DNA from: Candidatus Anderseniibacteriota bacterium
GTDB taxonomy: Bacteria > Patescibacteriota > Andersenbacteria > UBA10190
Direction of reading: 5' to 3'
NCBI GenBank assembly: GCA_016197005.1
Contig: JACPWO010000004.1
Span: forward strand, 70,305 to 134,304
Length of the DNA stretch: 64,000 bases
Part shown: in pieces, positions 1-64,000 of the stretch
Position numbering within the stretch: the first letter of the stretch is position 1
Layout: every line of letters begins with the position of its first letter
Notes under the pieces: model-generated
The model's input: only the letters and a program-made list of their open reading frames with translations
The model's database searches: none
What the model was told of the DNA's origin: nothing
Made by a program: the position numbers and the translations under genes

Positions 1-960
1 ATAAGCCACGGTTTCAGCACGAATAAAGCCTCGTTCAAAGTCTGAGTGAATCTTTCCGGCAGCTTGTGGTGCCTTAGATCCTCCTTGTACTGTCCAGGCT
101 CGACTCTCTTGCTTACCCGTCGTAAAGAAGGTAATTAAGTTGAGTAGGGTATAGCTCGCTTGAATGAGACGCTCAAGCCCAGTTGCATGCAGACCGTATT
201 CTGCCAAAAAAGTAGTTCGCTCTTCGTCAGAGAGCTCAACTAATTCTTGCTCAATTTTTACTGAAATTGGCAGGACAGGAGAGTGTTGTTTGGCAAATTC
301 TTTTACCAGGCTGTCAGCGGAAGCAATTTGCGATTCACTTACGTTGGCCAGGTACAGAACAGGTTTAGCGGTGAGAAGGTGAACCATGTGCTGCACTTCT
401 TCGTCTTGCTCTGTCAAAACAACGTCGCGAGCTGGTTTGCCGGCCGACAGAAGCTCTTCATATTTAGTGAGCAGAGTATCGAGAATGAGAGATTCTTTAT
501 CTTTTCCTTTTATTTTTTTCTCCAAATTAGCTCGCATCTTTTGGACAGTCGCCAGGTCAGCCAGCGCCAGCTCTGTGTTAATCGTTTCAACGTCTCGAAT
601 GGGATCAACTGAGGAATCGACATGAATAATGTCGGCGTTATCGAAAAAGCGGACAACGTGAACAATGGCATCTACTTCACGAATATTAGCTAAAAATTTA
701 TTGCCTAGTCCTTCGCCCTCATGAGCTCCTCGTACCAGTCCGGCGATATCTACAAATTCAATCGTGGTAGGAGTAATTTTTTCAGATTCGGAAATTTCAG
801 TAAGGCGGGCGAGTCGTTTGTCTGGTACTGCTACAATACCGATATTGGGATCAATAGTCGTAAAGGGCACGTTTTGGGCCTTAGCTGCTTGTTTCGTAAG
901 TGCATTAAAAAGCGTCGATTTTCCGACATTTGGCAATCCAACGATTCCTACTCTTAGCAC
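1..960 (-). CDS. ychF: Ribosome-binding ATPase YchF (Obg-family GTPase); the C-terminal ~20 aa run off the window start. Absent from the ORF track because it is edge-truncated.
   Basis: The reverse complement from GTG at 960 translates to 'VLRVGIVGLPNVGKSTLFNALTKQAAKAQNVPFTTIDPN' (G1 P-loop). The reverse complement of 1-40 gives 'ERGFIRAETVAY', the conserved YchF C-terminal motif. Confidence 0.85.
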   Translation of the reverse strand, partial: MLRVGIVGLPNVGKSTLFNALTKQAAKAQNVPFTTIDPNIGIVAVPDKRLARLTEISESEKITPTTIEFVDIAGLVRGAHEGEGLGNKFLANIREVDAIVHVVRFFDNADIIHVDSSVDPIRDVETINTELALADLATVQKMRANLEKKIKGKDKESLILDTLLTKYEELLSAGKPARDVVLTEQDEEVQHMVHLLTAKPVLYLANVSESQIASADSLVKEFAKQHSPVLPISVKIEQELVELSDEERTTFLAEYGLHATGLERLIQASYTLLNLITFFTTGKQESRAWTVQGGSKAPQAAGKIHSDFERGFIRAETVAY

Positions 961-2587
961 GATATTGGAACTTTACGGGTAATGACCTTGACTGTAGCGG
1001 AATCTGCACCTGTAATTCAACTTCTTCGCGTTCAACCACCACCTTTTTGACAATATTGCTGATGAGAAGCATTTTGTCTTTCTCAGCCATTCGGCGGAGC
1101 ACATTAGCTGCTACCTGACATAGTTCGTCGACACTCTCTGCCGGTTTAGTGGCTTCTGTTTGCAATGCTGCCATCTGCTTATCGTATAATTTTAACCTCC
1201 TCTTGGCATCCCGGCTGAACTTCCGGAATTGCTCAAAGGGCATGTCCCCAGCACCATAGGCTTTCGTATAGCGGTCGTGTTCGGCTGTGACCTTTTTGGT
1301 GAGATGCTGTAACTCACGCACTTCGCGGGTGGCTGCAGTACCCTTTGCCTGGGTTTTGATATCAACCTCTGCCTGACTTTGCAGAATCGTAGGATCGGTC
1401 ATGATTTTTTCTAGCGTTGCCCATACTGCGGCGTCGAGGGCTTCAGCGTTAATACCGGAAAGCATGCACTCTGTCGGCTTAGGATGATTGTAGATACGTT
1501 GGGCGCAGCGATAGTACCGATTATTATATCCACCAGGATCACCCACGCGCCGATGGCCGCATTCACAAAAGACTTTTCCGGAAAGCAGATAAGAGCGTTT
1601 ACGGTTCTTGGCCTTGCGTCGTTTGTTTTCATCCAGAATCAGTTGCGCTTTCTCAAACGTGCCGTCGTCTTCCAGAATTGGCGGTACCGAGTAGGCAATC
1701 CAATCTTTCTCGTCTCTCAGCCGCCGGCTGCTTTTCTTAACACGGCGGTACTCATTATTTTTAATCGGGTTTTTAGGCACAATAGCCTCGTGCTTATTAA
1801 AGTAAACCTTGCCCTCGACATATGACTTGCAGGTGAGGATTCGTTCCAGCGGCCCTGTTGTCCAGCTATCACTTTTTTGTTTGCGGGGCATTATTTTCAT
1901 CGCGTAGAGTCGCTCAATAATTTGCCTTAAGCTAACCCGCTCGTCGACGAACCAGTGAAAAATGAGCCTGATAATATGGGACTCTTCTTCATCAATTACA
2001 TATTCGCGTGTCTCATCCTTTTTATCTCCGGACGCACCTGGCGTGCGGACAATCTTCCAGCCATATAATGCGTGGCCGTTGACCAGGCGTCCCCCTTCAG
2101 CCCGGCGCAGCTTGGCAATACGAAACCGATCGGCGATTTTGAATCGTTCCCATTCGGAGAAGAGACCTTGCATGCCCTGGAATAGACGATCCTCGTCAGT
2201 GACGACTTCTTTATCGTGAAGGGGTAAGAAGCGAATGCTACGATCCTCTAGTTCCTCAATAACAATTTCTTGGTATGAATATTTCCGGGCAATGCGACCA
2301 CGGTCGTAGGTATACAGCACTTGGAATTTTCCATCTAAAGCTGCCTTGCGCATGTCATCGAGGCCGGGGCGCTTAAGGATGGTACCCGTCCATCCATCAT
2401 CAAGGAAAATATTCTCTTTGGCCAATTCATTGCCATCACTAGTCACCCGAGCTTTTATGTCCGCAATCTGCACCTCAATCGTCTCCTCATCCTCCTGACG
2501 GGCGGTTGAGACACGAGCATATAGTGCAGCAATCTGTGATTGCAACTTTATAGGCGCGTCAGTAAAATTGGCATTGGATGATGGCAT
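905..2587 (-). CDS. Large serine recombinase (phage-type integrase), 560 aa
   Basis: N-terminal resolvase catalytic motif 'AALYARVSTARQ'; C-terminal zinc-ribbon 'CECGHRRVGDPGGYNNRYYRCAQR'; length typical of large serine integrases. Its 3' end overlaps the ychF start by 56 nt in a different frame. Confidence 0.85.
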   Translation of the reverse strand: MPSSNANFTDAPIKLQSQIAALYARVSTARQEDEETIEVQIADIKARVTSDGNELAKENIFLDDGWTGTILKRPGLDDMRKAALDGKFQVLYTYDRGRIARKYSYQEIVIEELEDRSIRFLPLHDKEVVTDEDRLFQGMQGLFSEWERFKIADRFRIAKLRRAEGGRLVNGHALYGWKIVRTPGASGDKKDETREYVIDEEESHIIRLIFHWFVDERVSLRQIIERLYAMKIMPRKQKSDSWTTGPLERILTCKSYVEGKVYFNKHEAIVPKNPIKNNEYRRVKKSSRRLRDEKDWIAYSVPPILEDDGTFEKAQLILDENKRRKAKNRKRSYLLSGKVFCECGHRRVGDPGGYNNRYYRCAQRIYNHPKPTECMLSGINAEALDAAVWATLEKIMTDPTILQSQAEVDIKTQAKGTAATREVRELQHLTKKVTAEHDRYTKAYGAGDMPFEQFRKFSRDAKRRLKLYDKQMAALQTEATKPAESVDELCQVAANVLRRMAEKDKMLLISNIVKKVVVEREEVELQVQIPLQSRSLPVKFQYRAKSRNRWIAKCRKIDAF

Positions 2588-2869
2588 AGTTCGTCATCTG
2601 CCAGAGGCCGCAGGTTACATCGTGGTCTCTGGTTTTAGTTAATGGCTATGTTGGCGCAGATAAGTGCATATTTTACGAATGAGTATTATCCACTTTTGGC
2701 GCATCAGGATGATAGCTCTGAGTTGGCGTTCCAGCATCTCGACTTGCGCGCTCCTTTTGGAGCTCTTTTCGGGCTAGTGAAAATAGTAGGGCGAAGCCAG
2801 CCAGCGCGTAGTCTTGGCTGTCGGGGTCGGCGGCGTAGGTCAGCCGAATCGTTACTGGCTTTACCCGCT

Positions 2870-3187
2870 TCACCGGAGGATTTTTTTCAAATCAGCGAAC
2901 GTCAAACCTTGAAAACCGATCAGCGCAGGGATATCAATATTTTCTTCTACTTTACCGGCGTAGACGATATTCTCTTTTTGGAGATCGTCTAGTTCACTTT
3001 GCAACTCCTTGTCAGTCCAATGTGCGGTGCCGCGCCAGCCATACTGAATAATCTCTTCCAAACCGTCGGTATTTTGGGCGTAAACGATGTCTGTTCGCTT
3101 GTCACTGAAGATGAGCCATTCTGCTTGGTCTCGGTCGAACTCTCTTCCAAACGCTCTGAAGCTAGCCGCCTCATTTGTTTTTTTCAT
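2870..3187 (-). CDS. Hypothetical protein (mobile-element cargo)
   Basis: 105-aa ORF co-directional with the recombinase; no recognisable motifs. Confidence 0.3.
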   Translation of the reverse strand: MKKTNEAASFRAFGREFDRDQAEWLIFSDKRTDIVYAQNTDGLEEIIQYGWRGTAHWTDKELQSELDDLQKENIVYAGKVEENIDIPALIGFQGLTFADLKKILR

Positions 3188-3251
3188 TGCTTTAATTCAA
3201 TTAAGACTTAATGGGAATGCCGGGAGAGGGATTACCCCTCCCGGCCTTGTG

Positions 3252-3647
3252 TCATTTTTGGACATTACGCAATTGGCCACAGTGAGGACAGTGGACGCGC
3301 TGTTGTATTGCAATCAATTCAGCTCCCGCTTTCTCCAATTCAAGGCCTATCAAAAACTGCTTAATAACAGATCGTGCCAAGCGGCTACTGTCAATCACCA
3401 ACACCCTGTCAACCTTGCCCTCACGCGCATCGTCTAACAGCCGTTTCAATGCCGGGCGATCAGCGTTTGAGCCACTACCGATGTCTTTGTAGGAAATACT
3501 CCCATTGCCCCCGCTACGGCGGACATAAGCCTGTAACTGCTGCTCTTGCTGGTCATTCTTCTTGTCACTTTGTTGACCAGAAGCGGATCGGATGTACAGC
3601 GCAACTTTTCGTTCTTTCAAATTCAAATCAGTCATTTCAATCATCAC
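3252..3647 (-). CDS. Serine recombinase/resolvase catalytic-domain-only protein (131 aa)
   Basis: 'KVALYIRSASGQQ' (catalytic Ser region) and 'VDRVLVIDSSRLARS' match the resolvase N-terminal domain. There is no DNA-binding HTH domain, so it is truncated or a domain-only protein. Confidence 0.55.
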   Translation of the reverse strand: MMIEMTDLNLKERKVALYIRSASGQQSDKKNDQQEQQLQAYVRRSGGNGSISYKDIGSGSNADRPALKRLLDDAREGKVDRVLVIDSSRLARSVIKQFLIGLELEKAGAELIAIQQRVHCPHCGQLRNVQK

Positions 3648-5250
3648 CTCCTTTCTGCAAGTGCTGAGATTCTGGTCTACCCGTTAAAGAATGGTCAGAA
3701 TGGACACTTTGAAGCTGGGTGGCATAATTCTGTCCATTGTGTCCATAAGTTTTAAGGTAATCAGGGTGAACTTCTAATGTGGGCGATGGATTCCTGCCCG
3801 CCCCCGGTTTTCGATCTGATTGTAATTCTCGGATATAGCCATGCCTTATAAGCAGGTTGAGAGGGGACTCCAAATCGTCTATTTTTGGCAACTTACCCCG
3901 TGCGCGTCGGTGAAGTTCTCGTTTCGTGACAGAGCTTTTGTCAGTCTCCTTAATCCAACCTAGGAGATATTTTGCCAGCTCAACATCTGAATCCGCTTTC
4001 AATAATCCATGGGCAGCGCGAGCGTGCTCGGCGAGATAGTCACCGATTTCAATTGCACGATAAACTGTCTCGGGTGAAATCAAATCATCCCACGGCGCGG
4101 GATGGGCGTGATGATCACCGAGATGTAACAATCCAGCCACCCGAGCGACCGTTCCAACCAACTTTGATGCCCAATTGATAAAGCCGTGGTAATCCCCATA
4201 GGGAGCTAGTTTCGGCTCAATGGTGGATGCGTAATAATCGAACACATCACTGGCTTCCGGTGAGAAGCGCAGCAGCCAAGCTTTTGGTTTTTTGTGATCG
4301 TCTGTATCTCCCTTGAGACGAAAGAGATTCAAAATGAGGCGGTCATAATTATCAACAATATGTTGCGGTACTGGTGGTACTTTGATTTCGCGGTGTCCAA
4401 CATTAGATTGTGGGAATGCCGGCAATATTCTAGCGACGAGTCCACGCTCAACGAGCTGAGGTACTTTACCCATTTCTTGGAACACAATGGGCTGAATGGT
4501 TAGTACCATTGTTAGAGCAGGCCGATTTAGTACCCCACCCTGCCGTGTTACGCGATCAATAATGTGGGTATCACCGTCATGCGCCTTTAGAAAAATTCCT
4601 AGATTTGGTTGGCCCTGTTTGTCGTATCGCCCGCCAATAATCGAAAAGGCATCCGTATCTGCTGAGAGCAGGCCAATACGCTCTCCCTGTTCCAGTAAGA
4701 TCGAAACAACTTTCTCTGGCGTAACATCATCGACGACAAATCGTCGGTATACTAGAGGTCGCATTTTGGAAAAATCAACAGCCAGCGCGTTCGCAATGCT
4801 TTTCTTCTCTTCAAGTTCTTCTGGTTTTGCTTTTGCGGCTTCGTCCTGTGCATGCTTAACGCGTTTACGCATGATCTCGTATTCGCTTTGAGATTCCTCG
4901 ACCGATTCCTTCATTTCGGCGCGTAAGTCCTTTTCGAACTCGTAAATGCACCGCGTAGCGTGACTAAACACAGATGACTTTCTACCACCGGATGGGATCA
5001 GCACGAGAATGTAGACTGATAGCGTCTCCACCCATCCAGGTTTAATAAAAACATCCACTTTGCGCTGAATTGCAGTGGCAAGGACACCGAGGCCAACGAG
5101 CGCTGGAAGATCAATAGGGGTTTGTGTGTTTACAGCTTCAGCCGCCACCCATTCCTGCAGGTCGAGCGGTAAAGTATGTAAGGGGAATGGAGGTAACTGA
5201 TACTCATCAAATGGTGTGATGGGCTCCCATTGTGGCGAATCGTTTTTCAT
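3637..5250 (-). CDS. Phage/plasmid replication-associated protein (DUF3987-like primase-associated, degenerate P-loop)
   Basis: 537 aa with a 'LIPSGGRKSS' P-loop-like segment. Start (ATGA) overlaps the upstream CHC2 zinc-finger gene. The assignment rests on my recollection of DUF3987 architecture. Confidence 0.4.
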   Translation of the reverse strand: MKNDSPQWEPITPFDEYQLPPFPLHTLPLDLQEWVAAEAVNTQTPIDLPALVGLGVLATAIQRKVDVFIKPGWVETLSVYILVLIPSGGRKSSVFSHATRCIYEFEKDLRAEMKESVEESQSEYEIMRKRVKHAQDEAAKAKPEELEEKKSIANALAVDFSKMRPLVYRRFVVDDVTPEKVVSILLEQGERIGLLSADTDAFSIIGGRYDKQGQPNLGIFLKAHDGDTHIIDRVTRQGGVLNRPALTMVLTIQPIVFQEMGKVPQLVERGLVARILPAFPQSNVGHREIKVPPVPQHIVDNYDRLILNLFRLKGDTDDHKKPKAWLLRFSPEASDVFDYYASTIEPKLAPYGDYHGFINWASKLVGTVARVAGLLHLGDHHAHPAPWDDLISPETVYRAIEIGDYLAEHARAAHGLLKADSDVELAKYLLGWIKETDKSSVTKRELHRRARGKLPKIDDLESPLNLLIRHGYIRELQSDRKPGAGRNPSPTLEVHPDYLKTYGHNGQNYATQLQSVHSDHSLTGRPESQHLQKGGDD

Positions 5251-5921
5251 AGGCGTTGTAATTCGCCGACCGCTTCCCGGAAGTTGCAGTTACGGATTCG
5301 TTGAACAAAGTCAATTGCATCGCCACCTTCATTGCAGGCACCGAAGCACCACCATCGCCCTTCTTCGGGGTAAACGAAAAAAGATGGAGTCTTATCTCGA
5401 TGAAATGGGCAGCGACCTTTAAAAGTTCGTCCAGATGGACGTAGTTCAACATCTCGAGCGACTACAACTTCGATATGGGCATTTTCCTTAATTGCGATGG
5501 TATCGATGTGTCCAGTAATTGCAACTGGCTTTGGCGAGAAAAAGTTTGTGCCATGACTGAGATCATAAAATTGGCCCAGAAATTGGGTACGTCGCTTGAT
5601 TTGCCACTGTTCACGACGCGTTTGTCGCACCATCCGTTGGTACAAACCACACAGGAAGCTATCAGCTGGGAGTTTTGGAATTATTTTATCTACATCATTC
5701 AGCCATTGTTCGTTATGGAGCTTCCGTAGGTATAAGTCGATAAGGTTTTGGACGACAACAAGCTGAATTTCTTTGTCGCGACCGAAAACCTCGATCAAAT
5801 ACTCCGGAGTGTGTTGATGGTCTTGCGCTCCTCGGCCAGATCCCTGTATAGTCGGAACATAAAGACTCTCCTTGATTCGCGTCGGGGCGATTTTTTTTGT
5901 TTTGGCATTAGGGGTCGCCAT
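5247..5921 (-). CDS. CHC2 (DnaG primase-type) zinc-finger domain protein
   Basis: C-terminal 'CPFHRDKTPSFFVYPEEGRWWCFGACNEGGDAIDF' matches the CHC2 zinc-binding domain of primases. It is translationally coupled to the downstream DUF3987-like gene. Confidence 0.55.
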   Translation of the reverse strand: MATPNAKTKKIAPTRIKESLYVPTIQGSGRGAQDHQHTPEYLIEVFGRDKEIQLVVVQNLIDLYLRKLHNEQWLNDVDKIIPKLPADSFLCGLYQRMVRQTRREQWQIKRRTQFLGQFYDLSHGTNFFSPKPVAITGHIDTIAIKENAHIEVVVARDVELRPSGRTFKGRCPFHRDKTPSFFVYPEEGRWWCFGACNEGGDAIDFVQRIRNCNFREAVGELQRL

Positions 5922-6317
5922 ATGGTTGCTGGCCGTAGAGGCGGCTCTTCACGAATTTTGATTGTTGGTGGAAGGCCAGAGCGGAGACAGTAAGCCTTCC
6001 AGCCCAGTACTGTTTTTCCCACTCCGGAATTTCATCGCGCCAAGACAACACAAAAGCCGACCGACGATTACCGATCGGTCGAATTGACTCTAATGTGCAG
6101 CCTTTCACAACGAGAGCGGTGCACAATCCCAGGTCAGGTGTTTCAAATTCAAATGCTTTGTTCATACAAGAAAGTTCTTTCTTGTATTTTCCCAGGAAAA
6201 GCCCTCTTTGGCGCGGTTTTAGGCCAAGTTTTGTTTTTGGCAAAACTGGCCCAGGATATGGCAATTTGGGTTATCTCATTTTTTCAAACTGCAATTCTCG
6301 TTTAGTTTTGCACACGG

Positions 6318-7526
6318 CTACTCGCGCAACTCAATAATCCAGGTCAAATGGTGGGCCATACGAAAGGCAGCATGGCGGCTGTAACGTGAGTTCTCGTTGT
6401 GCTTGTCGGAGAAACTCTGCCGAGCAGGTTTGCTTGTGATCCCCAAGAGGTCGTAACCGAACTTCAGGAGCTTTTCCCGCCAATCTTCCGTAGCCGGGAT
6501 CGTAAAAACATGCTTTTCAAAAATCTCATCAGCCGGTAAGGCTAAATCATCTCGCAACACCAAGTAGGCCTTATCAATCGTCTCATTCACCTTGGCTTGG
6601 GCATACGCCCGTTGCTCGGTGACTTTTTGAGTAGTCGGCCACTTCTCGTAAGCTTCGTGGTATATCTCCTTGGCTTTCTCTTGTATTGTGGCCTGAGTGT
6701 TCTCCCAGAGATTCAAAACGTCGAGATAGAATTTGAGGAAGTGGTAGTAATCTTTAATGTTTTGCTCAAACCGGCGGTGGGCGCTGGCCGTGAATTCCGC
6801 AGCTATTTTTTCCTCAATGATTTTTCTACCCTTCTCAATCAGAAAAAAGTTATTACTTTTGATAATCGGTTGTAGCTTCTTCTGAATGACATATAAGGGA
6901 TACAGTTGGTGGATAGAATAAAAGGATTCGTAGGAGTTACCCAAATCTTTAGGATCAGTGACGAAGAAGTCGTCAGGGGGCGGAGTATCGGACACTTCAT
7001 AGAAACTTTCCTTGGGCGGACTCACAACGCGTCGGCGGGAACGATATGGCTTAAGCCAATCTTTCACTGGCACGAATGTTTTCTGTGCAGGAGAGTACTC
7101 GATGTCACTCTGATGGAAATACCAACCCTGGCTGTAATACGTATTGGGGTCAACCGCCTCGCACTCTTCCAGGATTGGCGGGTGAGGAGGGCGGGGTCGC
7201 AGCTGATACCACGTTTTTCCTCTGCGTTTTAGCTGCTCTCGGGGCACATAATCCCAGGTTTTCAGTTTGACCAAGATTGGATTGCCTGTTTTCTCGTCAT
7301 GGGATAAGCCACTATGGTCTCTCAAAATACGCTTCCACTTGAGGATGCCACGATCAACCCGATCTACCGGCTGAAGCAGCCCAGTGCGTTCTAGGTAGGC
7401 TAGTTCCCAAGGATTTGTTTCCAAGCCTTGCTTTTTACAGAACCGAATGAAGGCGAAGCGGCGCAGCAGATCTTGGGGTCGGTAAGGCGTTTTAATCCCC
7501 TTTGCTATTGTAATTGTGTTTTTCAT
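6318..7526 (-). CDS. Hypothetical protein (mobile element), 402 aa
   Basis: Long ORF with no recognisable catalytic motifs, placed between the replication module and the ParB-methyltransferase gene. Confidence 0.4.
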   Translation of the reverse strand: MKNTITIAKGIKTPYRPQDLLRRFAFIRFCKKQGLETNPWELAYLERTGLLQPVDRVDRGILKWKRILRDHSGLSHDEKTGNPILVKLKTWDYVPREQLKRRGKTWYQLRPRPPHPPILEECEAVDPNTYYSQGWYFHQSDIEYSPAQKTFVPVKDWLKPYRSRRRVVSPPKESFYEVSDTPPPDDFFVTDPKDLGNSYESFYSIHQLYPLYVIQKKLQPIIKSNNFFLIEKGRKIIEEKIAAEFTASAHRRFEQNIKDYYHFLKFYLDVLNLWENTQATIQEKAKEIYHEAYEKWPTTQKVTEQRAYAQAKVNETIDKAYLVLRDDLALPADEIFEKHVFTIPATEDWREKLLKFGYDLLGITSKPARQSFSDKHNENSRYSRHAAFRMAHHLTWIIELRE

Positions 7527-7682
7527 GAATGCTCATTTACATAGGTTGGAGCAGAGGTGCCCCATATTTAGGATAGAAATCCTGTGCTGAGTGTGCTATG
7601 GTGTAGGTGACAAGGGAAGTCCAGATTTGCATGAATATGAGGATGAGAATGCCAAGCGGCATTTCTTTTTTATCTCACTCTC

Positions 7683-8927
7683 ATGCTCACCCTCACCGAG
7701 AAAAATGGGCGTACCTATGCCCCCATCAATCAGCTCAAAAACTGGGATAAAAACCCTCGCGGCATTACGAAGGACGGGTATGCACGTCTGAAAAAACAGA
7801 TTGAGACGCTTGGGGAATATAAGCCGCTTCTGGTAACTCCTGATGGTATGGTGCTGGGCGGGAATATGCGGCTCAAAGTATATCGAGACCTTAATAAGTC
7901 AGAAGCTTGGGTATCTGTCATCCATCCAAAGAATGAGAAGGAAATGCTGGAGTATGCGCTGTCAGACAACGACCGGGCAGGCTTTTATGAAGAAGAGAAA
8001 CTTGCCGAGCTTGCATTATCAGTGCCGGAGTTGGATTTGTCGTCATTTTCAGTTGACCTGGGCAAGCCCGTTGGCCTCGAGAGATTAGTGCAGTCGTTCG
8101 GGCCGGAGGCTGAGGAGGACAACTTCGATGAGGCACTACCAGAGGAGCCAGAGAGTAAAATTGGAGAGATTTACGAGCTTGGCCCTCATCGACTAATGTG
8201 CGGAGACAGTACAAATGAAGAGCATGTCCGGCATCTCATGAATGGCAAACGAGCGGTGCTATTTGCAACTGACCCTCCCTACCTCGTGGACTATGACGGA
8301 ACGAACCATCCGCATAAGTGGAATGACCCAGAAACGGTAAAGAAGCGCAAGAATAAGGACTGGAGCCCGACATATCATGATTGGGATGATGCTGCGCAGG
8401 GAGCAGAACTCTACGAAGGTTTTATCCGTGTGGCCATTGCGGAAGCGATTACACCTGATGCTGCTTGGTATTGCTGGCATGCCTCACGTAATGCAGCGAT
8501 GCTGGAAAAAGTATGGGAGCAGTTTGGCGCATTTGTTCACCAGCAGATCGTCTGGGTTAAAGACCGGCCGGTGCTCACGCGCTCTTGGTATATGTGGCAG
8601 CACGAGCCCTGTTTTTTCGGCTGGATTAAAGGCAAAAAACCACAGCGACTCGCACGCAACTATCCGTCTGGTGTATGGAGTATCCCGACAATCAAGCCCG
8701 GTACATCTACTGACCATCCTACAAGCAAGCCGGTGAAGCTCTTTGCCATTCCGATGCAGCAGCACACTAAGCCGGGAGATATTTGTTACGAAGCCTTTGC
8801 GGGATCGGGAAGCCAATTTATCGCTGCCGAGCAATTAGGTCGAATTTGTTACGCAATGGAGATTTCTCCAGCGTACTGCGACGTTATTCGTAAACGCTAT
8901 GAAGCCTATGTCAAAGATAAAAAATAA
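7683..8927 (+). CDS. ParB-like nuclease domain fused to a beta-class N6-adenine/N4-cytosine DNA methyltransferase
   Basis: N-terminal ParB/Srx-like region; 'LFATDPPYLVDYDG' (motif IV, DPPY) precedes 'EAFAGSGSQ' (motif I), the beta-class order. This architecture is typical of phage/plasmid ParB-MTases. Confidence 0.8.
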   Translation: MLTLTEKNGRTYAPINQLKNWDKNPRGITKDGYARLKKQIETLGEYKPLLVTPDGMVLGGNMRLKVYRDLNKSEAWVSVIHPKNEKEMLEYALSDNDRAGFYEEEKLAELALSVPELDLSSFSVDLGKPVGLERLVQSFGPEAEEDNFDEALPEEPESKIGEIYELGPHRLMCGDSTNEEHVRHLMNGKRAVLFATDPPYLVDYDGTNHPHKWNDPETVKKRKNKDWSPTYHDWDDAAQGAELYEGFIRVAIAEAITPDAAWYCWHASRNAAMLEKVWEQFGAFVHQQIVWVKDRPVLTRSWYMWQHEPCFFGWIKGKKPQRLARNYPSGVWSIPTIKPGTSTDHPTSKPVKLFAIPMQQHTKPGDICYEAFAGSGSQFIAAEQLGRICYAMEISPAYCDVIRKRYEAYVKDKK

Positions 8928-9333
8928 GGCGGGGCGGAAGTGGTTTGACGGGAAGGACGAGGCAGTAGTTCTCGCGAAATGCAAAGAAGTTTGGGCTTTT
9001 GGCGGCAATGATGCCGAAGCTGCTTTTTACGCTGAGGTAAGCAAAGATTCTATTAGCCGATATTTGAAAGCGCACGATGATGTGCGGGAATTACGCGACA
9101 GATTGAAGGAGCAGCCGGTACTGCGAGCGCGAAAAACCGTAGTTGAGAACTTGAGTGACCCGCACATTGCCTTCCGCTACTTGGAACGAAAGCGCAAGGA
9201 CGAGTTTGCCGAACGGCAGGAGGTCAGCGGTGAGTTGCGGATTGGCCTATGGCAGCAGTTTGTTCGACAAGCTAATGAAGATGCCCCGAAATATCTCACA
9301 AAGCGAGGACGAGGTCGCGCGAAGACTGCTTAA
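8899..9333 (+). CDS. Putative terminase small subunit
   Basis: 144-aa basic/helical protein immediately upstream of and overlapping the terminase large subunit gene. The call is by position and composition only. Confidence 0.4.
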   Translation: MKPMSKIKNKAGRKWFDGKDEAVVLAKCKEVWAFGGNDAEAAFYAEVSKDSISRYLKAHDDVRELRDRLKEQPVLRARKTVVENLSDPHIAFRYLERKRKDEFAERQEVSGELRIGLWQQFVRQANEDAPKYLTKRGRGRAKTA

Positions 9334-10693
9334 GCACAGCCCCGAGTGGTTTATCGAGAAAATTCTTGGTAACCAGCTATGGCAGAAACAGCGGCTAGTG
9401 GCGCGGGCAGTTGCTCGCCGCAAGCGCACAACCGTTCGCAGCTGCCACGGAGCGGGCAAGACATTCGCGGCTGCTAACATCGGTATCTGGCACCTGTTAG
9501 CTCATCCGGATAGCATCGTGATAACCACTGCACCCACGTTCCGCCAAGTAGAGGATGTGCTCTGGCGCGAGATGCGACAGATATGGGCGAAGTGCTCGTG
9601 GGCAGATATGTTTGGCGCAACTATGCTCACGACCAGGCTGGAGCTATCGGAAAAATGGTATGCCACAGGAATATCAACGGACGAGCCGGACAAATTACAG
9701 GGCATTCACGCGCCGCACGTACTGGTGATTGTGGATGAGGCGGCTGGAGTTGAGGAAGGCATCTTTGAGGCTATTGAGGGGATTATTTCATCAGAGGGTG
9801 CAAAACTCCTTTTGATTGGTAATCCTACGAATCTGTCGGGCACCTTTTACAACAGTTTCCGCGACCCGGCGTATGCGCAGGTGCATATTTCGGCGAACGA
9901 TGTGCCGAATGTCCGTTCTGGCGCGAATGTCATTCCCGGCCTCATTTCCCGTGAATGGGTACAAGAGATGAAGAAGCAGTGGGGCGAGGATAACCCTATC
10001 TACCAGGCTCGCGTGCTAGGTGATTTCCCAGAGCAGGGTGCGGATACCCTGATCCCACTCAATAAAATAGAGGCGGCAGTTGACCGCAAAATTGCGGAGG
10101 ATGAGAAAGGCGCGATTACTGCCATCGGCGCTGACATTGCCCGCTATGGGACAGATAAGACGGTCTTTGTCGCTCGACGGGGTAATACGGTGGTTGAGAT
10201 TCAGAAGCACAGCATGAAGGACACGATGGAAACAGTCGGGTTGCTGTATGCGTTCATGCGCAAGCATGACTTTCCTACTACACGGATCGATGAGATTGGT
10301 GTCGGGGCTGGAGTGCTCGATCGGCTAAGGGAAATGAAGGGGGTAAGGGTTGAAGGTATAAACGTCGGGGCGACCGCCCGTGATACAGATCAGTTTCGCA
10401 ACAAGCGGGCGGAGTTGTATTGGAAACTGCGCGAAAAATTTATGGACGATCAGATTGCAATACCGGACGATACGGAACTCATGAGCCAGCTGGCCCGCAT
10501 CAAATACAAATTCAGCTCTACTGGCGTGCAAATGGAAAGTAAAGACGAGATGCGTAAGCGCGGGTTGGGCAGTCCGGACGTAGCAGACGCACTTACCCTC
10601 TGTTTTATGCCTACCTATGACGTCAGCTTCAGGTATACACCAACGACCGATCCGCGCTATAAGCCACTGTTTAGACGAAGCCAGTGGTGGTAA
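9275..10693 (+). CDS. Phage terminase large subunit (ATPase domain clearly present)
   Basis: Walker A 'CHGAGKTFAA' and Walker B 'VLVIVDEAAG'. Probable start is ATG 9275 ('MKMPRNISQ'), in frame with the 9155..10693 ORF. No capsid or portal genes follow. Confidence 0.75.
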   Translation: MKMPRNISQSEDEVARRLLKHSPEWFIEKILGNQLWQKQRLVARAVARRKRTTVRSCHGAGKTFAAANIGIWHLLAHPDSIVITTAPTFRQVEDVLWREMRQIWAKCSWADMFGATMLTTRLELSEKWYATGISTDEPDKLQGIHAPHVLVIVDEAAGVEEGIFEAIEGIISSEGAKLLLIGNPTNLSGTFYNSFRDPAYAQVHISANDVPNVRSGANVIPGLISREWVQEMKKQWGEDNPIYQARVLGDFPEQGADTLIPLNKIEAAVDRKIAEDEKGAITAIGADIARYGTDKTVFVARRGNTVVEIQKHSMKDTMETVGLLYAFMRKHDFPTTRIDEIGVGAGVLDRLREMKGVRVEGINVGATARDTDQFRNKRAELYWKLREKFMDDQIAIPDDTELMSQLARIKYKFSSTGVQMESKDEMRKRGLGSPDVADALTLCFMPTYDVSFRYTPTTDPRYKPLFRRSQWW

Positions 10694-10875
10694 TTATGGC
10701 TAGAATGGTCACAATTCCATAAAGGCGCGTAATTTAGGCCATTGTGGCCATTGTTTTACTACCTGCACAGTTTAGGTAATCTGTGCAGTTTATGGCTGAC
10801 TTGCTGGCGTTTGTGGGTGAGGTAACATCGCGATGGTGCAAAGAATTGCACCATTAAAACCTATGATGCAGATAA
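10694..10875. promoter_or_regulatory. Intergenic region with three short perfect inverted repeats; possible integrase operator or att-like site
   Basis: 'GGCCATTGTGGCC', 'CTGCACAGtttaggtaatCTGTGCAG' (8-bp arms) and 'TGGTGCAaagaatTGCACCA' lie between the terminase and the tyrosine recombinase. Confidence 0.35.
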
Positions 10876-11457
10876 ATGTATATGAAGCAGCAAATGAAGG
10901 CTTCGGCCTACCATTTAAAGCCAGCTGAGGTACGCAAGCTGGTCATAGCCACCACGAACTTTAGAGACCGGTGCATCCTTAAAACCCTCTATTGGCTTGG
11001 GTTGCGCCGTAAGGAGTTAGTTGATCTAGATGTCCGGGACATCGATTTCGAACGTAAGAGGGTAACTGTGCGCCAAGGGAAGGGTGGTAAAACCCGAATA
11101 GTGCCGATCATTGACGATGAGTATCTGGGTGACCTGAAGCACTTGATAGGTAAACGTAACGCCGGGCTGGTCTTCACGAATAGTACCGGCGGGTCGCTGG
11201 CAATAAGGACAATAAATTACGTGGTAGAGAATACCGGTAAGCGGGCGGCTATACTTAACCCCAACCCTGCCCGCCAACACTTAAATCCGCACATATTCCG
11301 GCATAGCATAGCCCGCTATCTCAAATCGAAGGGATTTACCGCCGAGTGGATTCAGAACTTTCTCGGTCACCAGTCGTACCAGACAACGATGGACATGTAC
11401 GGAACGATCTCTATCGATGAGATGCAGGAGATTGCGGAGCGTAAGTTGGCTGATTAA
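10876..11457 (+). CDS. Tyrosine recombinase, catalytic domain only (short or truncated integrase, 193 aa)
   Basis: The R...HxxR...Y catalytic pattern: 'LGLRRKEL', 'HIFRHSIARYL', 'LGHQSYQTTMDMY'. The N-terminal core-binding domain is absent. Confidence 0.7.
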   Translation: MYMKQQMKASAYHLKPAEVRKLVIATTNFRDRCILKTLYWLGLRRKELVDLDVRDIDFERKRVTVRQGKGGKTRIVPIIDDEYLGDLKHLIGKRNAGLVFTNSTGGSLAIRTINYVVENTGKRAAILNPNPARQHLNPHIFRHSIARYLKSKGFTAEWIQNFLGHQSYQTTMDMYGTISIDEMQEIAERKLAD

Positions 11458-11712
11458 CCATTAAACTTTACTTGCCTATAAGTTGATTAATAAGGCACTA
11501 AGAGCCACAATAGTCATACAACTTAATTGCCTAAACCCCGCGAATTTAGCGAGGCATGGCAGCAAAATCAGGTCTAGGCCATTGGTGGTCTTCTGTTCAG
11601 CACCCTAGACCTGTCTATGCCCGAAAGGGTATAGGGCAACTGCGAAAGTGGTTGTCGCTGACGGGAGACCTCTTGTTGTTTTCCGTCGGATTAACCGGAT
11701 CAGGAAAACACA

Positions 11713-12840
11713 ATGGCAATAGTTATATCACAAAACGGCCGGAACGCAGTCAGGATCGATAAGTCCTCTTTTGAACAAGAGGATTACCTGCAGCGATACA
11801 TTTACGACAACCCCGACAGTATCCCGCTCTACGATATAAAGGAGGACATTCGCCTCCTTATTTTATCCCGCGAATTTCCTACCACCAGCGGCCCAATTGA
11901 CGCAATCGGCATCGACAAAGAGGGCGAGAACTACATCATCGAAACCAAGCTCTATAAAAATCCTGACAAGCGTACGGTCATCGCCCAAGCCCTGGATTAC
12001 GGCGCTGCGCTCTGGAAACACGCTAGCGACTTTAGCGAGTTTCTGGCCACGCTTGATACCCACACGCAGAAAGTATTCGGACTAAGTGCCGCCGATAAAA
12101 TTCAGGAGTTCTTCCAGCTGCCTACCGAAGACGCCATCGCCGTTATCGACAAAGCTCGCTCCAACCTCAACGATGGTGTTTTTCACTTCGTCGTTCTTAT
12201 GGACAAGCTGGATGACCGTCTCAAAGACCTCATCCTCTACGTCAACCAGAACAGCCAGTTCGATATCTACGCTGTCGAGCTGGAGTATTACAAGCACGAT
12301 ACCTACGAAATTATCATCCCGCGTATCTTCGGAGCAGAGGTTAAAAAGGATATCTCAACAAAGAAATCATCTGGACAACGCTGGGACTGGGATTCGTTTA
12401 AGCAACGCCTGGCCGAGTCCGGCGAGGAAGCAATCACCGCCGCCAGGCAAATCATCGACTGGGCAGAGGATAATAGTGTTTCCGTTGGCTGGATGACCAA
12501 CCAGATTGGCTCGTTTGTTCTTGGTTTTTCGGCTCCGGGCAAAAAAGTATTCTTTCCGTTCTCCGTGACCGGAGATGCTGTGATTTCCTGGAATACCCCG
12601 CACCAGGGGGACTACAGCCCAGTGCCATTTGATAGGCGGGAGAAGCGAGCCGAGATATTGGAGCGCCTGAGATCAATTAAGGGCGCAACTGTTGATGTGG
12701 AGAACGTGGATGGCTACAGCGGATTCAAACTGCCGCTCCAGGCGATGGTCAATGAAGAGACACGGCGTGAATTTTTCGCAGTGTGTTTATGGATCAAGGA
12801 AATGCTGAATCGACCGCTCCGATCCCATGTACAAACTTGA
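11713..12840 (+). CDS. PD-(D/E)xK nuclease-superfamily protein (NucS/Mrr-like core)
   Basis: 'GPIDAIGIDKEGENYIIETKLYKN' fits the D...(D/E)xK restriction-endonuclease-like motif. 375 aa; overlaps the next ORF by 14 nt. Confidence 0.4.
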   Translation: MAIVISQNGRNAVRIDKSSFEQEDYLQRYIYDNPDSIPLYDIKEDIRLLILSREFPTTSGPIDAIGIDKEGENYIIETKLYKNPDKRTVIAQALDYGAALWKHASDFSEFLATLDTHTQKVFGLSAADKIQEFFQLPTEDAIAVIDKARSNLNDGVFHFVVLMDKLDDRLKDLILYVNQNSQFDIYAVELEYYKHDTYEIIIPRIFGAEVKKDISTKKSSGQRWDWDSFKQRLAESGEEAITAARQIIDWAEDNSVSVGWMTNQIGSFVLGFSAPGKKVFFPFSVTGDAVISWNTPHQGDYSPVPFDRREKRAEILERLRSIKGATVDVENVDGYSGFKLPLQAMVNEETRREFFAVCLWIKEMLNRPLRSHVQT

Positions 12841-13435
12841 CGAGTATGAAGAGCTAAAGCGTAAGTATGGATCATATGGGAGTTGGGCAGTTTGGCGCCA
12901 TAACAATGAGAGCGATACATCAGTCATTGACGAGCATGTTGAGGAACTTCATTCTCGATTCATATTTCTGGGGTTGAACGTTTCTCAATCGCTAGGCAGC
13001 GCTGCCTGGGTAAATTTTCATGGCGGTAAGCATGCCCGGAAACTCAAGTATGCCCTCAACGATACAAAATTAAGGGGGTCGTACATTACCGATATTTTTA
13101 AAGACCTGCCCGCACCAAAATCAAGCGATATTGTGAAAATTTTGGCTGACGATCCGTCACTCATCACGCAGAATGTTGAGTTTTTTAAGCGGGAGATGGC
13201 AGACATCAGGGTGACAGCTGAGTCCGTGTTTGTTGTCCTCGGTACTCCCACCTCTTATATTTCAAGGTATTTTCGTACGTATTACCATCATAATTTCTCA
13301 AACCTCAAGTTCGTGAACTACTACCACTACGCATACTACGCTCTCACCGACAGTACATGGGTTGAGGGCCTCTGGAATGAACTTGGTGTAGAGGCTCGTT
13401 ATGACCATATCAGAGGGATGTATACCAAAGAGTAA
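12827..13435 (+). CDS. Hypothetical protein; weak resemblance to the UDG-superfamily motif arrangement
   Basis: 202 aa. 'FLGLNVSQSLG' and 'VVLGTPTSY' loosely resemble UDG motifs A and B; unverified. Confidence 0.3.
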   Translation: MYKLDEYEELKRKYGSYGSWAVWRHNNESDTSVIDEHVEELHSRFIFLGLNVSQSLGSAAWVNFHGGKHARKLKYALNDTKLRGSYITDIFKDLPAPKSSDIVKILADDPSLITQNVEFFKREMADIRVTAESVFVVLGTPTSYISRYFRTYYHHNFSNLKFVNYYHYAYYALTDSTWVEGLWNELGVEARYDHIRGMYTKE

Positions 13436-13472
13436 TAGGCAAAAAAGACGCCATAGCTCACCTCCACGGTGG

Positions 13473-13501
13473 TTGACGTGGCTGCTGTGGTCGCATAGGA
13501 T
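13473..13501 (+). promoter_or_regulatory. Sigma70-like promoter for the defense operon
   Basis: TTGACG (13473-13478), 17-nt spacer, TAGGAT (13496-13501). The ATG at 13508 lies about 7 nt after the -10 element, which would make the mRNA leaderless. Confidence 0.4.
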
Positions 13502-13507
13502 GACCAT

Positions 13508-13801
13508 ATGAGTACTCTTAAACCTATTGGTGATTTACCAGCAGCACAGCAGCAAGCGTTGTTTGTTATCCTCCGTTTTCACCGACCGGGGTTTAGAACT
13601 TCAGAGATCCGGGACAAAGTGGGTAAAGATACTAGTGGCCGTTCTATTGGGGCGGTGCTGGGTGCGCTCTATCGCAATGGTTATCTTGAGAAAATCGCGG
13701 GCGGTAGGGATAAGCTGTGGAAGTTGGCAGCTCAGGTGGAGGAAACGCGCAATGAAGTGGCGCAACAGTTAGTGGAAGTTAAGAGCTATTGGAGCAAATA
13801 A
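13508..13801 (+). CDS. Small winged-helix DNA-binding protein (putative operon regulator)
   Basis: 97-aa protein with a wHTH-like core ('RSIGAVLGALYRNGYLEKI'). It is the first gene of the coupled operon. Confidence 0.4.
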   Translation: MSTLKPIGDLPAAQQQALFVILRFHRPGFRTSEIRDKVGKDTSGRSIGAVLGALYRNGYLEKIAGGRDKLWKLAAQVEETRNEVAQQLVEVKSYWSK

Positions 13802-13805
13802 TTCT

Positions 13806-16800
13806 ATGAGTTCTTTTATCATCACGAACGAAGGCACGAAGAATCTTAAAGGCAGGTTGTCTGAGCTTATCCAGAACAGCAAAGAGCTCAAATTTCTAGT
13901 GGGCTTCTTTTATTTTTCGGGTATTCGCGAACTATATGAAAGTTTGAAGGATATGCCTAATATTCAGGTGGACGTTTTAGTTGGTCTTAATGTAGACCGG
14001 GCGGTACATGGAATTGTGGAGTATGGCGACCAGACAAAAAACCTCACCGATCGGGAACGCTTTACTCGTTTTCTTGAATCCGTATCACGGTCAATAAACT
14101 CGAACGATTTTGATACCGAAGATTTTTACACCCAGATCAAGTATTTCTTACATCTCATCAAAGATGGCCGTTTACGCATTCGCAAAACCTATAACCCAAA
14201 TCACGCCAAGTTGTATATCTTCAAAATCAAAGACGATATCAAGCATTTAAAAGAGGCATTTTTTATCACAGGTAGCAGCAACCTGACGCGAGCTGGTTTA
14301 ATGTCACAGGAGGAGTTTAATGTTGAAATAAGCGATCATGGGGTCGGTGATGCCGAGGATTATTTTAAGCAGTTATGGGAAGAAGCTGTCAGGATTACGG
14401 AAAACGATGAGTTCAAGCGGCAACTCATTGACCTCATTGAGCGTAAGACGCTAGTTGCCGGGATAACCCCTTTTGAGGCTTACGCCCTCGTGCTCAAAAA
14501 CTACCTTGATTCAATTAGCCAAAAGCAACTGCGGAAAAGTATTCCAGAATTGCTGTCTAAGAAAGGTTACCAGCCCTATAAATATCAGCTTGATGCAGTG
14601 TCACAGGCACTTACAATAATCGAGAACTATAACGGCGTAATCGTGTCCGATGTTGTGGGCCTTGGTAAAAGTATTATCGCTGGAATGATCGGCCGAAGTC
14701 TCAATAAACGGGGGATCATTATTTGTCCACCTGGTTTGATTGGTGATCCGAATAAGAAATCAGGATGGGAAAAATATAAAGAGGATTTTGAACTTTACGA
14801 TTGGGAGATCAGATCATTGGGTATACCGAGCTTAAAACATACGCTGAAGCTCGTTCAGGAAAGTGATGAGTATGAGGTAGTGATAGTAGACGAGGCGCAT
14901 CGGTTTCGGAATCAGGACACGGAGGCCTATGAGTTACTGAGCAATATTTGTCGCAATAAGATCGTGATTCTACTGACAGCGACTCCCTTTAATAACTCGC
15001 CGGCTGACATATTCTCTTTGCTCAAACTTTTTGTTATACCCGGCAGATCGAAAATCACACTGGATAACCATTTAGACACTAAGTTCAAGGTGTATAACAA
15101 CGAATTCGATAAATTGTCGTATATCAGAAAAAATCATAGTTCTGCTAACCCGCAGAAACGGGGAAAAGCCCTCGCCTTTTATGAGAGTCTATTTGAATCT
15201 AAGTCAGTTGAGCTGAACGAGGTGCAACGGCGAGCGAAATACTTAGCAAACAGTATTCGTTCTGTCATTGAGCCGGTGCTTATTCGGCGCAATCGCATCG
15301 ATCTCAAACAAGACCCAGAATATTCAAAGGAAGTGTACGAGCTCTCTCAGGTTGATGATCCCAAAGAGCTGTTTTTTGAACTGACAAAGGAGCAAGCGAA
15401 TTTTTATGACAGAGTGATCAACAAATACTTCGGCGAGGAAGGGGAATTTCGTGGAGCTATATACCGACCATTTGTATATGAGGAGGGAATTAAGCCAGAG
15501 GATCAAAAGCGCGTGTTGGGGCTGGAGAAGAATTTTGAGTTTCAATCCCAGTCACAGCTTTACGACTTTATGCGGCGTTTAGTCGTCAAACGATTTGAAA
15601 GCTCCTTTGGCGCTTTCCGTCAAACCATCATGAACCTCGAAATGGTGACGGAAAAAATGCAGCAGTTTATCAAAAACTCGGATGGCAAATTCATTCTTGA
15701 TCGGAAGCTAATCGAGAAGATTTATGAAGAAGAACTGGATGTCATCGAGGAGGAAATAATTAAGTTTGAACAGAAACTAGGCGAAGGTAACTACCCAAAA
15801 TCCTACAAAGTGTATGACGTGAACTCTTTTAAAGAAAAGCAGCGCTTTTATGCTGATATTGAGGCTGATCTTAAGTTATATAGAAAAGTCAGAGATGAAC
15901 TTGAAGACCTTAAACTGGTGGACAACGATCCAAAACTAGCCGGGCTTATTACCGAAATTCGGAATATATTGAATGCTGATCATCCCTTGAGTGAGCCAGA
16001 ACGCAAGGTTGTTGTTTTTACCGAGTATACGGATACGGCCACCTATTTAGAGGACGAACTCGAGAAGCACTTCCCAGAGCAACTTTTAACGGTGGGCAAG
16101 TCTCTCCCCGCCAGTCGCATCAACGAAATACTGATGAACTTTGATGCCAGCTACCACGAGCAAGAAAATAAGTACCGCGTGTTGTTAGCAACCGATAAGA
16201 TTTCTGAGGGGTTTAACCTCAATCGGGCGGGTGCGATCATTAATTATGATATCCCCTGGAATCCTACACGTGTTATCCAGCGGGTTGGTCGAATCAATCG
16301 TATCAGTAAGAAAGTCTTTGAGCGGCTTCATATATACAATTTCTTCCCTACTATACAGGGATCGGACATTGTGAAGAGTAGACAGATTGCGGCCGACAAG
16401 ATGTTTTTGATTCACAATACTCTTGGCGAGGACTCAAAAGTGTTTGAATCGGATGAGAAGCCGACAGCGGCTAAGCTGTTTACAAAAATCATGCGCAATC
16501 CGGAAGCGCATGAAGAGGCGAGCTTTCAAACTAAAATCCGACAGAAATATTTTGAACTCGAGAAAAGCGCGCCTGATATTATTGGCCGTGTCGCGACACT
16601 GCCATCGCGGGTAAAGGTAGCCAAGCGCTACGAGGCTGATAATCTTCTTGTGTTTATCAAGAAAGGTCTTGGGTTCTTCGTGCGCGGCATTGTTAAGGAG
16701 GATGTAGTCGAGGAAATGCTTTTTGAAGAAGTTATTCATCACATTGAGTGCTCTAAAGAAGAACGAGCGGTGCAACTGAGCGAACGCTTTTGGGGTAGCT

Positions 16801-17180
16801 ATGAAGCGGTCAAGGAGTATAAGGACAAGACGAAGATCGCATCCAGTGAATTGAGCCTGGAGAAGAAAGCACTGAATAATCTTAAATCGTTGCAGGGCGA
16901 CCCAAGCCCTGATTTAGAGCTTCTGCTGCCCTTCATCCGTGACTTAGTTGAGGATTTGCTAGATTACAAAACCCTACCTGACTACACCCTGCGCCGCATT
17001 GCTAAACTTGATACACAGACGCGGGTGCCAGAGAAGCGACTTAAGATGATCCGCGAATTACAAGGGGTTCAATCTCAACTTGGGGTCGGATTTATGGAAA
17101 TAACTAAGCGCCGATTGGGTGAACTTCAGAATGAAGTAATCATTGCCATAGAGAACGTCACCCACTATGAGCAGAGATAA
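13806..17180 (+). CDS. PLD-family (single HKD) nuclease domain fused to an SNF2-family helicase, 1124 aa
   Basis: HKD motif 'NHAKLYIFK...ITGSSNLT'. SNF2 motifs: I 'VVGLGKSIIAG', II 'IVDEAHRFRN', III 'LLTATPFNNS', V/VI 'INYDIPWNPTRVIQRVGRINRI'. Confidence 0.85.
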   Translation: MSSFIITNEGTKNLKGRLSELIQNSKELKFLVGFFYFSGIRELYESLKDMPNIQVDVLVGLNVDRAVHGIVEYGDQTKNLTDRERFTRFLESVSRSINSNDFDTEDFYTQIKYFLHLIKDGRLRIRKTYNPNHAKLYIFKIKDDIKHLKEAFFITGSSNLTRAGLMSQEEFNVEISDHGVGDAEDYFKQLWEEAVRITENDEFKRQLIDLIERKTLVAGITPFEAYALVLKNYLDSISQKQLRKSIPELLSKKGYQPYKYQLDAVSQALTIIENYNGVIVSDVVGLGKSIIAGMIGRSLNKRGIIICPPGLIGDPNKKSGWEKYKEDFELYDWEIRSLGIPSLKHTLKLVQESDEYEVVIVDEAHRFRNQDTEAYELLSNICRNKIVILLTATPFNNSPADIFSLLKLFVIPGRSKITLDNHLDTKFKVYNNEFDKLSYIRKNHSSANPQKRGKALAFYESLFESKSVELNEVQRRAKYLANSIRSVIEPVLIRRNRIDLKQDPEYSKEVYELSQVDDPKELFFELTKEQANFYDRVINKYFGEEGEFRGAIYRPFVYEEGIKPEDQKRVLGLEKNFEFQSQSQLYDFMRRLVVKRFESSFGAFRQTIMNLEMVTEKMQQFIKNSDGKFILDRKLIEKIYEEELDVIEEEIIKFEQKLGEGNYPKSYKVYDVNSFKEKQRFYADIEADLKLYRKVRDELEDLKLVDNDPKLAGLITEIRNILNADHPLSEPERKVVVFTEYTDTATYLEDELEKHFPEQLLTVGKSLPASRINEILMNFDASYHEQENKYRVLLATDKISEGFNLNRAGAIINYDIPWNPTRVIQRVGRINRISKKVFERLHIYNFFPTIQGSDIVKSRQIAADKMFLIHNTLGEDSKVFESDEKPTAAKLFTKIMRNPEAHEEASFQTKIRQKYFELEKSAPDIIGRVATLPSRVKVAKRYEADNLLVFIKKGLGFFVRGIVKEDVVEEMLFEEVIHHIECSKEERAVQLSERFWGSYEAVKEYKDKTKIASSELSLEKKALNNLKSLQGDPSPDLELLLPFIRDLVEDLLDYKTLPDYTLRRIAKLDTQTRVPEKRLKMIRELQGVQSQLGVGFMEITKRRLGELQNEVIIAIENVTHYEQR

Positions 17181-19911
17181 ACTACAGGAGATTATCGATC
17201 AGTTCGATGCACATAAGATCGGCATTTTTTTTCGAACGCGTAGCGATGCCTTCGCAGAAGCACGGGAGCCACTTCAGGAATATAATGATGCAGTTTTTAG
17301 TGACTTTGAGCGTCTAGGAGAGTTTCGCTTTGACGAGACGCAGCGCCTCATTGTAGTTGCTGTCCGGGTGGGAGGTAACTTAACGGAGCGCTCAAGTAAG
17401 AAGGCACAGTACGACAAGGCTAAACGAATACTCAAGGATTTGGATGTCTTTGAGGGTGGAATATTTATTTTTTATGATACGGCTGGCAGTTTTCGATTTA
17501 GTTTGGTTTACGAGCGGAGTATAGGTACGCGGCGCACATGGAATAATTTTAGGCGTTTTACATACTTCGTTAGCAAGGAACTGCCCAATAAGACTTTCAT
17601 TAATCGAATTGGAGAAGGAGATTTCTCCAGCCTAAACAAAATAAGGGAAGCCTTCTCCATCGCGGCAGTTACGAATGATTTTTACCAGAGTTTTGTTCCG
17701 TACTTCGAGAAGATTTCAAAAGCTGCCCGAAGCACTATCGATGACAATGTTCGTAAGAAATTAGCACGAGATTTCGCCTTACTATTTGTAATTAGGGTAA
17801 TCTTTATTGGCTTTATTCAGAAGCGTAAATGGATTGGTGACGATGAGCAGTTTCTGCGGCATTTTTGGGAGGAGTATCGGCAGCAGTCCATGGGCGAGAA
17901 CCATTTTTACAAGCATTGGCTGGAGCCCCTTTTCTTTGAGGCACTAAACTCTCCCATTGGCCGGAAGGTGAAGTATGGTAATAATACATTTTCGCCGGCA
18001 ACAGAATCGGCGCTGCAAATGGCACCGTACTTGAATGGTGGTTTGTTTAAGCGCAAGAGAGGCGTCGATGACCAGAGTCTATTCATACCAGATGACGTTA
18101 TTGGTGAACTTTTTGATTGGTTATTCTCATACAACTTTACGATTGAGGAAAATACGCTCTATGACGAAGAACTGGAGTTAAACCCTGAGTTTTTAGGCAT
18201 TATTTTTGAACGACTCGTAAACAAGGCTGATGGAGCCGTGTATACGCCTCGGGTCGAAGTGGATTTTATGTGCCGCTTAAGCCTTGTTAAGTGGCTGGAC
18301 AAAAATACGCCTGAAGACATCCATTATCGAGATCTTTATGAGCTATTTTTTAGTGAGGTAGGTCGGGGACGCGGTGAGGATACCGACCAGAAGAAAGGAA
18401 GTTTTTCCGAACGTCAGGCACGAGAAATACTTGAACATCTTGAATCAATAACTATTTGTGATCCAGCAGTCGGTTCAGGAGCATTTCCTGTAGGAATGCT
18501 CCATATTATCGACGAGGTAGAGGAACACCTACGGCTGAAGATTAGTGACCCGGTAGCGCACCAAACGGCCTTTGATCGGAAAAAGCGCATTATAGGCTCT
18601 TCACTCTACGGCGTTGAGGTAAAAGAGTGGGCGGTCTGGATCACCCAACTGCGCTTGTGGATCACTCTTTTCATCGATGCACCAGATGATTTACGAAACT
18701 CGCTTGAGCCTATTTTACCTAGTCTTGATTTCAAGGTGCGTGCCGGAGACTCGTTGCTGCAGCGAATAGGCACAAAAATATTTCCCGTCGCTGGACATGC
18801 CAATGTATCGCAAGGTCTTAAGAAAAAGATTACTGAACTCAAGAAGCTCAAACTGGATTACTTTCAGAATAAGGCAGATCGTGATTTTATTATTCGCCAG
18901 CGCGAGCTAGCGCTGTACAGGGATATTCTGAATGCAGAAATCGACGAGCTCACTAAGACGCTTCGCATCCTAAGGGGCATAAAGCCAGATCAGCAGTCGT
19001 CCCTTTTTAGCAAGGAAATTCAACAACCAACACAGGCGCCATTAAGTCTCAATGCTGAGGAGGTTAAAAAGATTGAAAACCAAATTGCCGAGCTTCAAGG
19101 CCAGCAACGGTCTCTGTCTGAAGACCATCCCTTAATTTGGAATATTGAATTTGCTGAGATTTTTGCTGATCGGGACGGGTTCGATATTATTATTGGCAAC
19201 CCTCCGTACGTCAGGCAAGAGGATATAGGAGATCCCAATGGCAAGATTAAAGATCCCAAAGAATACAAAAAATTATTGCAGGAAATGGTACGGACTGATT
19301 TCCCGCGACAGTTTCCGAAGGGAGAAAAGATAGATGCTAAATCTGACCTCTATACCTATTTTTATATCCGATCGCTTAAGCTATTAAATCCGAACGGTGT
19401 ACTTACCTTTATCTGTTCAAACTCATGGCTCGATGTGGGTTATGGCGTTTGGCTACAAAAGTTTTTGCTCAAAAATGCGCCGATTCAATTCATTATTGAT
19501 AATCACGCCAAGCGTAGCTTTGAAGCGGCTGATATAAACACCATTATCTCAGTGATTGAGGCGCCACAAAAAAAGATTGATCCAGGCCATGTAGTTAAAT
19601 TTGTTGCCTTCAAAAAATCTTTTGAGGAAGTCATTTTTACTGAAAATTTGCGTGCTATCGATGAGGCTGATGCTGTTGTAAAGAATGAACGCTACCGGGT
19701 ATATCCCATGGCAACACAAAATTTGTGGGAGTCTGGTATGGAGTACTCCAGTGTCGAGCAAAAGAAGCTATCCGGCGGTCGGTACATTGGAGATAAGTGG
19801 GGAGGTAAATACCTGCGTGCACCTGATATTTATTTCACCATTTTGCGCAAGGGCGGTGTATTAACTAGCCAAAACTATGAAAGCACGTCACGAGAGAGAG
19901 AGAGAGAGTAA
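17167..19911 (+). CDS. Eco57I/PglX-type N6-adenine DNA methyltransferase, N-terminal and catalytic portion (914 aa; ORF closed by a stop right after a (GA)8 tract)
   Basis: Motif X 'AVYTPRVEVDFMCR', motif I 'ICDPAVGSGAFPVGML', motif IV 'IIIGNPPYVRQ'. The stop TAA at 19909 sits immediately after the (GA)8 run. Confidence 0.85.
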   Translation: MSRDKLQEIIDQFDAHKIGIFFRTRSDAFAEAREPLQEYNDAVFSDFERLGEFRFDETQRLIVVAVRVGGNLTERSSKKAQYDKAKRILKDLDVFEGGIFIFYDTAGSFRFSLVYERSIGTRRTWNNFRRFTYFVSKELPNKTFINRIGEGDFSSLNKIREAFSIAAVTNDFYQSFVPYFEKISKAARSTIDDNVRKKLARDFALLFVIRVIFIGFIQKRKWIGDDEQFLRHFWEEYRQQSMGENHFYKHWLEPLFFEALNSPIGRKVKYGNNTFSPATESALQMAPYLNGGLFKRKRGVDDQSLFIPDDVIGELFDWLFSYNFTIEENTLYDEELELNPEFLGIIFERLVNKADGAVYTPRVEVDFMCRLSLVKWLDKNTPEDIHYRDLYELFFSEVGRGRGEDTDQKKGSFSERQAREILEHLESITICDPAVGSGAFPVGMLHIIDEVEEHLRLKISDPVAHQTAFDRKKRIIGSSLYGVEVKEWAVWITQLRLWITLFIDAPDDLRNSLEPILPSLDFKVRAGDSLLQRIGTKIFPVAGHANVSQGLKKKITELKKLKLDYFQNKADRDFIIRQRELALYRDILNAEIDELTKTLRILRGIKPDQQSSLFSKEIQQPTQAPLSLNAEEVKKIENQIAELQGQQRSLSEDHPLIWNIEFAEIFADRDGFDIIIGNPPYVRQEDIGDPNGKIKDPKEYKKLLQEMVRTDFPRQFPKGEKIDAKSDLYTYFYIRSLKLLNPNGVLTFICSNSWLDVGYGVWLQKFLLKNAPIQFIIDNHAKRSFEAADINTIISVIEAPQKKIDPGHVVKFVAFKKSFEEVIFTENLRAIDEADAVVKNERYRVYPMATQNLWESGMEYSSVEQKKLSGGRYIGDKWGGKYLRAPDIYFTILRKGGVLTSQNYESTSRERERE

Positions 19912-20917
19912 GGCTGGCGCCGCTAGGAACCCTGGCGCACGTTCGGCGCGGCTTCACAACCGGGGCGAACGAGTTCTTCTATCTGAAGGATATAACCGAT
20001 CAGCTAAACTCGTCCGATTAGGTGATGTTGCTGATGTTCGTTTTGGTATTAAAACTGGGGCAAATGAATTTTTCTTTCTTGAGGATATAACTGAATCTAT
20101 GAATTTTGAGGATGTTAAGAACGAGATAAAAAATTTGGGTCAATATAAAACGTTGGCTCAAATTAAGGCCGCTGGTCTTTGTATTACTCAAAACGATGCC
20201 GGGGATTATTGGCTAATAGAGAAGAAATTTTTAAAGCCTGCAGTTAAAAGTCCTCGCGAATGCAACAATATTTTAGTTGATCAAATTAAACTCAAATATA
20301 AGTTGCTGCTGTGCTCAAAAACAAAAGAAGAATTAGAAAATACAGCAACTTTGCAATATATAAGCTGGGGCGAGAAGGAGGCGTTTGATCAAAGGGCGAG
20401 CACAAAAGGTAGAAACAGATGGTGGGATTTGGGAAAAAGGAAACCCGCTGGATTGAATTTCAATTATTTAATAAACGACGTTGGTGATACTTATGTTGGC
20501 TCAGTCTTTGTAAGTGATAATTTTCATGAGATTCATACAGAAAAACACCTGGAAGTGTTTCTGAACTCCACTGTTTTTTGGCTATTCCAAAATTTGTCTG
20601 GGAGGACTAGTTTTGGCGGCGGGTTGTTAAAAATACAAACCTATGAGCTTGAAAGAATATTTGTGTTAGAGGTTGAAAATAAATTTGATTTTCCGGTACT
20701 TAAGCGAGCACCAAAATCAGTATTTAAAGAATGCGGAATTAATCCCGAATCAACCATTCTTATTGAAGAGCAAGAACCAAATCCGCTACCGGATCGCGCA
20801 GAGCTGGATAAAGTTGTTTTCGACGCGTTGGAGCTCACCGAAGATGAACGCAAGGACGTATATCGCGCTGTTTGCAGCCTTGTCTGGAACAGGATTAGTA
20901 AAGCACAGAGTGTGTAA
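19877..20917 (+). CDS. Methyltransferase C-terminal target-recognition portion (TaqI_C-like), separated from the catalytic part by a frameshift at the (GA)8 tract
   Basis: 'LGDVADVRFGIKTGANEFFFL' is the TaqI-like C-terminal specificity-domain signature of Eco57I/PglX-type enzymes. The two ORFs together (~1250 aa) match PglX-class length. Confidence 0.7.
   Translation: MKARHERERESKAGAARNPGARSARLHNRGERVLLSEGYNRSAKLVRLGDVADVRFGIKTGANEFFFLEDITESMNFEDVKNEIKNLGQYKTLAQIKAAGLCITQNDAGDYWLIEKKFLKPAVKSPRECNNILVDQIKLKYKLLLCSKTKEELENTATLQYISWGEKEAFDQRASTKGRNRWWDLGKRKPAGLNFNYLINDVGDTYVGSVFVSDNFHEIHTEKHLEVFLNSTVFWLFQNLSGRTSFGGGLLKIQTYELERIFVLEVENKFDFPVLKRAPKSVFKECGINPESTILIEEQEPNPLPDRAELDKVVFDALELTEDERKDVYRAVCSLVWNRISKAQSV
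19892..19907 (+). repeat. (GA)8 dinucleotide simple-sequence repeat at the junction of the two methyltransferase ORFs; candidate phase-variation tract
   Basis: 'cacGAGAGAGAGAGAGAGAGtaa' read directly. Upstream ORF frame is 1 mod 3 and downstream ORF frame is 2 mod 3; (GA)9 would fuse them. Confidence 0.9.
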
Positions 20918-20919
20918 AT

Positions 20920-21471
20920 ATGAGCGACGAATCATTACCACCGTTCGTTGGCGAAAGTGCTTTATCGCCTATTCGATTGACTGAAGAACAAGAAGATCTG
21001 TGCCAACGGCTGGATGACTGGCATGGGCTGGATGGGCTCAAAGTTAAACCATCAGAGATGTTTCGCGGAGCGGTTTATGCGATGCGACAAGAATGCAAAA
21101 GCAATCCCGATCGGCTTGCCCAAGCAGCAAATTCTCTTCGTGAAATTCTTTATCCATTTCAGAGCCCCCAGGTAAAAAATGTATCTGAAAAGCAAGAAAA
21201 GGCGTTTAAAAAATACGGGTCAGTTCGAGTAGATGAGGAGTTCTTTAAAAAAAGTGTAAAGCCGCTCTATGAAGACCTTAATGACGTTGCTCATCACGGA
21301 GTTGCAGCAAAGAGGATCGACTTTTTAACTATTACAGACGCGGAGCTTGTAAAATTATTAGCAGACTTTGAGAAAATTATGCTTGCTGCATTGGCGCGGC
21401 AACTTGATGTTCATCAAGAGATCGATGAGTTTTTAACGGCTGGGCCCGATCAGGTGGGCACACATAATTAA
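20920..21471 (+). CDS. Hypothetical 183-aa helical protein (operon component)
   Basis: Start is 3 nt after the upstream stop; no recognisable motifs. Confidence 0.4.
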   Translation: MSDESLPPFVGESALSPIRLTEEQEDLCQRLDDWHGLDGLKVKPSEMFRGAVYAMRQECKSNPDRLAQAANSLREILYPFQSPQVKNVSEKQEKAFKKYGSVRVDEEFFKKSVKPLYEDLNDVAHHGVAAKRIDFLTITDAELVKLLADFEKIMLAALARQLDVHQEIDEFLTAGPDQVGTHN

Positions 21472-21474
21472 TTT

Positions 21475-24474
21475 ATGAATAAGAAAAGTCAATCTCAGAG
21501 CAAAGCTGAAAAAGTTCGAGAACTTATTGGTTTGAATTTTGATGCACGACAGTATTTTTTCACCAAAGCTGATGAACAATTGCTCGGCTGGCTATGGGCA
21601 AATGGATTGCTTGATGCAATAAAAGAGAAGCCTGCAGATCAAACGCGCTATTGGTATAGAACGCCAGAACTTCACTATCTCGCAACCGTTGCTAAAAAAG
21701 AACCGGCAAAGGTGGTTGATATTATGCTACAGGTACCAATATCACCCGAGACATTCAGCCCGGAGGTAACTGATAGATTTCTTCGCATATGTGTTGATCT
21801 GCCGGCCGACCAGCTTTCTCGACTAGTGACTAAAATTCGGGATGAGAAATGGGTAAATTTAATGGGAGGATTCAATCAGTGGGGGTTTGAATACAATAAA
21901 ATGCTGCAAACACTTGCGGGGGCAAAGGACTATAACAGTATGCTGGTTTTAGCAGAAGCAATGTTGGCGGTGCGTCCTAAGAAGGAAGTTGCAGAAATAG
22001 AGCACCGTTGGCGCGTAAGCGAAAATTGTTTCTATATCAAAGACCTTTCAGAAACCGGTATATTCGATAAACTCACCTCAGTCGATGATCAGAAAGTTGA
22101 TGTAGCACTTGGTCTGGCTGTTAGAACCATCGGAGCAGTGATCAACTTGGGGGATCCGTCAAAGGATAAGGAGTTTTCAGTCGATGATCATCTCTGCCTT
22201 ATTGATGTCGATTTTTTCTCACTAAAGGCGCAACAGAAAAAGTATTCATCAGATCGGGAAGATATGCGCGAACTAGCGGTTACGATAAAGGTTCTGACGC
22301 AGCGTCTAATAGGAAATAGATGTGATAAAGTCGACGAAGTTCGTTCGCTATATACTACGCACTTTAATTCGTTGCCCGATAGTCAGGCTGTGTGGCGGCT
22401 GCGTTTGTTTGTTCTTAGTTTGTGCCCCAAGGTATTTGCAAGTGATTTAAAAACCGCCTTCTATAAAATATTTGAGACCGAAAAATACCAGGAATACACA
22501 TTAGGCGCCGAATTTTCTCGGGCACTGCGTGCCGGTTTTTCGGCCTTAGCTGAATCAGATCAGCGCAATTATGTGAAGCAGGTATTGGCATACTTCGGCC
22601 AGCCAGGCACGGATAAAGAAAAAAATGAACCACGGAAGCATTCCGGATGGAAAATCTTATCGAGCATCTACTTACATCTTACGGATGAGGAGAAAGCGCA
22701 ATGCGAACGGGTATTTGGCAGAACGTGTGACGAAAAATATGAACCTGAGCCGGCTATTGGGACTATGCGTGGTGGTTCCGTCAGACCCCGAGGCCCTATA
22801 ACGCCTGAGGAGTTTGGAGAGCTTCCAATTTCAGAAATTGCGAATAATCTTCGCACTTTGTGGACACCACAAAGACTGCGTGAGCAAAATACTGGAGATG
22901 ATTTTCTTAACCCCCTCAATGCGGAGGGCGCTGGTGACTTATTTAAAAATGATATCCCTAAACGGTTACAAGACTATGCCAATGACGCAAAACTGTTTTT
23001 CGAGAGAGATGTACTCGACCAGAACTATACCTATGCATTTATGCGTGGGCTACAAGAAGCAATACATGCGAACAGAGAGGAAGCAGCCAAAATTACGTGG
23101 GAAGGTTTGATTACACTCTTACAGAATATTACCGAGGCCGGGACGACCAAACCTTTTGATCAAAGAAAAAGAGAGCGCAGTTTTCATGATGGCTGGCTTA
23201 CCAGCTGGGATGAAGTACATTCAGTTATGGCTGATGTTATAAAAGAGTTATTAAGTGAGTCTGGCGGGCACAAAGTAATCAATTATTCCAAGCATCGTGC
23301 AGATTTATTGCCAATTTTAAGTTACCTTCTTGCATATCCTGATCCGGTACCAGCCGATGAAAAGATTGAAACTGCAACAAGTACCACTACGTCTCCAGGA
23401 GAGGAAACACAAATCGCCGATCCTTTTTCAATGGCCATAAACTCAGTGCGCGGTCGCGCGTTTGAGGTTCTACCGCTTATTGCCTATCTGGATGGCAAGA
23501 GGTTTTCTAAAGAGGATCAGGTAAAAATCTCCCCTGACGTAAAGCAATTATATGAGACAACTCTCAGCAATGAAAATACGAGAGCAGTTATGTTTCTTTT
23601 CGGTCATTATCTACCCACATTCTATTTCCGCGATAAAGTTTGGATAGGGCAACTCTTGCCGCAAATCTTTCCGGATCAACCAGAAAAAGAATATCTTTAT
23701 ACCGCTGCGTGGGAAGGGTACTTGGCTAATAATCTTTATGAAGAGTTATTTTTTGATCCCGCAATCCAGAAGATATATGAGCGCGGACTCGTCCTTCCCA
23801 ATGTTGATGATTTGAAACAGAAGCGCTTCAAAGAACCAGATGAGGGCATTGCTTCTCATTTTGGTTTGGCTTTTATGTATTACGAAGGATTTGGATTTGA
23901 CCACCCACTACTCACGGCATTTTGGAGTAAAAATGATCCGGAACAACATGCAGACTTTATCAGTTTTCTTGGAAGAGCATTTGTATCAGGTGATAACGCT
24001 CAGGCAAACGAATTGTTAAAGAATGAGCCGCGTGCGAAAGCAAGATTGATAGAAGTTTGGGATTGGATGCTTGAGCATTATACGGATATTCGGCCACTTA
24101 CTGAATTCGGCGTTTGGATCAATTTGAGAAAAAACATATTTGACACTCGATGGCTTGCTGAGCATATCAGAAAGACTCTTGAGAAAACGAAAGGAAAACT
24201 AGATTGGGATTACGGACTCATGATGTCCATTGAGCAATTAGCAAAACTTGCACCAGAGGACACGCTTATCATTGCCCGGTTATATTTACTTGAAGGTGGG
24301 GTGCGTACAGGTGGTAATCGCGCACCAATTCATTTAGATCAAGAATGGTTTGAGGCAATGAAGACGCTGTATGGTAATAGCAGTACACGATCAGGTAGTT
24401 ACGCTCTCATTAATGACCTTGTTCAGGATGGAGGGATCACCTTCTGGAAGCTTAAAGAAGTAATTAACGATTAA
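21475..24474 (+). CDS. Large (999 aa) alpha-helical protein of unknown function (operon component)
   Basis: No Walker A or helicase, nuclease or phosphatase motifs found by eye. Translationally coupled on both sides. Confidence 0.5.
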   Translation: MNKKSQSQSKAEKVRELIGLNFDARQYFFTKADEQLLGWLWANGLLDAIKEKPADQTRYWYRTPELHYLATVAKKEPAKVVDIMLQVPISPETFSPEVTDRFLRICVDLPADQLSRLVTKIRDEKWVNLMGGFNQWGFEYNKMLQTLAGAKDYNSMLVLAEAMLAVRPKKEVAEIEHRWRVSENCFYIKDLSETGIFDKLTSVDDQKVDVALGLAVRTIGAVINLGDPSKDKEFSVDDHLCLIDVDFFSLKAQQKKYSSDREDMRELAVTIKVLTQRLIGNRCDKVDEVRSLYTTHFNSLPDSQAVWRLRLFVLSLCPKVFASDLKTAFYKIFETEKYQEYTLGAEFSRALRAGFSALAESDQRNYVKQVLAYFGQPGTDKEKNEPRKHSGWKILSSIYLHLTDEEKAQCERVFGRTCDEKYEPEPAIGTMRGGSVRPRGPITPEEFGELPISEIANNLRTLWTPQRLREQNTGDDFLNPLNAEGAGDLFKNDIPKRLQDYANDAKLFFERDVLDQNYTYAFMRGLQEAIHANREEAAKITWEGLITLLQNITEAGTTKPFDQRKRERSFHDGWLTSWDEVHSVMADVIKELLSESGGHKVINYSKHRADLLPILSYLLAYPDPVPADEKIETATSTTTSPGEETQIADPFSMAINSVRGRAFEVLPLIAYLDGKRFSKEDQVKISPDVKQLYETTLSNENTRAVMFLFGHYLPTFYFRDKVWIGQLLPQIFPDQPEKEYLYTAAWEGYLANNLYEELFFDPAIQKIYERGLVLPNVDDLKQKRFKEPDEGIASHFGLAFMYYEGFGFDHPLLTAFWSKNDPEQHADFISFLGRAFVSGDNAQANELLKNEPRAKARLIEVWDWMLEHYTDIRPLTEFGVWINLRKNIFDTRWLAEHIRKTLEKTKGKLDWDYGLMMSIEQLAKLAPEDTLIIARLYLLEGGVRTGGNRAPIHLDQEWFEAMKTLYGNSSTRSGSYALINDLVQDGGITFWKLKEVIND

Positions 24475-24476
24475 AT

Positions 24477-25235
24477 ATGTCCGAATACTACAACCCAAAT
24501 CGAGGCTCCAAATGGAATTACGGCGGTGATCAATGGAAGCTCTCTCGCTCCAAGATTGATCTCTTTCTCGAATGTCCTCGCTGTTTTTATATCGACAACA
24601 AGCTCGGCGTAAAGCGTGTACCAGGCTTTCCTTTTGCGTTAAATAGTGCAGTCGATCATCTCCTTAAGCTGGAATTTGATATCCATCGTGCTAATGGAGA
24701 GCAGCACCCGCTACAAAAAGAATACGGCATTGATGCCCGGCCAGTAGCGCATGAAGAATTGGACGAGTGGCGCTATAACTTCGGTGGGGTTAAACATCTG
24801 CATAAACCAACTGGCATGCTGGTCACAGGAGCCATTGATGACTTATGGATCAATGGCAATGAAGAATATGTAGTGGTTGACTATAAGGCCACAGCCAAAG
24901 AAGAAGCGGTGAAAGAACTCGATAAGGAATGGCAAGAGGGCTACAAGCGCCAAATGGAAGTGTATCAGTGGCTGTTGCGCCAGAATGGACTCAAGGTTTC
25001 TGATACTGGTTATTTCGTGTACTGCACCGGAAAGTTAGACGGTAAAGCGTTTGATAAACGCATTGATTTTGATGTCCATCTTATTGCCTACGAAGGAAAC
25101 GATGATTGGGTGGAGGGTACATTACTAAAGATTAAGGAATGCCTGGAAGAGAATGATGTACCAGAATCCGGCCCTGGTTGTGACCATTGCTCATATTGGA
25201 ATGCTCGTCGTTTATACGAACCTGAATCAAAATAA
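24477..25235 (+). CDS. Cas4/RecB-like PD-(D/E)xK nuclease with a four-Cys cluster
   Basis: N-terminal 'CPRC'; 'GAIDDLW...VVVDYKAT' (D...DxK); 'RQMEVYQW' (QxxxY); C-terminal 'CDHCSYW'. Confidence 0.7.
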   Translation: MSEYYNPNRGSKWNYGGDQWKLSRSKIDLFLECPRCFYIDNKLGVKRVPGFPFALNSAVDHLLKLEFDIHRANGEQHPLQKEYGIDARPVAHEELDEWRYNFGGVKHLHKPTGMLVTGAIDDLWINGNEEYVVVDYKATAKEEAVKELDKEWQEGYKRQMEVYQWLLRQNGLKVSDTGYFVYCTGKLDGKAFDKRIDFDVHLIAYEGNDDWVEGTLLKIKECLEENDVPESGPGCDHCSYWNARRLYEPESK

Positions 25236-25239
25236 AAAT

Positions 25240-27843
25240 ATGAATTCATATGTACTCGGTTTTCAGGAAATCGATAAAACAAAACTTGCAATGGTCGGGG
25301 GTAAAGGCGCCAATCTTGGGGAACTATTCAAGATTAAGGGGATAAAAGTGCCAGAGGGCTTTTGCGTTACTACCGAAGCGTATAAAAAAATAACCGAAAA
25401 TAATCAGAGGTTTAATCACTTGCTGGATGAATTAACGCGTCTTAAGGCAGAAGAGAGAGCAACTATCAGCGCAATCAGTGCCAAAATCCGAAAGGTCATC
25501 GAAGAAACAGCTATTCCAAAAGGCATCAGTAATGACGTTATCCATCATCTTAAACAACTTAGTGAAAAAAATACCTACGCAGTACGATCCAGCGCAACCG
25601 CGGAGGATTTACCGACGTCCTCCTTTGCAGGTCAGCAGGATACATATTTAAACGTAATCGGGAAGGAGGCAATCCTAAAGCATATCAGCAAGTGCTGGGC
25701 ATCGCTCTTTACGAACCGAGCGGTGATTTACCGAATGCAGAATGGTTTCGACCACGGCCGAGTATATCTTTCCGTGGTCATCCAGAAAATGATTTTTCCG
25801 CAGGCGGCGGGAATCATGTTTACTGCAGATCCTGTCACAGGCAACAGGAAGATTGTGTCTATAGATGCCAGCTTCGGACTTGGTGAAGCACTGGTTTCGG
25901 GCGTGGTGAATGCTGATAACTACAAAGTGCGTGATGGTAAAATTATCGATAAGAAGATCCCGGCCAAGAAAGTGGCCATCTACGCACTCAAAGAAGGCGG
26001 CACGAAAGAAGAAGAGATAGGGTCCGATAAGCAGAACGCACAAACACTTATGGACGAACAGATTGTAGAGCTTGAGCGCATAGGCAGAACCATCGAAGCG
26101 CATTTCGGTCGTCCCCAGGACATCGAATGGTGTCTGGCTGATGATGTTTTTTCTATTGTCCAGAGTCGGTCGATCACAACGTTATTCCCGATCCCGGAAG
26201 CGACTGATCAGAAAAATCACGTCTATGTATCAGTCGGTCATCAACAGATGATGACTGACGCCATGAAGCCGCTCGGACTCTCCATGTGGCAGTTACTGGC
26301 CGCTCGCCCCATGTACACAGCCGGCGGACGGTTATTTGTGGATGTCGCGGAACAACTGGCTTCGCCTGCCGGCAGAAACATTCTCGTTAATGTTCTGGGC
26401 AAATCCGATCCGCTGATGAAAGATATATTCACGACTCTCCTGGAGAGGGGACATGTACAGGCTCAGACGGAAGAGATCTCGGCAACCCCCGCGAAAGGTC
26501 CTCCGCTTCCGGATTATCGGACACTGAAGCAGTACGATCCGGCAATCGTGCATGAGTTGATAGAGCGCAGTCAGACATCCATAGATCAGTTGAAGAAGAC
26601 CATTCACACAAAAGAAGGAGTGAATGTCGTGGAGTTCATTCTGGAAGATATCCAGAAGTTACGGCAGTTTATATCCAATCCGCAAAATTTCGGGGCGATT
26701 ATGACGGCTATGAATGCGGCCTCGTGGATCAATGAAAAAATGATGGAGTGGTTGGGTGAAAAAAATCTGGCAGACACACTGTCGCAATCCGTCCCGCACA
26801 ATGTCACAGCGGAAATGGGTCTGGCGCTCCTGGATATCGCAGATGCCATTCGTTCGTACCCGGCAGTTATTGAGTATCTGCAACAGGTGAACGATGACAG
26901 TTTTCTGGATGGGCTCATGGGGTTTGACGGAGGGAAGCATGCTCGTGATGTTCTTTCTGATTTTCTCCGTACATACGGCATGCGGTGTGTCGGGGAGATC
27001 GATATCACTAGAACCCGTTGGAGTGAAAAACCGACGACGCTTCTCCCTGTTATTCTTAGTAACATTAAAAACTTTGAACCCGGTGAAAGTAAGCGGAAGT
27101 TTGAGCAGGGGCGGGAGGAAGCAATGAAAAAAGAACAGGAATTAATCGAGCGATTGAAACAGCTGCCCGATGGCAAGGAAAAAGCGCAGGAAACAAAACG
27201 CATGATCGACCTGGTTCGGAATCTGGCCGGTTATCGTGAATATCCAAAATACGCCATTGTCAGTTGTTACTTCGTGTACAAGCAAGCCTTGATGAAAGAA
27301 GCCGAGCGCCTGGTGCAGGCACATGTCATTCAGGACAAACAAGATATTTATTATCTCACTATCCAGGAACTGCGTGATGCGATGCGCACACAGACAGCGG
27401 ATCAAGAGCTCATCAACAAGCGAAAAGACGAGTTCGCATTCTACGAGAAAATCACGCCGCCCCGCGTGATGACATCCGAGGGGGAAATTGTGACAGGCAG
27501 CTACAATCGGGAAAATCTCCCGGCCAATGCCATTGTCGGTCTGCCTGTTTCTTCAGGGGTCATCGAAGGACGTGCCCATGTCATCTTCCGCATAGAAGAT
27601 GCCGATCTGGAAGAGGGAGACATATTGGTCACTCCTTTTACGGACCCTAGCTGGACACCATTGTTCCTATCCATAAAAGGCTTGGTCACTGAAGTGGGCG
27701 GACTGATGACCCACGGAGCAGTGATCGCACGTGAATATGGCTTACCGGCAGTTGTCGGAGTAGAAAATGCTACCAAACTGATAAAAGATGGGCAACGAAT
27801 TCGCGTGCACGGAACAGAAGGGTATGTAGAAATCCTGATTTAG
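25240..27843 (+). CDS. PEP-utilising enzyme family protein with rifampin-phosphotransferase-like architecture (N-terminal ATP-grasp/PPDK_N, C-terminal mobile His domain)
   Basis: N-terminal 'LAMVGGKGANLGEL'; C-terminal 'GGLMTHGAVIAREYGLPAVVGV' (swivel-His domain) at the extreme C-terminus and no TIM-barrel domain. Start ATG 25240 is 5 nt after the upstream stop. Confidence 0.75.
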   Translation: MNSYVLGFQEIDKTKLAMVGGKGANLGELFKIKGIKVPEGFCVTTEAYKKITENNQRFNHLLDELTRLKAEERATISAISAKIRKVIEETAIPKGISNDVIHHLKQLSEKNTYAVRSSATAEDLPTSSFAGQQDTYLNVIGKEAILKHISKCWASLFTNRAVIYRMQNGFDHGRVYLSVVIQKMIFPQAAGIMFTADPVTGNRKIVSIDASFGLGEALVSGVVNADNYKVRDGKIIDKKIPAKKVAIYALKEGGTKEEEIGSDKQNAQTLMDEQIVELERIGRTIEAHFGRPQDIEWCLADDVFSIVQSRSITTLFPIPEATDQKNHVYVSVGHQQMMTDAMKPLGLSMWQLLAARPMYTAGGRLFVDVAEQLASPAGRNILVNVLGKSDPLMKDIFTTLLERGHVQAQTEEISATPAKGPPLPDYRTLKQYDPAIVHELIERSQTSIDQLKKTIHTKEGVNVVEFILEDIQKLRQFISNPQNFGAIMTAMNAASWINEKMMEWLGEKNLADTLSQSVPHNVTAEMGLALLDIADAIRSYPAVIEYLQQVNDDSFLDGLMGFDGGKHARDVLSDFLRTYGMRCVGEIDITRTRWSEKPTTLLPVILSNIKNFEPGESKRKFEQGREEAMKKEQELIERLKQLPDGKEKAQETKRMIDLVRNLAGYREYPKYAIVSCYFVYKQALMKEAERLVQAHVIQDKQDIYYLTIQELRDAMRTQTADQELINKRKDEFAFYEKITPPRVMTSEGEIVTGSYNRENLPANAIVGLPVSSGVIEGRAHVIFRIEDADLEEGDILVTPFTDPSWTPLFLSIKGLVTEVGGLMTHGAVIAREYGLPAVVGVENATKLIKDGQRIRVHGTEGYVEILI

Positions 27844-27871
27844 TGAAAAGTAAGTGTATCGATAATTCCCT

Positions 27872-28486
27872 ATGACTAATCGTACCGTCAGAATTTTACT
27901 TCTCGAAGATGATATCCAAACTGTCGCTGCTTTGACGCACTATTTGACCTTACTGGAAGAGGAGATGAGCGCACAGAATATGGATATGTCCCTTGTCGTC
28001 TTATCTGAGTACTCAATGGTTGAGGAGTATATTAACCCTGATGCCAAGCATACCTACGATGTTGTTCTGCTTGACCGGGATTGCAAGATGGGTGGCTCAT
28101 TCCATGCGCTTGATTTTGAGAAGTTTGGTGTCGAGAACATTATCGCTATCTCTTCCACCCCGCAATGGAATGAAGAAGCCCAAGCCCGCAGCATAACGCG
28201 CGTGGTCTGGAAGGATTATGAGAATATCTACGGGTTTGCCGACAAAGTCATGCGCGAGATCCGGGATGTGCTCAAGCTGCCGCAGCCAACTGAAGGCACC
28301 GCGGCTAGTGAGCCGCTGTTTAAACAGGCAGTAGGAATTGTCAGGGAATCTGGGAAAGCCTCGGCGGCTTTACTCCAGCGGCGCCTGCGAGTCGGGTACG
28401 CTCGGTCAGCGCGTCTGTTGGATTTAATGGAAGACGAAGGCGTAATTGGCCCAGCGGAAGGCAATGAGCCGAGGAAAATTTTGTAG
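27872..28486 (+). CDS. Receiver-like domain fused to an FtsK-gamma winged-helix domain
   Basis: 'RILLLEDD' and 'VVLLDRD' are receiver-like. C-terminal 'KASAALLQRRLRVGYARSARLLDLMEDEGVIGP' matches the FtsK gamma domain. Confidence 0.55.
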   Translation: MTNRTVRILLLEDDIQTVAALTHYLTLLEEEMSAQNMDMSLVVLSEYSMVEEYINPDAKHTYDVVLLDRDCKMGGSFHALDFEKFGVENIIAISSTPQWNEEAQARSITRVVWKDYENIYGFADKVMREIRDVLKLPQPTEGTAASEPLFKQAVGIVRESGKASAALLQRRLRVGYARSARLLDLMEDEGVIGPAEGNEPRKIL

Positions 28487-28488
28487 CC

Positions 28489-29214
28489 ATGATATCGCCG
28501 CCTAAATACACTCTCGACAAGATACGGTTTGCCACAGACCAGCCAACTTTTGAAAAAGCAGTTGAGTTATACGAAAACGGCAAGGTGACGCAATTTCAGG
28601 AGGAAATAAGTTCATATTCAGCAATGGTTGTAGGCACCAAGCCATACCGAGTGTTTGTTGAAGCACGCCAGTTTAATTTAGGTCACTGCGACTGCTACCT
28701 GGGTCAGAACGATACGCTGTGCAAGCACATGGTGGCAGTGGCGATCTATGCAGTGCAGGATGGCAAGCCGCTTGCATCAGAAGACAAACACGTGATCAGC
28801 ACTCCCATATGCAGCGGCCGGCTGGGGGAGTTGAGCAAGGAGGAATTGGCAGCAACAAAGAAAGCCATTACGGCCGCCCTGCAGTACATCAAGCCGTACG
28901 ACGGCCCGTCGCGCATCTGGTTCGCCTATCAAAATTCGCTGTCCGAAGGATGCAATCGCCTGTCAGCCATGGTGGCCGGGTTGCCGGTGAGCGAGCAGAC
29001 GGCAGGCCTGCTGGTGAACATGCTGCTGCGGCTGGATAAGAAATTATGCACGGGCGGCGTGGATGATTCAGATGGCACGGTGGGAGGGTTTATTAAAGAG
29101 ACGGTGCAGATGCTGAAGGAGTATGAAAAACTTGACCCGGCTTGTGCTAAAGCATTCCAGAAACTCAAGGGCAAGGAGACGTGTTTTGGCTGGGAGGAAC
29201 CGCTGTTAGGATGA
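28489..29214 (+). CDS. SWIM zinc-finger domain protein
   Basis: 'CDCYLGQNDTLCKHMVAV' (CxCxnCxH). Start is 3 nt after the upstream stop. Confidence 0.6.
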   Translation: MISPPKYTLDKIRFATDQPTFEKAVELYENGKVTQFQEEISSYSAMVVGTKPYRVFVEARQFNLGHCDCYLGQNDTLCKHMVAVAIYAVQDGKPLASEDKHVISTPICSGRLGELSKEELAATKKAITAALQYIKPYDGPSRIWFAYQNSLSEGCNRLSAMVAGLPVSEQTAGLLVNMLLRLDKKLCTGGVDDSDGTVGGFIKETVQMLKEYEKLDPACAKAFQKLKGKETCFGWEEPLLG

Positions 29215-29305
29215 GGTCGATGCGCGGGTGTACCTACTGGGAGTCGTGAGAATGTGAAGCACTCCGCGCCTTTATTCCACCGCTAAAGGTGTTACGCTAA
29301 AAACT

Positions 29306-31438
29306 ATGTTTGAAGGATTGATTAATGTGTTGCTCCCCACCCTCCAGCATTTTTCAGTGCTCGGCTATTGGATTGTCCTTCTCGTTGCCTTGCTAGAGTC
29401 ACTCGTTTTAGTCGGCATATTCATACCAGGCACCGTCCTGGTAGTCTTGGCTGGTTTTTTAGCAGCCAAGGGTTACTTAGACATAGGGGATTTGATTTGG
29501 TTTGCAGCCATTGGTGCCATCCTCGGTGACGGCATTAGTTTTTACCTCGGCAAGAAAGGCACGCACCTCTTTCGTCCTAATAGCAAACTGTTCAAACTTT
29601 CCTATTTAGAAAAAGGCGAGCAGTTCTTAAAAAGACACGGTACCAAAAGTGTCTTCTTTGGCCGCTTCCTGGGCCCCATTCGTCCCATTAGTCCGTTTGT
29701 GGCGGGCATGTTCAAAATGGACGCCAAGCGCTTTTACTTCTGGAATGTCCTGAGTGCTTTCGCCTGGGCAGTGTTGTATGTACTCCTAGGCTACTTCTTC
29801 GGCCAAGCCTGGCAGGTTATCGCCACCTGGTCGACCAGAATCGGATTCTTTATTCTATCAGTTTTTATATTTCTCATTGTTGTCTATGCGTTGCGGTGGT
29901 TGGTCATCCGCAAAGGCAAGCATATTTTTTTATTTATAGTTTCCCTGTTGCGTTCCATTCAGCAGGCAGTTGTTCATACTCCCGATATTCAAAAACTGGT
30001 AGCCCGGCATCGCCGACTGTTTGGTTTTCTCAAGAACCGCTTAACACGGCAACGCTTTAACGGTCTGCCATTGACACTCTTGCTGGCAGCCTTCATCTAC
30101 ACTTTCATTCTGTTCTTTGGTCTCATCGAGGATTTTCTGACAGCCGACCCCATTGTGGCGATTGATACCCGCTTGGCCAATCTGCTATATGTTTTTCGCA
30201 GCCCTGAACTAGTCAGTATTTTCCTATGGGTTACTCTGCTCGGCAAATCACTCATCGTTATTGTCCTTGCCCTGATGGCTACGATTGTGTTGTGGCTGTG
30301 GCGAAAGCGAGAATATGTACTGCCGCTCTGGCTAGCTATTATTGGCAGCCAAATTGTGACGTTCATAGGCAAGTTATCGCTGCATCGAACCCGGCCCGAG
30401 GGATTAGTGCCAGTCTACATTGAAAATTCATATTCGTTCCCCAGCGGCCACGCTACAATCGCCGTCGCTTTTTACGGCTTTCTCATCTATATCCTATGGC
30501 GAAATACCAAGAGCTGGGCATACAAGATTAATATCCTTTTTGCCGGACTGGTGCTCATAGCGGCGATTGGCTTCAGCCGCCTGTACCTTGGCGTTCACTT
30601 TTTGAGCGATGTGTTGAGCGGGTATCTCCTGGGTTTGCTGTGGCTGATTATCAGTGTGAGCATTGTGGAGTGGCAAAAATCGCGCCGAGTTACTCCAACT
30701 ATTTCAACTACCAGACCAGCCTGGATAATGGGCTACGCCTGCCTGGCGATCGCCCTGATTGCGTATGGCGGTTATGCCTGGTCGTATCACCCTCAACTCA
30801 CACCTACAACTGCCGAGCAAACAGCATTTCCGCTGATCGTTGATGAAAATAGTTTGGGAGCCACCTTTGAACAGAACAAATTGCCAAAGTTTACTGAGAC
30901 ACTGACTGGCAATCCTCAGGAGCCGCTGAGTTTTATGATGCTTGCCACTGATGACACGCAGTTGGTGAAGGCTTTTGAAAAGGCCGGGTGGTATCTGGCA
31001 GACCCTGTCACGGTTTCGTCCGTAACCAGCATAGCTCACGCAGCCTTGTCGAAGACAAGCTATAATACCGCCCCCATGACGCCTTCGTTTTGGAATAGCC
31101 AGGTTCACGGTTTTGGTTTTGAGAAGCCGACCGTCGATAAGGTGGTGAGTGAGCGACACCATGCCCGCTTTTGGAAAACCAATCTGCGAACACCCGATGG
31201 CAAAACAGTCTATGTGGGCACCGCCAGCTTCGACACCAGCATTAAATGGTTGGTGACGCATAAAATCCAACCGGACATAGATACGGAACGGGATCGGTTG
31301 CTTGAAGATTTGAGACAGGCGGGCGTTGTTCGTGACTATCAGGAACAGCAGTTTGTCAGTCCCACCTTGGGCAAGAACTTTTCGGGTGACCAGTTTTTTA
31401 CCGATGGAAAAACCTATATTCTTGACCTTATAGATTGA
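29306..31438 (+). CDS. DedA/SNARE-associated domain fused to a PAP2 phosphatase and a C-terminal LssY_C-like domain (membrane protein)
   Basis: DedA-like N-terminus; PAP2 motifs 'KLSLHRTRPEG', 'PSGHAT', 'SRLYLGVHFLSD'; ~250-aa soluble C-terminal domain. Confidence 0.65.
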   Translation: MFEGLINVLLPTLQHFSVLGYWIVLLVALLESLVLVGIFIPGTVLVVLAGFLAAKGYLDIGDLIWFAAIGAILGDGISFYLGKKGTHLFRPNSKLFKLSYLEKGEQFLKRHGTKSVFFGRFLGPIRPISPFVAGMFKMDAKRFYFWNVLSAFAWAVLYVLLGYFFGQAWQVIATWSTRIGFFILSVFIFLIVVYALRWLVIRKGKHIFLFIVSLLRSIQQAVVHTPDIQKLVARHRRLFGFLKNRLTRQRFNGLPLTLLLAAFIYTFILFFGLIEDFLTADPIVAIDTRLANLLYVFRSPELVSIFLWVTLLGKSLIVIVLALMATIVLWLWRKREYVLPLWLAIIGSQIVTFIGKLSLHRTRPEGLVPVYIENSYSFPSGHATIAVAFYGFLIYILWRNTKSWAYKINILFAGLVLIAAIGFSRLYLGVHFLSDVLSGYLLGLLWLIISVSIVEWQKSRRVTPTISTTRPAWIMGYACLAIALIAYGGYAWSYHPQLTPTTAEQTAFPLIVDENSLGATFEQNKLPKFTETLTGNPQEPLSFMMLATDDTQLVKAFEKAGWYLADPVTVSSVTSIAHAALSKTSYNTAPMTPSFWNSQVHGFGFEKPTVDKVVSERHHARFWKTNLRTPDGKTVYVGTASFDTSIKWLVTHKIQPDIDTERDRLLEDLRQAGVVRDYQEQQFVSPTLGKNFSGDQFFTDGKTYILDLID

Positions 31439-31506
31439 TTTTTAAATATAGTTGTCGAGGAGCGTTTGAAACTTGTGGTTCAGGAAAAATGAGGCATGAT
31501 AGAGGT

Positions 31507-32139
31507 ATGAGGATATTCACTGTTTACTTGGTTAGTCTACTTGCCCTGGTTGGTCCTCTGCCAATCTATGCTCAAGCACAACAGGCCGCTGACCACACCA
31601 CCCGTGAAGAAGCTGAAGGCAAAGAAGTCTGGCAACAACTTCAAGACAAGCAACTTACGTGCGACACCCTCTCCGATGAGCAGTTTGCTGCCCTCGGCGA
31701 ATACTTCATGGGGCAAATGATGGGCGACTCCCACGCCGCCATGAACCAAATGATGATCAACATGATGGGTGAAGAGGGCGAGGAACAAATGCATGTGGTC
31801 ATGGGCAAGCGCCTCTCCGGCTGCGACCCTGCGGCTGCCTACCCGAACAGCGGCACCGGCTTCATGCCCATGATGAACATGATGATGGGAGGTGGCTTTA
31901 ATATGATGAACTGGAATGGATGGGGGTCAGGCATGCCCTTCTTCGGCGGCGGTATCTTCATGATCCTGTGGTGGGTGCTCATCATTGGAGGCATTGTATT
32001 TCTGGGGCGGTGGATGATGATGGGTCAGGGAATGATGCACCACAAAGGCACATCCGCGCTGGATATTCTCAAGGAACGCTACGCCAAAGGCGAGATCAGC
32101 AAGCAAGAGTTTGACGACAAGAAAAAGGACATTTCGTGA
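31507..32139 (+). CDS. Secreted/membrane Met-rich protein with a C-terminal SHOCT domain (putative Cu-binding)
   Basis: Signal peptide 'MRIFTVYLVSLLALVGPLPIYAQA'. Multiple MxxMM/MMxM motifs, one TM helix, and 'ALDILKERYAKGEISKQEFDDKKK' (SHOCT). Start is ambiguous: 31435, 31489 or 31507. Confidence 0.5.
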   Translation: MRIFTVYLVSLLALVGPLPIYAQAQQAADHTTREEAEGKEVWQQLQDKQLTCDTLSDEQFAALGEYFMGQMMGDSHAAMNQMMINMMGEEGEEQMHVVMGKRLSGCDPAAAYPNSGTGFMPMMNMMMGGGFNMMNWNGWGSGMPFFGGGIFMILWWVLIIGGIVFLGRWMMMGQGMMHHKGTSALDILKERYAKGEISKQEFDDKKKDIS

Positions 32140-32153
32140 GGGGGGTGATCTGT

Positions 32154-32315
32154 ATGGATAAATGTTCAAAGTGTGGCATGGATACAGAAGGATTCAAATG
32201 CGACATGTGTGGAGTAGAATCAGCGACTCATGATGAGAATCATGAGCATGGCGGTGAGCACTGTATGCCGAAGTGTAAGGCCTGCTCACAAGCGCAGGTC
32301 AAATGTACGTGTTGA
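32154..32315 (+). CDS. Small (53 aa) Cys/His-rich putative metal-binding protein; not in the ORF track because it is under 60 aa
   Basis: Manual translation: 'MDKCSKCGMDTEGFKCDMCGVESATHDENHEHGGEHCMPKCKACSQAQVKCTC'. It has two CxxC pairs, a His-rich stretch and a Cys-rich tail. The purine-rich 'gtgagggggg' (32136-32145) lies 8 nt upstream. Confidence 0.4.
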   Translation: MDKCSKCGMDTEGFKCDMCGVESATHDENHEHGGEHCMPKCKACSQAQVKCTC

Positions 32316-32324
32316 AGAAGGTGT

Positions 32325-32555
32325 ATGAAAGTTATTGTTCAGATGCACCCAGGCTCAAGTCAGGCTAAGGTTGAGAAAATTGATGAGGGGAACTACAAGG
32401 TGTGGGTGCGTGCTATTCCAGAGAAGGGAAAAGCTAATGCGGAAATGCTTGAGTTACTAGCTGATCGTTTCCACGTAGCAAAATCTTCTATCCGTATCGT
32501 GATTGGCAAAACTGCCCGCGAGAAGTTAGTTGAGATTATTGGAGGAGGTAAGTAA
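32325..32555 (+). CDS. DUF167 (YggU-like) protein
   Basis: 76 aa; 'VWVRAIPEKGKANAEMLELLADRFHV' is typical of DUF167. Confidence 0.55.
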   Translation: MKVIVQMHPGSSQAKVEKIDEGNYKVWVRAIPEKGKANAEMLELLADRFHVAKSSIRIVIGKTAREKLVEIIGGGK

Positions 32556-32676
32556 TATCAGCTTGGAGTAGTGAGAGTTGGTATTCTTTAGCCAAAAGCT
32601 TTAGACAGTGTTGTGTACTAAGTCCGCCATCCGTCTAAAGTGCGGTGGATTTGCCCAGCGGGGTAAAGGGTGCGGT

Positions 32677-32750
32677 GAAAAGCAACAGTGGCTCACGGGT
32701 GTACCAAGAGTGCTACTCCAGCAAAATGCTCCCAGATCGGGAGTTTTTTG
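32677..32750 (+). ncRNA. Conserved noncoding element, copy 1, ending in an intrinsic-terminator hairpin (function unknown)
   Basis: 'AGTGGCTCACGGGTGTACCAAGAGTGCTACTCCAGCAAAATG' followed by 'CTCCCagatcGGGAG' and TTTTTT. About 85% identical to a second copy at 35795-35864. Confidence 0.4.
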
Positions 32751-32777
32751 TTACGGAAGTATTTTGATGTGTCGATG

Positions 32778-33122
32778 TTAGTTTTTGTAGAAATACGCAA
32801 ACAGTGTGGCGAGCACCAGGAAGACAACGATTCCTGCCAGTACCGCTTTGGTTGGCCCGACTCGGGGCGCCAACAGCGCAATCACCGCCATGTATGGCAG
32901 CCAGGCAACGATCGTGCCAATCAGCACAAACCAGGCGTGCCTCGATACGGCTTGCGATCCGTCTAATCTGCCAATGAAAAGATACGAGAGCCACGTGAAT
33001 ACCGGAAAGAGTGCGGCCAATCGAGAGAGGAGTGGTAGCCCGCTGGCTTCAAAATAGACGATGCTAGTCGTTACTGCTCCACCGACCACGAAAGCAAAAA
33101 GATACTCGAACATTAAGGTCAT
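32778..33122 (-). CDS. GlpM-like small membrane protein
   Basis: 'RLAALFPVFTWLSYLF' resembles GlpM 'GLIPLFPTFALIAHY'; 114 aa with four predicted TM segments. Confidence 0.4.
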   Translation of the reverse strand: MTLMFEYLFAFVVGGAVTTSIVYFEASGLPLLSRLAALFPVFTWLSYLFIGRLDGSQAVSRHAWFVLIGTIVAWLPYMAVIALLAPRVGPTKAVLAGIVVFLVLATLFAYFYKN

Positions 33123-33169
33123 TATAGCCCAAGTGTGATTTTATTTGGGCGGTTCCGTTGAGGAGGCTT

Positions 33170-33958
33170 CTAATCTTGGCAAAGATTTTGCTCAACTGTC
33201 AGATCCCGGAGCGAAAGGAGAAACAACTTTTCATACGCTTGCGCCATTGATTCAGGGTAGTACTTGAGCGGGCAGACCTGCGTGTAGTATTTAGGCTGAT
33301 CATTGAACGCGCCTGTGTCCCACAAAAAGTTTTTCTCAGCAGCGTCATACACCGCGAAGTTCCAGTTGTGGGCGTTGACTGAACCGGTCGTGTAGCCAAT
33401 GAGCTCCCCGGCTGCCATTGCCAGAGGAGTTTTGAACAAATCCGTGCGAGAGTCGTTTCTAGGCGAAGTAGGAAATAGCTGACGAATCTTTTCCACCGGT
33501 TCGGTGACGTGATCAAACACAACGGTCACGCCGCAGCCAACATCTATTTCCCACATATAAAACTGGGCGCCTTGTTCGTTGTGGTATGACCCTTGCGTGA
33601 GTCTCCCTGCAGTCGGCATATACAGAGGAACTTTCCCTCTGATATTGATGAGCGTTGTCGGCATTGTCCCTTTGCTGTTCCGAAAAACCGGCGGAATGAT
33701 GGAATCGATCGTGGTGAGGTCGGTAAAGTGGTGGGTAAATGCGGCGGCAGGTTCACAGTCTGCGGATGTTTGAGACGATAAGCCTCGTTGCTCTCCAATA
33801 GCATTTTGCGGAGTATCCCTGACCGGGTGTTGTTCACTCTCCCGAGGCGCTGACGATAAGAAGAACACCGTCCCTATGGCAACGAGCAGGATCGCAGTGG
33901 CGATCAATAGAATGGGTATAATGTTCTTTGGCATAAGCACTATCGGAGCGACGCGCAC
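33170..33958 (-). CDS. Hypothetical membrane-anchored protein
   Basis: 262 aa with an N-terminal TM helix; no motifs recognised. Confidence 0.4.
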   Translation of the reverse strand: MRVAPIVLMPKNIIPILLIATAILLVAIGTVFFLSSAPRESEQHPVRDTPQNAIGEQRGLSSQTSADCEPAAAFTHHFTDLTTIDSIIPPVFRNSKGTMPTTLINIRGKVPLYMPTAGRLTQGSYHNEQGAQFYMWEIDVGCGVTVVFDHVTEPVEKIRQLFPTSPRNDSRTDLFKTPLAMAAGELIGYTTGSVNAHNWNFAVYDAAEKNFLWDTGAFNDQPKYYTQVCPLKYYPESMAQAYEKLFLLSLRDLTVEQNLCQD

Positions 33959-34759
33959 TCACTGCGTTGCTGGCAATCGCACGTCCGTCCCCGGTGGATA
34001 GCAGAGTTGCGGACCGTCAGGAAACCGGCTGGCATCAAGCAGTCCGCGCAGCTCGTGTTTTCCCTCCCGCGCTACTGTCTGCCAGCTGTCGCGGAGAATC
34101 GGCTGGGCGCTTAAGGCCGCAAACCAGCCGCGAATGTCTGCGGCAGCGTCGGGCGCTAAATACTCAACCCAGCAGGCGTGGCTGCGCGTATACGTGAAGT
34201 TATTGAAGGCGTAGGAAAGTTGAAAGTGATTGTTGTACTCTGTTTCCAGCGCCGTCTGTCCGATGCGCTGTCCTCCCTGGATGCGGCTGCCTACTGCAAG
34301 GTTCGGATCGAGTAGGATATGTTCGTAGAGAAAGACCCATGCCTCGCCGCTCGGCTCATGATTGGTGATGTGAAGCGTGACATTCTGTCCTGGCCGGCCG
34401 TCGTTCGCCGGCTGCGACTGTAGGATTTCTCCATTCGCTACCGCGAAGATCGCGGCATTCGCGCCGAGAGGAATGTCAATGCCGGCGTGCCCGTACTCCG
34501 GTCGGTCTTGAGAGAACCGAACGATGCCAAACGGGTTTACACTGCCGTCGCCCGCCCGGACGTGTTCAATCGCGAAGGGCAGGGCAAGGCCTGCCGGAGG
34601 CGCTTCATTGTTTCCCTCATCCGCGCCACCACGGTTTCGGAATGTTCCCATGAGCGTCACAGCAACAGCCAATGTGGCGACAATGGCTATGATTACCAGC
34701 CAAACTGATCTTGTTTTCATTCTTTTAGCATACACCAGCAGTGGCAGTACGCGGATCAA
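33959..34759 (-). CDS. M23-family (LytM-like) metallopeptidase, membrane anchored
   Basis: 'YGHAGIDI' (HxxxD) and a downstream 'NNHFQLSY' His pair; N-terminal TM anchor. Confidence 0.5.
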   Translation of the reverse strand: MIRVLPLLVYAKRMKTRSVWLVIIAIVATLAVAVTLMGTFRNRGGADEGNNEAPPAGLALPFAIEHVRAGDGSVNPFGIVRFSQDRPEYGHAGIDIPLGANAAIFAVANGEILQSQPANDGRPGQNVTLHITNHEPSGEAWVFLYEHILLDPNLAVGSRIQGGQRIGQTALETEYNNHFQLSYAFNNFTYTRSHACWVEYLAPDAAADIRGWFAALSAQPILRDSWQTVAREGKHELRGLLDASRFPDGPQLCYPPGTDVRLPATQ

Positions 34760-34869
34760 GCAGGCTTCGTATCTGCTGCAGCGTCACTGACGGTGCAGGG
34801 TAAATCTCTTCCCAGTTCAGGCTTTTGTACTCTTTTATCAGTTCGGAAGATGTCCTACATTGAAAGCCA

Positions 34870-35676
34870 ATGGAACTCGAACTAGAGATAATTCAAGTTT
34901 CGTTTTATATTGGGAAGAAATTAGCTCTAAATATGGAATTTAGCCAAAATAATAATATTGTCCGTCTTTGTCTTCAGGGCATAGCTATGGAAAAGAAAGG
35001 CAAACCTGAAGAAGCAAGTACATTGTTTTTTCAAGCCTGGAATGAAGCAACAAATGATTTTGAAAAATTCATTTCAGCTCATTACGTAGCTCGACATCAA
35101 AAAAATGTTTCCGACAAATTACGGTGGCTCGAAACTGATTTGCAGCTTGCTTTGAAAATAGATGATGACACAGTAAAAAGTGCGTTCTCTCCTCTCTATA
35201 CAAACATCGCCAAATGCTATGAGGATTTAGGCGATACTAACGAGGCTAAAAAGAATTATGAGTTGGCAGCTTCGTGTGACGATAAGCCTTCTGACAAAGG
35301 ACCGTTTTATCATGGGACGAAAGCAGATTTACAGATTGGTGACTTGCTAACTGTTGGAAGTGGGTCTAATTATAAATCTGAATTTAAAATGAAGCACATT
35401 TACTTCACAGCCCTTGCTCATGGAGCAGGATTAGCTGCTTCGTTGGCAAAAAGTGATGGGCATGAGCATGTATATATCGTTGAACCAACAGGGAGTTTTG
35501 AAAACGACCCGAACGTTACCAACAACTACTTCCCAGGCAATCCGACACGCTCATATCGCACCGAAGCACCATTAAAAATCATTGGAGAGGTTACAGATTG
35601 GACGAAACAAACACCTGAAGAACTTAAGAAATGGCGTCAAAGGATAGATGGCAACAAAGGAGAAATAATCAACTAA
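34870..35676 (+). CDS. arr: Arr-family rifampin ADP-ribosyltransferase domain with an N-terminal helical (TPR-like) extension
   Basis: 'GPFYHGTKADLQIGDLLTVG', 'KHIYFTALAHGAGLAASLA', 'YIVEPTGSFENDPNVTNNYFPGNPTRSYRT' closely match Arr ('GPFYHGTKANL...YIYIVEPTGPFEDDPNLTNKRFPGNPTQSYRT'). The real start may be M at 34933. Confidence 0.8.
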   Translation: MELELEIIQVSFYIGKKLALNMEFSQNNNIVRLCLQGIAMEKKGKPEEASTLFFQAWNEATNDFEKFISAHYVARHQKNVSDKLRWLETDLQLALKIDDDTVKSAFSPLYTNIAKCYEDLGDTNEAKKNYELAASCDDKPSDKGPFYHGTKADLQIGDLLTVGSGSNYKSEFKMKHIYFTALAHGAGLAASLAKSDGHEHVYIVEPTGSFENDPNVTNNYFPGNPTRSYRTEAPLKIIGEVTDWTKQTPEELKKWRQRIDGNKGEIIN

Positions 35677-35794
35677 GTTCGTTCGGTTTTCAGAACTAGG
35701 GTCAGGGGTTAACTCCGTCACAAGACTTGTGGGTTATAAGACAACACAGGCCATTGTTAGTTTTCCTGTAGATAAAAAGATACCGCTCTCATTA

Positions 35795-35864
35795 AAAACG
35801 AGAGTGGCTTACGGGTGAACCAAGAGTGCTACTCCAGCAATGGCTCCCCTTGAGGGAGTTTTTG
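35795..35864 (+). ncRNA. Conserved noncoding element, copy 2, with a terminator hairpin, upstream of a membrane protein gene
   Basis: 'AGTGGCTTACGGGTGAACCAAGAGTGCTACTCCAGCAATGG' followed by 'CTCCCcttgaGGGAG' and TTTTTG. Preceded by an 8-bp stem 'CCGCTCTC...GAGAGTGG'. Confidence 0.4.
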
Positions 35865-36037
35865 CTTTTCAGGGCAGCAAAGAGATAAAGGTATTACACT
35901 AAAAGTAATGAAAGATGATTTTATTGATACGACTAAAATATTCCGACCAGGAATAACCAAAAAAAGTTGGATTAGCACGCTGTTGGAAAAACTCAGGCAT
36001 TGGCTTTTGTTTTGGGTATGATAACTCTTATCGCTGA

Positions 36038-36613
36038 ATGAATACTTTTTTTCAAATCGCTGCACTGCTCTTGCAGGTTCCTGTTTTAGTAGTTGCTCTC
36101 ATAATTATACTTATCCAGCCTGGCGTATTGCCGTCGCATGATTTGCCCTGGATCATTATTACCTTACTTCATTTGTCATTATTTCCCCTGCTGTACGGGG
36201 CGTTTGTTTACAAGACTAAACGAATCTCCAACGCTGATATTACGGAGCGAAAGGAACGGGTGTTTCCATTTTTTATTATCACTTGCGTCTATGGGTTCTA
36301 TCTCTTGATAACGATACTCTTTGACGCTCCTGAAATCTTTAGAACACTTGCTACCCACTACTTTGTTCTGGCTCTCATATTAAGTCTGGTGACTGTCTGG
36401 TGGAAAGTCAGCGTCCACACGGCCGGCGTAGCGCAGTTTGTGGTTTTACTCTCGATACTTATTGGCAGTCAGGCTCTCTTTCTTGCTCCGCTGATTGTCT
36501 TTACGGGTTGGCTGCGAATAACAATGAAGAGTCACAATCTTAGGCAAGTGCTTGGCGGCGTCATTGTTGCTCTGCTGAGTGTAATGATAGCAACAATAAT
36601 TAACTTTTCGTAA
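36038..36613 (+). CDS. Integral membrane protein (possibly PAP2-like)
   Basis: 191 aa with about six TM helices; 'KVSVHTAGV' is PAP2-like. Low-confidence family call. Confidence 0.4.
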   Translation: MNTFFQIAALLLQVPVLVVALIIILIQPGVLPSHDLPWIIITLLHLSLFPLLYGAFVYKTKRISNADITERKERVFPFFIITCVYGFYLLITILFDAPEIFRTLATHYFVLALILSLVTVWWKVSVHTAGVAQFVVLLSILIGSQALFLAPLIVFTGWLRITMKSHNLRQVLGGVIVALLSVMIATIINFS

Positions 36614-36641
36614 AAAAGAACCTTCCGGTGAAGGAAGGTTG
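36611..36641 (-). terminator. Intrinsic terminator for the minus-strand gene 36651..37574
   Basis: 'AACCTTCCggtgaaGGAAGGTT' is a perfect 8-bp stem. The minus strand reads CTTTTTT after it. Confidence 0.55.
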
Positions 36642-36650
36642 CGGGTACAG

Positions 36651-37574
36651 CTACAGTTTGTACAAATGGCCGGGGAAGTGCGACAAGACGGCTCTTTTAA
36701 TGACAGCCGAGATAATTATCATGACTCTCACCACGGTATGGTCATGGTCAATACTGAGCATCTTATCCGCATAGTGCTGCCACACCTGATTAACGTCTTG
36801 GAGGATCGATGGGACATGGTGTCTAGCCCACCGGAGCGTCACCCGTTTTCGAGAGAGCCAGCGAGACATTTCATCGGGATGCTTGCGGGCGATGGAGACC
36901 GCGATATTTTGGATGCTGTCCACGTCAGCGTCGAAGTCCAGAATATCATCGCTCACCTGCAAGGTAATGCTCCAATTAGCAAAGATGTTTTCGATATTAC
37001 GCGCCGTTGTCGGATCAATGCCATGGATCAGGTTCAGTGTGCGAATGATGGTGATATACACCAGGGCGGTTATATCCCATCGTTGCTGCAGAACAGCTTC
37101 GAGCGGCGCATCATGTCCGGCATGTCCTTCCACGACGAAGGCATCGGCTACTCTTCGCCGGTAGTCCTGGAATGTTCTCACCAGTTCTCTTTTGATTTCA
37201 TCCGTAACCGGCAGCTCCGCGATCTTCCTTCGGATGAGCTGGACGAGCTGTCTCGATCCCGCCTTGAGACTCTTGCTATCAACCGGGATTCCCTGTGGTC
37301 GCAGCTGCTCGTCGACGTAATCGTCAATGAGGCGGACGTGGTAGATAATGAGCGCGAAGATTTCGAAGGAGCGCAGTCGTTTGGCTTTCCGCCAGCTGAC
37401 GTTGCAATACTCCCGCCACAGGTTGAACGTGCCGTAGACGTGCAGACGGGGGTGAGCACTGACGCTCTTGAGATCAGGCGTTTCAAAGGTTCGGCGGATT
37501 CGCATCCACATGCTGAGTACGGTTATATACAGGCCCGCACCCAACGTTCGGAACCATTTTACAATGGCCTTCAT
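36651..37574 (-). CDS. Putative isoprenoid/terpene-synthase-fold protein with an N-terminal TM helix
   Basis: 'LIDDYVDE' (DDxxD/E-like). A terminator sits downstream on the same strand. An overlapping plus-strand ORF (36639..37643) was rejected. Confidence 0.3.
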   Translation of the reverse strand: MKAIVKWFRTLGAGLYITVLSMWMRIRRTFETPDLKSVSAHPRLHVYGTFNLWREYCNVSWRKAKRLRSFEIFALIIYHVRLIDDYVDEQLRPQGIPVDSKSLKAGSRQLVQLIRRKIAELPVTDEIKRELVRTFQDYRRRVADAFVVEGHAGHDAPLEAVLQQRWDITALVYITIIRTLNLIHGIDPTTARNIENIFANWSITLQVSDDILDFDADVDSIQNIAVSIARKHPDEMSRWLSRKRVTLRWARHHVPSILQDVNQVWQHYADKMLSIDHDHTVVRVMIIISAVIKRAVLSHFPGHLYKL

Positions 37575-37759
37575 GCAGGCACCTCTTTTTGTTGTTTGGG
37601 TTGTAAGGGAACAAGAACCTCGGATTATATGGCCGCCGAGTAGTATTTAGCAAGCCCGGGGGTTGTAAATTTGGCCGTTTTGGGTATGGTTATGGGTGCC
37701 TTGTAGGATGGTTCATTCAAATAAACGCAGTTTTCCCCGATAAAGGAGGGTTAGCAGCC

Positions 37760-38200
37760 ATGACCGTCGTTTTGGAAGAGTTGATCGTTGATCTCGCACG
37801 AGACGCGAGTGTGCGAAACGAGGCCTCTGAACGCAACGGGATTGACCGACGCATCATCGAGCACTTCGACCTGTCTGACATCAAGAGACGGCGAACATAT
37901 CTCATGTGCCTTGGTGAAGAGGCAAGCGATGTTACCGTGAGTCTGGCAATTATGAGTATGCCAGGCCGCGACAACGCACTCATCGGCGACCTGCTCACTC
38001 TCAAGGCTCATGTTGAGCGCTACGGACTCTATCCGTTCCCGGTCGTCTGCCACGGTTCGTGGGTTTCGCTGCAGAGTCGTATTCACTACCCTTGTCTGAA
38101 AGCAGACGAAGCAGGAAGCCGCCCACTCGTCGAGCTGGTCGCCGGTACCGGACACTGGCAGGCTGATACCCGGTTCTTGCTCATTGATAAGCCTGTCTGA
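37760..38200 (+). CDS. Hypothetical protein
   Basis: Strong SD 'AAAGGAGGG' 8 nt before the ATG. Followed by a long terminator hairpin at 38226-38285. Confidence 0.45.
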   Translation: MTVVLEELIVDLARDASVRNEASERNGIDRRIIEHFDLSDIKRRRTYLMCLGEEASDVTVSLAIMSMPGRDNALIGDLLTLKAHVERYGLYPFPVVCHGSWVSLQSRIHYPCLKADEAGSRPLVELVAGTGHWQADTRFLLIDKPV

Positions 38201-38691
38201 CAGCGATGCAGTTGTAACTTCCAAAGGCTTTGGATTTAAGTAACGAGACAATAAGTCTTCGTGAACGAGTCCAAAGCCTCTTTTTATTTCAGCTCAGCTA
38301 AGGGGATTATTTTGTTTGCAAAGTAGGTTTGTCAATCGCGGCGGGGCGGGAGTGGACTATTCGGCCTAATTTGTCTCGCTGCGCTATTATACGCTCTCTT
38401 CTGGGCTTAGGAGCAGGGAAACGCAGGGTAGATTCTAAATGTCGGATTACGTTCTCAGCTTCCCACACGAGGTAGGCATGGAGCTACTGTAGGCAGCGAG
38501 CAGCCAGTAGTCAAAGGTCGACAGAAAATAAAAAATTCTGCTACAGTAAGTTTACTAACAATTTAATACCCTCCAGGGTGGCGTGAAATTCGCCAATCGG
38601 ACGTATAGCCGTCGACTCTACCCCAGGTAGAGATGATCATGTGGGAATCATGAGCCGACCGTATAGTCGGGATCTTATCGCAAGATAGGGA

Positions 38692-39642
38692 GTGCGAAAG
38701 CACAGAAAGGAGATTATGAACAATACGCTTATCGGCGCAGTCGCCGTTATAGTTGCTTCACTCTTATGGAGCCTTGATGGATTTCTTCGCCAATCGCTCT
38801 ACTCACTGCCACCAGCGGTAGTGGTATTTTGGGAACACGTGTTTGGGTTTGTCGTTCTGCTTCCAATTATTATATTTACGCTTCAAAAGTTCCGGAGTAT
38901 TCGTAAAAACCAGTGGAAAGCAATCGCCCTTGTATCTTTCTTATCAGGAGCACTCGGTACCGTTTTGTATACAGCGGCTCTTGGAAAGATTCAGTTTATT
39001 TCATTTTCCGTTGTGGTGTTACTGCAGCAGTTACAACCGCTTTTTGCTATAGTTGCGGCTGCAATATTACTGCGGGAACCAATTAACCGACGGTTTATCC
39101 GCTTGGCAGCCGTAGCCTTGGTGGCTGCCTACTTTATTTCTTTCCCGGATCTAAAAGTAGCCAGCGCCGCCAGTGGGATGGTAGTGGCTGCTCTTATGGC
39201 GCTAGGTGCCGCTGCTAGTTGGGGCGCCTCAACTGCTTTCTCGAAATACGCTTTGGAAAACACTTCATTCTTACATATTACAGCGATTCGCTTCGGACTC
39301 ACTCCAATATTTGCGCTTCTATTTGTGTTAGTGCTTGGTCAACAAGGATCCTTCTTTGCGCTTTCTGCACCACAATGGTGGACGATTATTACTATCACGT
39401 TTTCTACGGGATTAGTAGCGCTGACCATTTACTATTTTGGTCTGAAAAGAATTCCAGCTTCGCGTTCCACTCTGCTTGAGCTTACCTGGCCACTGTCAGC
39501 CGCTATTACAGGGCATCTTTTTTTGGGAGACAGACTGACTGTAACTCAATGGCTTGGAGCAGTGATTTTGGTCATTGTCATGTGGCTGGTCGAGCGTGAT
39601 GCTCAAGCGATTGCTGTTTCAAATGCTGTTGCTAGACGCTAG
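38692..39642 (+). CDS. EamA/DMT-family transporter
   Basis: 316 aa with ten TM helices in two EamA-like halves. Confidence 0.7.
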   Translation: MRKHRKEIMNNTLIGAVAVIVASLLWSLDGFLRQSLYSLPPAVVVFWEHVFGFVVLLPIIIFTLQKFRSIRKNQWKAIALVSFLSGALGTVLYTAALGKIQFISFSVVVLLQQLQPLFAIVAAAILLREPINRRFIRLAAVALVAAYFISFPDLKVASAASGMVVAALMALGAAASWGASTAFSKYALENTSFLHITAIRFGLTPIFALLFVLVLGQQGSFFALSAPQWWTIITITFSTGLVALTIYYFGLKRIPASRSTLLELTWPLSAAITGHLFLGDRLTVTQWLGAVILVIVMWLVERDAQAIAVSNAVARR

Positions 39643-39672
39643 GGTCCTTGTAAATTATCTTGAAGTTACAGT

Positions 39673-40251
39673 ATGTCCAGCTACTACCCCCAGAGAAGAT
39701 CAGCCGGGATCATTGGTGTCGTGACAGTGGTACTGGTTGTTGGAGTGCTTGCCGTCTATTTTTTCTTCAATTCATCGGAAACAACTGAAGAAGTAGTAAT
39801 ACCAAGTGATACTGCAATGCTAAATCAATCTGTTGCCCCGGTAGTAGTCGACGATGTTTTGCCTACCACTAATGGTGTTGCGTTCCAAGGTGCGGTATTA
39901 GCAGGCACTTCCGCTCCGCTGCTTGATTTCACCAAGTCAGATTTTGATGCGGCCGTTGCTTCTAATAAGCTGATCGTTCTTTACTTCTACGCTAATTGGT
40001 GCCCGATTTGCCGAGCTGAATTTCCGAAAACTGAAACTGCGTTTAATGAACTAATAAGTGATCAAGTGGTAGGGTTTCGCGTGAACTTTAATGACAATGA
40101 GACAGATGAGTTTGAGGAAGAGCTTGCGCGAGAACATGGCGTGGCGTACCAACACACGAAAGTCTTTGTGCGTAGTCAGCAACAAATACTTAAATCGCCG
40201 GAAACGTGGGAGAAGGACCGCTATCTGAGCGAGATTCAAAAGGCGTTATAA
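39673..40251 (+). CDS. Membrane-anchored thioredoxin-like (TlpA/ResA-type) thiol-disulfide oxidoreductase
   Basis: 'IVLYFYANWCPICRAEFP' (CxxC) with an N-terminal TM anchor. Confidence 0.6.
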   Translation: MSSYYPQRRSAGIIGVVTVVLVVGVLAVYFFFNSSETTEEVVIPSDTAMLNQSVAPVVVDDVLPTTNGVAFQGAVLAGTSAPLLDFTKSDFDAAVASNKLIVLYFYANWCPICRAEFPKTETAFNELISDQVVGFRVNFNDNETDEFEEELAREHGVAYQHTKVFVRSQQQILKSPETWEKDRYLSEIQKAL

Positions 40252-40259
40252 AATAGACT

Positions 40260-40964
40260 GTGACCGCTATTCCTATAACCGTCGCGTTTGTAGCCGGAGT
40301 CGTATCATTTCTCTCGCCGTGTGTTTTACCCATCATTCCGGGTTACCTCGTCTATTTAGCTGGTACTTCAACGGGAAGTGGAAGTAGTCGAAGAGAAACT
40401 TTTTTGAATAGTATATTTTTCGTCATTGGATTTGGATTAGTGTTTGCCCTGATAGGCGTTCTGCTGAATACCCTCCTTTCTCGAGTGGCCTATGATGCTC
40501 AAATATGGCTATCTCGAATTGGTGGAGTCATCATAATGTTCTTCGGCCTTTATCTGCTGGAACTTATAAAAATTCCTTGGCTAAGTGGTGACCATCGAAT
40601 CCAAGTGCGTTCACCATTTGCTTCGCGCTATGCTACCTCGGCGGTTTTTGGTGCAGCTTTCGCCGCTGGTTGGACGCCCTGCGTTGGAGCGGTACTGGGG
40701 GCTATCCTGGGGCTGGCTACTACGCAACCGGGCTTAGCGTTTACATTACTTATGACGTATTCAATTGGATTTGGTTTGCCATTTACTGCGGTTGGTCTTT
40801 TCACTGAGCCAGCCAGCCGACTTATTAATCGGTACGCGAAGGTAGCAGTAGTAATTAACAAACTATTTGGTGTGTTACTCATTGTCCTTGGTGTACTTGT
40901 CTTTACACAAACACTAAGCCGACTAGGAAATTTCGAACTTCTCACCAAGATACTGACGCAGTAA
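40260..40964 (+). CDS. ccdA: CcdA/DsbD-family cytochrome-c-biogenesis-type disulfide transfer membrane protein
   Basis: 'LSPCVLPIIPGYL' and a second conserved Cys ('WTPCVGAVLGA'). Confidence 0.7.
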   Translation: MTAIPITVAFVAGVVSFLSPCVLPIIPGYLVYLAGTSTGSGSSRRETFLNSIFFVIGFGLVFALIGVLLNTLLSRVAYDAQIWLSRIGGVIIMFFGLYLLELIKIPWLSGDHRIQVRSPFASRYATSAVFGAAFAAGWTPCVGAVLGAILGLATTQPGLAFTLLMTYSIGFGLPFTAVGLFTEPASRLINRYAKVAVVINKLFGVLLIVLGVLVFTQTLSRLGNFELLTKILTQ

Positions 40965-41038
40965 AGAGGATATACTTGGCAAGAGAGCAAGATAATGCTA
41001 GGGTTTTCCCAGAAGCTTAATTTTTATTTATATACTCT

Positions 41039-41410
41039 ATGGAAAACAACACGCCTGGTCCGAAGCCACCCGAGATGCCTTCACAAGGACCGTCAACAAA
41101 TTCTAATGATAATTCGTCTCACAAAACATTGGCGATTGTCGGTTACATTATTCCAATCCTTTTCTTTATCCCTCTGTTATCTGAGGCAAAGAATAATACA
41201 TTTGCGAAATTTCATGCTAACCAGCAACTAAACCTCTTAATTCTCTGGGCAGTAAGTCAGGTAATCCTCATTATCCCTATCTTGGGCTGGATCATCTCTC
41301 CACTACTCATCATCGTTGGCCTGATCTTCATGATCATGGGAGTTATTAATGCAGCTAATGGCAATATGAAGCCCCTACCTTTTATTGGCGGTTGGCAACT
41401 TCTTAAATAA
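41039..41410 (+). CDS. DUF4870-family membrane protein
   Basis: 'FAKFHANQQLNL' motif and three TM helices. Confidence 0.45.
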   Translation: MENNTPGPKPPEMPSQGPSTNSNDNSSHKTLAIVGYIIPILFFIPLLSEAKNNTFAKFHANQQLNLLILWAVSQVILIIPILGWIISPLLIIVGLIFMIMGVINAANGNMKPLPFIGGWQLLK

Positions 41411-41419
41411 CAGAGGTAC

Positions 41420-41452
41420 AAAAAACCGCCCGTTGCGTACGGGCGGTTTTTG
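41420..41452. terminator. Bidirectional intrinsic terminator between convergent genes
   Basis: 'AAAAACCGCCCGttgcgtaCGGGCGGTTTTTG': an A-tract, GC-rich stem and T-tract. Confidence 0.7.
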
Positions 41453-41465
41453 CGTTTCTACTGGA

Positions 41466-41711
41466 TTATTCCGCAGCTGGTGCGCCTCCACCGTTTACGT
41501 TCACATCAACCTCTGAAGGCACGTCCAATCCGTCGCCACTTTCTGTGTCTGGTGGAGTGTTGGTGCCACCACCGCGATTAAAGCCAAACATGAGGAGTAG
41601 CACGATAACAACCACGACAATGACGAGTCCAATGGCCATACCACTACCGAAGCCACCCCCACCGTCACCTCCGCCATCTGTAACATTTACTTGCTCTGCC
41701 ATATAGATCAC
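41466..41711 (-). CDS. Small Gly-rich membrane protein
   Basis: 81 aa; 'GGGDGGGGFGSGMAIGLVIVVVVIVLLLMFGF'. Confidence 0.35.
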   Translation of the reverse strand: MIYMAEQVNVTDGGGDGGGGFGSGMAIGLVIVVVVIVLLLMFGFNRGGGTNTPPDTESGDGLDVPSEVDVNVNGGGAPAAE

Positions 41712-41732
41712 CTCCTTGGAAGATTGAATGAA

Positions 41733-42008
41733 TTAAATGTGAGCTGGTCCACCACTGCGATTGAATAAGCTGGCGATGAAGAGAAGAATAACTGCACCAA
41801 TAGTAGCCACGAGGATACTACCTAAGATTCCGCCGGCACCAATTCCCAATGCTCCGAAAACAAAACCTCCAATTAACGCTCCGACAATTCCAACAATAAT
41901 ATCACCAATAACACCGAAGCCACGCCCTTTCATAATGAGGCCAGCAAGCCATCCAGCGATGAGACCAACGATCAGAAACCATACGATATCAGACATACAG
42001 TACGTCAC
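41733..42008 (-). CDS. GlsB/YeaQ/YmgE-family stress-response membrane protein
   Basis: 'IVGLIAGWLAGLIMKGRGFGVIGDIIVGIVGALIGGFVFG' is the classic transglycosylase-associated-protein pattern. Confidence 0.65.
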   Translation of the reverse strand: MTYCMSDIVWFLIVGLIAGWLAGLIMKGRGFGVIGDIIVGIVGALIGGFVFGALGIGAGGILGSILVATIGAVILLFIASLFNRSGGPAHI

Positions 42009-42175
42009 CTCCTTTTATTCTATATGAAGCCACAATACCACCGTACCCCTCTGGGCTGTCTTGACAAGCATTTCTGCTTTTGTTGTGTCAGCTTTCCTGA
42101 CAAGATTTCTCTTGCATATAGCCATTTATTTGTAATGGTGAGGTAGAGGGATGTTATTCTTAAGTACTTTATTCT

Positions 42176-42424
42176 ATGTGGCAGCCATCAAAGCTTGATC
42201 AGGTAAAAAAGGATGCGCAGCGTTTAGCAGATAGTGTGATGTCACTGGCCGGAGAAGAGGGAGCAGCCGTTGGAGAGAAGACAAAAGAATTAAGTCAAAG
42301 CGCGGTTAAGAAGTGGGAAGAAGCGGACGAGTGGGCCCATAAAAATGTGTGGACAACTGTTGCTGTTTCAGCAGTGGCAGCAGCGGCACTGGCCATGCTC
42401 TTCTCGAGTCGAGGGAAAAAATAA
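42176..42424 (+). CDS. DUF883 (YqjD/ElaB-like) membrane-anchored protein
   Basis: Helical N-terminus, C-terminal TM 'VWTTVAVSAVAAAALAMLF', 82 aa. Confidence 0.55.
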   Translation: MWQPSKLDQVKKDAQRLADSVMSLAGEEGAAVGEKTKELSQSAVKKWEEADEWAHKNVWTTVAVSAVAAAALAMLFSSRGKK

Positions 42425-42427
42425 TCT

Positions 42428-42739
42428 ATGGTGTTGCCTGTAGCCTTGCGAGTACTCGCTAAAGCAGGGCTGTATTACGGTATCTCGCGAGTATTAACCG
42501 AAGGCTTTACCGCTAAGGAACACGTGCGGCGTATGATTATTGGAATTGCGCTTTTAATTGGCGCATTGTTTGTGGCGGGTTCAGCTATGTTGGCATTTAC
42601 TGCGGGTGTTTTCTTCTCCTTATCTGAAGCAGAAGCATATATTCGCCCTGCTTTTATAACCGGTGGAGTAGTATTACTCATCTCACTGTTACTCGGTTGG
42701 GAAGGATGGCGTCGGGTTAAAATTTCATCAAGGAGGTGA
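42428..42739 (+). CDS. YqjE-like (DUF1469/holin-like) small membrane protein
   Basis: 103 aa with two TMs. Gene order after the DUF883 gene mirrors yqjD-yqjE-yqjK. Confidence 0.4.
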   Translation: MVLPVALRVLAKAGLYYGISRVLTEGFTAKEHVRRMIIGIALLIGALFVAGSAMLAFTAGVFFSLSEAEAYIRPAFITGGVVLLISLLLGWEGWRRVKISSRR

Positions 42740-43200
42740 CCGATATGGATACTAATATGCAAAGTAATAGTATCGCCTGGATAGCTCTGGTCGTAGCACT
42801 TGCTGCTCTCGTACTTGCCGTCATGATATGGAATCGTCCCGTGGGAGAAGATACCGATTTTGATGAAGAAGCAGGGACACAGATTGAAGAAACGACGAAG
42901 GATGCAGCCTTGCTGGCAGCCCGAGCACAAGCGGAAACAAAGTTGGCGGCGATACGCGCCCAAGTTGCAACTAAAGAAGGATATGAAAACGCCTTGCAAG
43001 AAGCTCAAGAAGCGCGCAGTGAATTAGCGGAGGCGTACCGAAATGCATCAGTTGAAGCGCAACAAGAATGGGCAGAGGTAGAAGTAGAGTTTGATGTCTT
43101 AGAAGATCAGCTGCGGGCTAAGAGTGCTGATGCGCTCGCTGATCTGGATCGTCTTATTAATCGATTGCGTGTGGACGTGCAAACTGACGAAAACGACTAA
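42736..43200 (+). CDS. Membrane-anchored coiled-coil protein (YqjK-like position)
   Basis: N-terminal TM followed by an Ala/Glu/Gln-rich coiled-coil; overlaps the upstream stop by 4 nt. Confidence 0.35.
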   Translation: MTDMDTNMQSNSIAWIALVVALAALVLAVMIWNRPVGEDTDFDEEAGTQIEETTKDAALLAARAQAETKLAAIRAQVATKEGYENALQEAQEARSELAEAYRNASVEAQQEWAEVEVEFDVLEDQLRAKSADALADLDRLINRLRVDVQTDEND

Positions 43201-44285
43201 AGAGAATTCTGGATTCCGATGTTAATGATAACATCACCGGAAGTTTGATTTCCTGCTTCGGTATTATTATTTGATTCGTTTCCGCCCGTAATGACATCAA
43301 CATCGATGTCGTTTGTGACTTCGGTGTCGTTGGTGATATCGATATCACAATCATTAGTAACATCTACGGTATTAGTATTTGTTGATCCCTCCCCGGTATT
43401 TTCATTAGATTCTTCAATAGTTACGTTTACATCGTCGCACGGCGCAGGGCTAGGAGTAGGTATAGGGGTGGGAGTAGGAGTTGGGGTGATTGTCGGGGTT
43501 GGAGAAGGGGTGGGAAAAACAGCAGCCGTAGCAAGTGTGTTGCCGTTGATGAAAATAGCGTTTGATTTGAAGGCGGCCTGAGTTGATACCACACTCGTAA
43601 TGCCAATAAAGAAAAGGATATATATTCCAACCGATGTAATTTTTACTTTGTATTGCCTCCGCTCTTTAGGGAGTGCTCGAGGATGAAGAATGGAGTCAAG
43701 AAAAGGCAGCTTAAGAATGGAGGATGGTTTCAATAGAGGCATTTCAGATAATGGGGACGTACTAACCACTGTTGTTTTTACTGTTCGCAGTATTTTCGCG
43801 AGTTCGTCAGCAATGAGAAGGAGTAGTGGTACAAGAACAAAGATACTTACACCGATGGGTGTTTTCAAATATTCCAGTGCTCGACCAAGAAAGGGGATGT
43901 GATAGGTGTGCACACCCTGAATATCCTCGATGGCTACGGGACGGACATCTCGAATATCGTTTGCATCACCTTTAGTAATGAAATATTTTTTTCCACTATC
44001 TGTTTTTGTATCCACGATTCGATGAGTAGTAGCTGTTTGTGTCGATCCGGCTGGAGCAAACGTAATAATGTTTCCGACAGAGACTGCAGATATATCACGA
44101 GGGGTTTGTGCAATAACTAACGATCCCACGGCAACGGTTGGCTCCATGCTACCGCTTAAGACAGAATACAGACGAAAACCACCGGGGATAGAGAAGCGAG
44201 CAGCCATAAGAATTCCGACCACGAGTATAAAAAAACTTATGGTTAGGATTCTGAATATATAGGTAATTGTTTTATTCATAGTCAT
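43197..44285 (-). CDS. Type I signal peptidase (SipW/archaeal-type S26) with a long C-terminal extension (second TM, PT-rich linker, N/D/T-rich domain)
   Basis: 'SVLSGSMEPTVAVGSLV' (catalytic Ser). The C-terminal half contains a second SipW-cognate-like signal 'ITSVVSTQAAFKSNA' and 'PTPSPTPTITPTPTPTPIPTPSP'. Confidence 0.65.
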   Translation of the reverse strand: MTMNKTITYIFRILTISFFILVVGILMAARFSIPGGFRLYSVLSGSMEPTVAVGSLVIAQTPRDISAVSVGNIITFAPAGSTQTATTHRIVDTKTDSGKKYFITKGDANDIRDVRPVAIEDIQGVHTYHIPFLGRALEYLKTPIGVSIFVLVPLLLLIADELAKILRTVKTTVVSTSPLSEMPLLKPSSILKLPFLDSILHPRALPKERRQYKVKITSVGIYILFFIGITSVVSTQAAFKSNAIFINGNTLATAAVFPTPSPTPTITPTPTPTPIPTPSPAPCDDVNVTIEESNENTGEGSTNTNTVDVTNDCDIDITNDTEVTNDIDVDVITGGNESNNNTEAGNQTSGDVIINIGIQNSL

Positions 44286-44336
44286 AACAAGCTTCAGCGG
44301 AAGCTCAACTACAGGTTTGAGCTTCCAAGAAACGTA

Positions 44337-44990
44337 TTAACCTTCAACTAATCCTCCTGGATCTCCTCCAGGTCCTGACTCAGATGTTCCGACGAACTGA
44401 ATATCAAATGTACATGTTGCTCCTTGATCCTCCGCGTCGCTTGAAAGACTAGCAAACACAGTAACTTCTGCGTGTTGATCTGGGGTAAGAGATCCAACAG
44501 TAGTGGTGTTTGTGAACCAATCTGCGAGTGGTATATTTCCGCTCTCCTCTGCTCCAACTTTTATGTTGAGAGAAAGGTCGTTTTCTAACCCAGGGGCACT
44601 GCACACGGGTGCAGCTACAAATGTTGGCAGTAAGGTCATGGTCACATCAGAACTCCCAGGCGTTACCCCAGGTGCGTATGTATTACAGTTGGTTGTGTCG
44701 TTATTATTGTCGAGCGTACCGCTGTCGTTTCCGACGTACAGATCTTGTCCCAGTGTTAATTCCTCATCAGTATCTCCGGGAACAAGATTGTTTAGTGTCA
44801 TGCTTGGAGTGATTGTTGTTTTCCATCCATCACCCGCACTATTACAAAGCTTCAACTCTGCTGTTCCAGTAGCTAAGGTGTTGTTAGCGATAGTTACAGG
44901 AGTAGAGGTGAAGGCAGCGTAGGTAGCGCTGATGCCAAGCACTAAAACGATAGCAATAAAGCTCATGCTCTTCATGAGTTGCTTGTTCAT
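44337..44990 (-). CDS. TasA/camelysin-like secreted protein with a SipW-cognate-type signal peptide
   Basis: 'MNKQLMKSMSFIAIVLVLGISATYAAFTSTPV'; the A-x-F-T/S motif after the TM is typical of SipW substrates. Strong SD GGGAGGGGG upstream of ATG 44990. Confidence 0.5.
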   Translation of the reverse strand: MNKQLMKSMSFIAIVLVLGISATYAAFTSTPVTIANNTLATGTAELKLCNSAGDGWKTTITPSMTLNNLVPGDTDEELTLGQDLYVGNDSGTLDNNNDTTNCNTYAPGVTPGSSDVTMTLLPTFVAAPVCSAPGLENDLSLNIKVGAEESGNIPLADWFTNTTTVGSLTPDQHAEVTVFASLSSDAEDQGATCTFDIQFVGTSESGPGGDPGGLVEG

Positions 44991-45078
44991 ACAATCACCC
45001 CCTCCCAATGCATATCTTTCTTTAGTGTAGCCGGTAAAAATCACTTAACATAGGAAATGTTTCCACAGCTTCGATATT

Positions 45079-46014
45079 CTACTCAGATAAAGCTCTGATA
45101 TTTTCACGCATGAGATTTATGTATGTATCTCGAGGAGGAATGCCGCCAATGTCATCAAGTGTTTTCACAGAAAGACCTAAGTTATCTTGAAAGAACCGAG
45201 TAGCACCGATCGAATGTTCAGCTGGTTCATTGTAAAACGCACCAATATTATGCTCAGACACAAGTTTTTGGAGCCGCTGTATGTCGGATATTGATGGTTC
45301 TTTACCTGCAACTGGCTCATACGCAGCCGCAAGCTCAAAACCATACTGTTGAGCTAAGTATGACCAGGCATTATGCACAGCAATAAACTCAGTGTGTTTA
45401 GCGCTACGTGCTTGCAGCTGAAGTTCTTTTTCTACCGTGGCAAGTTCTTCGGTGTAAGCAATTAAATTGCTGGCGTATACCTCACTGTTTATAGGGTCAA
45501 TCTCCTGCAGGGTTTGGGCAATAGTAGTTGCGATTTGTTGTCCATTCGGAATTGTTAACCAATAATGAGGATCGGTTCCAGTCTCCTCGTGTTCGTCTCC
45601 TTCTTCACCCTCATGATGCTCATCTTCCGCTTCAAATTCACGGAGCTTTATACCTTCATCCACGGTAACAATTGGTACTTCTGTAGCTCGGGTAATGGCG
45701 TCAGCTGCCCACGCATCAAGCTTGTGACCGATGACAAAGAGTACTTTAGCGTTGTTAATATCGGTCAGTTGTTGAGGCGACAAATTGTAAGAATGGGGAG
45801 AAGCGCCAGGGGGAAGGAGCTGAATAACATACACGTCTTCTCCAGCGATGTTACGAGCAATATCAGCCAGAGGGAAAATAGTGGTAGCAATTGTGAGTCG
45901 AGAAGGTGGCTGCTCTACAGATTGTCTGGCAACTAGCGTAATAATACCGGCTGCTAAAAGGAGGACTACAACGGTAGTGATAATGAACAAATACTTTTGT
46001 GGAGATACAATCAT
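45079..46014 (-). CDS. znuA: Metal (Zn/Mn) ABC-transporter substrate-binding protein, ZnuA/TroA family
   Basis: Cluster-9 SBP fold with a His/Glu-rich loop 'EDEHHEGEEGDEHEETGTDPHYW'. Divergent from the zur gene. Confidence 0.75.
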   Translation of the reverse strand: MIVSPQKYLFIITTVVVLLLAAGIITLVARQSVEQPPSRLTIATTIFPLADIARNIAGEDVYVIQLLPPGASPHSYNLSPQQLTDINNAKVLFVIGHKLDAWAADAITRATEVPIVTVDEGIKLREFEAEDEHHEGEEGDEHEETGTDPHYWLTIPNGQQIATTIAQTLQEIDPINSEVYASNLIAYTEELATVEKELQLQARSAKHTEFIAVHNAWSYLAQQYGFELAAAYEPVAGKEPSISDIQRLQKLVSEHNIGAFYNEPAEHSIGATRFFQDNLGLSVKTLDDIGGIPPRDTYINLMRENIRALSE

Positions 46015-46084
46015 ATGAATTATTCTGATCTATTTAAGTATTAAAAGTAATAATATTCTTCAAGCGATTTAAGAGGCGTACATA

Positions 46085-46150
46085 ATGGGAAATGCATTTT
46101 AATATATGCGAATTATTTGCATTAGATAAAGAGTTGCATATATGCGAGTT
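46085..46150. promoter_or_regulatory. Divergent znuA/zur promoter region with Zur-box-like palindromes
   Basis: 'TGCGAATTATTTGCA' (46107-46121, 7-1-7 near-palindrome) and 'TGCATATATGCG' (46135-46146) lie in the AT-rich intergenic region. Confidence 0.45.
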
Positions 46151-46576
46151 ACTTGCAAGTATGAGTATGTGAATAACTCGATAGAAGAATTTAAGGAGCA
46201 GTTGAGAAAGGTCGGGTTGCGGATAACACCCGCTCGTTTAGTTATACTCACTCTCTTGCAAAACCACTCCAAGCCCCTGGAGGTTAGGTCGGTTTTACGA
46301 CTTCTGAAAGCGTCGGCTCCTGACCAGGCAACGGTATATCGGGCTCTTTCCTCGCTGACAACTTGTGGATTGGTAAAAGCAATCACGCTCAAATCTGGCA
46401 TTGTGAGTTATGAGATCGCAAATCTTCCGCATCATCATCATCTTATTTGTGAACGATGTGGGTACGTTGAAGATGTTGAGACGTGTTGTGAATCTCCTCG
46501 GCCACGAGTGGCATCATTTACCATAGTTAACGATCATCGTTTAGAATTTTCTGGGATTTGTAACAACTGCGCATGA
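46142..46576 (+). CDS. zur: Fur-family metalloregulator, probable Zur
   Basis: 'RITPARLVILTLL', 'ATVYRALSSL', 'HHHHLICERCGYVEDV...CC' (structural Zn site). The true start may be GTG 46169. Confidence 0.75.
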   Translation: MRVTCKYEYVNNSIEEFKEQLRKVGLRITPARLVILTLLQNHSKPLEVRSVLRLLKASAPDQATVYRALSSLTTCGLVKAITLKSGIVSYEIANLPHHHHLICERCGYVEDVETCCESPRPRVASFTIVNDHRLEFSGICNNCA

Positions 46577-47742
46577 TGACTGATACGAAAAAGTTTCTTT
46601 TGTACCTGTTGTTACTGGCTGTGGTGCCATCGTCAGTCCATGCACAAGATAATTCCTCGGAGTTTAAAGTTGTCCCTGAGGAATCAGTAACACCGCCGAT
46701 GATTGAACCGGAAGAGTTTTATCGAGGAGAGGTTATTGAAATTATAGAAGAGCATCAAGAAGATTTTGGGCTAGGTGGCACTCGACCGTTTGTTCAAACG
46801 ATAAAAGTAAAAGTTCTTACCGGACCAGAAACAGAGCAAGAAAAAACACTGGAATATGATTCGTTAATGGAAGAGCAGAAAGTAGCAATCGGACAGCGAG
46901 TTGTTCTCCTTACGCCGAATAACACGACTTACATCTTTGATCGCTACCGACTGCCAGCACTAGGAGGAATTCTTCTCTTGTTCGCGGCACTGGCAATTGC
47001 GTTTGCCGGATGGCGAGGACTGACATCTCTGGTTGGATTGGGAGTAAGCGTACTGGTCTTAGCTCTCTACGTGGTGCCGCGAATAATGGCTGGAGGAAAT
47101 CCACTCGTTGCCAGTCTGATCGGGGCGCTTATGATTACATTTGTATCTATTTACTTAGCCCATGGATTTAACCAGCGTACGACTATAGCAGTAACAAGTA
47201 CTCTTATCACTGTTGTATTAGCAATTGGACTAGCGCAGTTATTTGTCCAGTGGACAAGCTTAACCGGATCGGGATCGGAAGAGGCGTTTCACCTCCAAAC
47301 TTCCCCGATAGCATTTGTAAATCTAAAAGGACTACTCCTCGGCGGCATTATTATTGGTGCGTTGGGTGTTCTTGATGATATTACGACTGCTCAGACGGCT
47401 GCGGTGTATGAGATTTGGCGAGCAAATCCACGTCTTTCTCGTCGAGAATTATTTAAGCGAGGTACTTCAGTGGGAAAAGAACATATAACTTCCCTTGTTA
47501 ATACGCTTGCTTTGGCTTACGTGGGCGCTTCATTTCCTGCCCTTCTCCTTTTTACTGTGTACCAGCGACCGTGGTGGGTGGTAGTAAATACAGAGATGAT
47601 CTCAGAGGAAATTGTTCGTACTTTGGTAGGCAGTATTGCACTTATGGCGGCAGTTCCTATTAGTACTTCAATCGCTGTCTGGTGGCTTGCTCGTCGGCAG
47701 CTTGACGCCTCGGGGGGCCATGCGACAATTAAAGTACATTGA
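46573..47742 (+). CDS. YibE/F-family membrane protein
   Basis: Signal peptide, an ~100-aa soluble region, then about eight TMs; overlaps the zur stop by 4 nt. Confidence 0.5.
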   Translation: MMTDTKKFLLYLLLLAVVPSSVHAQDNSSEFKVVPEESVTPPMIEPEEFYRGEVIEIIEEHQEDFGLGGTRPFVQTIKVKVLTGPETEQEKTLEYDSLMEEQKVAIGQRVVLLTPNNTTYIFDRYRLPALGGILLLFAALAIAFAGWRGLTSLVGLGVSVLVLALYVVPRIMAGGNPLVASLIGALMITFVSIYLAHGFNQRTTIAVTSTLITVVLAIGLAQLFVQWTSLTGSGSEEAFHLQTSPIAFVNLKGLLLGGIIIGALGVLDDITTAQTAAVYEIWRANPRLSRRELFKRGTSVGKEHITSLVNTLALAYVGASFPALLLFTVYQRPWWVVVNTEMISEEIVRTLVGSIALMAAVPISTSIAVWWLARRQLDASGGHATIKVH

Positions 47743-47761
47743 TCCTTAAACGTAAAACAAT

Positions 47762-48178
47762 ATGACAATCGAAGTTAATTGGTTTTCAGTGTTAGCTGCC
47801 GCTGTATCTAGTATGGTGGTAGGAAGTATCTGGTATGCCAAACCAGTATTTGGCACAATCTGGCAGAAGCAAGTTAAGCTAACTGATGCGCAAATGAAAA
47901 AAGGTGCTACCAAAGCACTGACAGGAGCTTTTCTCCTCGCCATTATTGCTGCCTATGTGTTAGCTCACGTCACGCAGCTTTCGCAGGCTTTCTTTGGATA
48001 TACACCGGTCGTAGCAGCACTTAGTACTGCATTTTGGCTATGGCTTGGAATTTCCATGACAACTATTGTCATTCATGCCTTGTTCGAACAGCGCAACACA
48101 ACGCTCACGATTCTGCACGTCGCTAATCAGTTGGTGACAATGCTGGTTATGGGATTAGTGATTGGGCTGCTTCAATAA
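47762..48178 (+). CDS. DUF1761-family membrane protein
   Basis: 'NWFSVLAAAVSSMVVGSIWYAKPVFGTIW' matches the DUF1761 N-terminus pattern as I recall it. Confidence 0.4.
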   Translation: MTIEVNWFSVLAAAVSSMVVGSIWYAKPVFGTIWQKQVKLTDAQMKKGATKALTGAFLLAIIAAYVLAHVTQLSQAFFGYTPVVAALSTAFWLWLGISMTTIVIHALFEQRNTTLTILHVANQLVTMLVMGLVIGLLQ

Positions 48179-48195
48179 AATTCCGTTTTACAGAT

Positions 48196-48927
48196 ATGAA
48201 TAATGTTATTAGCGCCGTGATCGTTGCCGGACTATTTTATCTAGCCGGTCAGTATGTTGTTTCATCTCCGAATAGAGAACAGCAAGCTCTCGAGGCTGAT
48301 CGAGAAATTACCGTAGCTGGCGAATCCACTATTTCAACCCGCCCAGACATTGCAAAAATAACAGTAGGGACGCAAACGGAACCTCGTTCAACGGCGCAAG
48401 CCGCCCTGGAAGACCTAACAACCAAATTTGATCAAGTGGTGGATGCTTTAGAAAAAGTTGGCATTGAGGAAAAAGATATTCGCACCACCAATTTTTCGCT
48501 CAATCCTCAGTACGACTTCACTCCTGATGGTCGACAGACATTGCGAGGATATACCGCTTCAGAAAATGTCATTGTGACAGTTCGGGATTTAGAGAAGATT
48601 GGTGACGTCATATCCCAAACTACTGCCGCTGGAGCGAATCAAGTCGGTGGAGTTTCGTTTGAAATCGATGAAGACTCAGACATTAAAGCTCAAGCTGAAG
48701 AAGAAGCAATTCAAGACGCCCGAGAGAAGGCTGAACGCTTAGCTGATGCACTGGGGACTTCACTCGGATCTGTAAAAAGATACCAAGCTTCGTCTGGTGG
48801 TGGTTACCCAGTTCCTCTGTATGACACGCTGCAAGCTGAAGGTCGGGGAGGAGATGCGGCATTAAAAGTTCCAGTTGGTGAGAATGAAACGACAGTTAAT
48901 GTGTCGGTTACATTTGAATTGAGGTAG
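48196..48927 (+). CDS. SIMPL (DUF541/YggE-like) domain protein
   Basis: 'ITVAGESTISTRPDIAKITVGTQT...AQAALEDLTTKF...VGIEEKDIRTTNFSLNPQY'. Confidence 0.6.
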   Translation: MNNVISAVIVAGLFYLAGQYVVSSPNREQQALEADREITVAGESTISTRPDIAKITVGTQTEPRSTAQAALEDLTTKFDQVVDALEKVGIEEKDIRTTNFSLNPQYDFTPDGRQTLRGYTASENVIVTVRDLEKIGDVISQTTAAGANQVGGVSFEIDEDSDIKAQAEEEAIQDAREKAERLADALGTSLGSVKRYQASSGGGYPVPLYDTLQAEGRGGDAALKVPVGENETTVNVSVTFELR

Positions 48928-49000
48928 CTAGTAGTAATAAAAGGCTCCGCTATGATTTTAGGGAGCCACCAGATTCCTCGAGTTAGCCGTACCTTACCGG

Positions 49001-49621
49001 TTACAATTCACTAATCATCTTGTGAGTCTCGAGCACGATTTCCGCGACTTGAAATAGTTTAAGATTCTTCTTGTGGCGACCATATCCCGTGGAGTTTTGG
49101 GATTGTCTTCGCATAGTTCGCATAGCTTCTGCTCCAGTGCACCCAATTAATTCCATAAGTGCATCTTTTCCTTGCTCGATTGTTATTCTTTCTTGCAGTT
49201 TCCGGGCGCTTTCTTCTATATATGGGTAACGAGCGATTGCCCACTGGATAGCACACATAAGCTGGTGAGCTCCAATGGGTTTAATCAGTATGCCCATGGA
49301 ATTGGGACCCTTATTAACTGTTTGTGCTGTATCTTCAGATACGTTTCCAGTGAAAGATAGAACGGGAAGATGAATATTGTTATCCGCGAGCTGGACAGCG
49401 ACGTCTGAACAAGTGGTAGGGGGTAAGTGCAAATCAGCGAGAATCAAATCGGGAAGTTGGCTCTTTCGTCGTAGACGCATGCACGTTTCTAGTAGATCAG
49501 TGCCATCTTTGCATTCCGACAAAACGTTAATCTTTACCTTGATAAGTGCCTCCTTTATTGTGTTGAGGGACTGTTCATTAGGATCTGCTACAACAACAGA
49601 GTGTCTTTGTTTACACCACAT
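49001..49621 (-). CDS. Response regulator with a C-terminal ANTAR RNA-binding domain
   Basis: Receiver-like N-terminus ('VVVADPNE...LILADLHLP'); C-terminal 'AMELIGCTGAEAMRTMRRQSQNS' is ANTAR-like. Hairpin terminator downstream at 48935-48970. Confidence 0.55.
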   Translation of the reverse strand: MWCKQRHSVVVADPNEQSLNTIKEALIKVKINVLSECKDGTDLLETCMRLRRKSQLPDLILADLHLPPTTCSDVAVQLADNNIHLPVLSFTGNVSEDTAQTVNKGPNSMGILIKPIGAHQLMCAIQWAIARYPYIEESARKLQERITIEQGKDALMELIGCTGAEAMRTMRRQSQNSTGYGRHKKNLKLFQVAEIVLETHKMISEL

Positions 49622-49850
49622 GCTCCCCTCCAGAGGTAAGGAAACAAATGAGGTTGGAAAGTACAGTCAAGTCTCTTGGAACCACAGGAAAAGGTACCAC
49701 TCTAAAGCGTATTTGCAAAGGCTTTGGTGGGGTTGTTATCTTCTTGTCGGTTCTACGACTTAGTATGTTGATACTATGAACTCGTAGTAAATTAGGCCTA
49801 CGTAAAGATGAAAACTTGCCGGAAAAGAAGACCTTTGCCACTATAAGGGC

Positions 49851-50624
49851 GTGCCCTACATGTCATTTGCGGCTGATCTCAAAAGCCTTGGTCTTTCGGA
49901 TAAAGAAGCAGCGGTCTACATGGCTGCTTTGGGGCTGGGCCCAAGCACAGTCCTGAGAATTTCTCGAAGAGCGCAGGTAGCCCGTGCGACGACATATCTC
50001 GTGCTTGAGTCCCTGGCCAAACAAGGCCTCATCACAAAATACGAGGAAGCGGGGAAGATTTTGTTTGTCGCTGATAACCCCCATCAACTCAAGATATTAC
50101 TAGAGCGTCGAGAAAAGGAATTTCAGGAAAGCGAAGACCGACTTGAAAATCTTCTGCCGAAATTAATGGCTTTCGTGCAGTCTTCCGACGATCGTCCACT
50201 CGTAAAATATTACAGTGGTGTTGAAGGCTTGAAAGCCATTCGGACTGAAATGACTATGTCGAGTAAGCCAGGCGATGTATGGCGCAATTTATCCCCCTTT
50301 GATCCCATGCGCAAGCAGTTAGGAGACGAAGAGTTTTTATATGTAAAACCTCGACGGGCCAAATCCATTAAATCACGCACAATTTTTACTACTACATCTC
50401 CTGAATTAAAAAAGGTTACTCTTGAAAATGCCGCTAAACAATTAGTAGAGCGACGTTTCATTAACCCTAAGCGATATACAAGCACAAGTGGCTTTACCGT
50501 GTTCCCAGGAAAAGTTGGGATTGGAACATTCAGCGACAATGTCGGTGGAGTGATTATTGAAAGTGAATCAGTTGCCCAAATGATGACGGAACTTTTTGAT
50601 GCTGTTTGGGAGTCACTAAAGTAA
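49851..50624 (+). CDS. TrmB-family transcriptional regulator
   Basis: N-terminal 'LGLSDKEAAVYMAALGLGPSTVLRISRRAQVARATTYLVLESLAKQGLI' is the TrmB-type HTH; 257 aa. Confidence 0.55.
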   Translation: MPYMSFAADLKSLGLSDKEAAVYMAALGLGPSTVLRISRRAQVARATTYLVLESLAKQGLITKYEEAGKILFVADNPHQLKILLERREKEFQESEDRLENLLPKLMAFVQSSDDRPLVKYYSGVEGLKAIRTEMTMSSKPGDVWRNLSPFDPMRKQLGDEEFLYVKPRRAKSIKSRTIFTTTSPELKKVTLENAAKQLVERRFINPKRYTSTSGFTVFPGKVGIGTFSDNVGGVIIESESVAQMMTELFDAVWESLK

Positions 50625-50639
50625 CTCGTGTTAATAATC

Positions 50640-50667
50640 TTGACAGGTATTTTCTGACTCTTACTCT
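50640..50667 (+). promoter_or_regulatory. Near-consensus sigma70 promoter driving a ~440-nt noncoding transcript
   Basis: TTGACA (50640-50645), 16-nt spacer, TACTCT (50662-50667). Confidence 0.35.
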
Positions 50668-51052
50668 AACAAGTAAGGACATACTGCTGGCCCTATTGTG
50701 AAGCTTATCAGGGGCTAAAGGAAGAATCCCGATAACGTTTCGACGATAAGGTTCGGTTGTCCCCAGTAAGCCCATAGCGTGGCCAAACAACGAGTGCGAA
50801 TGTGCTTACGCTGTCGTCGAGGCCGCTAAGAAGCCCTCCCGATTTTTCAGGATTTCTTCTAAAAGGGTATAGGACATGACCCCAGTGGCCAAGATACTTC
50901 TGCTCAATTGGCACCATGCCGAGCGAGCTGTGAGAGACAGTCACATGAGGAGGTGCCTCACGATGAAGACTTTCAAAAGTCTGAATCTGAATGGCGTTGG
51001 GGGAGGCTAAGGTCTTCCCGACTGGAGATTATCCAGTTGCACGTTGCGTTTC

Positions 51053-51110
51053 AGCCCGACAGTTTATTTCGTCTTCAGACGAGAAACAACTGTCGGGCTC
51101 CTTTCTTTTG
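51053..51110 (+). terminator. Strong intrinsic terminator
   Basis: 'AGCCCGACAG...CTGTCGGGCT' 10-bp arms enclosing the inner hairpin 'CGTCTtcAGACG', then 'CCTTTCTTTTG'. Confidence 0.6.
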
Positions 51111-51206
51111 TAATAAGGTGTTAACCACTCTGACACTTCCTTATTGCGATACTGTCTCAATGTCAGAGACTGAAAACATGTATAGAGAGAGGGGAGGTGA
51201 GGACAG

Positions 51207-51623
51207 ATGGCACTTGCAATCGGATTGTTTCCTAACAGTAGAAACACCATGGAAGCGTCAAATCAAATGGCGCGCTTTGGAATCACTCGAAAAGATATTG
51301 CAGTCGCAACTGCTGGCGAAGCGCCGCAGAGTAATCCCGTCAAACCTCTTTCTGTATCGGGGTTTCTAGAGGACTCTTTGCGTCGGGGGGGAATTCGGAC
51401 AGTAGGAACAGATATCGTAATTCAAATGGTTCGAGAGGGAATCAGTCTCAAGGATGCGTTTGCTTCACTGCAAGGTATCAAGAAGGGGTATACGATGCTT
51501 GCGGTTCATACGCAGTCATCTGAGTCCCCCTGGATCGCTGAATTGATGCGGCGTAACGGAGCGGTGGAAGCTCATGATTCTGAGACAGAAGCTGGCATGA
51601 AAAAACTCGCAATGGTGGCGTAA
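51207..51623 (+). CDS. General-stress-protein-like (YflT-like) protein
   Basis: 138 aa; SD 'GAGGGGAGGTGAGG' upstream; weak resemblance to the YflT/GsiB-type stress domain. Confidence 0.35.
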   Translation: MALAIGLFPNSRNTMEASNQMARFGITRKDIAVATAGEAPQSNPVKPLSVSGFLEDSLRRGGIRTVGTDIVIQMVREGISLKDAFASLQGIKKGYTMLAVHTQSSESPWIAELMRRNGAVEAHDSETEAGMKKLAMVA

Positions 51624-51631
51624 ATATTGCC

Positions 51632-53989
51632 GTGGGTAGCAAGGAGATGGTATATACTGGCGCAATGAGCCAAGACACTAAATCTCAACTGCCCACGGTT
51701 TATATTATGTTCGGCGCAACGGGCGATTTAGCCCGCCGCAAGCTTATCCCAGCCCTTTTTGCGCTGTATAAAAAGAAGCTCCTACCAGCTCTTTTCCAGG
51801 TAGTTGGGTTCTCTCGCAGTGCTCGCACTGATGCTGAATTTCAGACATATGTGGCAGAAATTACTGGTTCAAAAGAATTTGCACAGCTCTTCTATTATCG
51901 CTCTGGATTATTTGAGGACCCGACTGGATATAAGGATTTAGCGAAGTTGCTGGGGAAGCAAGACAAAGAGTGGCATACCTGTGCTAATAAGTTATTTCAC
52001 TTAGCAGTCCCGCCTCAGTATTACCAAACAATTTTTCAAAACTTGGATGCCTCGGGCTTAACCGAACCATGTGGTCCTGACGAAGGTTGGACGCGCGTTA
52101 TTGTTGAAAAACCATTTGGCAAAGATCTCACAACGGCTCAAGAACTTGATCTCCTGCTCGGAAAACTGTTTCGAGAAGAGCAGATCTTTCGTATTGACCA
52201 CTACTTAGGCAAGGAAACTGCCCGCAATATTTTAGCTTTCCGCTTCTCCAATACATTTTTACAGCCATCCTGGGATAGTCGATCAATAGAATCTGTCCAC
52301 GTGCATTTTCCAGAAGAAAGTGACTTAGAAGGCCGGGGTAGTTTTTACGATGGGGTAGGGGCACTACGAGATGTGGGGCAAAATCACATGCTCCAGCTTT
52401 TGGCGCTGTTTCTCATGGATAATCCAGGACAGTTTGATGCGGATTCAATTCGACGGGAACGAACACGTGTCCTCGAAGCACTCGAAGTGATGGATGAGCA
52501 GGATATTATTGAACGGACAGTACGTGGACAGTATGAAGGGTATAAGGAGACTGAGAAAATTGATTCGGCGTCACAAACCGAAACATTTTTTCACATTCAA
52601 ACGCATGTCAATCTTCCGAAGTGGCACGGCGTTCCCATTTTTCTTGAACACGGGAAAGCATTGAATGAGTCTAAATTTGAAATCTTTGTAAACTTCCGCC
52701 ATCACACGCCGTGTCTATGCCCACCGGGGCAGCATTACAAAAATGAATTACGGTACCGAGTGCAGCCGGATGAAGGAATATTCACGTCGTTCTGGGTAAA
52801 AAAACCAGGGACGGAAATGAAGCTGGAGCAGAAGGACTTTTCATTTGATTACCACCGAGCCTATGACGAAGGAGAGTTCCTCGATGCGTACGTGAAGCTC
52901 CTACTGGATGCTATTAATGGCGATCAAACCTTGTTTGTAAGTACCGATGAAATTACCGCGAGCTGGCGCTTTACTGATCCAATTGTACGAGCGTGGCAGG
53001 CCGGCCTCGTCCCTCTTATCGCCTATCCCAAAGGCGCTGATCGTCAGGAAGTACTCAAGCGAGCACCTACGCCCAAATTTGCCCGCAAACAAATTGGCTA
53101 CATTGGTTTGGGCAAAATGGGTGCCAGTATGGTGGAGCGTTTGCTAGAGCATGAATGGGAAGTAGTGGCCCACGATCCAGATAAAAAAGCTCGCGAGCGA
53201 GTTGCGGCAATTGGTGCCAAGGCAGCTGGCTCTGCCAGTGAGGTCGTAGATCAGCTGCGTTCACCTCGTATTATTTGGCTGATGGTGCCACATCAAGTGG
53301 TGGACGAAGTGTTAAAAGAAATTACGCCGAAACTAGCGAAGGAAGACATTGTTATTGATGGTGGTAATACTTTCTATAAAGACTCAGTAAAGCGAGCGCA
53401 GGAACTTTCGAATCAAGGCATTCGTTTCCTTGATGTGGGCGTGAGCGGCGGACCAAAAGGAGCTCGACTCGGAGCCTGCCTCATGATTGGCGGACCTTAC
53501 GATGCTTACAAGCGAATGATGGGATTATTTAACGATATAGCCTCGGCTGGCGGATATGATTACATGGGCAAGTCTGGTTCTGGTCATTTCGTAAAAATGA
53601 TACATAACGGTATTGAATACGGCATGATGCAAGCTATTAGTGAAGGATTTGCCGTTCTAAAGAACTGGCCGGAAGAAAAACTAGATCTGGAACGGATTGC
53701 CAGTCTCTTCAATCATGGCAGTGTTATTGAATCTCGCTTAATTGGGTGGCTTAAAAATGCGTACGACAAGTATGGATTGGATTTAGATGAAGTGTCCGGC
53801 GAAGTTGCACATAGTGGTGAGGGTAGGTGGACAGTAGAGGCGGCTAAAGAATTAGGTATCCCCGCTCCAGTTATTGAACGTGCACTGCAGTTCCGTGTCG
53901 ATTCTGAGGACAATCCTAGCTATAGTGGTAAAATTCTTTCTGCTCTTCGCAATCAATTTGGTGGTCATAGCATAGGGAAGCTGAAATAA
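51632..53989 (+). CDS. zwf: Bifunctional glucose-6-phosphate 1-dehydrogenase (Zwf) fused to a short-form 6-phosphogluconate dehydrogenase (Gnd)
   Basis: G6PD: 'MFGATGDLARRKL', 'RIDHYLGKE'. C-terminal ~300 aa: 'IGYIGLGKMGASMVERL', 'VIDGGNTFYKD', 'GVSGGPKGARLGACLMIGG', 'GSGHFVKMIHNGIEYGMMQAISEG'. Confidence 0.8.
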   Translation: MGSKEMVYTGAMSQDTKSQLPTVYIMFGATGDLARRKLIPALFALYKKKLLPALFQVVGFSRSARTDAEFQTYVAEITGSKEFAQLFYYRSGLFEDPTGYKDLAKLLGKQDKEWHTCANKLFHLAVPPQYYQTIFQNLDASGLTEPCGPDEGWTRVIVEKPFGKDLTTAQELDLLLGKLFREEQIFRIDHYLGKETARNILAFRFSNTFLQPSWDSRSIESVHVHFPEESDLEGRGSFYDGVGALRDVGQNHMLQLLALFLMDNPGQFDADSIRRERTRVLEALEVMDEQDIIERTVRGQYEGYKETEKIDSASQTETFFHIQTHVNLPKWHGVPIFLEHGKALNESKFEIFVNFRHHTPCLCPPGQHYKNELRYRVQPDEGIFTSFWVKKPGTEMKLEQKDFSFDYHRAYDEGEFLDAYVKLLLDAINGDQTLFVSTDEITASWRFTDPIVRAWQAGLVPLIAYPKGADRQEVLKRAPTPKFARKQIGYIGLGKMGASMVERLLEHEWEVVAHDPDKKARERVAAIGAKAAGSASEVVDQLRSPRIIWLMVPHQVVDEVLKEITPKLAKEDIVIDGGNTFYKDSVKRAQELSNQGIRFLDVGVSGGPKGARLGACLMIGGPYDAYKRMMGLFNDIASAGGYDYMGKSGSGHFVKMIHNGIEYGMMQAISEGFAVLKNWPEEKLDLERIASLFNHGSVIESRLIGWLKNAYDKYGLDLDEVSGEVAHSGEGRWTVEAAKELGIPAPVIERALQFRVDSEDNPSYSGKILSALRNQFGGHSIGKLK

Positions 53990-53994
53990 GATCA

Positions 53995-54717
53995 TTGACG
54001 GCCCGAACAATTGAGCAAAGTATGGGATATAGTCGGCTCGTGGAGCTGCGCTCTTTCCAGAAACTGAACTTGTGGAGAACATCAATGTCAATGCTCGGTT
54101 CGCAGCCTATCAGCGACAGTGTATTTCCTACAATTCACCAGATCCCTACATTGAGAAACGTACTTATACGAGAGGGGTGCTTGTTTTACAGCAAAGAAGA
54201 TATCGAGATTTACCAGAAGCAATTGCAAGAACAGCACACATCGGTATGGACCCGTATAATGCAACGTCTCCAACAGATTTCAGGACTGGTGATATTTGTA
54301 GCTGGCTGGTTAAGCGTAGTCGGCTTCGCTTTGGTTGCTTGCACCATGATGCTTTCATCGGTACGTAGCGTATGGGTTGGAACTCCAATTGAGCCTTGGC
54401 AGTGGCTGTGGGACTGGACGCCTTGGGGCGCATGGATTTGGTTGCTGGCAATTTTCCTGCAAGCCATGAGTGAAATGTTTGTTAATGGGCCAGAATGGGT
54501 GTGCGCACAAGTAACCGTGAATGTTTCTCTACCAGCGCAGGTACGCGAAATGGAAACAAGAATTCGAGTACATTTTCCTCACGCTCGTTTCTTTGTCCAT
54601 TACTTGTCCGTCAAGGATGAGAAATATTACAGGATGTTCTCCGTCGATTCAGGAGACAGCAAGGATCGCAACGTGGTTGCGATCTGGGACGAAAATCAAA
54701 ACGTACTACCGTGTTAG
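53995..54717 (+). CDS. Hypothetical Trp-rich membrane protein
   Basis: 240 aa with two or three TMs; 'PWQWLWDWTPWGAWIWLLAIF'. Confidence 0.35.
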   Translation: MTARTIEQSMGYSRLVELRSFQKLNLWRTSMSMLGSQPISDSVFPTIHQIPTLRNVLIREGCLFYSKEDIEIYQKQLQEQHTSVWTRIMQRLQQISGLVIFVAGWLSVVGFALVACTMMLSSVRSVWVGTPIEPWQWLWDWTPWGAWIWLLAIFLQAMSEMFVNGPEWVCAQVTVNVSLPAQVREMETRIRVHFPHARFFVHYLSVKDEKYYRMFSVDSGDSKDRNVVAIWDENQNVLPC

Positions 54718-54783
54718 TAACCTCTCTGCCAAAGTGCCGGGAGTTTTTTTGACCTTTACGCATTCATTGCGGCGTTTTACCCT

Positions 54784-56118
54784 TTGACCATGCCGTTTAA
54801 TCCGAACATTTACCGCTCCTATGATATCCGAGGTGTTGTACCAGACGACTTAGACGCAGCAGAGGGGTATCACATTGGCCGAGCCTACGCGCACTATACG
54901 AACGCAAAGAAAGTAGTTGTAGCGCGAGATATGCGCCAGAGCGGGGTTGAGATAGAAAAAGAAGTTATGCGGGGACTCACGGAAGGTGGAGTAAACGTTA
55001 TCAGTATTGGCATGGCTTCTACTCCGATGTTCTATTTCGCTGTCCATCATCTAAAAACTGATGGTGGACTGATGGTAACTGCCTCGCATAATCCAGCCAA
55101 ATACAATGGCGTTAAAATTACGCGAGCTGAGGCTGTTCCGGTAGGCGGGGATTCGGGACTGATGGATATTCGGGATCTCGTAGCAAAGCGTACGTGGCCA
55201 ACTTCAGAGAATATTGGCGTCGTTACTACTCAAGACGTTCGGCAGGCGTATCTCGATTTAGTCACCAAGAATGTACAGGCAAACAATCTTAACCTAGTCG
55301 TTGATGCCGGTAATGGCATGGTCGGTATGTTGCTGCCGGAGTATTTCCAGAAAGTTGGTGGGAACGTAACCCAACTATACTGGGAACCTGACGGGACGTT
55401 TCCTAATCACGAAGCTGATCCACTGACAGCAAAGAATAGAGTGGATGCAGAAAAAGCAGTTCTTCAGCAGAAAGCGGATATCGGGATAATGTATGACGGC
55501 GATGGGGATCGCGTATTTTTTATTGATGAAACAGGAAAAACAATCCCGGGAGATATTTCCCTAGCTCTTATCGCTCGGGAATTTCTCAAAGAACATACCG
55601 GGGCCACGATTTTATATGATCTTCGTTCCTCTCGAGCCACGGCCGAAGCAATCAAAGAAAGTGGGGGCCGAGCGGTGATGTCAAAGGTAGGACATTCAAA
55701 TATTAAAAAGCAGATGCGAGAAGAAAAAGCTGTATTTGCCGGTGAAGTGTCCGGTCATTTTTATTTCACACCCCTCTATGCTGAATCTGCTCTCCTCGCC
55801 ACTGGATATATCATTCGACTTATGCAAGAAAGTGGCCAGCGTCTGTCGGAGTTGGTAGCGCCGTTGATGCGCTATGCCAAGACGGAAGAAATAAATTTTG
55901 AAGTGGAAGACAAAGAGGCAGTACTGGCGAAACTCAAGGGGCAATATAGCGATGCTCAAATTCTTGAGCTCGATGGTATTTCTATTATATATAAAAACTG
56001 GTGGGCGAATATTCGACCTTCGAACACTGAGCCTCTCTTACGACTGAACATGGAGGCGAGTACCCCGGAGCTGTTAGTTGAAAAACAAGCTGAAATTGAG
56101 GCTATTCTTCAAGGGTAG
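54784..56118 (+). CDS. Phosphomannomutase/phosphoglucomutase family protein
   Basis: Active-site loop 'TASHNPAKYNGVKI'; four-domain length of 444 aa. Confidence 0.8.
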   Translation: MTMPFNPNIYRSYDIRGVVPDDLDAAEGYHIGRAYAHYTNAKKVVVARDMRQSGVEIEKEVMRGLTEGGVNVISIGMASTPMFYFAVHHLKTDGGLMVTASHNPAKYNGVKITRAEAVPVGGDSGLMDIRDLVAKRTWPTSENIGVVTTQDVRQAYLDLVTKNVQANNLNLVVDAGNGMVGMLLPEYFQKVGGNVTQLYWEPDGTFPNHEADPLTAKNRVDAEKAVLQQKADIGIMYDGDGDRVFFIDETGKTIPGDISLALIAREFLKEHTGATILYDLRSSRATAEAIKESGGRAVMSKVGHSNIKKQMREEKAVFAGEVSGHFYFTPLYAESALLATGYIIRLMQESGQRLSELVAPLMRYAKTEEINFEVEDKEAVLAKLKGQYSDAQILELDGISIIYKNWWANIRPSNTEPLLRLNMEASTPELLVEKQAEIEAILQG

Positions 56119-56172
56119 GTGCTCCTTCCAACTCGTTGTTTCTAAACCGTGCCATAGGCACAGGAGTTACCG

Positions 56173-56622
56173 ATGAAAATGTTCGGGTGGATAGGGATGG
56201 GAGTATATATTCTAGTAACGGTGGTGGCGCTGACGGCCTACGCGCACGTTGTGCCGTTTCCCGTTCTTCTTTCCATGATGCGAAATTGTCAGTGGGAGAT
56301 ACCTGAAAAAGAAGATTCTTCTTCACCTGAAGTATTCGAAGTGACTTCACGGGTGCGATGGATTGATCTACCAGAAGTAGACAACGCACATTATAGCTTT
56401 GTGGATCCGCGTGACCGGGCTGAAGCAATCCGTAAGGTTTTGCAGCTGGTAGCGACTATTCCGGCAAGTGCCCATTACACCGTGGTGGTGCCGGAGGGGC
56501 AAGAAGGACCTGTCTGCATACTCGTGGAAGGAGCAGACAGTACTGCTTTACCACAAGTGGTGCAGGTTAACGTGTCATGGGGACAGATACGGCAGCCAGC
56601 AAACTTTGTGGCTGGTAAATGA
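56173..56622 (+). CDS. Hypothetical protein with an N-terminal TM
   Basis: 149 aa; no motifs. Confidence 0.3.
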   Translation: MKMFGWIGMGVYILVTVVALTAYAHVVPFPVLLSMMRNCQWEIPEKEDSSSPEVFEVTSRVRWIDLPEVDNAHYSFVDPRDRAEAIRKVLQLVATIPASAHYTVVVPEGQEGPVCILVEGADSTALPQVVQVNVSWGQIRQPANFVAGK

Positions 56623-56636
56623 ACAGTGGGCTTGTT

Positions 56637-57629
56637 TTACAGCAAGCCCATTTTTTCTTTTACGAGATGGAGTGTGGTGTTGGCAATTTGGGAAGCTCTT
56701 TGAGCACCTCGACCAAGCACAATACGAAGTTCAGTGTCGTCCTTGCGCAGCAGTTCGTATTGCTCTCGTATTGGGCGCACTTTTTCTATAACTGCCTCGG
56801 CAAGCATTTCTTTAAACTCTTTGTATCCCTTACCAGAAAGTTCTTGTTCAATAGTGGCTGAGTCTTTATTAGTCATGGCTTCGTAGATAGCGAGGAGATT
56901 TTGGACGGCTGGACCGCTTTTCTCAAACGAAAATACTGGCTCAGTTTCAGTTACAGCACTCATAATCTTTTTGCGAATTATGTCAGGAGAATCACTTAAG
57001 GCGACGTATGTTTTTTCGCCATCACTTTTGCTCATTTTTCGTGATGCGTCCGTCAGTGACATAATTCTAGCTGTGGATTTAGGAATGTATGCGTTGGGCA
57101 ACGTAAATACTTCACCAAAGGTATTGTTGAATCGTTGGGCGATGTTACGGGTAAGTTCGACATGCTGGGTTTGATCTTCGCCAACGGGCACAAGGTCGGG
57201 TTTGTAAAGTAAAATATCTGCTGCCATCAGCACTGGGTAGGCGAATAAGCCTAAGGAAGTAGAGGTTTTTTGTTTGGCGGCTTTATCTTTAAACTGAGTC
57301 ATGCGAGAAAGTTCGCCAAATGGCGTCATTGTCCCTAAAAGCCAGGCGAGTTCACTGTGGGCAGAAACATTGGATTGAATAAATATGACGCTCTTGTCAG
57401 GATCGACACCGCAGGCGAGATACATCGCAACGGCATCAAGCACCCGCTCGGAAAATACTTTTGGGTTGTACGGGACGGTAACAGCGTGCAAGTCAACGAT
57501 ACAATAATAGGTCGTGTTGTCCTTCTGTAGCTCCACCCATTGTTTTAACGCTCCTAAGTAGTTGCCAATATGGAGCGTTCCGGATGGCTGGATACCAGAC
57601 AAAATTGTTTTTCCACTGGGTGTTTCCAT
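56637..57629 (-). CDS. trpS: Tryptophanyl-tRNA synthetase
   Basis: 'SGIQPSGTLHIGNYLGA' (HIGH) and 'KMSKSDGEKT' (KMSKS); 330 aa. Confidence 0.85.
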   Translation of the reverse strand: METPSGKTILSGIQPSGTLHIGNYLGALKQWVELQKDNTTYYCIVDLHAVTVPYNPKVFSERVLDAVAMYLACGVDPDKSVIFIQSNVSAHSELAWLLGTMTPFGELSRMTQFKDKAAKQKTSTSLGLFAYPVLMAADILLYKPDLVPVGEDQTQHVELTRNIAQRFNNTFGEVFTLPNAYIPKSTARIMSLTDASRKMSKSDGEKTYVALSDSPDIIRKKIMSAVTETEPVFSFEKSGPAVQNLLAIYEAMTNKDSATIEQELSGKGYKEFKEMLAEAVIEKVRPIREQYELLRKDDTELRIVLGRGAQRASQIANTTLHLVKEKMGLL

Positions 57630-57666
57630 AAACCCAGCCTACCAGTTAGCAGCGTTCTGCTACAAG

Positions 57667-59616
57667 CTACACTTCGACAATAACCGGTAGCACCATGGGA
57701 CGGCGCTCCGTACGTTGGAAGAGGAATTGACCAATATCATCACGTACGCTGTTTTTAAGATGGCTCCAATCAGGGTGTCCCTGTTGTTTGCCCATATGTT
57801 TGGTAATGACTTCAACAATCTTTTGGCGAGTCTCACGGATCAACTGTTGATGCTCTTTCATATAAACGAAACCACGGGAAATAAGATCAGGTTCACCTAC
57901 GAGGCGACCGGTGCGACCATCAACGGTGGCAATAACAACCACCATGCCGTCGGAGGCAAGCATTTGGCGGTCGCGCAGAACGACGTTACCAATATCACCG
58001 ACTCCTAGTCCATCCACCATAATGTGACGGAGTTCATATTTCTCACCAGTGAGGCGAGCTTTGCCATCAACAATTTCAACAACCTCTCCGTTTGCTGGTA
58101 GGAGACAATTACTGCGGGGGAATCCATTGGCCACTGCCATTTTGCAATGTTCAGCCCTAAAGCTGAAGTAGCCGTGAGCGGGGATAAGGAAGACCGGCTT
58201 TGTTAGTTGGATCATCTGTAACATATCACCGCGATGACCATGACCTCCGGAATGAATATCCATCATCTTGTAATGAATTACTTCAGCTCCTTGTTTGTAG
58301 ATAGCATCTTTGACCAATTGAACAGAAGCTTCGTTTCCAGGGATGACGGATGAGGAGAAAACAACCACATCACCGTACTGCAGTTCAATGGAGCGGTGCT
58401 CCTTGGTAACAATACGCATAAGGACAGCGTTGTCTTCGCCTTGAGCGCCGGTACAGAGAATGAGGACTTTTCCTGGGGGAAGTTTGGTCGATTCCTCTGC
58501 GCTAATGACTGTTTCTGGGCGGAAATCCATAAAACCAATTTCTTTGGCAATCGCCACGTTGGTTTTCATAGAATACCCATCAATAGCAACTTTACGACCA
58601 TAGCGTTCCGCTACTGACACGAGTTGCTGCAGTCGATCGATCATAGAAGAGAACGTCGCGGTAATAATACGTTGCGTTGGATGTTCTTCGAAGATCTTTT
58701 CTAAGTTGTGTTCAACAACTTTTTCGGACATAGAGTGGCCTTCACGTTCCGCTCCAGTGGAATCTGTGTACAGAACAGTAATGCCTTTTTCTCCGAGTCG
58801 CTTTAGATGTTCTTCATCAGCGGGAAGGTCGTTAACCGGGTTAAGATCGAATTTAAAGTCTCCGGTAAAGGCAATAGAGCCAGCTGGAGATCGCACGACG
58901 ACACCAAACGAGTTTGGTACGGAGTGATTGACGTGGAAAGTTTCAATTTCAAACTTTCCAAGTTTAAAGATTTCTTTCGGTTTTACAATATTTACTTTAG
59001 GTTTGGCGTATTGAGGAAAATCGGCATGACGCTTTTCCACCAATTTCATAGTGAATTCGGAGCCGAATACCGGAGGATTACCTAATTTTGGCAAAATATG
59101 TGGCACACCACCAAAGTGGTCATAATGAGCGTGAGTAATAATGACGCCCTTTACATTCTTTTCTTTGCCAGCGAGCGGAGAGATATCTGGAATGATGTAA
59201 TCGATGCCGTACATATTCTCGCTTGGGAACATGAGACCAATATCAATAACAACAATATCGCCTTTGTATTCCACCGCAGCGCAATTACGGCCAATTTCTT
59301 CGAGGCCTCCCATTGGAATTAAGTACATGCCATCCGGATTACGGGGTGGCTGTTTAACCATGGGTAAGTCGCGGTGTGTGGGTCCAAAATGGATACCACT
59401 ACTACGGCCACGTCCACCATGGGGACGACGGCCACCTCTACCACCTCCTGGTGGACGACTTGAACGACCGCGAGGCGGTCGTGAAGTGCTCTTGTGAGGA
59501 GCAGGTGTAGATGATTTAACTGTGCGCGGACGTGACGTAGAAACTGGTTCGGGTTTACGAGTTCCAGTTGTCCTCGGCCGCACAGGCGGAGGCGTCGGGG
59601 TATTCGGACTATTCAT
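57667..59616 (-). CDS. rnj: Ribonuclease J (metallo-beta-lactamase/beta-CASP) with a ~95-aa Arg/Gly/Pro/Ser-rich N-terminal extension
   Basis: 'VIITHAHYDHFGGVPHIL'; beta-CASP and C-terminal domain present. N-terminal 'RPPRGRSSRPPGGGRGGRRPHGGRGRSS' is low-complexity. Alternative internal starts are M86 and M97. Confidence 0.85.
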   Translation of the reverse strand: MNSPNTPTPPPVRPRTTGTRKPEPVSTSRPRTVKSSTPAPHKSTSRPPRGRSSRPPGGGRGGRRPHGGRGRSSGIHFGPTHRDLPMVKQPPRNPDGMYLIPMGGLEEIGRNCAAVEYKGDIVVIDIGLMFPSENMYGIDYIIPDISPLAGKEKNVKGVIITHAHYDHFGGVPHILPKLGNPPVFGSEFTMKLVEKRHADFPQYAKPKVNIVKPKEIFKLGKFEIETFHVNHSVPNSFGVVVRSPAGSIAFTGDFKFDLNPVNDLPADEEHLKRLGEKGITVLYTDSTGAEREGHSMSEKVVEHNLEKIFEEHPTQRIITATFSSMIDRLQQLVSVAERYGRKVAIDGYSMKTNVAIAKEIGFMDFRPETVISAEESTKLPPGKVLILCTGAQGEDNAVLMRIVTKEHRSIELQYGDVVVFSSSVIPGNEASVQLVKDAIYKQGAEVIHYKMMDIHSGGHGHRGDMLQMIQLTKPVFLIPAHGYFSFRAEHCKMAVANGFPRSNCLLPANGEVVEIVDGKARLTGEKYELRHIMVDGLGVGDIGNVVLRDRQMLASDGMVVVIATVDGRTGRLVGEPDLISRGFVYMKEHQQLIRETRQKIVEVITKHMGKQQGHPDWSHLKNSVRDDIGQFLFQRTERRPMVLPVIVEV

Positions 59617-59909
59617 TTGTCTAAATATTAATTTTAAGAATGAAGGTGAGCGACGCCGCTGGATAAAGCCAAGCGTGCGAATCGCGCACTAATCGAGTGA
59701 TTTTGAGAAATGCTGGGCTGTCGGCCTGCCTTACTCAAAAGCGCTCGGGTAAAGACTCCTTAGGAAAATTCGGAATCTATCAGAATTATTAGCTGTCTCG
59801 AGCATAGCAAAATGGCCGATGCTTGTCAAATACCCTTTTCCGGAGTACTTTATTGAGCCCTCCTTGTGGAGGATGTTGTTTGAAAATCAGGTAAACCTCG
59901 GAGCCAAAA

Positions 59910-61256
59910 ATGCGCATTGAACACTGGGCAACAGTACTCTTCGTGCTGGCCGTTTTGCACACGTTTGCGGCGGGTATCTTCAAGAAACTTGCCCATCGCC
60001 AACCCAAGAATTCGGGATGGCAGAATTTCTACGAATTACTGTCAGAGGCGGAGGTGGTGATGCTCGTTTGGGCATCCATTCTGTTCGGGTCGATTGTCAG
60101 TTTTGGGCTGCTTCACAGCCCTGCCTATGTTGCAGCGCTGGCGGAAGGGTTTCATCACGCAACTGAGTACATCGAATCGCTGAATTATACGGAGCCAAAA
60201 TTCGTGGTCGTTATTATGACCATCTGCGCCACAAAGCCGATTGTGCATTTTGTCGATGCCCTTATTCGTTTCGTGGCTCAGTTGATGGCTTCTGTATGTC
60301 GACTCTCAATGCCAGCCGCCTTCCTGTTTTCAGCCCTGACTGTTGGACCACTTCTAGGGTCGTTCATCACGGAACCAGCGGCGATGACGGTGACTGCAAT
60401 CGTGCTTAGCCGGCAATTCTTTGAACGAGGAATATCACGGCGGCTGATGTACGCCATGATTGGTGTGCTGTTCGTGTCTGTGTCAATCGGCGGAGTGCTA
60501 ACTCACTTTGCTGCTCCTCCAGTTCTGATGGTTGCCGGGAAGTGGGGGTGGGGAGTCGAGTATATGGCGCGCCATTTTGGCTGGAAAGCTGTTGTTGCTG
60601 TTGTTCTGAACACGAGTGGTCTCATCCTTGCGTTTCGGCGCGAGATCTCGACTTTTCGTCTCTTGGACGACAGTGACCAGCATGGCGCGGCGGCTCCCAA
60701 GAAACGCATGCCAAAATGGGTAGTAGCTGTGCATCTTCTGGTGCTCGCATTTACTGTCCTGACCGCTCACCATGAAAACATTTTCTTAGGAGGCTTCATG
60801 CTCTTTCTGGGCTTTGTTACCGTTACTCATGAGTTTCAAGAGCCGCTAAAGATTCGCCAGGCGCTGCTGGTGGGTGGATTTCTTGCCGGACTCGTTACGC
60901 TTGGGGGGTTGCAAAGCTGGTGGCTTGCCCCGCTTCTCCAGAGTCTCAATGAACTGCCACTCTTTGTTGGTACTACTTTGCTGACTGGGGTTACCGACAA
61001 CGCTGCGCTCACGTATCTGGGATCTCAAGTTCCGGATTTGAGTGAGCGGATGAAGCAAATGCTCGTTGCCGGGGCGGTAGCCGGAGGCGGCCTTACGGTC
61101 ATTGCCAATGCTCCCAATCCCGCTGGGTATGCAATTTTGGAAGGATCCTTTAAGCGAGGAGGGCATAGTGGAATTAACCCGCTCGGTCTGCTCGTAGCAG
61201 CTGCGGTGCCAACGCTGGTAGCGGCGCTGTGCTTCTGGTTCTTGCCAAGTTTGTGA
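59910..61256 (+). CDS. Polytopic membrane protein, putative ion transporter (ArsB/NhaD-like permease superfamily?)
   Basis: 448 aa with about 12 TMs; family unclear. Confidence 0.4.
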   Translation: MRIEHWATVLFVLAVLHTFAAGIFKKLAHRQPKNSGWQNFYELLSEAEVVMLVWASILFGSIVSFGLLHSPAYVAALAEGFHHATEYIESLNYTEPKFVVVIMTICATKPIVHFVDALIRFVAQLMASVCRLSMPAAFLFSALTVGPLLGSFITEPAAMTVTAIVLSRQFFERGISRRLMYAMIGVLFVSVSIGGVLTHFAAPPVLMVAGKWGWGVEYMARHFGWKAVVAVVLNTSGLILAFRREISTFRLLDDSDQHGAAAPKKRMPKWVVAVHLLVLAFTVLTAHHENIFLGGFMLFLGFVTVTHEFQEPLKIRQALLVGGFLAGLVTLGGLQSWWLAPLLQSLNELPLFVGTTLLTGVTDNAALTYLGSQVPDLSERMKQMLVAGAVAGGGLTVIANAPNPAGYAILEGSFKRGGHSGINPLGLLVAAAVPTLVAALCFWFLPSL

Positions 61257-61260
61257 ATCG

Positions 61261-61297
61261 ATCGGCGAGTGCGTTATGTGCTCGCCGATTTTTCTTA
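61261..61297 (+). terminator. Intrinsic terminator
   Basis: 'ATCGGCGAGtgcgttatgtgCTCGCCGAT' followed by TTTTTCTT. Confidence 0.7.
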
Positions 61298-61438
61298 TAT
61301 AGTTTGTATCTCCGCATGCTTACCGTCTGTGCAGTGGCACTCCTTAAGCTCATGCCCAGCGTGAGAACACCCCTCGGTTTCACAAACTTTTGGGTGGTCA
61401 GATACGCCACCACACTTTAGACATACAAAATGAGTCAT
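61295..61438 (-). CDS. Small (47 aa) Cys/His-rich putative zinc-ribbon/metal-binding protein; not in the ORF track
   Basis: Manual minus-strand translation: 'MTHFVCLKCGGVSDHPKVCETEGCSHAGHELKECHCTDGKHAEIQTI'. SD 'AAGGAGGTG' lies 7 nt upstream of the ATG. Confidence 0.4.
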   Translation of the reverse strand: MTHFVCLKCGGVSDHPKVCETEGCSHAGHELKECHCTDGKHAEIQTI

Positions 61439-61512
61439 AAAAACACCTCCTTATTTTCTTCAGTGTACGATCATTGTCTTTGACTGCTAGACTGGGTACA
61501 CTCAGGCCCACC

Positions 61513-61596
61513 GGGGACGTGGCGGAATTGGCATACGCGTACGCTTCAGGAGCGTATGACCGCAAGGTCGTGAGAGTTCAAGTCTCTCCGTCCCCA
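61513..61596 (+). tRNA. tRNA-Leu (anticodon CAG), class II with a long variable arm; no encoded CCA
   Basis: Acceptor stem GGGGACG/CGTCCCC, G18G19 in the D-loop, anticodon stem TACGC/GCGTA with loop TT-CAG-GA, variable hairpin GACCgcaaGGTC, T-arm GAGAG-TTCAAGT-CTCTC, discriminator A. Confidence 0.9.
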
Positions 61597-61767
61597 CACC
61601 TAACACAAGTATTTTTTGTAGAATTTTCTCCCTCTAGAAAGGCCTTTTTAGTCGGATGTGCAAAAAGTATGATGAAGTATGATATTATATGATTACGGTT
61701 GAAATTGGCTGTCGTCAGATGGACTGACTGCAGATTAACAATCACATATCCTTCAAGGAGGAATACG

Positions 61768-63324
61768 ATGCGAGTAGCGCCCCTCTCAGTGCGGATGTAT
61801 CACATCTTGGCGGATAGTTTCCATGTCTCACAGTGGATTGAGGCTCACGGCCGAAGCAACGGTCAGTCCATCTCCTTTCTGAGACATCTGACCGAACACG
61901 TGGATCTGATTAAGGATGCTGGTTGGACACATCTCTACCTCACCGGTGGATTTGTGCGTGGAAAGCTCTATGCGAAAGGGCGAGGTACGCCTTTTTGCAT
62001 TCGCAATCACTTAGAATTCGAGCCATCGTTTGGAACTGCTGACGAGCTTCGCTCGCTGGCAACTCTCATGCCGGTTGTTTTGGATTTCGTACCGAACCAT
62101 ACCGCTTGGGATCATCCCTGGATGTCCAATCGTGACTTTTACCGCTCCTGTAGTGGTAGTTGTCAGAATGAACATTGTTGTCGCAATGGAATTCATTGTG
62201 CAGGATTCTGGGACGATCGGTGTGGGCAACGCCGGCACTGGTCGGACATCGCTCAGCTTAATTTGACTGAGCCTCTCGTGTGGGAAGCTCATACGCACAC
62301 TGCACGTGAACTGCTGCGACTGGGGATTGCCGGCTTTCGAATCGATACCGCAGATAATTTCAAGGATGAACAAGCAATCGAGCGATTGTGGGGTGTCCGT
62401 CCGCGGGAGAACTACTTCCAAAAGATGGTTGCCCGAATTCGGGACGAGTATCCGAACACGTTGCTCATTGCTGAATCGAATGCTGGGGCAGATGGACTCG
62501 AAGCGTGTGGTATTGATGTCGTCTATGACGGCAGTGAACGGACCGGTGAACTTGCTTGGCGAGACGAACTGGCAGGGCGAGATGCTCGGGCCATTCAACG
62601 GAAGATTACTCGTCTCGCTCAGCTGTTTAACGAAGGTCGGGCGCGGCAGATTGATTGTGGTAATCACGATCAGCCTGCTCCTCGACGTCGTTATGGATCA
62701 TGGTTGCCCGGAGCGGAAGCCCTTACCTTTTTTGCTCCAGGTCCCCTTCTGTTTTTGGGAGGGAACGAGTCGGAGTACGACGGGTGGGTGGATAACGATG
62801 CACGGATGGCGGCTGAAGAGATGGAGACTCGGCCCCAACCTCTGTCACGAGAGTGCCAAGTTGACTGGTGTTCCGGCGGCGTAACCTCGCTCTATGCTCG
62901 TCTCTTTTCCGAGAGACGAGCAATTAACGGTCGGCTGGGCTCCAGCGTTTGCTGGGTGCCATCTAAAACCGATGGTTCTGAGGGCTGGGTGGGATATCGT
63001 GTACAAGGAAATTCTTTTTCCTACACGGTTCTTGCCAATCCCTCTCAAGAGCCGGTGGCTGTCAGAGAACATGGCAATGTTGAACTGGAACCCGGAGGGT
63101 TTCGGGTGTTGGTTCAAGACAGCAACATGCTTGAGCAAGTTTTCAAGCGCGTCGTCAGGGCGGGGGAACGTGTTAAAAATCTTCGTGTTGAAGCAGATCT
63201 ACACTCAAATGTTCTGCATCTACATGGAGAAACACGGTCATACTATGCTCGACAATGCGCCCAACATGCAGTCATGTCGCTGCGTGAAAACTTTAGTGTG
63301 AAGGATCACATCACTTCTTGGTAA
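61768..63324 (+). CDS. GH13 alpha-amylase-family glycoside hydrolase
   Basis: Region I 'VLDFVPNHTAWDH' and region II 'GFRIDTADNF'; SD 'AAGGAGGAA' 4 nt before ATG 61768. Confidence 0.75.
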   Translation: MRVAPLSVRMYHILADSFHVSQWIEAHGRSNGQSISFLRHLTEHVDLIKDAGWTHLYLTGGFVRGKLYAKGRGTPFCIRNHLEFEPSFGTADELRSLATLMPVVLDFVPNHTAWDHPWMSNRDFYRSCSGSCQNEHCCRNGIHCAGFWDDRCGQRRHWSDIAQLNLTEPLVWEAHTHTARELLRLGIAGFRIDTADNFKDEQAIERLWGVRPRENYFQKMVARIRDEYPNTLLIAESNAGADGLEACGIDVVYDGSERTGELAWRDELAGRDARAIQRKITRLAQLFNEGRARQIDCGNHDQPAPRRRYGSWLPGAEALTFFAPGPLLFLGGNESEYDGWVDNDARMAAEEMETRPQPLSRECQVDWCSGGVTSLYARLFSERRAINGRLGSSVCWVPSKTDGSEGWVGYRVQGNSFSYTVLANPSQEPVAVREHGNVELEPGGFRVLVQDSNMLEQVFKRVVRAGERVKNLRVEADLHSNVLHLHGETRSYYARQCAQHAVMSLRENFSVKDHITSW

Positions 63325-63327
63325 CGT

Positions 63328-63370
63328 AAAAGGCAGTTTGGAACGAAAGTTCCCAGCTGCCTCTTTTTTT
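63328..63370 (+). terminator. Intrinsic terminator
   Basis: 'GGCAGtttGGAACgaaaGTTCCcaGCTGCC' (nested stems, GAAA tetraloop) followed by TCTTTTTTT. Confidence 0.7.
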
Positions 63371-63399
63371 ACTTTAAAATCCCGCGTATTCTTGGGCAT

Positions 63400-64000
63400 A
63401 TGGCAAATATGGTATGGCCAGACAATGTACAGCGGCGGCTGCAAAAAGCTCCCCAAGATACATGGAAAAACAAAGAACTCGAAGCTATTGTTGATGCTTC
63501 GGAAATACTCTCGGCAGCACAATTTCAAGAGATTATTGCGCGTATGCAAGCGGAAGGAGCTTTTGCTATCCGTCTCGAACACAAAGAGCTCCCGCAACTC
63601 AACACTATTATTACGTTTTCTCGGGCGGCTGATACACGAGCATGGCCGATGGGAACGAATGTGTGGATACGTGATCTCACTCTAATGGCTGAGCGGCTTG
63701 TAACATCAGCTTCTCTTCCCGTGTTTGCTGAAAATAAAGAAATAGGAAAGCAAATGATTCTTTCCGCGTTGTCACTTATGTCAACGCCGTCTCAGCTTAA
63801 CCGCTTTCGTGCCATTATCTCTGGTCGGACAGATGTTACCCGGGCCAGTAACTGGCCACATATCTTTTTAGATAGCCGAGATAACTTAAGCGGAGAGCGC
63901 ATGGAGGGTTGGTCACACAAACAGGAGGCGTGGCAGATGACGGCAGTAGTCACTCTGCAAATGCTACAGAGCGGAATTCTGACAGCAAGCGATCTCTTAC
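63400..64000 (+). CDS. Hypothetical protein; 5' portion only, runs off the window end (possibly a glycoside-hydrolase-associated protein)
   Basis: Open frame from ATG 63400 to the window end: 'MANMVWPDNVQRRLQKAPQDTWKNKELEAIVDASE...TRAWPMGTNVWIRDLTLMAERL...'. Not in the ORF track because there is no stop in the window. Confidence 0.35.
   Translation, partial: MANMVWPDNVQRRLQKAPQDTWKNKELEAIVDASEILSAAQFQEIIARMQAEGAFAIRLEHKELPQLNTIITFSRAADTRAWPMGTNVWIRDLTLMAERLVTSASLPVFAENKEIGKQMILSALSLMSTPSQLNRFRAIISGRTDVTRASNWPHIFLDSRDNLSGERMEGWSHKQEAWQMTAVVTLQMLQSGILTASDLL

Follow-up and report, generated by a model that had tools for sequence, protein, structure and literature searches.

In MANTIS (Gao_RL, BREX-related type 2), a target-recognizing N6-adenine methylase is combined with a separate protein carrying a single-HKD PLD domain and an SF2 ATPase; this protein, MtsD, forms a dimer whose two subunits share a single active site, and the target is provided by MtsC (bioRxiv 10.64898/2026.09.23.753747). 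MANTIS further depends on the AAA+ ATPase MtsA (DUF499) and on a small protein, MtsB. Class 1 DISARM brings together an SNF2 ATPase (DrmD), a PLD nuclease (DrmC) and an adenine methylase (DrmMI) with a core formed by the helicase DrmA and the DUF1998 protein DrmB. Type ISP (LlaGI/LlaBIII) and type IIG/IIL enzymes (Eco57I, MmeI) possess a gamma-class Eco57I/MmeI-type catalytic domain and a C-terminal target-recognition domain (TRD), and their nuclease is of the Mrr/PD-(D/E)xK kind. SauUSI and PbeA, actual or predicted components of ATP-dependent restriction, each begin with a single-HKD PLD nuclease domain that is joined to an SF2 ATPase; SauUSI contains a TRD of its own and is directed against modified DNA, and PbeA is partnered by a CxC ABC ATPase and a DndE-like protein. 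Finally, the sensor of Avs7 and Dsr1 (defence-associated sirtuin 1) is reportedly common to proteins with diverse effectors and responds to the phage major capsid protein (PMC12803255).

In a MAG of the Patescibacteria ('Candidatus Andersenbacteria'), the block that we compare with these systems occupies 13.5–25.2 kb of the window, the whole 64-kb stretch of DNA analysed, at the end of an integrated mobile element. We consider it rather likely that three separable defence modules are stacked in the block, namely a restriction-modification (R-M)-like pair (module A), a Dsr1/Avs7-related sensor-effector pair (module B) and a Cas4-like nuclease (module C), which are probably co-transcribed. The ORFs, junctions and motifs listed in the original prediction were all recovered, with every ORF on the + strand and with stop/start overlaps or gaps of 2–4 nt exactly as claimed, and the picture of co-directional, tightly packed defence-type genes in a mobile-element or defence-island setting was supported. 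Its proposal of a single new DISARM/BREX-like system held in part: the operon is real, but the reading of six genes as one system is unsupported because the genes fall into modules that are found apart elsewhere. A consensus-like promoter had been placed at 13473–13501; this is a 9/12 match only and does not count as evidence, since the region contains fewer such matches than shuffled sequences do (18 versus 23.7). At the start of the block, 4 nt before its first large gene, a 97-aa ORF (13508–13801) could tentatively be a small winged-helix regulator; its sole match is a weak one to Penicillinase_R (BlaI-type wHTH, E=0.01), and tblastn gave no match in the homologous loci searched. On the other side, the ORF at 25153–27843 was rejected as a member of the unit: it is a homologue of rifamycin phosphotransferase/PEP synthase whose profile match begins at residue 30, and hence a flanking gene.

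The first gene of module A (13806–17180) encodes an 1124-aa protein, predicted from its sequence to be a restriction/translocase subunit, in which an N-terminal single-HKD PLD nuclease domain (PLDc_2, residues 20–191) is fused to an SNF2-type ATPase (SNF2-rel_dom, ResIII and Helicase_C); the fusion had been proposed earlier and is confirmed by these domains. The motifs 'HAKLYIFK...GSSNLT', 'GLGKSI', 'DEAH', 'TATP' and 'QRVGRINR' are all present, the PADLOC 'HKD+Snf2' model C3a139 matches residues 110–859 (8.6e-35), and the nearest relatives of solved structure are SNF2 remodellers only. Homologues of about 1120 aa number more than 5000. In all 12 homologous loci examined, the methylase gene follows and none of the other genes of the block is present; PLD-SNF2 and an Eco57I-family N6-adenine methylase are thus a fixed two-gene unit.

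Module A resembles MANTIS in its division of labour, and the NCBIfam model 'phospholipD_antiphage' gives a partial match (4e-35), but with a score of 121 against a cut-off of 1100; moreover, the ATPase is SNF2-type, and MtsA and MtsB are both absent here. The likeness to class 1 DISARM extends to partial DrmD and DrmMI matches in PADLOC and NCBIfam. Here, however, PLD and SNF2 are fused, DrmD reaches a score of 159.6 against a cut-off of 610, and neither DrmA nor DrmB is encoded in the block or in the other large ORFs of the window; the original prediction had likewise recognized no equivalents of the two in the operon. Profile searches of the block also found no PglZ or BrxC, and no catalogued DISARM or BREX subtype fits it. 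The functional parts of type ISP enzymes (nuclease, ATPase, methylase and TRD) are all there, although in module A, with its predicted activity, they are divided among two polypeptides (three here), with a PLD nuclease and an SNF2-type ATPase. Unlike SauUSI, PLD-SNF2 lacks a TRD of its own, and it has neither of the partners of PbeA; instead, it is paired with a methylase.

This methylase is interrupted in the window. A 914-aa ORF (17167–19911) holds the N-terminal and catalytic part of a predicted Eco57I/MmeI-class gamma N6-adenine DNA methyltransferase (Pfam Eco57I, 1.6e-31, and MmeI_Mtase; motifs 'DPAVGSGAF' and 'NPPY'; PADLOC type IIG models, 1e-49, and DrmMI, 7e-23) and ends just short of the TRD. 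The latter, of TaqI_C/M_Eco57I_C type, lies in a 346-aa ORF (19877–20917), which matches the C-terminal (TRD) region of PADLOC MTase_II (3.4e-16), has a precomputed Pfam match to M_Eco57I_C, and is annotated by NCBI as a 272-aa version only. Both domains had been recognized correctly, but not as parts of one interrupted gene: in L008 and L056 the TRD region is contiguous with the catalytic part (36% and 41% identity, respectively), and in L008, L056 and L007 the methylase homologue is encoded by a single ORF of 1105–1187 aa. Alignment with the L008 and L056 proteins, in which 'TILxKG' abuts 'KLVKLG', places 49 extra residues between these motifs in the window and delimits an insertion of about 150 nt (19855–20005). 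The insertion contains a (GA)8G tract (19892–19908) together with a second, out-of-frame copy of the junction motif that is higher in GC ('VRLAPLGTLAHVRRGFTTGANEFFYLKDITDQLNSSD*', frame 0, 19908–20021), and the initial ~43 residues of the 346-aa ORF are a read-through of it. As the methylase is interrupted between its catalytic domain and its TRD, module A is most likely off or decaying in this genome.

It is possible, though doubtful, that module A instead functions with three subunits, the 914-aa catalytic methylase and the 346-aa TRD acting as separate polypeptides. Type I and two-subunit BcgI-type enzymes offer known cases in which specificity resides in a separate subunit, and with such precedent a split methylase and TRD could still function. 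The TRD ORF starts at an ATG of its own (19877) and overlaps the end of the ORF before it, and two sequencing runs and two NCBI MAG records all show the same interruption. However, every close homologue of the methylase is a single ORF, the first residues of the TRD ORF derive from the out-of-frame duplicated motif, the insertion resembles a recombination scar, and reading the sequence by eye reveals no obvious ribosome-binding site before 19877.

Module A could also be switchable, given that 2 nt added to the (GA)8G tract restore the frame: one extra GA unit yields a continuous methylase ORF of 1250 aa, while loss of one unit gives a 950-aa ORF that ends in the remnant. The tract sits exactly at the junction of catalytic domain and TRD and is the sole dinucleotide repeat of at least seven units in the whole window, where shuffled sequences predict none. 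Nevertheless, we regard it as unlikely that slipped-strand changes here toggle the methylase and restriction target recognition across the population, i.e. that the tract is a phase-variation switch: no variant in tract length was found among public assemblies, neither the +GA nor the −GA product occurs in the protein collection, homologous methylases carry no such tract, and the restored protein would bear a 49-residue linker of out-of-frame origin.

For an intact module A, off or decaying though it most likely is here, we infer an ATP-dependent, type ISP/III-like R-M mechanism by analogy with MANTIS MtsC/MtsD, SauUSI, BfiI and the type ISP enzymes. The methylase and its TRD would recognize a short asymmetric site and methylate adenine, and at unmodified sites the methylase would recruit PLD-SNF2, which would then translocate along DNA with ATP. 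Because each protein has only a single HKD motif, cutting would be expected only once two protomers have paired to form one PLD active site.

Module B consists of a 183-aa all-alpha protein (20920–21471), a predicted effector and candidate nuclease, and a 999-aa alpha-solenoid (21475–24474), the predicted sensor or scaffold. The cassette comprises about 426 clusters at 50% identity, confined to uncultured lineages. Both proteins had been described as lacking detectable catalytic motifs, which is half right: the 999-aa protein is a homologue of Dsr1-type sensors, and the 183-aa family has an invariant Arg and His (R74/H125) along with many conserved polar residues, while an RQxDxH motif occurs in one subfamily only. 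The PADLOC Dsr1 model matches the 999-aa protein at 4.6e-16 and 29 of 43 members of its family (best, 1e-27). The match is limited to the C-terminal half of the protein and the C-terminal part of the profile, that is, the sensor region; for the N-terminal 440 residues no relative was detected. In contrast to Dsr1 and Avs7, module B contains neither a SIR2 domain nor a STAND NTPase, and its putative effector is a separate protein.

The assignment of the two roles draws on how the partners vary. In 19 of 81 loci the partner gene is fused N-terminally to the 999-aa gene (a Rosetta-stone fusion), giving, as in Dsr1/Avs7, a presumptive effector at the N-terminus and a helical sensor after it. The upstream partner is of the 183-aa type in 60 of 71 loci; in the remaining 11 it is replaced by unrelated transmembrane or other proteins, even between sister sensors, and six of these replacements have an N-terminal hydrophobic helix. 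Such exchangeability makes the partner look like an effector. Weak fold and Pfam signals suggest that the 183-aa protein is probably an effector nuclease; hhalign comparison with RnlA was negative. Module B may therefore be viewed as a sensor-effector system that is encoded by two genes and has a sensor of the Dsr1/Avs7 kind, in which the solenoid most likely binds a phage structural protein, e.g. the major capsid protein, a trigger extrapolated from distant homologues. The 183-aa effector, probably a nuclease, would be kept inactive until the sensor responds to its trigger, with abortive infection as the result.

Elsewhere, the pair is preceded by DpnII, HaeII, type IIG, MmeI-like, ISP-like or type III R-M genes, by CBASS, or by none, and genuine type ISP-type, MmeI and IIG genes are among its upstream neighbours. 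It stands at the 3′ end of R-M operons in about 21 of 52 loci (a raw count of immediate upstream same-strand neighbours), these R-M components being of at least six kinds; most junctions are overlaps or gaps of at most 5 nt, and the sensor tree shows the association in branches unrelated to one another. The pair might accordingly be a general R-M accessory expressed from the R-M operon, for example a second layer of defence by abortive infection or a guard set off by the failure or inhibition of restriction, rather than an independent system. We think this improbable, as an R-M gene immediately precedes the pair in only about half of the loci or fewer, one pair follows CBASS and several apparently stand alone; furthermore, no defence genes are commoner than R-M systems, and the adjacency may therefore reflect crowding in defence islands.

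The separable-module reading is also favoured by the history of the window's own pair. Its nearest relative, which lies downstream of a type III Res-like gene in L006, shares 86% DNA identity with it from precisely the 183-aa start codon onward, and the 999-aa family tree mixes genomic contexts, with PLD-SNF2-linked members scattered. It is very unlikely that the six or seven genes make up a single integrated DISARM/BREX-like system, with the 183-aa, 999-aa and Cas4-like proteins as obligatory partners of PLD-SNF2 and the methylase: stops and starts overlap or nearly abut throughout and the full gene order recurs once, with low sequence identity, in the Woesebacteria MAG L056 (identities of 52% for PLD-SNF2, 58% for the methylase, 55% for the Cas4-like protein and 42% for the 999-aa protein), but the PLD-SNF2-methylase unit occurs without the rest in its own homologous loci, the pair follows many other R-M types or none, its sister cassette has a type III context, the Cas4-like gene is seldom present, and the hallmark DISARM and BREX proteins were not found. 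PLD-SNF2, methylase and pair are combined in six of 81 loci (the window, L027, L056, L068, L077 and L085) and in one viral contig (L108), which together with the coupling at all junctions leaves room for functional cooperation between the modules.

Module C (24477–25235) is a 252-aa predicted PD-(D/E)xK nuclease of RecB/Cas4 type with four cysteines (CxxC...CxxC, 'VDYK' and 'QMEVY'). It scores 53.1 bits with Pfam PDDEXK_1 (cut-off, 22) and falls below the cut-offs of Cas_Cas4 (19.3 versus 22.7) and TIGR00372 (27 versus 65). The gene follows the 183+999 pair in three of 48 loci (the window, L056 and L025), and 5′ remnants of it follow the pair in L006 and L061. We predict a promiscuous accessory or stand-alone gene whose product would be a RecB/Cas4-type nuclease tailing different defence operons; in the same MAG, a paralogue with about 80% DNA identity lies behind an unrelated operon of an SF1 helicase and a WYL protein.

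The defence-type genes at about 13.5-25.2 kb of the window form a stack of three modules: an R-M-like module, a cassette of the Dsr1/Avs7-sensor type with a swappable partner, and an accessory nuclease. Current concepts are not overturned, because all parts belong to known kinds, but the sensor cassette with its swappable partner has so far gone unnamed. Seven co-directional ORFs lie exactly where the original prediction placed them, with overlaps of 14 and 35 nt and otherwise gaps of 2-4 nt, and the motifs it quoted were found in their translations. Pfam, PADLOC and NCBIfam identify, all on the + strand, a fusion of a single-HKD PLD domain with an SNF2 ATPase (13806-17180), a gamma N6-adenine methylase of the Eco57I/MmeI class (17167-19911), an ORF of 346 aa resembling a TRD (19877-20917) and a PD-(D/E)xK nuclease of the RecB/Cas4 type (24477-25235); the 183-aa gene (20920-21471) and the 999-aa gene (21475-24474) lie between the latter two. 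Identical proteins are recorded in two NCBI MAGs (Candidatus Andersenbacteria) and two sequencing runs. The promoter proposed at 13473 matches at 9/12 positions, yet such matches are rarer in the region than in shuffled sequence and it therefore carries no evidential weight.

The G+C content of the block is 0.41-0.45, while that of its surroundings is higher (0.47-0.52). Upstream lies a mobile element (905-13435) encoding a large serine recombinase (905-2587, - strand), a DUF3987 protein (3637-5250, -), a primase CHC2 zinc-ribbon protein (5247-5921, -), an N6_N4 methylase (7683-8927), an AAA_30 protein (9155-10693) and a short tyrosine recombinase of 193 aa (10876-11457), followed by two ORFs without assignment (11713-13435). 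This element may carry the defence block as cargo. Directly 3' of the block, the ORF at 25153-27843 (+) encodes a full-length rifamycin-phosphotransferase/PEP-synthase homologue, which scores 1443 bits with RIF_Ptrans_rph (NCBIfam) against a cut-off of 999; PEP synthase models also exceed their cut-offs. Since its profile match begins at residue 30 (25240), we regard this ORF as flank, outside the defence unit.

The first module is a widespread R-M-like two-gene module, apparently without prior study and interrupted in this genome. Homologues of its 1124-aa PLD-SNF2 protein, of about 1120 aa, number in the thousands, with Dehalococcoides mccartyi among the hosts. In all 12 homologous loci with readable downstream sequence (L007-L009, L092-L097, L099-L101), the next gene, only a few nt away, encodes an Eco57I-class methylase, and relatives of the 183-aa, 999-aa and Cas4-like proteins were found in none of the 12. 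The PADLOC candidate model 'HKD+Snf2' covers most of the PLD-SNF2 protein (8.6e-35), and the DISARM DrmD, BREX helicase, HmaA and DpdE models match its helicase C-terminal lobe only. Curated NCBIfam cut-offs are all missed widely, for DrmD (NF038317, 159.6 bits against 610; NF038318, 88.6 against 950), for PglX (BREX_1_MTaseX on the methylase, 43.2 against 500) and for the PLD anti-phage protein of MANTIS (phospholipD_antiphage, 121 against 1100).

Among known systems, MANTIS is the nearest mechanistic precedent we found for this module, by analogy of architecture: it likewise places a PLD plus SF2 helicase-nuclease next to an N6A methylase. There the methylase MtsC supplies the target, MtsD, a PLD plus SF2 protein, forms a dimer that shares one PLD active site, and restriction works best on unmodified sites in inverted pairs (bioRxiv 10.64898/2026.09.23.753747). 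MANTIS, however, requires the DUF499 AAA+ ATPase MtsA and the small MtsB, and the block has neither; DUF499 was not found in the block or other large ORFs, and Pfam matches neither the 183-aa nor the 999-aa protein. HKD-SF2 fusions also occur in SauUSI and PbeA. The DISARM core of DrmA helicase and DrmB DUF1998 protein is missing, as the original prediction had noted: in Pfam and PADLOC scans of the block and the other large window ORFs, DUF1998 was not found and the sole match to a DrmA model is a partial one on the helicase C-terminal region of the PLD-SNF2 protein. The same scans gave no match of any gene to the BREX PglZ phosphatase or the BrxC/PglY ATPase. The methylase itself is matched partially by DrmMI models (PADLOC, 7e-23) and far better by type IIG R-M models (1e-49). 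With Pfam it scores 110 bits for Eco57I (cut-off 25.3) and 35.5 for MmeI_Mtase (cut-off 27), and the TRD ORF matches M_Eco57I_C and the C-terminal region of MTase_II. This combination of gamma methylase domain and C-terminal TRD resembles type IIG/ISP enzymes, which carry the nuclease (and in ISP also the ATPase) in the methylase polypeptide, whereas here both reside on the separate 1124-aa protein; Pfam detected no nuclease domain in the methylase N-terminus. With just two genes and without the extra ATPases of MANTIS and DISARM, the pair looks like a minimal relative of both. A literature search found neither a paper on this arrangement nor a name for such a system, and the pair would test which parts of MANTIS and DISARM are needed for self/non-self discrimination.

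In this genome the methylase is a single interrupted gene, split into ORFs of 914 and 346 aa; most simply read, it is off or decaying. Its homologues in L008 (Komeilibacteria) and L056 (Woesebacteria) are single proteins of 1185-1187 aa in which '...KYLRAPDIFFTILxKG' is followed at once by 'xxKLVKLGxxAxxKFGIKTGANDFFYL'. At this junction the window gene carries about 150 extra nt (19855-20005), including a (GA)8G tract at 19892-19908 and, in a third frame, the sequence 'VRLAPLGTLAHVRRGFTTGANEFFYLKDITDQLNSSD*' (19908-20021), a duplicate of higher G+C content of the motif that opens the true TRD a few codons downstream. An imprecise recombination with another allele, possibly a TRD swap, seems to have left the insertion as its scar. 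Assembly error is not the cause, because the interruption is alike in all four public records, and the tract has the same length in both public runs. A slippage switch (phase variation) at the tract is possible but unsupported. The tract is the sole dinucleotide repeat of at least seven units in the 64 kb, where chance predicts none; by computation, one additional GA unit would yield an uninterrupted 1250-aa methylase-TRD protein and the loss of one a 950-aa protein terminating in the remnant, and neither product was found in a collection of 15 billion proteins. If the methylase/TRD subunit is the source of target recognition, as in type III, ISP and MANTIS systems, its loss would also disable restriction, so that losing the methylase of this module would leave the cell in a safe state with restriction off too.

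Full-length homologues of the 999-aa protein, which together with its 183-aa partner makes up the second module, number in the hundreds, none of them annotated. A profile search of 1.84 billion representatives retrieved 426 clusters at E<=1e-30 and 2324 at E<=1e-3, and the family is encoded in 97 stretches among 185,579 species genomes. The 80 loci kept come nearly all from MAGs, mostly of Patescibacteria, Caldilineaceae and Nitrospirales with few others; relatives in a plasmid collection are distant only, and viral contigs contributed four loci, one of them in PLD-SNF2 context. The Dsr1 model of PADLOC matches the 999-aa protein at 4.6e-16 and recognizes 29 of 43 family members (best 1e-27). 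One distant match to the family falls within a STAND NTPase. Neither the 183-aa nor the 999-aa protein was found to contain the SIR2 NADase of Dsr1 or the STAND NTPase of Avs7; the likeness to these systems lies in the sensor region. Avs7 and Dsr1 are reported to have a TPR-like sensor in common, which also occurs without STAND and joined to NADase, nuclease, kinase or HEPN-like effectors; the phage major capsid protein is the trigger reported for SeAvs7 and EcDsr1, and for those two only (2026 preprint, PMC12803255). The 999-aa family therefore fits best into the Avs7/Dsr1 sensor family, as a distant member of split form. The cassette extends that family by a split form lacking STAND and SIR2 and having an exchangeable partner gene. 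Its carriers are mainly Patescibacteria and further uncultured phyla, about whose immune repertoires little is known.

Across 81 non-duplicate loci, the small upstream gene is separate from the 999-aa gene in 52 and fused to its N-terminus in 19 (the other 10 are mostly truncated), a pattern which argues that the two proteins act as one unit. Of 71 loci, 60 have the 183-aa type according to an iterated HMM, and unrelated proteins occupy the same slot in the remaining 11. Six of these replacements have a strongly hydrophobic N-terminal helix (L011 9315-9932, L017 9345-9959, L032 9240-9959, L042 9325-9966, L064 1472-2194 and L070 9240-9926). Two others, preceding the sensor homologue in L025 (8774-9898) and L050 (470-1537), carry His...Cys motifs reminiscent of CHAT/caspase-like proteases, a candidate reading drawn solely from these motifs, as comparison of the L025 and L019 partners with PDB sequences gave no match. 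Replacement is seen between sister sensors in the sensor tree, a pattern that effectors show in Avs, CBASS and Dsr-type systems, and the 183-aa protein looks like an exchangeable effector of the 999-aa sensor. It is a candidate nuclease effector. HEPN RNases are recognized by a four-helix core with an Rx4-6H motif where the last core helix starts; RQxDxH is present at the start of the last helix in one subfamily only and hhalign of the family against E. coli RnlA was negative, and HEPN is therefore kept as a lead only. The family profile found nothing among PDB sequences.

The most interesting point, in our judgement, is the recurrent operonic coupling of this cassette to many R-M types. Among 52 cassette loci with a close same-strand gene upstream, Pfam identified R-M components in about 21: methylases of the Eco57I class in 10 (TaqI_C accompanies most of them and an HSDR_N nuclease some; one has MmeI and one a type ISP C-terminal domain), type III Res in five, Vsr in two, an N6_N4 methylase in two, DpnII in one and HaeII in one. 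Most R-M/cassette junctions overlap or have gaps of at most 5 nt; CBASS lies upstream in one locus. The PLD-SNF2 and methylase pair precedes the cassette in the window, in L027, L056, L068, L077 and L085 and in the viral contig L108, loci which are spread across the sensor tree. The closest relative of the window cassette, L006 (86% DNA identity), lies behind a type III Res-like gene, and the match runs from exactly the start codon of the 183-aa gene to 72 nt inside the Cas4-like gene. The cassette thus travels from one R-M operon to another as a single unit. As the original prediction had asked, the full gene order does recur outside this genome, in one locus, L056, where the 183-aa and 999-aa homologues are fused; a 215-aa ORF (8827-9474) is additionally present there between the intact methylase and the fusion.

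Functional coupling of the cassette to its R-M neighbours, as layered immunity or by co-regulation, is a reading that we consider unlikely; the R-M neighbours may also simply reflect how common R-M genes are in defence islands. Also unlikely is a specific form, in which the cassette, as an abortive-infection module sensing the capsid or another phage protein, would have been repeatedly wired 3' of at least six R-M operon types so that the cell restricts first and aborts if restriction fails, with the PLD-SNF2/methylase pair and the Cas4-like nuclease joining it in one coordinated system. In a stronger version, the sensor may guard against anti-restriction by monitoring the state of the R-M complex itself. 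The recurrent, translationally coupled place of the cassette behind many kinds of R-M genes makes layered immunity within one operon testable. A single DISARM/BREX-like system of six genes, as originally predicted, is not supported by the neighbourhoods, since the modules occur apart, the PLD-SNF2 and methylase pair standing alone in 12/12 loci and the cassette lying behind many R-M types.

The third module, the 252-aa nuclease, behaves like a gene that attaches promiscuously to the tail of defence operons. It passes the cut-off of the generic PDDEXK_1 model but not those of the Cas4 family (Cas_Cas4 19.3 against 22.7; TIGR00372 27 against 65), and no cas genes were found among the neighbours scanned in the window. 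Genes downstream of the 183-aa/999-aa pair are heterogeneous in 48 loci, with PDDEXK_1 in three and Mrr_cat in two; remnants of the 5' end of the Cas4-like gene lie 3' of the pair in L006 and L061. A paralogue with about 80% DNA identity (L090 8001-8753 against window 24464-25141) is located on another contig of the same MAG (GCA_016178385.1, JACOTL010000006.1), where genes for an SF1 helicase (AAA_11/AAA_12) of 1592 aa and a WYL-domain protein lie upstream of it, and about 10 nt 5' of the start codon are conserved as well. Other defence-type genes directly downstream of the cassette in its relatives are a DUF4238 gene (L006 6459-7088), an Mrr_cat protein with a topoisomerase-type zinc ribbon (L001 13019-13723) and a further Mrr_cat protein (L003 14107-15594). 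The window and L090 share a second paralogous stretch (31637-32313 against 1-685, 74% DNA identity) in the region of a SHOCT-domain gene. Elsewhere in the window, a 785-aa ORF (51632-53989, +) with G6PD_N/G6PD_C, NAD_binding_2 and 6PGD domains apparently fuses two enzymes of the pentose-phosphate pathway, glucose-6-phosphate dehydrogenase and 6-phosphogluconate dehydrogenase.

What the first reader, a model, noticed from the sequence alone, without database searches (positions are those of the whole stretch)
19877..19911. (GA)8 dinucleotide tract splits the methyltransferase into two ORFs: predicted slipped-strand phase variation of the modification/specificity subunit
The catalytic MTase ORF (frame 1 mod 3) reads RERERE through 'GAGAGAGAGAGAGAGAG' and stops at TAA 19909. 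The TRD-encoding ORF starts at ATG 19877 in frame 2 mod 3 and reads the same tract as ERERES. Adding one GA unit, giving (GA)9, joins the two into a single ~1250-aa PglX-sized protein. Losing one unit, giving (GA)7, shifts into the third frame and terminates after about 40 codons. Dinucleotide tracts of eight or more units are classic contingency loci. Phase-variable pglX (by a G-tract) is documented for the Streptomyces Pgl/BREX system, so an ON/OFF-switching defense methylase is plausible. A sequencing or assembly error at the repeat is the alternative.
Basis: seen in the sequence. Interest (0 to 1): 0.8.

Follow-up and report, generated by a model that had tools for sequence, protein, structure and literature searches.

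The report
GA repeat interrupts defence methyltransferase gene

Summary
GAGAGAGAGAGAGAGAG lies at 19892-19908, a TAA follows at 19909, an ATG lies at 19877, and (GA)9 gives one 1250-aa ORF. A tract this long is not chance and not an assembly error: two sequencing runs and two assemblers give identical DNA.

- The gene is not PglX/BREX. It is an Eco57I-family N6-adenine methyltransferase paired with an HKD-SNF2 helicase, in a Candidatus Andersenbacteria (CPR) genome.
- The tract lies in 151 nt that no relative has. This patch also holds a GC-rich second copy of the first 31 codons of the DNA-recognition domain, in the third frame.
- (GA)7 is therefore not a dead end. It gives a 950-aa ORF ending where natural two-ORF relatives end, followed by a 272-aa C-terminal ORF (ATG 20099).
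- (GA)9 fuses the halves only through about 33 out-of-frame residues.
- No alternative tract length exists in public data, and none of 57 relatives has a repeat there.

Best reading (about 0.45): a hypermutable repeat in a recombination-built junction, currently in its out-of-frame state and reversible by slippage. Main rival (about 0.3): a recombination scar with a plain frameshift. Phase-variable methylases with (AG)n followed by TAA are already known, so this is a variant of a known kind.

The parts
13806..17180 (+). HKD(PLD)-SNF2 helicase, 1124 aa. It is the conserved neighbour of the methyltransferase and its presumed nuclease/translocase partner.
   Evidence: Pfam PLDc_2, SNF2-rel_dom and Helicase_C. 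PADLOC DrmD-like and 'HKD+Snf2'. The same gene lies next to the methyltransferase in L002, L003, L004, L006 and L007.
17167..19911 (+). N-terminal methyltransferase ORF as it stands with (GA)8: 914 aa, with catalytic motifs intact. It ends at a TAA one codon after the tract and lacks the start of the recognition domain.
   Evidence: Pfam Eco57I at 1.6e-31 and MmeI_Mtase. DPAVGSGAF at residue 432 and NPPY at residue 678. About 60% identity to single-chain homologs of 1115-1200 aa.
19855..19891 (+). Lineage-specific linker (GVLTSQNYESTS...) that follows the conserved 'TILRKG' and precedes the tract. No homolog has it.
   Evidence: Homologs read ...TILEKGKDKLVRLGD... with only 2 residues here.
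19892..19908 (+). (GA)8 plus G dinucleotide tract, the candidate slippage site.
   Evidence: Identical in two runs. None of 57 relatives has a dinucleotide tract of 5 or more units near the junction.
19909..19911 (+). TAA stop in frame 0, immediately after the tract.
19911..20003 (+). Copy 1: a GC-rich second copy of the first 31 codons of the recognition domain (RLAPLGTLAHVRRGFTTGANEFFYLKDITDQ). It is in frame 2 and is reached from the N-terminal ORF only with 4, 7 or 10 units.
   Evidence: It matches the end of the L004 split-type N-ORF at 23/31 residues. Against copy 2 it shows 18/31 aa, 55/93 nt and 9/31 third-position identity, with GC3 of 0.74 against 0.16.
20019..20021 (+). TAG stop of frame 2. 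It ends the 950-aa ORF of the (GA)7 state 5 codons after 'DITDQ', at the point where natural split-type N-ORFs end.
   Evidence: Compared with L003, L004, L034 and L070.
20006..20098 (+). Copy 2: the resident, AT-rich copy of the same 31 codons (KLVRLGDVADVRFGIKTGANEFFFLEDITES). It is in frame 1 and continuous with the rest of the recognition domain.
   Evidence: It matches the family consensus at 22-23 of 31 residues. It forms strands 2-4, 10-13 and 24-27 of the modelled domain.
19877..20917 (+). The 346-aa ORF in frame 1. Its first 43 residues are frame-shifted read-through of the linker, the tract and copy 1. True homology starts at 20006.
   Evidence: No Shine-Dalgarno-like sequence lies upstream of ATG 19877.
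20099..20917 (+). The 272-aa C-terminal ORF (MNFEDVKNEIKNLG...). It is equivalent to the stand-alone C-ORFs of split-type relatives and matches NCBI's annotation.
   Evidence: P0121. 58% identity to the L003 C-ORF, and residues 1-37 align only with split-type C-ORFs. GAGGA lies 13 nt upstream. It is the only start codon in frame 1 after 19877.
19912..20005 (+). Predicted stable RNA three-way junction formed by copy 1, beginning 3 nt after the TAA. Its role is unexplained.
   Evidence: MFE -41.1 kcal/mol, z = -3.4, and 0 of 200 shuffles as stable. That is the lowest 1-2.5% of 160 control windows, and the equivalent segments of copy 2, L003 and L004 are unstructured. No Rfam match.

Best explanation
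The gene encodes an Eco57I-family (gamma-class) N6-adenine DNA methyltransferase. It belongs to an uncharacterised defence module whose conserved partner is an HKD-SNF2 helicase, in a Candidatus Andersenbacteria (CPR) genome.

At the boundary between the conserved catalytic part and the DNA-recognition part, recombination between diverged alleles has left a 151-nt mosaic patch. The patch consists of a unique linker, a (GA)8 tract, and a GC-rich second copy (copy 1) of the first 31 codons of the recognition domain, placed in tandem before the resident copy (copy 2).

The tract is long enough to slip during replication, so its unit number decides which frame the ribosome enters:
- 5, 8 or 11 units (the present allele): an immediate TAA. 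The 914-aa catalytic protein lacks the first three strands of its recognition domain, and the enzyme is most likely off or crippled.
- 4, 7 or 10 units: copy 1 is read in frame, and the ORF stops where natural two-ORF relatives stop. The result is a 950-aa N-protein plus a 272-aa C-protein from ATG 20099. This architecture is conserved in four diverged relatives, so it is probably the working form.
- 6, 9 or 12 units: a 1250-aa fusion in which copy 1 is read out of frame as about 33 junk residues before copy 2. Whether this product works is unknown.

Shown: the anatomy, the frame arithmetic, the homology of each piece, and the reality of the tract. Inferred: that slippage occurs at a useful rate, that (GA)8 is off, that the (GA)7 form is on, and that switching the methylase off also disarms restriction because the helicase-nuclease has no recognisable specificity domain of its own.
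For: - Tract and frames.
- Non-random tract: 8 units against a maximum of 6 in 200 simulations.
- Real sequence: two runs and two assemblers, 100% identical.
- Intact homologs read ...TILEKGKDKLVRLGDIAEVRFGIKTGANEFFYL... straight through, so 19855-20005 (151 nt, 3n+1) is extra DNA.
- Copy 1 is a conserved coding remnant. It matches the end of the L004 N-ORF at 23/31 residues.
- Natural split relatives L003, L004/L005, L034 and L070 end ...FFY(V/L)(E/M)D(V/I)TD..E* and restart M(K/N)F.E(I/V)..KIKNLG. This matches the (GA)7 product and the ATG 20099 ORF.
- The motif supplies three strands of a confidently modelled recognition domain, pLDDT 88, which resembles the DNA-binding domains of CamA, M.BseCI and BpuSI.
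- Both halves are otherwise intact, with catalytic motifs present, so any inactivation is recent or reversible.
- Precedents: (AG)12 followed by TAA is off and (AG)10 is on in M. mycoides mod (PMC3498834). The survey threshold is 5 or more dinucleotide units (PMC5909438). A Type IIG enzyme in C. jejuni is phase-variable (PMC4889913).
Against: - No length polymorphism was seen. Two runs and two NCBI accessions all carry (GA)8. Products of 6, 7, 9 or 10 units are absent from about 15 billion proteins. These are consensus assemblies of what looks like a single population, so minority alleles would not be visible.
- The tract is unique to this lineage. None of 57 relatives has one near the junction, so there is no evidence that it has been maintained by selection.
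- It lies in a recombination scar, where a repeat could expand without consequence.
- The out-of-frame allele is the consensus in both libraries.
- The activity of any of the three products is untested.
- Simple frameshifts at the same linker in relatives L002 and L008 show that plain breakage at this boundary also happens.
Confidence: 0.45

Rival explanations
1. Recombination scar plus ordinary frameshift. A swap of recognition-domain alleles left the duplicated patch, and the gene is simply broken, either a recent pseudogene or on its way to loss. The GA tract is a by-product and is not used as a switch.
For: - The 151-nt patch is absent from all relatives and joins two copies that are saturated at synonymous sites (9/31 third-position identity), so it was built from diverged alleles.
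- The tract is not conserved in any relative.
- Every assembly shows the out-of-frame length.
- Relatives L002 and L008 are broken by plain 1-nt frameshifts in the same linker.
Against: - Both halves are otherwise free of lesions over 914 and 303 codons, with catalytic motifs and the conserved C-terminal tail intact.
- A 17-nt perfect dinucleotide tract is very improbable by chance and is intrinsically unstable by the criteria used in the field, so the frameshift is reversible in principle whether or not it is selected.
- Both neighbouring tract lengths give long, homologous products.
Confidence: 0.3
2. The present (GA)8 allele is itself functional as a two-subunit enzyme. The 914-aa catalytic protein would pair with the 346-aa protein, which carries motif copy 2, so the tract length matters little.
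For: - Splitting this family at the domain boundary is tolerated. Four diverged relatives keep both halves intact as separate ORFs, with other genes between them.
- The 346-aa ORF contains a complete, near-consensus motif followed by the whole recognition domain.
Against: - In every natural split form the motif stays on the N-terminal protein and the cut lies after it. Here the cut would lie before it.
- ATG 19877 has no Shine-Dalgarno-like sequence and lies 32 nt upstream of the N-ORF stop.
- The first 43 residues of the 346-aa product would be frame-shifted junk.
- NCBI annotates only the 272-aa form, which lacks the motif.
Confidence: 0.1
3. Translational recoding. Ribosomes would shift by 2 nt on the GA repeat, helped by the stop codon and the stable RNA structure directly downstream, and so make the 950-aa or 1250-aa product from the (GA)8 mRNA without any DNA change.
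For: - The layout resembles a frameshift site: overlapping ORFs, a repeat, a stop codon, and a structure starting 3 nt later with z = -3.4 and 0 of 200 shuffles as stable.
- On (GA)n, shifts of plus or minus 2 nt allow perfect re-pairing of the tRNAs (inference).
Against: - There is no canonical X XXY YYZ slippery heptamer.
- The spacer between repeat and structure is shorter than the 5-9 nt typical of known sites (established knowledge).
- The structure is not conserved in relatives, and there is no Rfam match.
- One window at the 1-2% tail of a background distribution is weak evidence.
Confidence: 0.04
4. Sequencing or assembly artefact: a wrong tract length, or a chimeric join of two strains' alleles.
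For: The source is a metagenome-assembled genome. Contigs of several relatives break exactly at this boundary (L006, L007, L009/L010, L022), which shows the region is hard to assemble in mixed populations.
Against: - The NCBI contig and the Logan assemblies of two separate runs are 100% identical over 10.7-21 kb, tract included.
- From my own reading of the sequence, copy 1 and copy 2 share no exact stretch longer than about 9-11 nt, too short to cause a k-mer mis-join; they are only 55/93 nt identical.
- The 17-nt tract is shorter than usual assembly k-mers.
Confidence: 0.03

Closest known systems
Phase-variable Type III mod genes of Mycoplasma with (AG)n/(GA)n tracts, for example M. mycoides mmyCImod (PMC3498834), and phasevarion methyltransferases generally (PMC5909438)
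   Same: A dinucleotide AG/GA tract inside the coding region of an N6-adenine methyltransferase of a restriction-like system. A TAA follows directly after the repeat in the out-of-frame state. A change in unit number restores a long ORF. The tract exceeds the 5-unit criterion.
   Different: - Enzyme family: Eco57I/gamma-class with an HKD-SNF2 partner, not Type III Mod/Res.
- Position: about 2.7 kb into the gene at the catalytic/recognition boundary, not near the 5' end (nt 320 in mmyCImod).
- In Mycoplasma both alternative frames hit conserved stops. Here both alternative frames are open and homologous.
- In Mycoplasma the tract is conserved, with different lengths, across species. Here no relative has it.
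- Switching was observed experimentally there and not here.
Phase-variable Type IIG restriction-modification enzyme of Campylobacter jejuni NCTC11168 (PMC4889913)
   Same: A large single-chain methyltransferase of the Type IIG/Eco57I kind whose expression is switched by a simple repeat within the ORF.
   Different: That case is described for a hypermutable homopolymeric tract; Campylobacter phase variation depends on G/C homopolymers (PMC8355987 abstract). Here the repeat is a dinucleotide. No nuclease domain was identified in the protein here. The organism here is uncultivated and environmental, not a pathogen.
PglX of the Streptomyces Pgl / BREX systems (G-tract phase variation; PMC4365076 citing Sumby and Smith 2003)
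   Same: A defence-associated N6-adenine methyltransferase of about 1200 aa in which repeat length controls expression.
   Different: This protein is not a family member. It scores 43 bits against a cut-off of 500 for BREX-1 PglX. No PglZ, BrxC, BrxL, PglW or PglY is present. Its recognition domain is structurally nearer to CamA, M.BseCI and BpuSI than to BrxX/PglX, which match only at E above 0.2.
DISARM class 1 (DrmMI methyltransferase with DrmD SNF2 helicase, DrmA, DrmB, DrmC)
   Same: An Eco57I-type N6-adenine methyltransferase adjacent to an SNF2 helicase, with a PLD/HKD nuclease domain in the module.
   Different: No DrmA or DrmB (DUF1998) is present. The HKD domain is fused to the SNF2 helicase. 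The DrmD NCBIfam score is 160 against a cut-off of 610. The methyltransferase matches generic Type IIG models better than DrmMI models (1.5e-49 against 7e-23).
Split members of the same methyltransferase family (L003, L034, L004/L005, L070)
   Same: The window's C-terminal part is most similar to their C-ORFs (58% to L003). Copy 1 is most similar to the ends of their N-ORFs (23/31 to L004). With 7 units the window would have the same N-ORF stop point and the same C-ORF start.
   Different: Those loci carry one or two unrelated cargo genes between the halves (DUF3800, or a protein with a hydrophobic N-terminus), and they have no repeat and no duplicated motif. The window has no cargo gene. Instead it has a second motif copy fused in frame to the C-part.

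Membership tests
Simple-sequence-repeat contingency (phase-variable) locus | A repeat tract within the ORF at or above the accepted length threshold (5 or more dinucleotide units) | tested here: met
   (GA)8 plus G at 19892-19908. Threshold taken from PMC5909438.
Simple-sequence-repeat contingency (phase-variable) locus | A change of unit number moves between a truncated product and a full-length product | tested here: met
   In silico, 8 units give 914 aa, 7 units give 950 aa plus a separate 272-aa ORF, and 9 units give 1250 aa.
Simple-sequence-repeat contingency (phase-variable) locus | Tract-length polymorphism within a population or between close isolates | tested here: inconclusive
   Two runs and two NCBI accessions all have 8 units, and products of the other lengths are absent from the protein collection. 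These are consensus assemblies of one population, and raw reads could not be inspected.
Simple-sequence-repeat contingency (phase-variable) locus | The tract is conserved at the same site, with varying length, in related genes | tested here: not met
   None of 57 family loci has a dinucleotide tract of 5 or more units within 60 nt upstream to 400 nt downstream of the anchor. The nearest relative is only about 61% identical.
Simple-sequence-repeat contingency (phase-variable) locus | A reversible change of phenotype (methylation or defence) linked to tract length | not testable with these tools
   This needs methylome data or expression of the alleles.
BREX / Pgl PglX methyltransferase | Sequence membership in a PglX family model | tested here: not met
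   NCBIfam scores: BREX_1_MTaseX 43.2 against 500, BREX_6 30.2 against 900, BREX_2 24.2 against 400.
BREX / Pgl PglX methyltransferase | A gene neighbourhood containing PglZ and BrxC/PglY (plus BrxL or PglW) | tested here: not met
   None was found by Pfam, PADLOC or NCBIfam among the ORFs from 10876 to 27843. The neighbours are an HKD-SNF2 helicase, a Cas4-like PD-(D/E)XK protein, and 183-aa and 999-aa proteins of unknown function.
Type IIG restriction-modification enzyme (Eco57I/MmeI-like) | A gamma-class N6-adenine methyltransferase domain with motifs I and IV, followed by a C-terminal recognition domain | tested here: met
   Pfam Eco57I at 1.6e-31 and MmeI_Mtase. DPAVGSGAF and NPPY are present. 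The C-part folds like the DNA-binding domains of CamA, M.BseCI and BpuSI.
Type IIG restriction-modification enzyme (Eco57I/MmeI-like) | An endonuclease domain fused in the same polypeptide | tested here: inconclusive
   No nuclease family hit in residues 1-410. The nuclease candidate is the separate HKD-SNF2 protein. No structure-based test of the N-terminus was run.
DISARM class 1 | DrmA helicase and DrmB (DUF1998) present alongside DrmMI, DrmD and DrmC | tested here: not met
   No DUF1998 or full DrmA-type match in the module. DrmD scores 159.6 against a cut-off of 610.
Split two-ORF subfamily of this methyltransferase | The N-ORF ends just after ...FFY.xD(V/I)TD..., and the C-ORF starts M(K/N)F.E(I/V)..KIKNLG | tested here: inconclusive
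   The C-ORF start is met (ATG 20099, MNFEDVKNEIKNLG). The N-ORF end is met only in the 4/7/10-unit frame, not in the present (GA)8 allele.
Split two-ORF subfamily of this methyltransferase | Cargo gene(s) embedded between the two halves | tested here: not met
   Only 77 nt separate the frame-2 stop (20021) from ATG 20099, and this stretch is occupied by motif copy 2.
Programmed ribosomal frameshift site | A canonical slippery sequence plus a conserved downstream stimulatory structure | tested here: not met
   A structure is present (z = -3.4). There is no X XXY YYZ heptamer, the structure is not conserved in relatives, and there is no Rfam match.

The most novel reading that the evidence does not exclude
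The tract is a three-state switch that does more than turn the gene on and off. It would move one methyltransferase between an off state (8 units), a two-subunit form that uses motif copy 1 (7 units), and a single-chain form that uses motif copy 2 behind a long linker (9 units). The stable RNA structure encoded by copy 1 might also modulate translation at the junction. This would be a repeat-driven choice between alternative architectures of a defence enzyme, in a CPR bacterium, where no contingency locus has been described (no paper found).
Probability: 0.1. Interest if true: 0.75.

Novelty: new variant of a known kind. Interest (0 to 1): 0.45.

Why it matters
If the tract does slip at a useful rate, this would be a contingency locus in a Candidate Phyla Radiation bacterium. 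These are tiny-genome, probably episymbiotic organisms for which my literature search found no report linking restriction-modification to phase variation. It would show that population-level bet-hedging of phage defence, or of epigenetic state, operates there as it does in host-adapted pathogens.

The anatomy also shows how recognition domains of this widespread but uncharacterised methyltransferase family (HKD-SNF2-associated, found in many phyla) are exchanged, and that the enzyme tolerates being cut at one precise point.

If the tract does not vary, the locus is simply a recently broken defence gene, which is ordinary.

Tried and rejected
- E. coli genomes, megablast of 19400-20500: no match.
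- Exact-DNA scans for the GC-rich copy 1, to find other samplings of the locus at any tract length or a donor: 0 hits in JGI metagenome contigs and 0 in GTDB species-representative genomes.
- Recent in-situ tandem duplication as the origin of the two motif copies: rejected. Third-position identity is 9/31 and GC3 is 0.74 against 0.16.
- Copy 1 as clearly foreign DNA: not established. Its 96-nt GC content (59%) is at the 97th percentile of the window but is not extreme. Gene-average GC3 in the window reaches 0.63, and 31 codons are too few to decide.
- BREX/PglX and DISARM membership: rejected. The BREX-related systems of PMC12839542 are built on BrxC/PglZ and TUDOR-SNF2 helicases, which are absent here.
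- Recombinase-driven shuffling between alternative recognition-domain cassettes: tblastn and blastn found no further copy of the motif or recognition domain anywhere in the 64 kb on either strand.
- Family-wide repeat at the junction: none found.
- A claim that frameshifts cluster at this linker: not made. My search query, the 914-aa N-terminal part, favours members truncated exactly there.
- Local Pfam scan of the C-part at E up to 1: no hit, although the precomputed annotation lists PF22837 M_Eco57I_C. I relied on the structure model instead.
- Sequence search of the PDB: only a remote M.BseCI match for the N-part and nothing for the C-part.
- Promoter and terminator scan of 19500-20400: nothing above shuffled expectation.


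Full report
**1. The observation**

The tract is GAGAGAGAGAGAGAGAG at 19892-19908. The ORF 17167-19911 (914 aa) reads ...QNYESTSRERERE and stops at TAA 19909-19911. The ORF 19877-20917 (346 aa) starts at ATG 19877 one base out of phase and reads MKARHERERES.

I rebuilt the products for 4 to 12 units:

| Units | Product |
|---|---|
| 5, 8, 11 | 912, 914, 916 aa |
| 6, 9, 12 | one ORF of 1248, 1250, 1252 aa |
| 4, 7, 10 | 948, 950, 952 aa |

The tract is not chance. It is the only dinucleotide run of 5 or more units in 64 kb, and the next longest has 4 units. The longest run in 200 first-order Markov simulations was 6 units, and about 5e-5 (GA)8 tracts are expected per window.

It is not an assembly error. 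The exact 914-aa protein belongs to a Candidatus Andersenbacteria MAG contig of 165,569 bp. Independent Logan assemblies of two runs, SRR12113416 and SRR12113417, are 100% identical to the window over 21,041, 14,049 and 10,745 bp, including (GA)8.

**2. What the gene is**

The 914-aa ORF carries the Pfam Eco57I methylase domain (1.6e-31) and MmeI_Mtase. Motif I (DPAVGSGAF, residue 432) and motif IV (NPPY, residue 678) are both present.

It is not PglX:
- NCBIfam BREX-1 PglX scores 43 bits against a cut-off of 500.
- PADLOC prefers generic Type IIG models (1.5e-49) over DrmMI (7e-23) and PglX (1e-10).
- No PglZ, BrxC or BrxL is present.

The upstream gene (13806-17180) is a PLD/HKD-SNF2 helicase. 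It is DrmD-like but far below the DrmD cut-off (160 against 610). The same helicase sits beside the methyltransferase in relatives L002, L003, L004, L006 and L007, so the pair is the conserved core. DrmA and DrmB are absent, so the module is not DISARM class 1.

Homologs of the N-terminal part are about 60% identical. They are nearly all single proteins of 1115-1200 aa and occur in many phyla, including CPR groups, Omnitrophota, Elusimicrobia, Smithella and Ignavibacteria.

I modelled the C-terminal 303 residues with a 25-sequence alignment (pLDDT 88, pTM 0.75). The model resembles the DNA-recognition domains of CamA, M.BseCI and the Type IIG enzyme BpuSI (Foldseek E from 5e-5 to 6e-4). MmeI and BrxX/PglX match only weakly, at E above 0.2.

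**3. The junction is a mosaic, not a simple frameshift**

Intact homologs read straight through ...GDKWGGKYLRAPDIFFTILEKGKDKLVRLGDIAEVRFGIKTGANEFFYL....

In the window, TILRKG ends at 19854 in frame 0, and KLVRLGDVADVRFGIKTGANEFFFL starts at 20006 in frame 1. The 151 nt between them (3n+1) has no counterpart in any relative. It consists of:

| Piece | Coordinates | Note |
|---|---|---|
| Unique linker (GVLTSQNYESTS) | 19855-19891 | frame 0 |
| (GA)8 plus G tract | 19892-19908 | |
| Copy 1 (RLAPLGTLAHVRRGFTTGANEFFYLKDITDQ) | 19911-20003 | frame 2 |

Copy 1 is a second copy of the first 31 codons of the recognition domain, lying 95 nt before the resident copy (copy 2).

The two copies share 18/31 residues but only 9/31 third codon positions, and their GC3 is 0.74 against 0.16. 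So this is not a recent duplication in place. It is a joint between diverged alleles, that is, a recombination product. No donor and no other sampling of copy 1 exists in the JGI metagenome or GTDB representative collections. No further copy of the motif or domain occurs in the window.

In the structural model the duplicated motif supplies strands 2-4, 10-13 and 24-27 of the recognition domain. A protein that stops before the motif therefore lacks part of that domain.

**4. What the relatives show**

The closest relatives of the C-terminal part are stand-alone ORFs of about 280 aa. Their loci reveal a split subfamily:
- In L003, L034 (Elusimicrobia), L004/L005 and L070 (Parcubacteria), the N-terminal ORF runs through the motif and stops just after it (...FFYVEDVTDLIEE*, ...FFYLMDITDNVQE*, ...FFYVEDVTDKIEDE*).
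- One or two cargo genes follow.
- The C-ORF then starts MKFTEVKPKIKNLG / MKFSEIKSKIKNLG / MNFVEIQAKIKNLG.

The cargo differs between loci. L003 and L034 carry DUF3800 proteins that are 72% identical to each other. L004 and L070 carry proteins with hydrophobic N-termini that show no detectable similarity to each other.

Intact members of the same subtype (L046, L048) read continuously across that point. The split is therefore a clean, conserved cut, and the two-protein form is presumably functional.

The window fits this subfamily in three ways:
- Its ATG 20099 ORF (MNFEDVKNEIKNLG..., 272 aa, as NCBI annotates it) is 58% identical to the L003 C-ORF.
- Residues 1-37 of that ORF align only with split-type C-ORFs.
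- Copy 1 is closest to the ends of split-type N-ORFs (23/31 with L004).

With 7 units the window would therefore encode a 950-aa N-protein that ends 5 codons after DITDQ (stop at 20019-20021), followed by the 272-aa C-protein. This is the architecture of these relatives.

With 9 units the fusion reads copy 1 out of frame (SKAGAARNPGARSARLHNRGERVLLSEGYNRSA) before reaching copy 2. About 52 residues then sit where homologs have two.

**5. Does the tract vary?**

I could not inspect raw reads. Every available assembly has 8 units: two runs, plus two NCBI accessions for each product. The products of 6, 7, 9 and 10 units are absent from a collection of about 15 billion proteins. These are consensus sequences of what looks like one clonal population, with 100% identity over 21 kb, so they say nothing about minority alleles.

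No relative has a dinucleotide tract near the junction (0 of 57 loci), and the nearest relative is 61% identical. There is therefore no comparative evidence that the tract has been maintained.

Two relatives are broken by plain single-base frameshifts in the same linker: L002 within a T7 run and L008 next to a T5 run. My search favoured members truncated exactly there, so I draw no statistical conclusion from this.

**6. Mechanism and rivals**

By the field's criteria, a tract of 5 or more dinucleotide units marks a methylase gene as potentially phase-variable (PMC5909438). A near-identical layout has been tied to activity. In M. mycoides mmyCImod, (AG)12 runs into a TAA directly after the repeat and the strain has no activity, while an (AG)10 clone is in frame and active (PMC3498834). 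A Type IIG enzyme in C. jejuni (PMC4889913) and pglX in Streptomyces (PMC4365076) are further precedents.

My best explanation (about 0.45) is a slippage-prone tract in a recombination-built junction. It is now in its out-of-frame state. The 7-unit two-protein form is the likely working state, and the 9-unit fusion is of uncertain function.

Because the HKD-SNF2 partner has no recognisable specificity domain, I infer that loss of the methyltransferase also disarms restriction, which would make the off state viable.

The rivals, with confidences:

| Rival | Confidence |
|---|---|
| Scar with an ordinary frameshift that is never used as a switch | 0.3 |
| The present allele already works as a 914 + 346 aa pair | 0.1 |
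| Translational recoding | 0.04 |
| Sequencing or assembly artefact | 0.03 |

**7. An unexplained detail**

Copy 1 folds into a three-way junction that begins 3 nt after the TAA. Its energy is -41.1 kcal/mol, with z = -3.4, and none of 200 shuffles is as stable.

Only 2 of 160 control windows reach that z-score. None of 12 equally GC-rich windows goes below -0.94. The equivalent segments of copy 2, L003 and L004 are unstructured. There is no Rfam match.

The layout recalls frameshift sites, but there is no canonical slippery heptamer and no conservation in relatives. I report it as unexplained.

**8. Verdict**

Repeat-driven switching of restriction-type methylases is well known, including (AG)n followed by TAA. 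The new elements are:
- the host, a CPR bacterium;
- the enzyme family, an uncharacterised HKD-SNF2-associated methyltransferase;
- the position of the tract at the catalytic/recognition boundary;
- the fact that both alternative frames lead to homologous products, because of a duplicated motif.

Without read-level or experimental data, switching remains a prediction. Interest is 0.45.

Noticed in passing
L003:3874-5001; L034:5793-6732; L004:4177-5001 (same in L005); L070:5352-5957: A subfamily of this methyltransferase is cut at one identical point, after ...D(V/I)TD... and before M(K/N)F.E(I/V)..KIKNLG, with different cargo genes embedded between the halves. L003 and L034 carry DUF3800 proteins (72% identical to each other) plus a small ORF. 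L004 and L070 carry 254-aa and 201-aa proteins with hydrophobic N-termini and no mutual similarity. It looks like a gene-insertion hotspot inside a defence gene whose two halves stay intact.
   Followed up: partly
window 19912-20005: The GC-rich motif copy folds into a stable three-way RNA junction starting 3 nt after the TAA (z = -3.4, 0 of 200 shuffles as stable). This is in the lowest 1-2.5% of control windows. The structure is absent from copy 2 and from relatives, and there is no Rfam match.
   Followed up: partly
window 11528-11656 (+): A LOOT RNA (Rfam RF03000, 70 bits against a gathering score of 46.4; fold z = -5.1) lies between a tyrosine-recombinase-like ORF (10876-11457, 193 aa) and the first gene of the defence module (11713).
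   Followed up: no
L002:4988 (T7); L008:about 3065-3075 (T5): Two relatives are split into overlapping N-terminal and C-terminal ORFs by single-base frameshifts in the same inter-domain linker, at or next to homopolymer runs. These could be sequencing errors, pseudogenes or homopolymer switches.
   Followed up: partly
L006, L007, L009/L010/L021, L022 (contig ends): Several relatives' contigs end within 2 to 260 nt after the conserved anchor at the catalytic/recognition boundary. This fits assemblies breaking where strains share the conserved part but differ in the recognition domain.
   Followed up: no
window 17225-17232: A T8 run lies 58 nt into the methyltransferase ORF, at the conserved FF codons. 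It is one of only two homopolymers of 8 or more bases in the 64 kb. It is in frame here.
   Followed up: no
window 20920-25235: Downstream of the methyltransferase lie a 183-aa ORF with no family (a weak SduA_N hint, E 0.011), a 999-aa ORF whose C-terminal half weakly resembles Dsr1 (PADLOC 4.6e-16), and a Cas4-like PD-(D/E)XK protein (252 aa). They may be further parts of the same defence island. Relatives carry different genes at this position, for example SLFN_AlbA_2 and AAA_21 proteins.
   Followed up: no
window about 51601-51702: In the folding calibration, a 102-nt segment here had z = -4.4, the second most structured of 160 windows. It has no Rfam match at gathering threshold.
   Followed up: no
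L058:5685-5696: An A12 homopolymer lies inside the recognition-domain coding region of an intact relative from an uncultured Ignavibacteriaceae bacterium. It is long enough to be slippage-prone.
   Followed up: no
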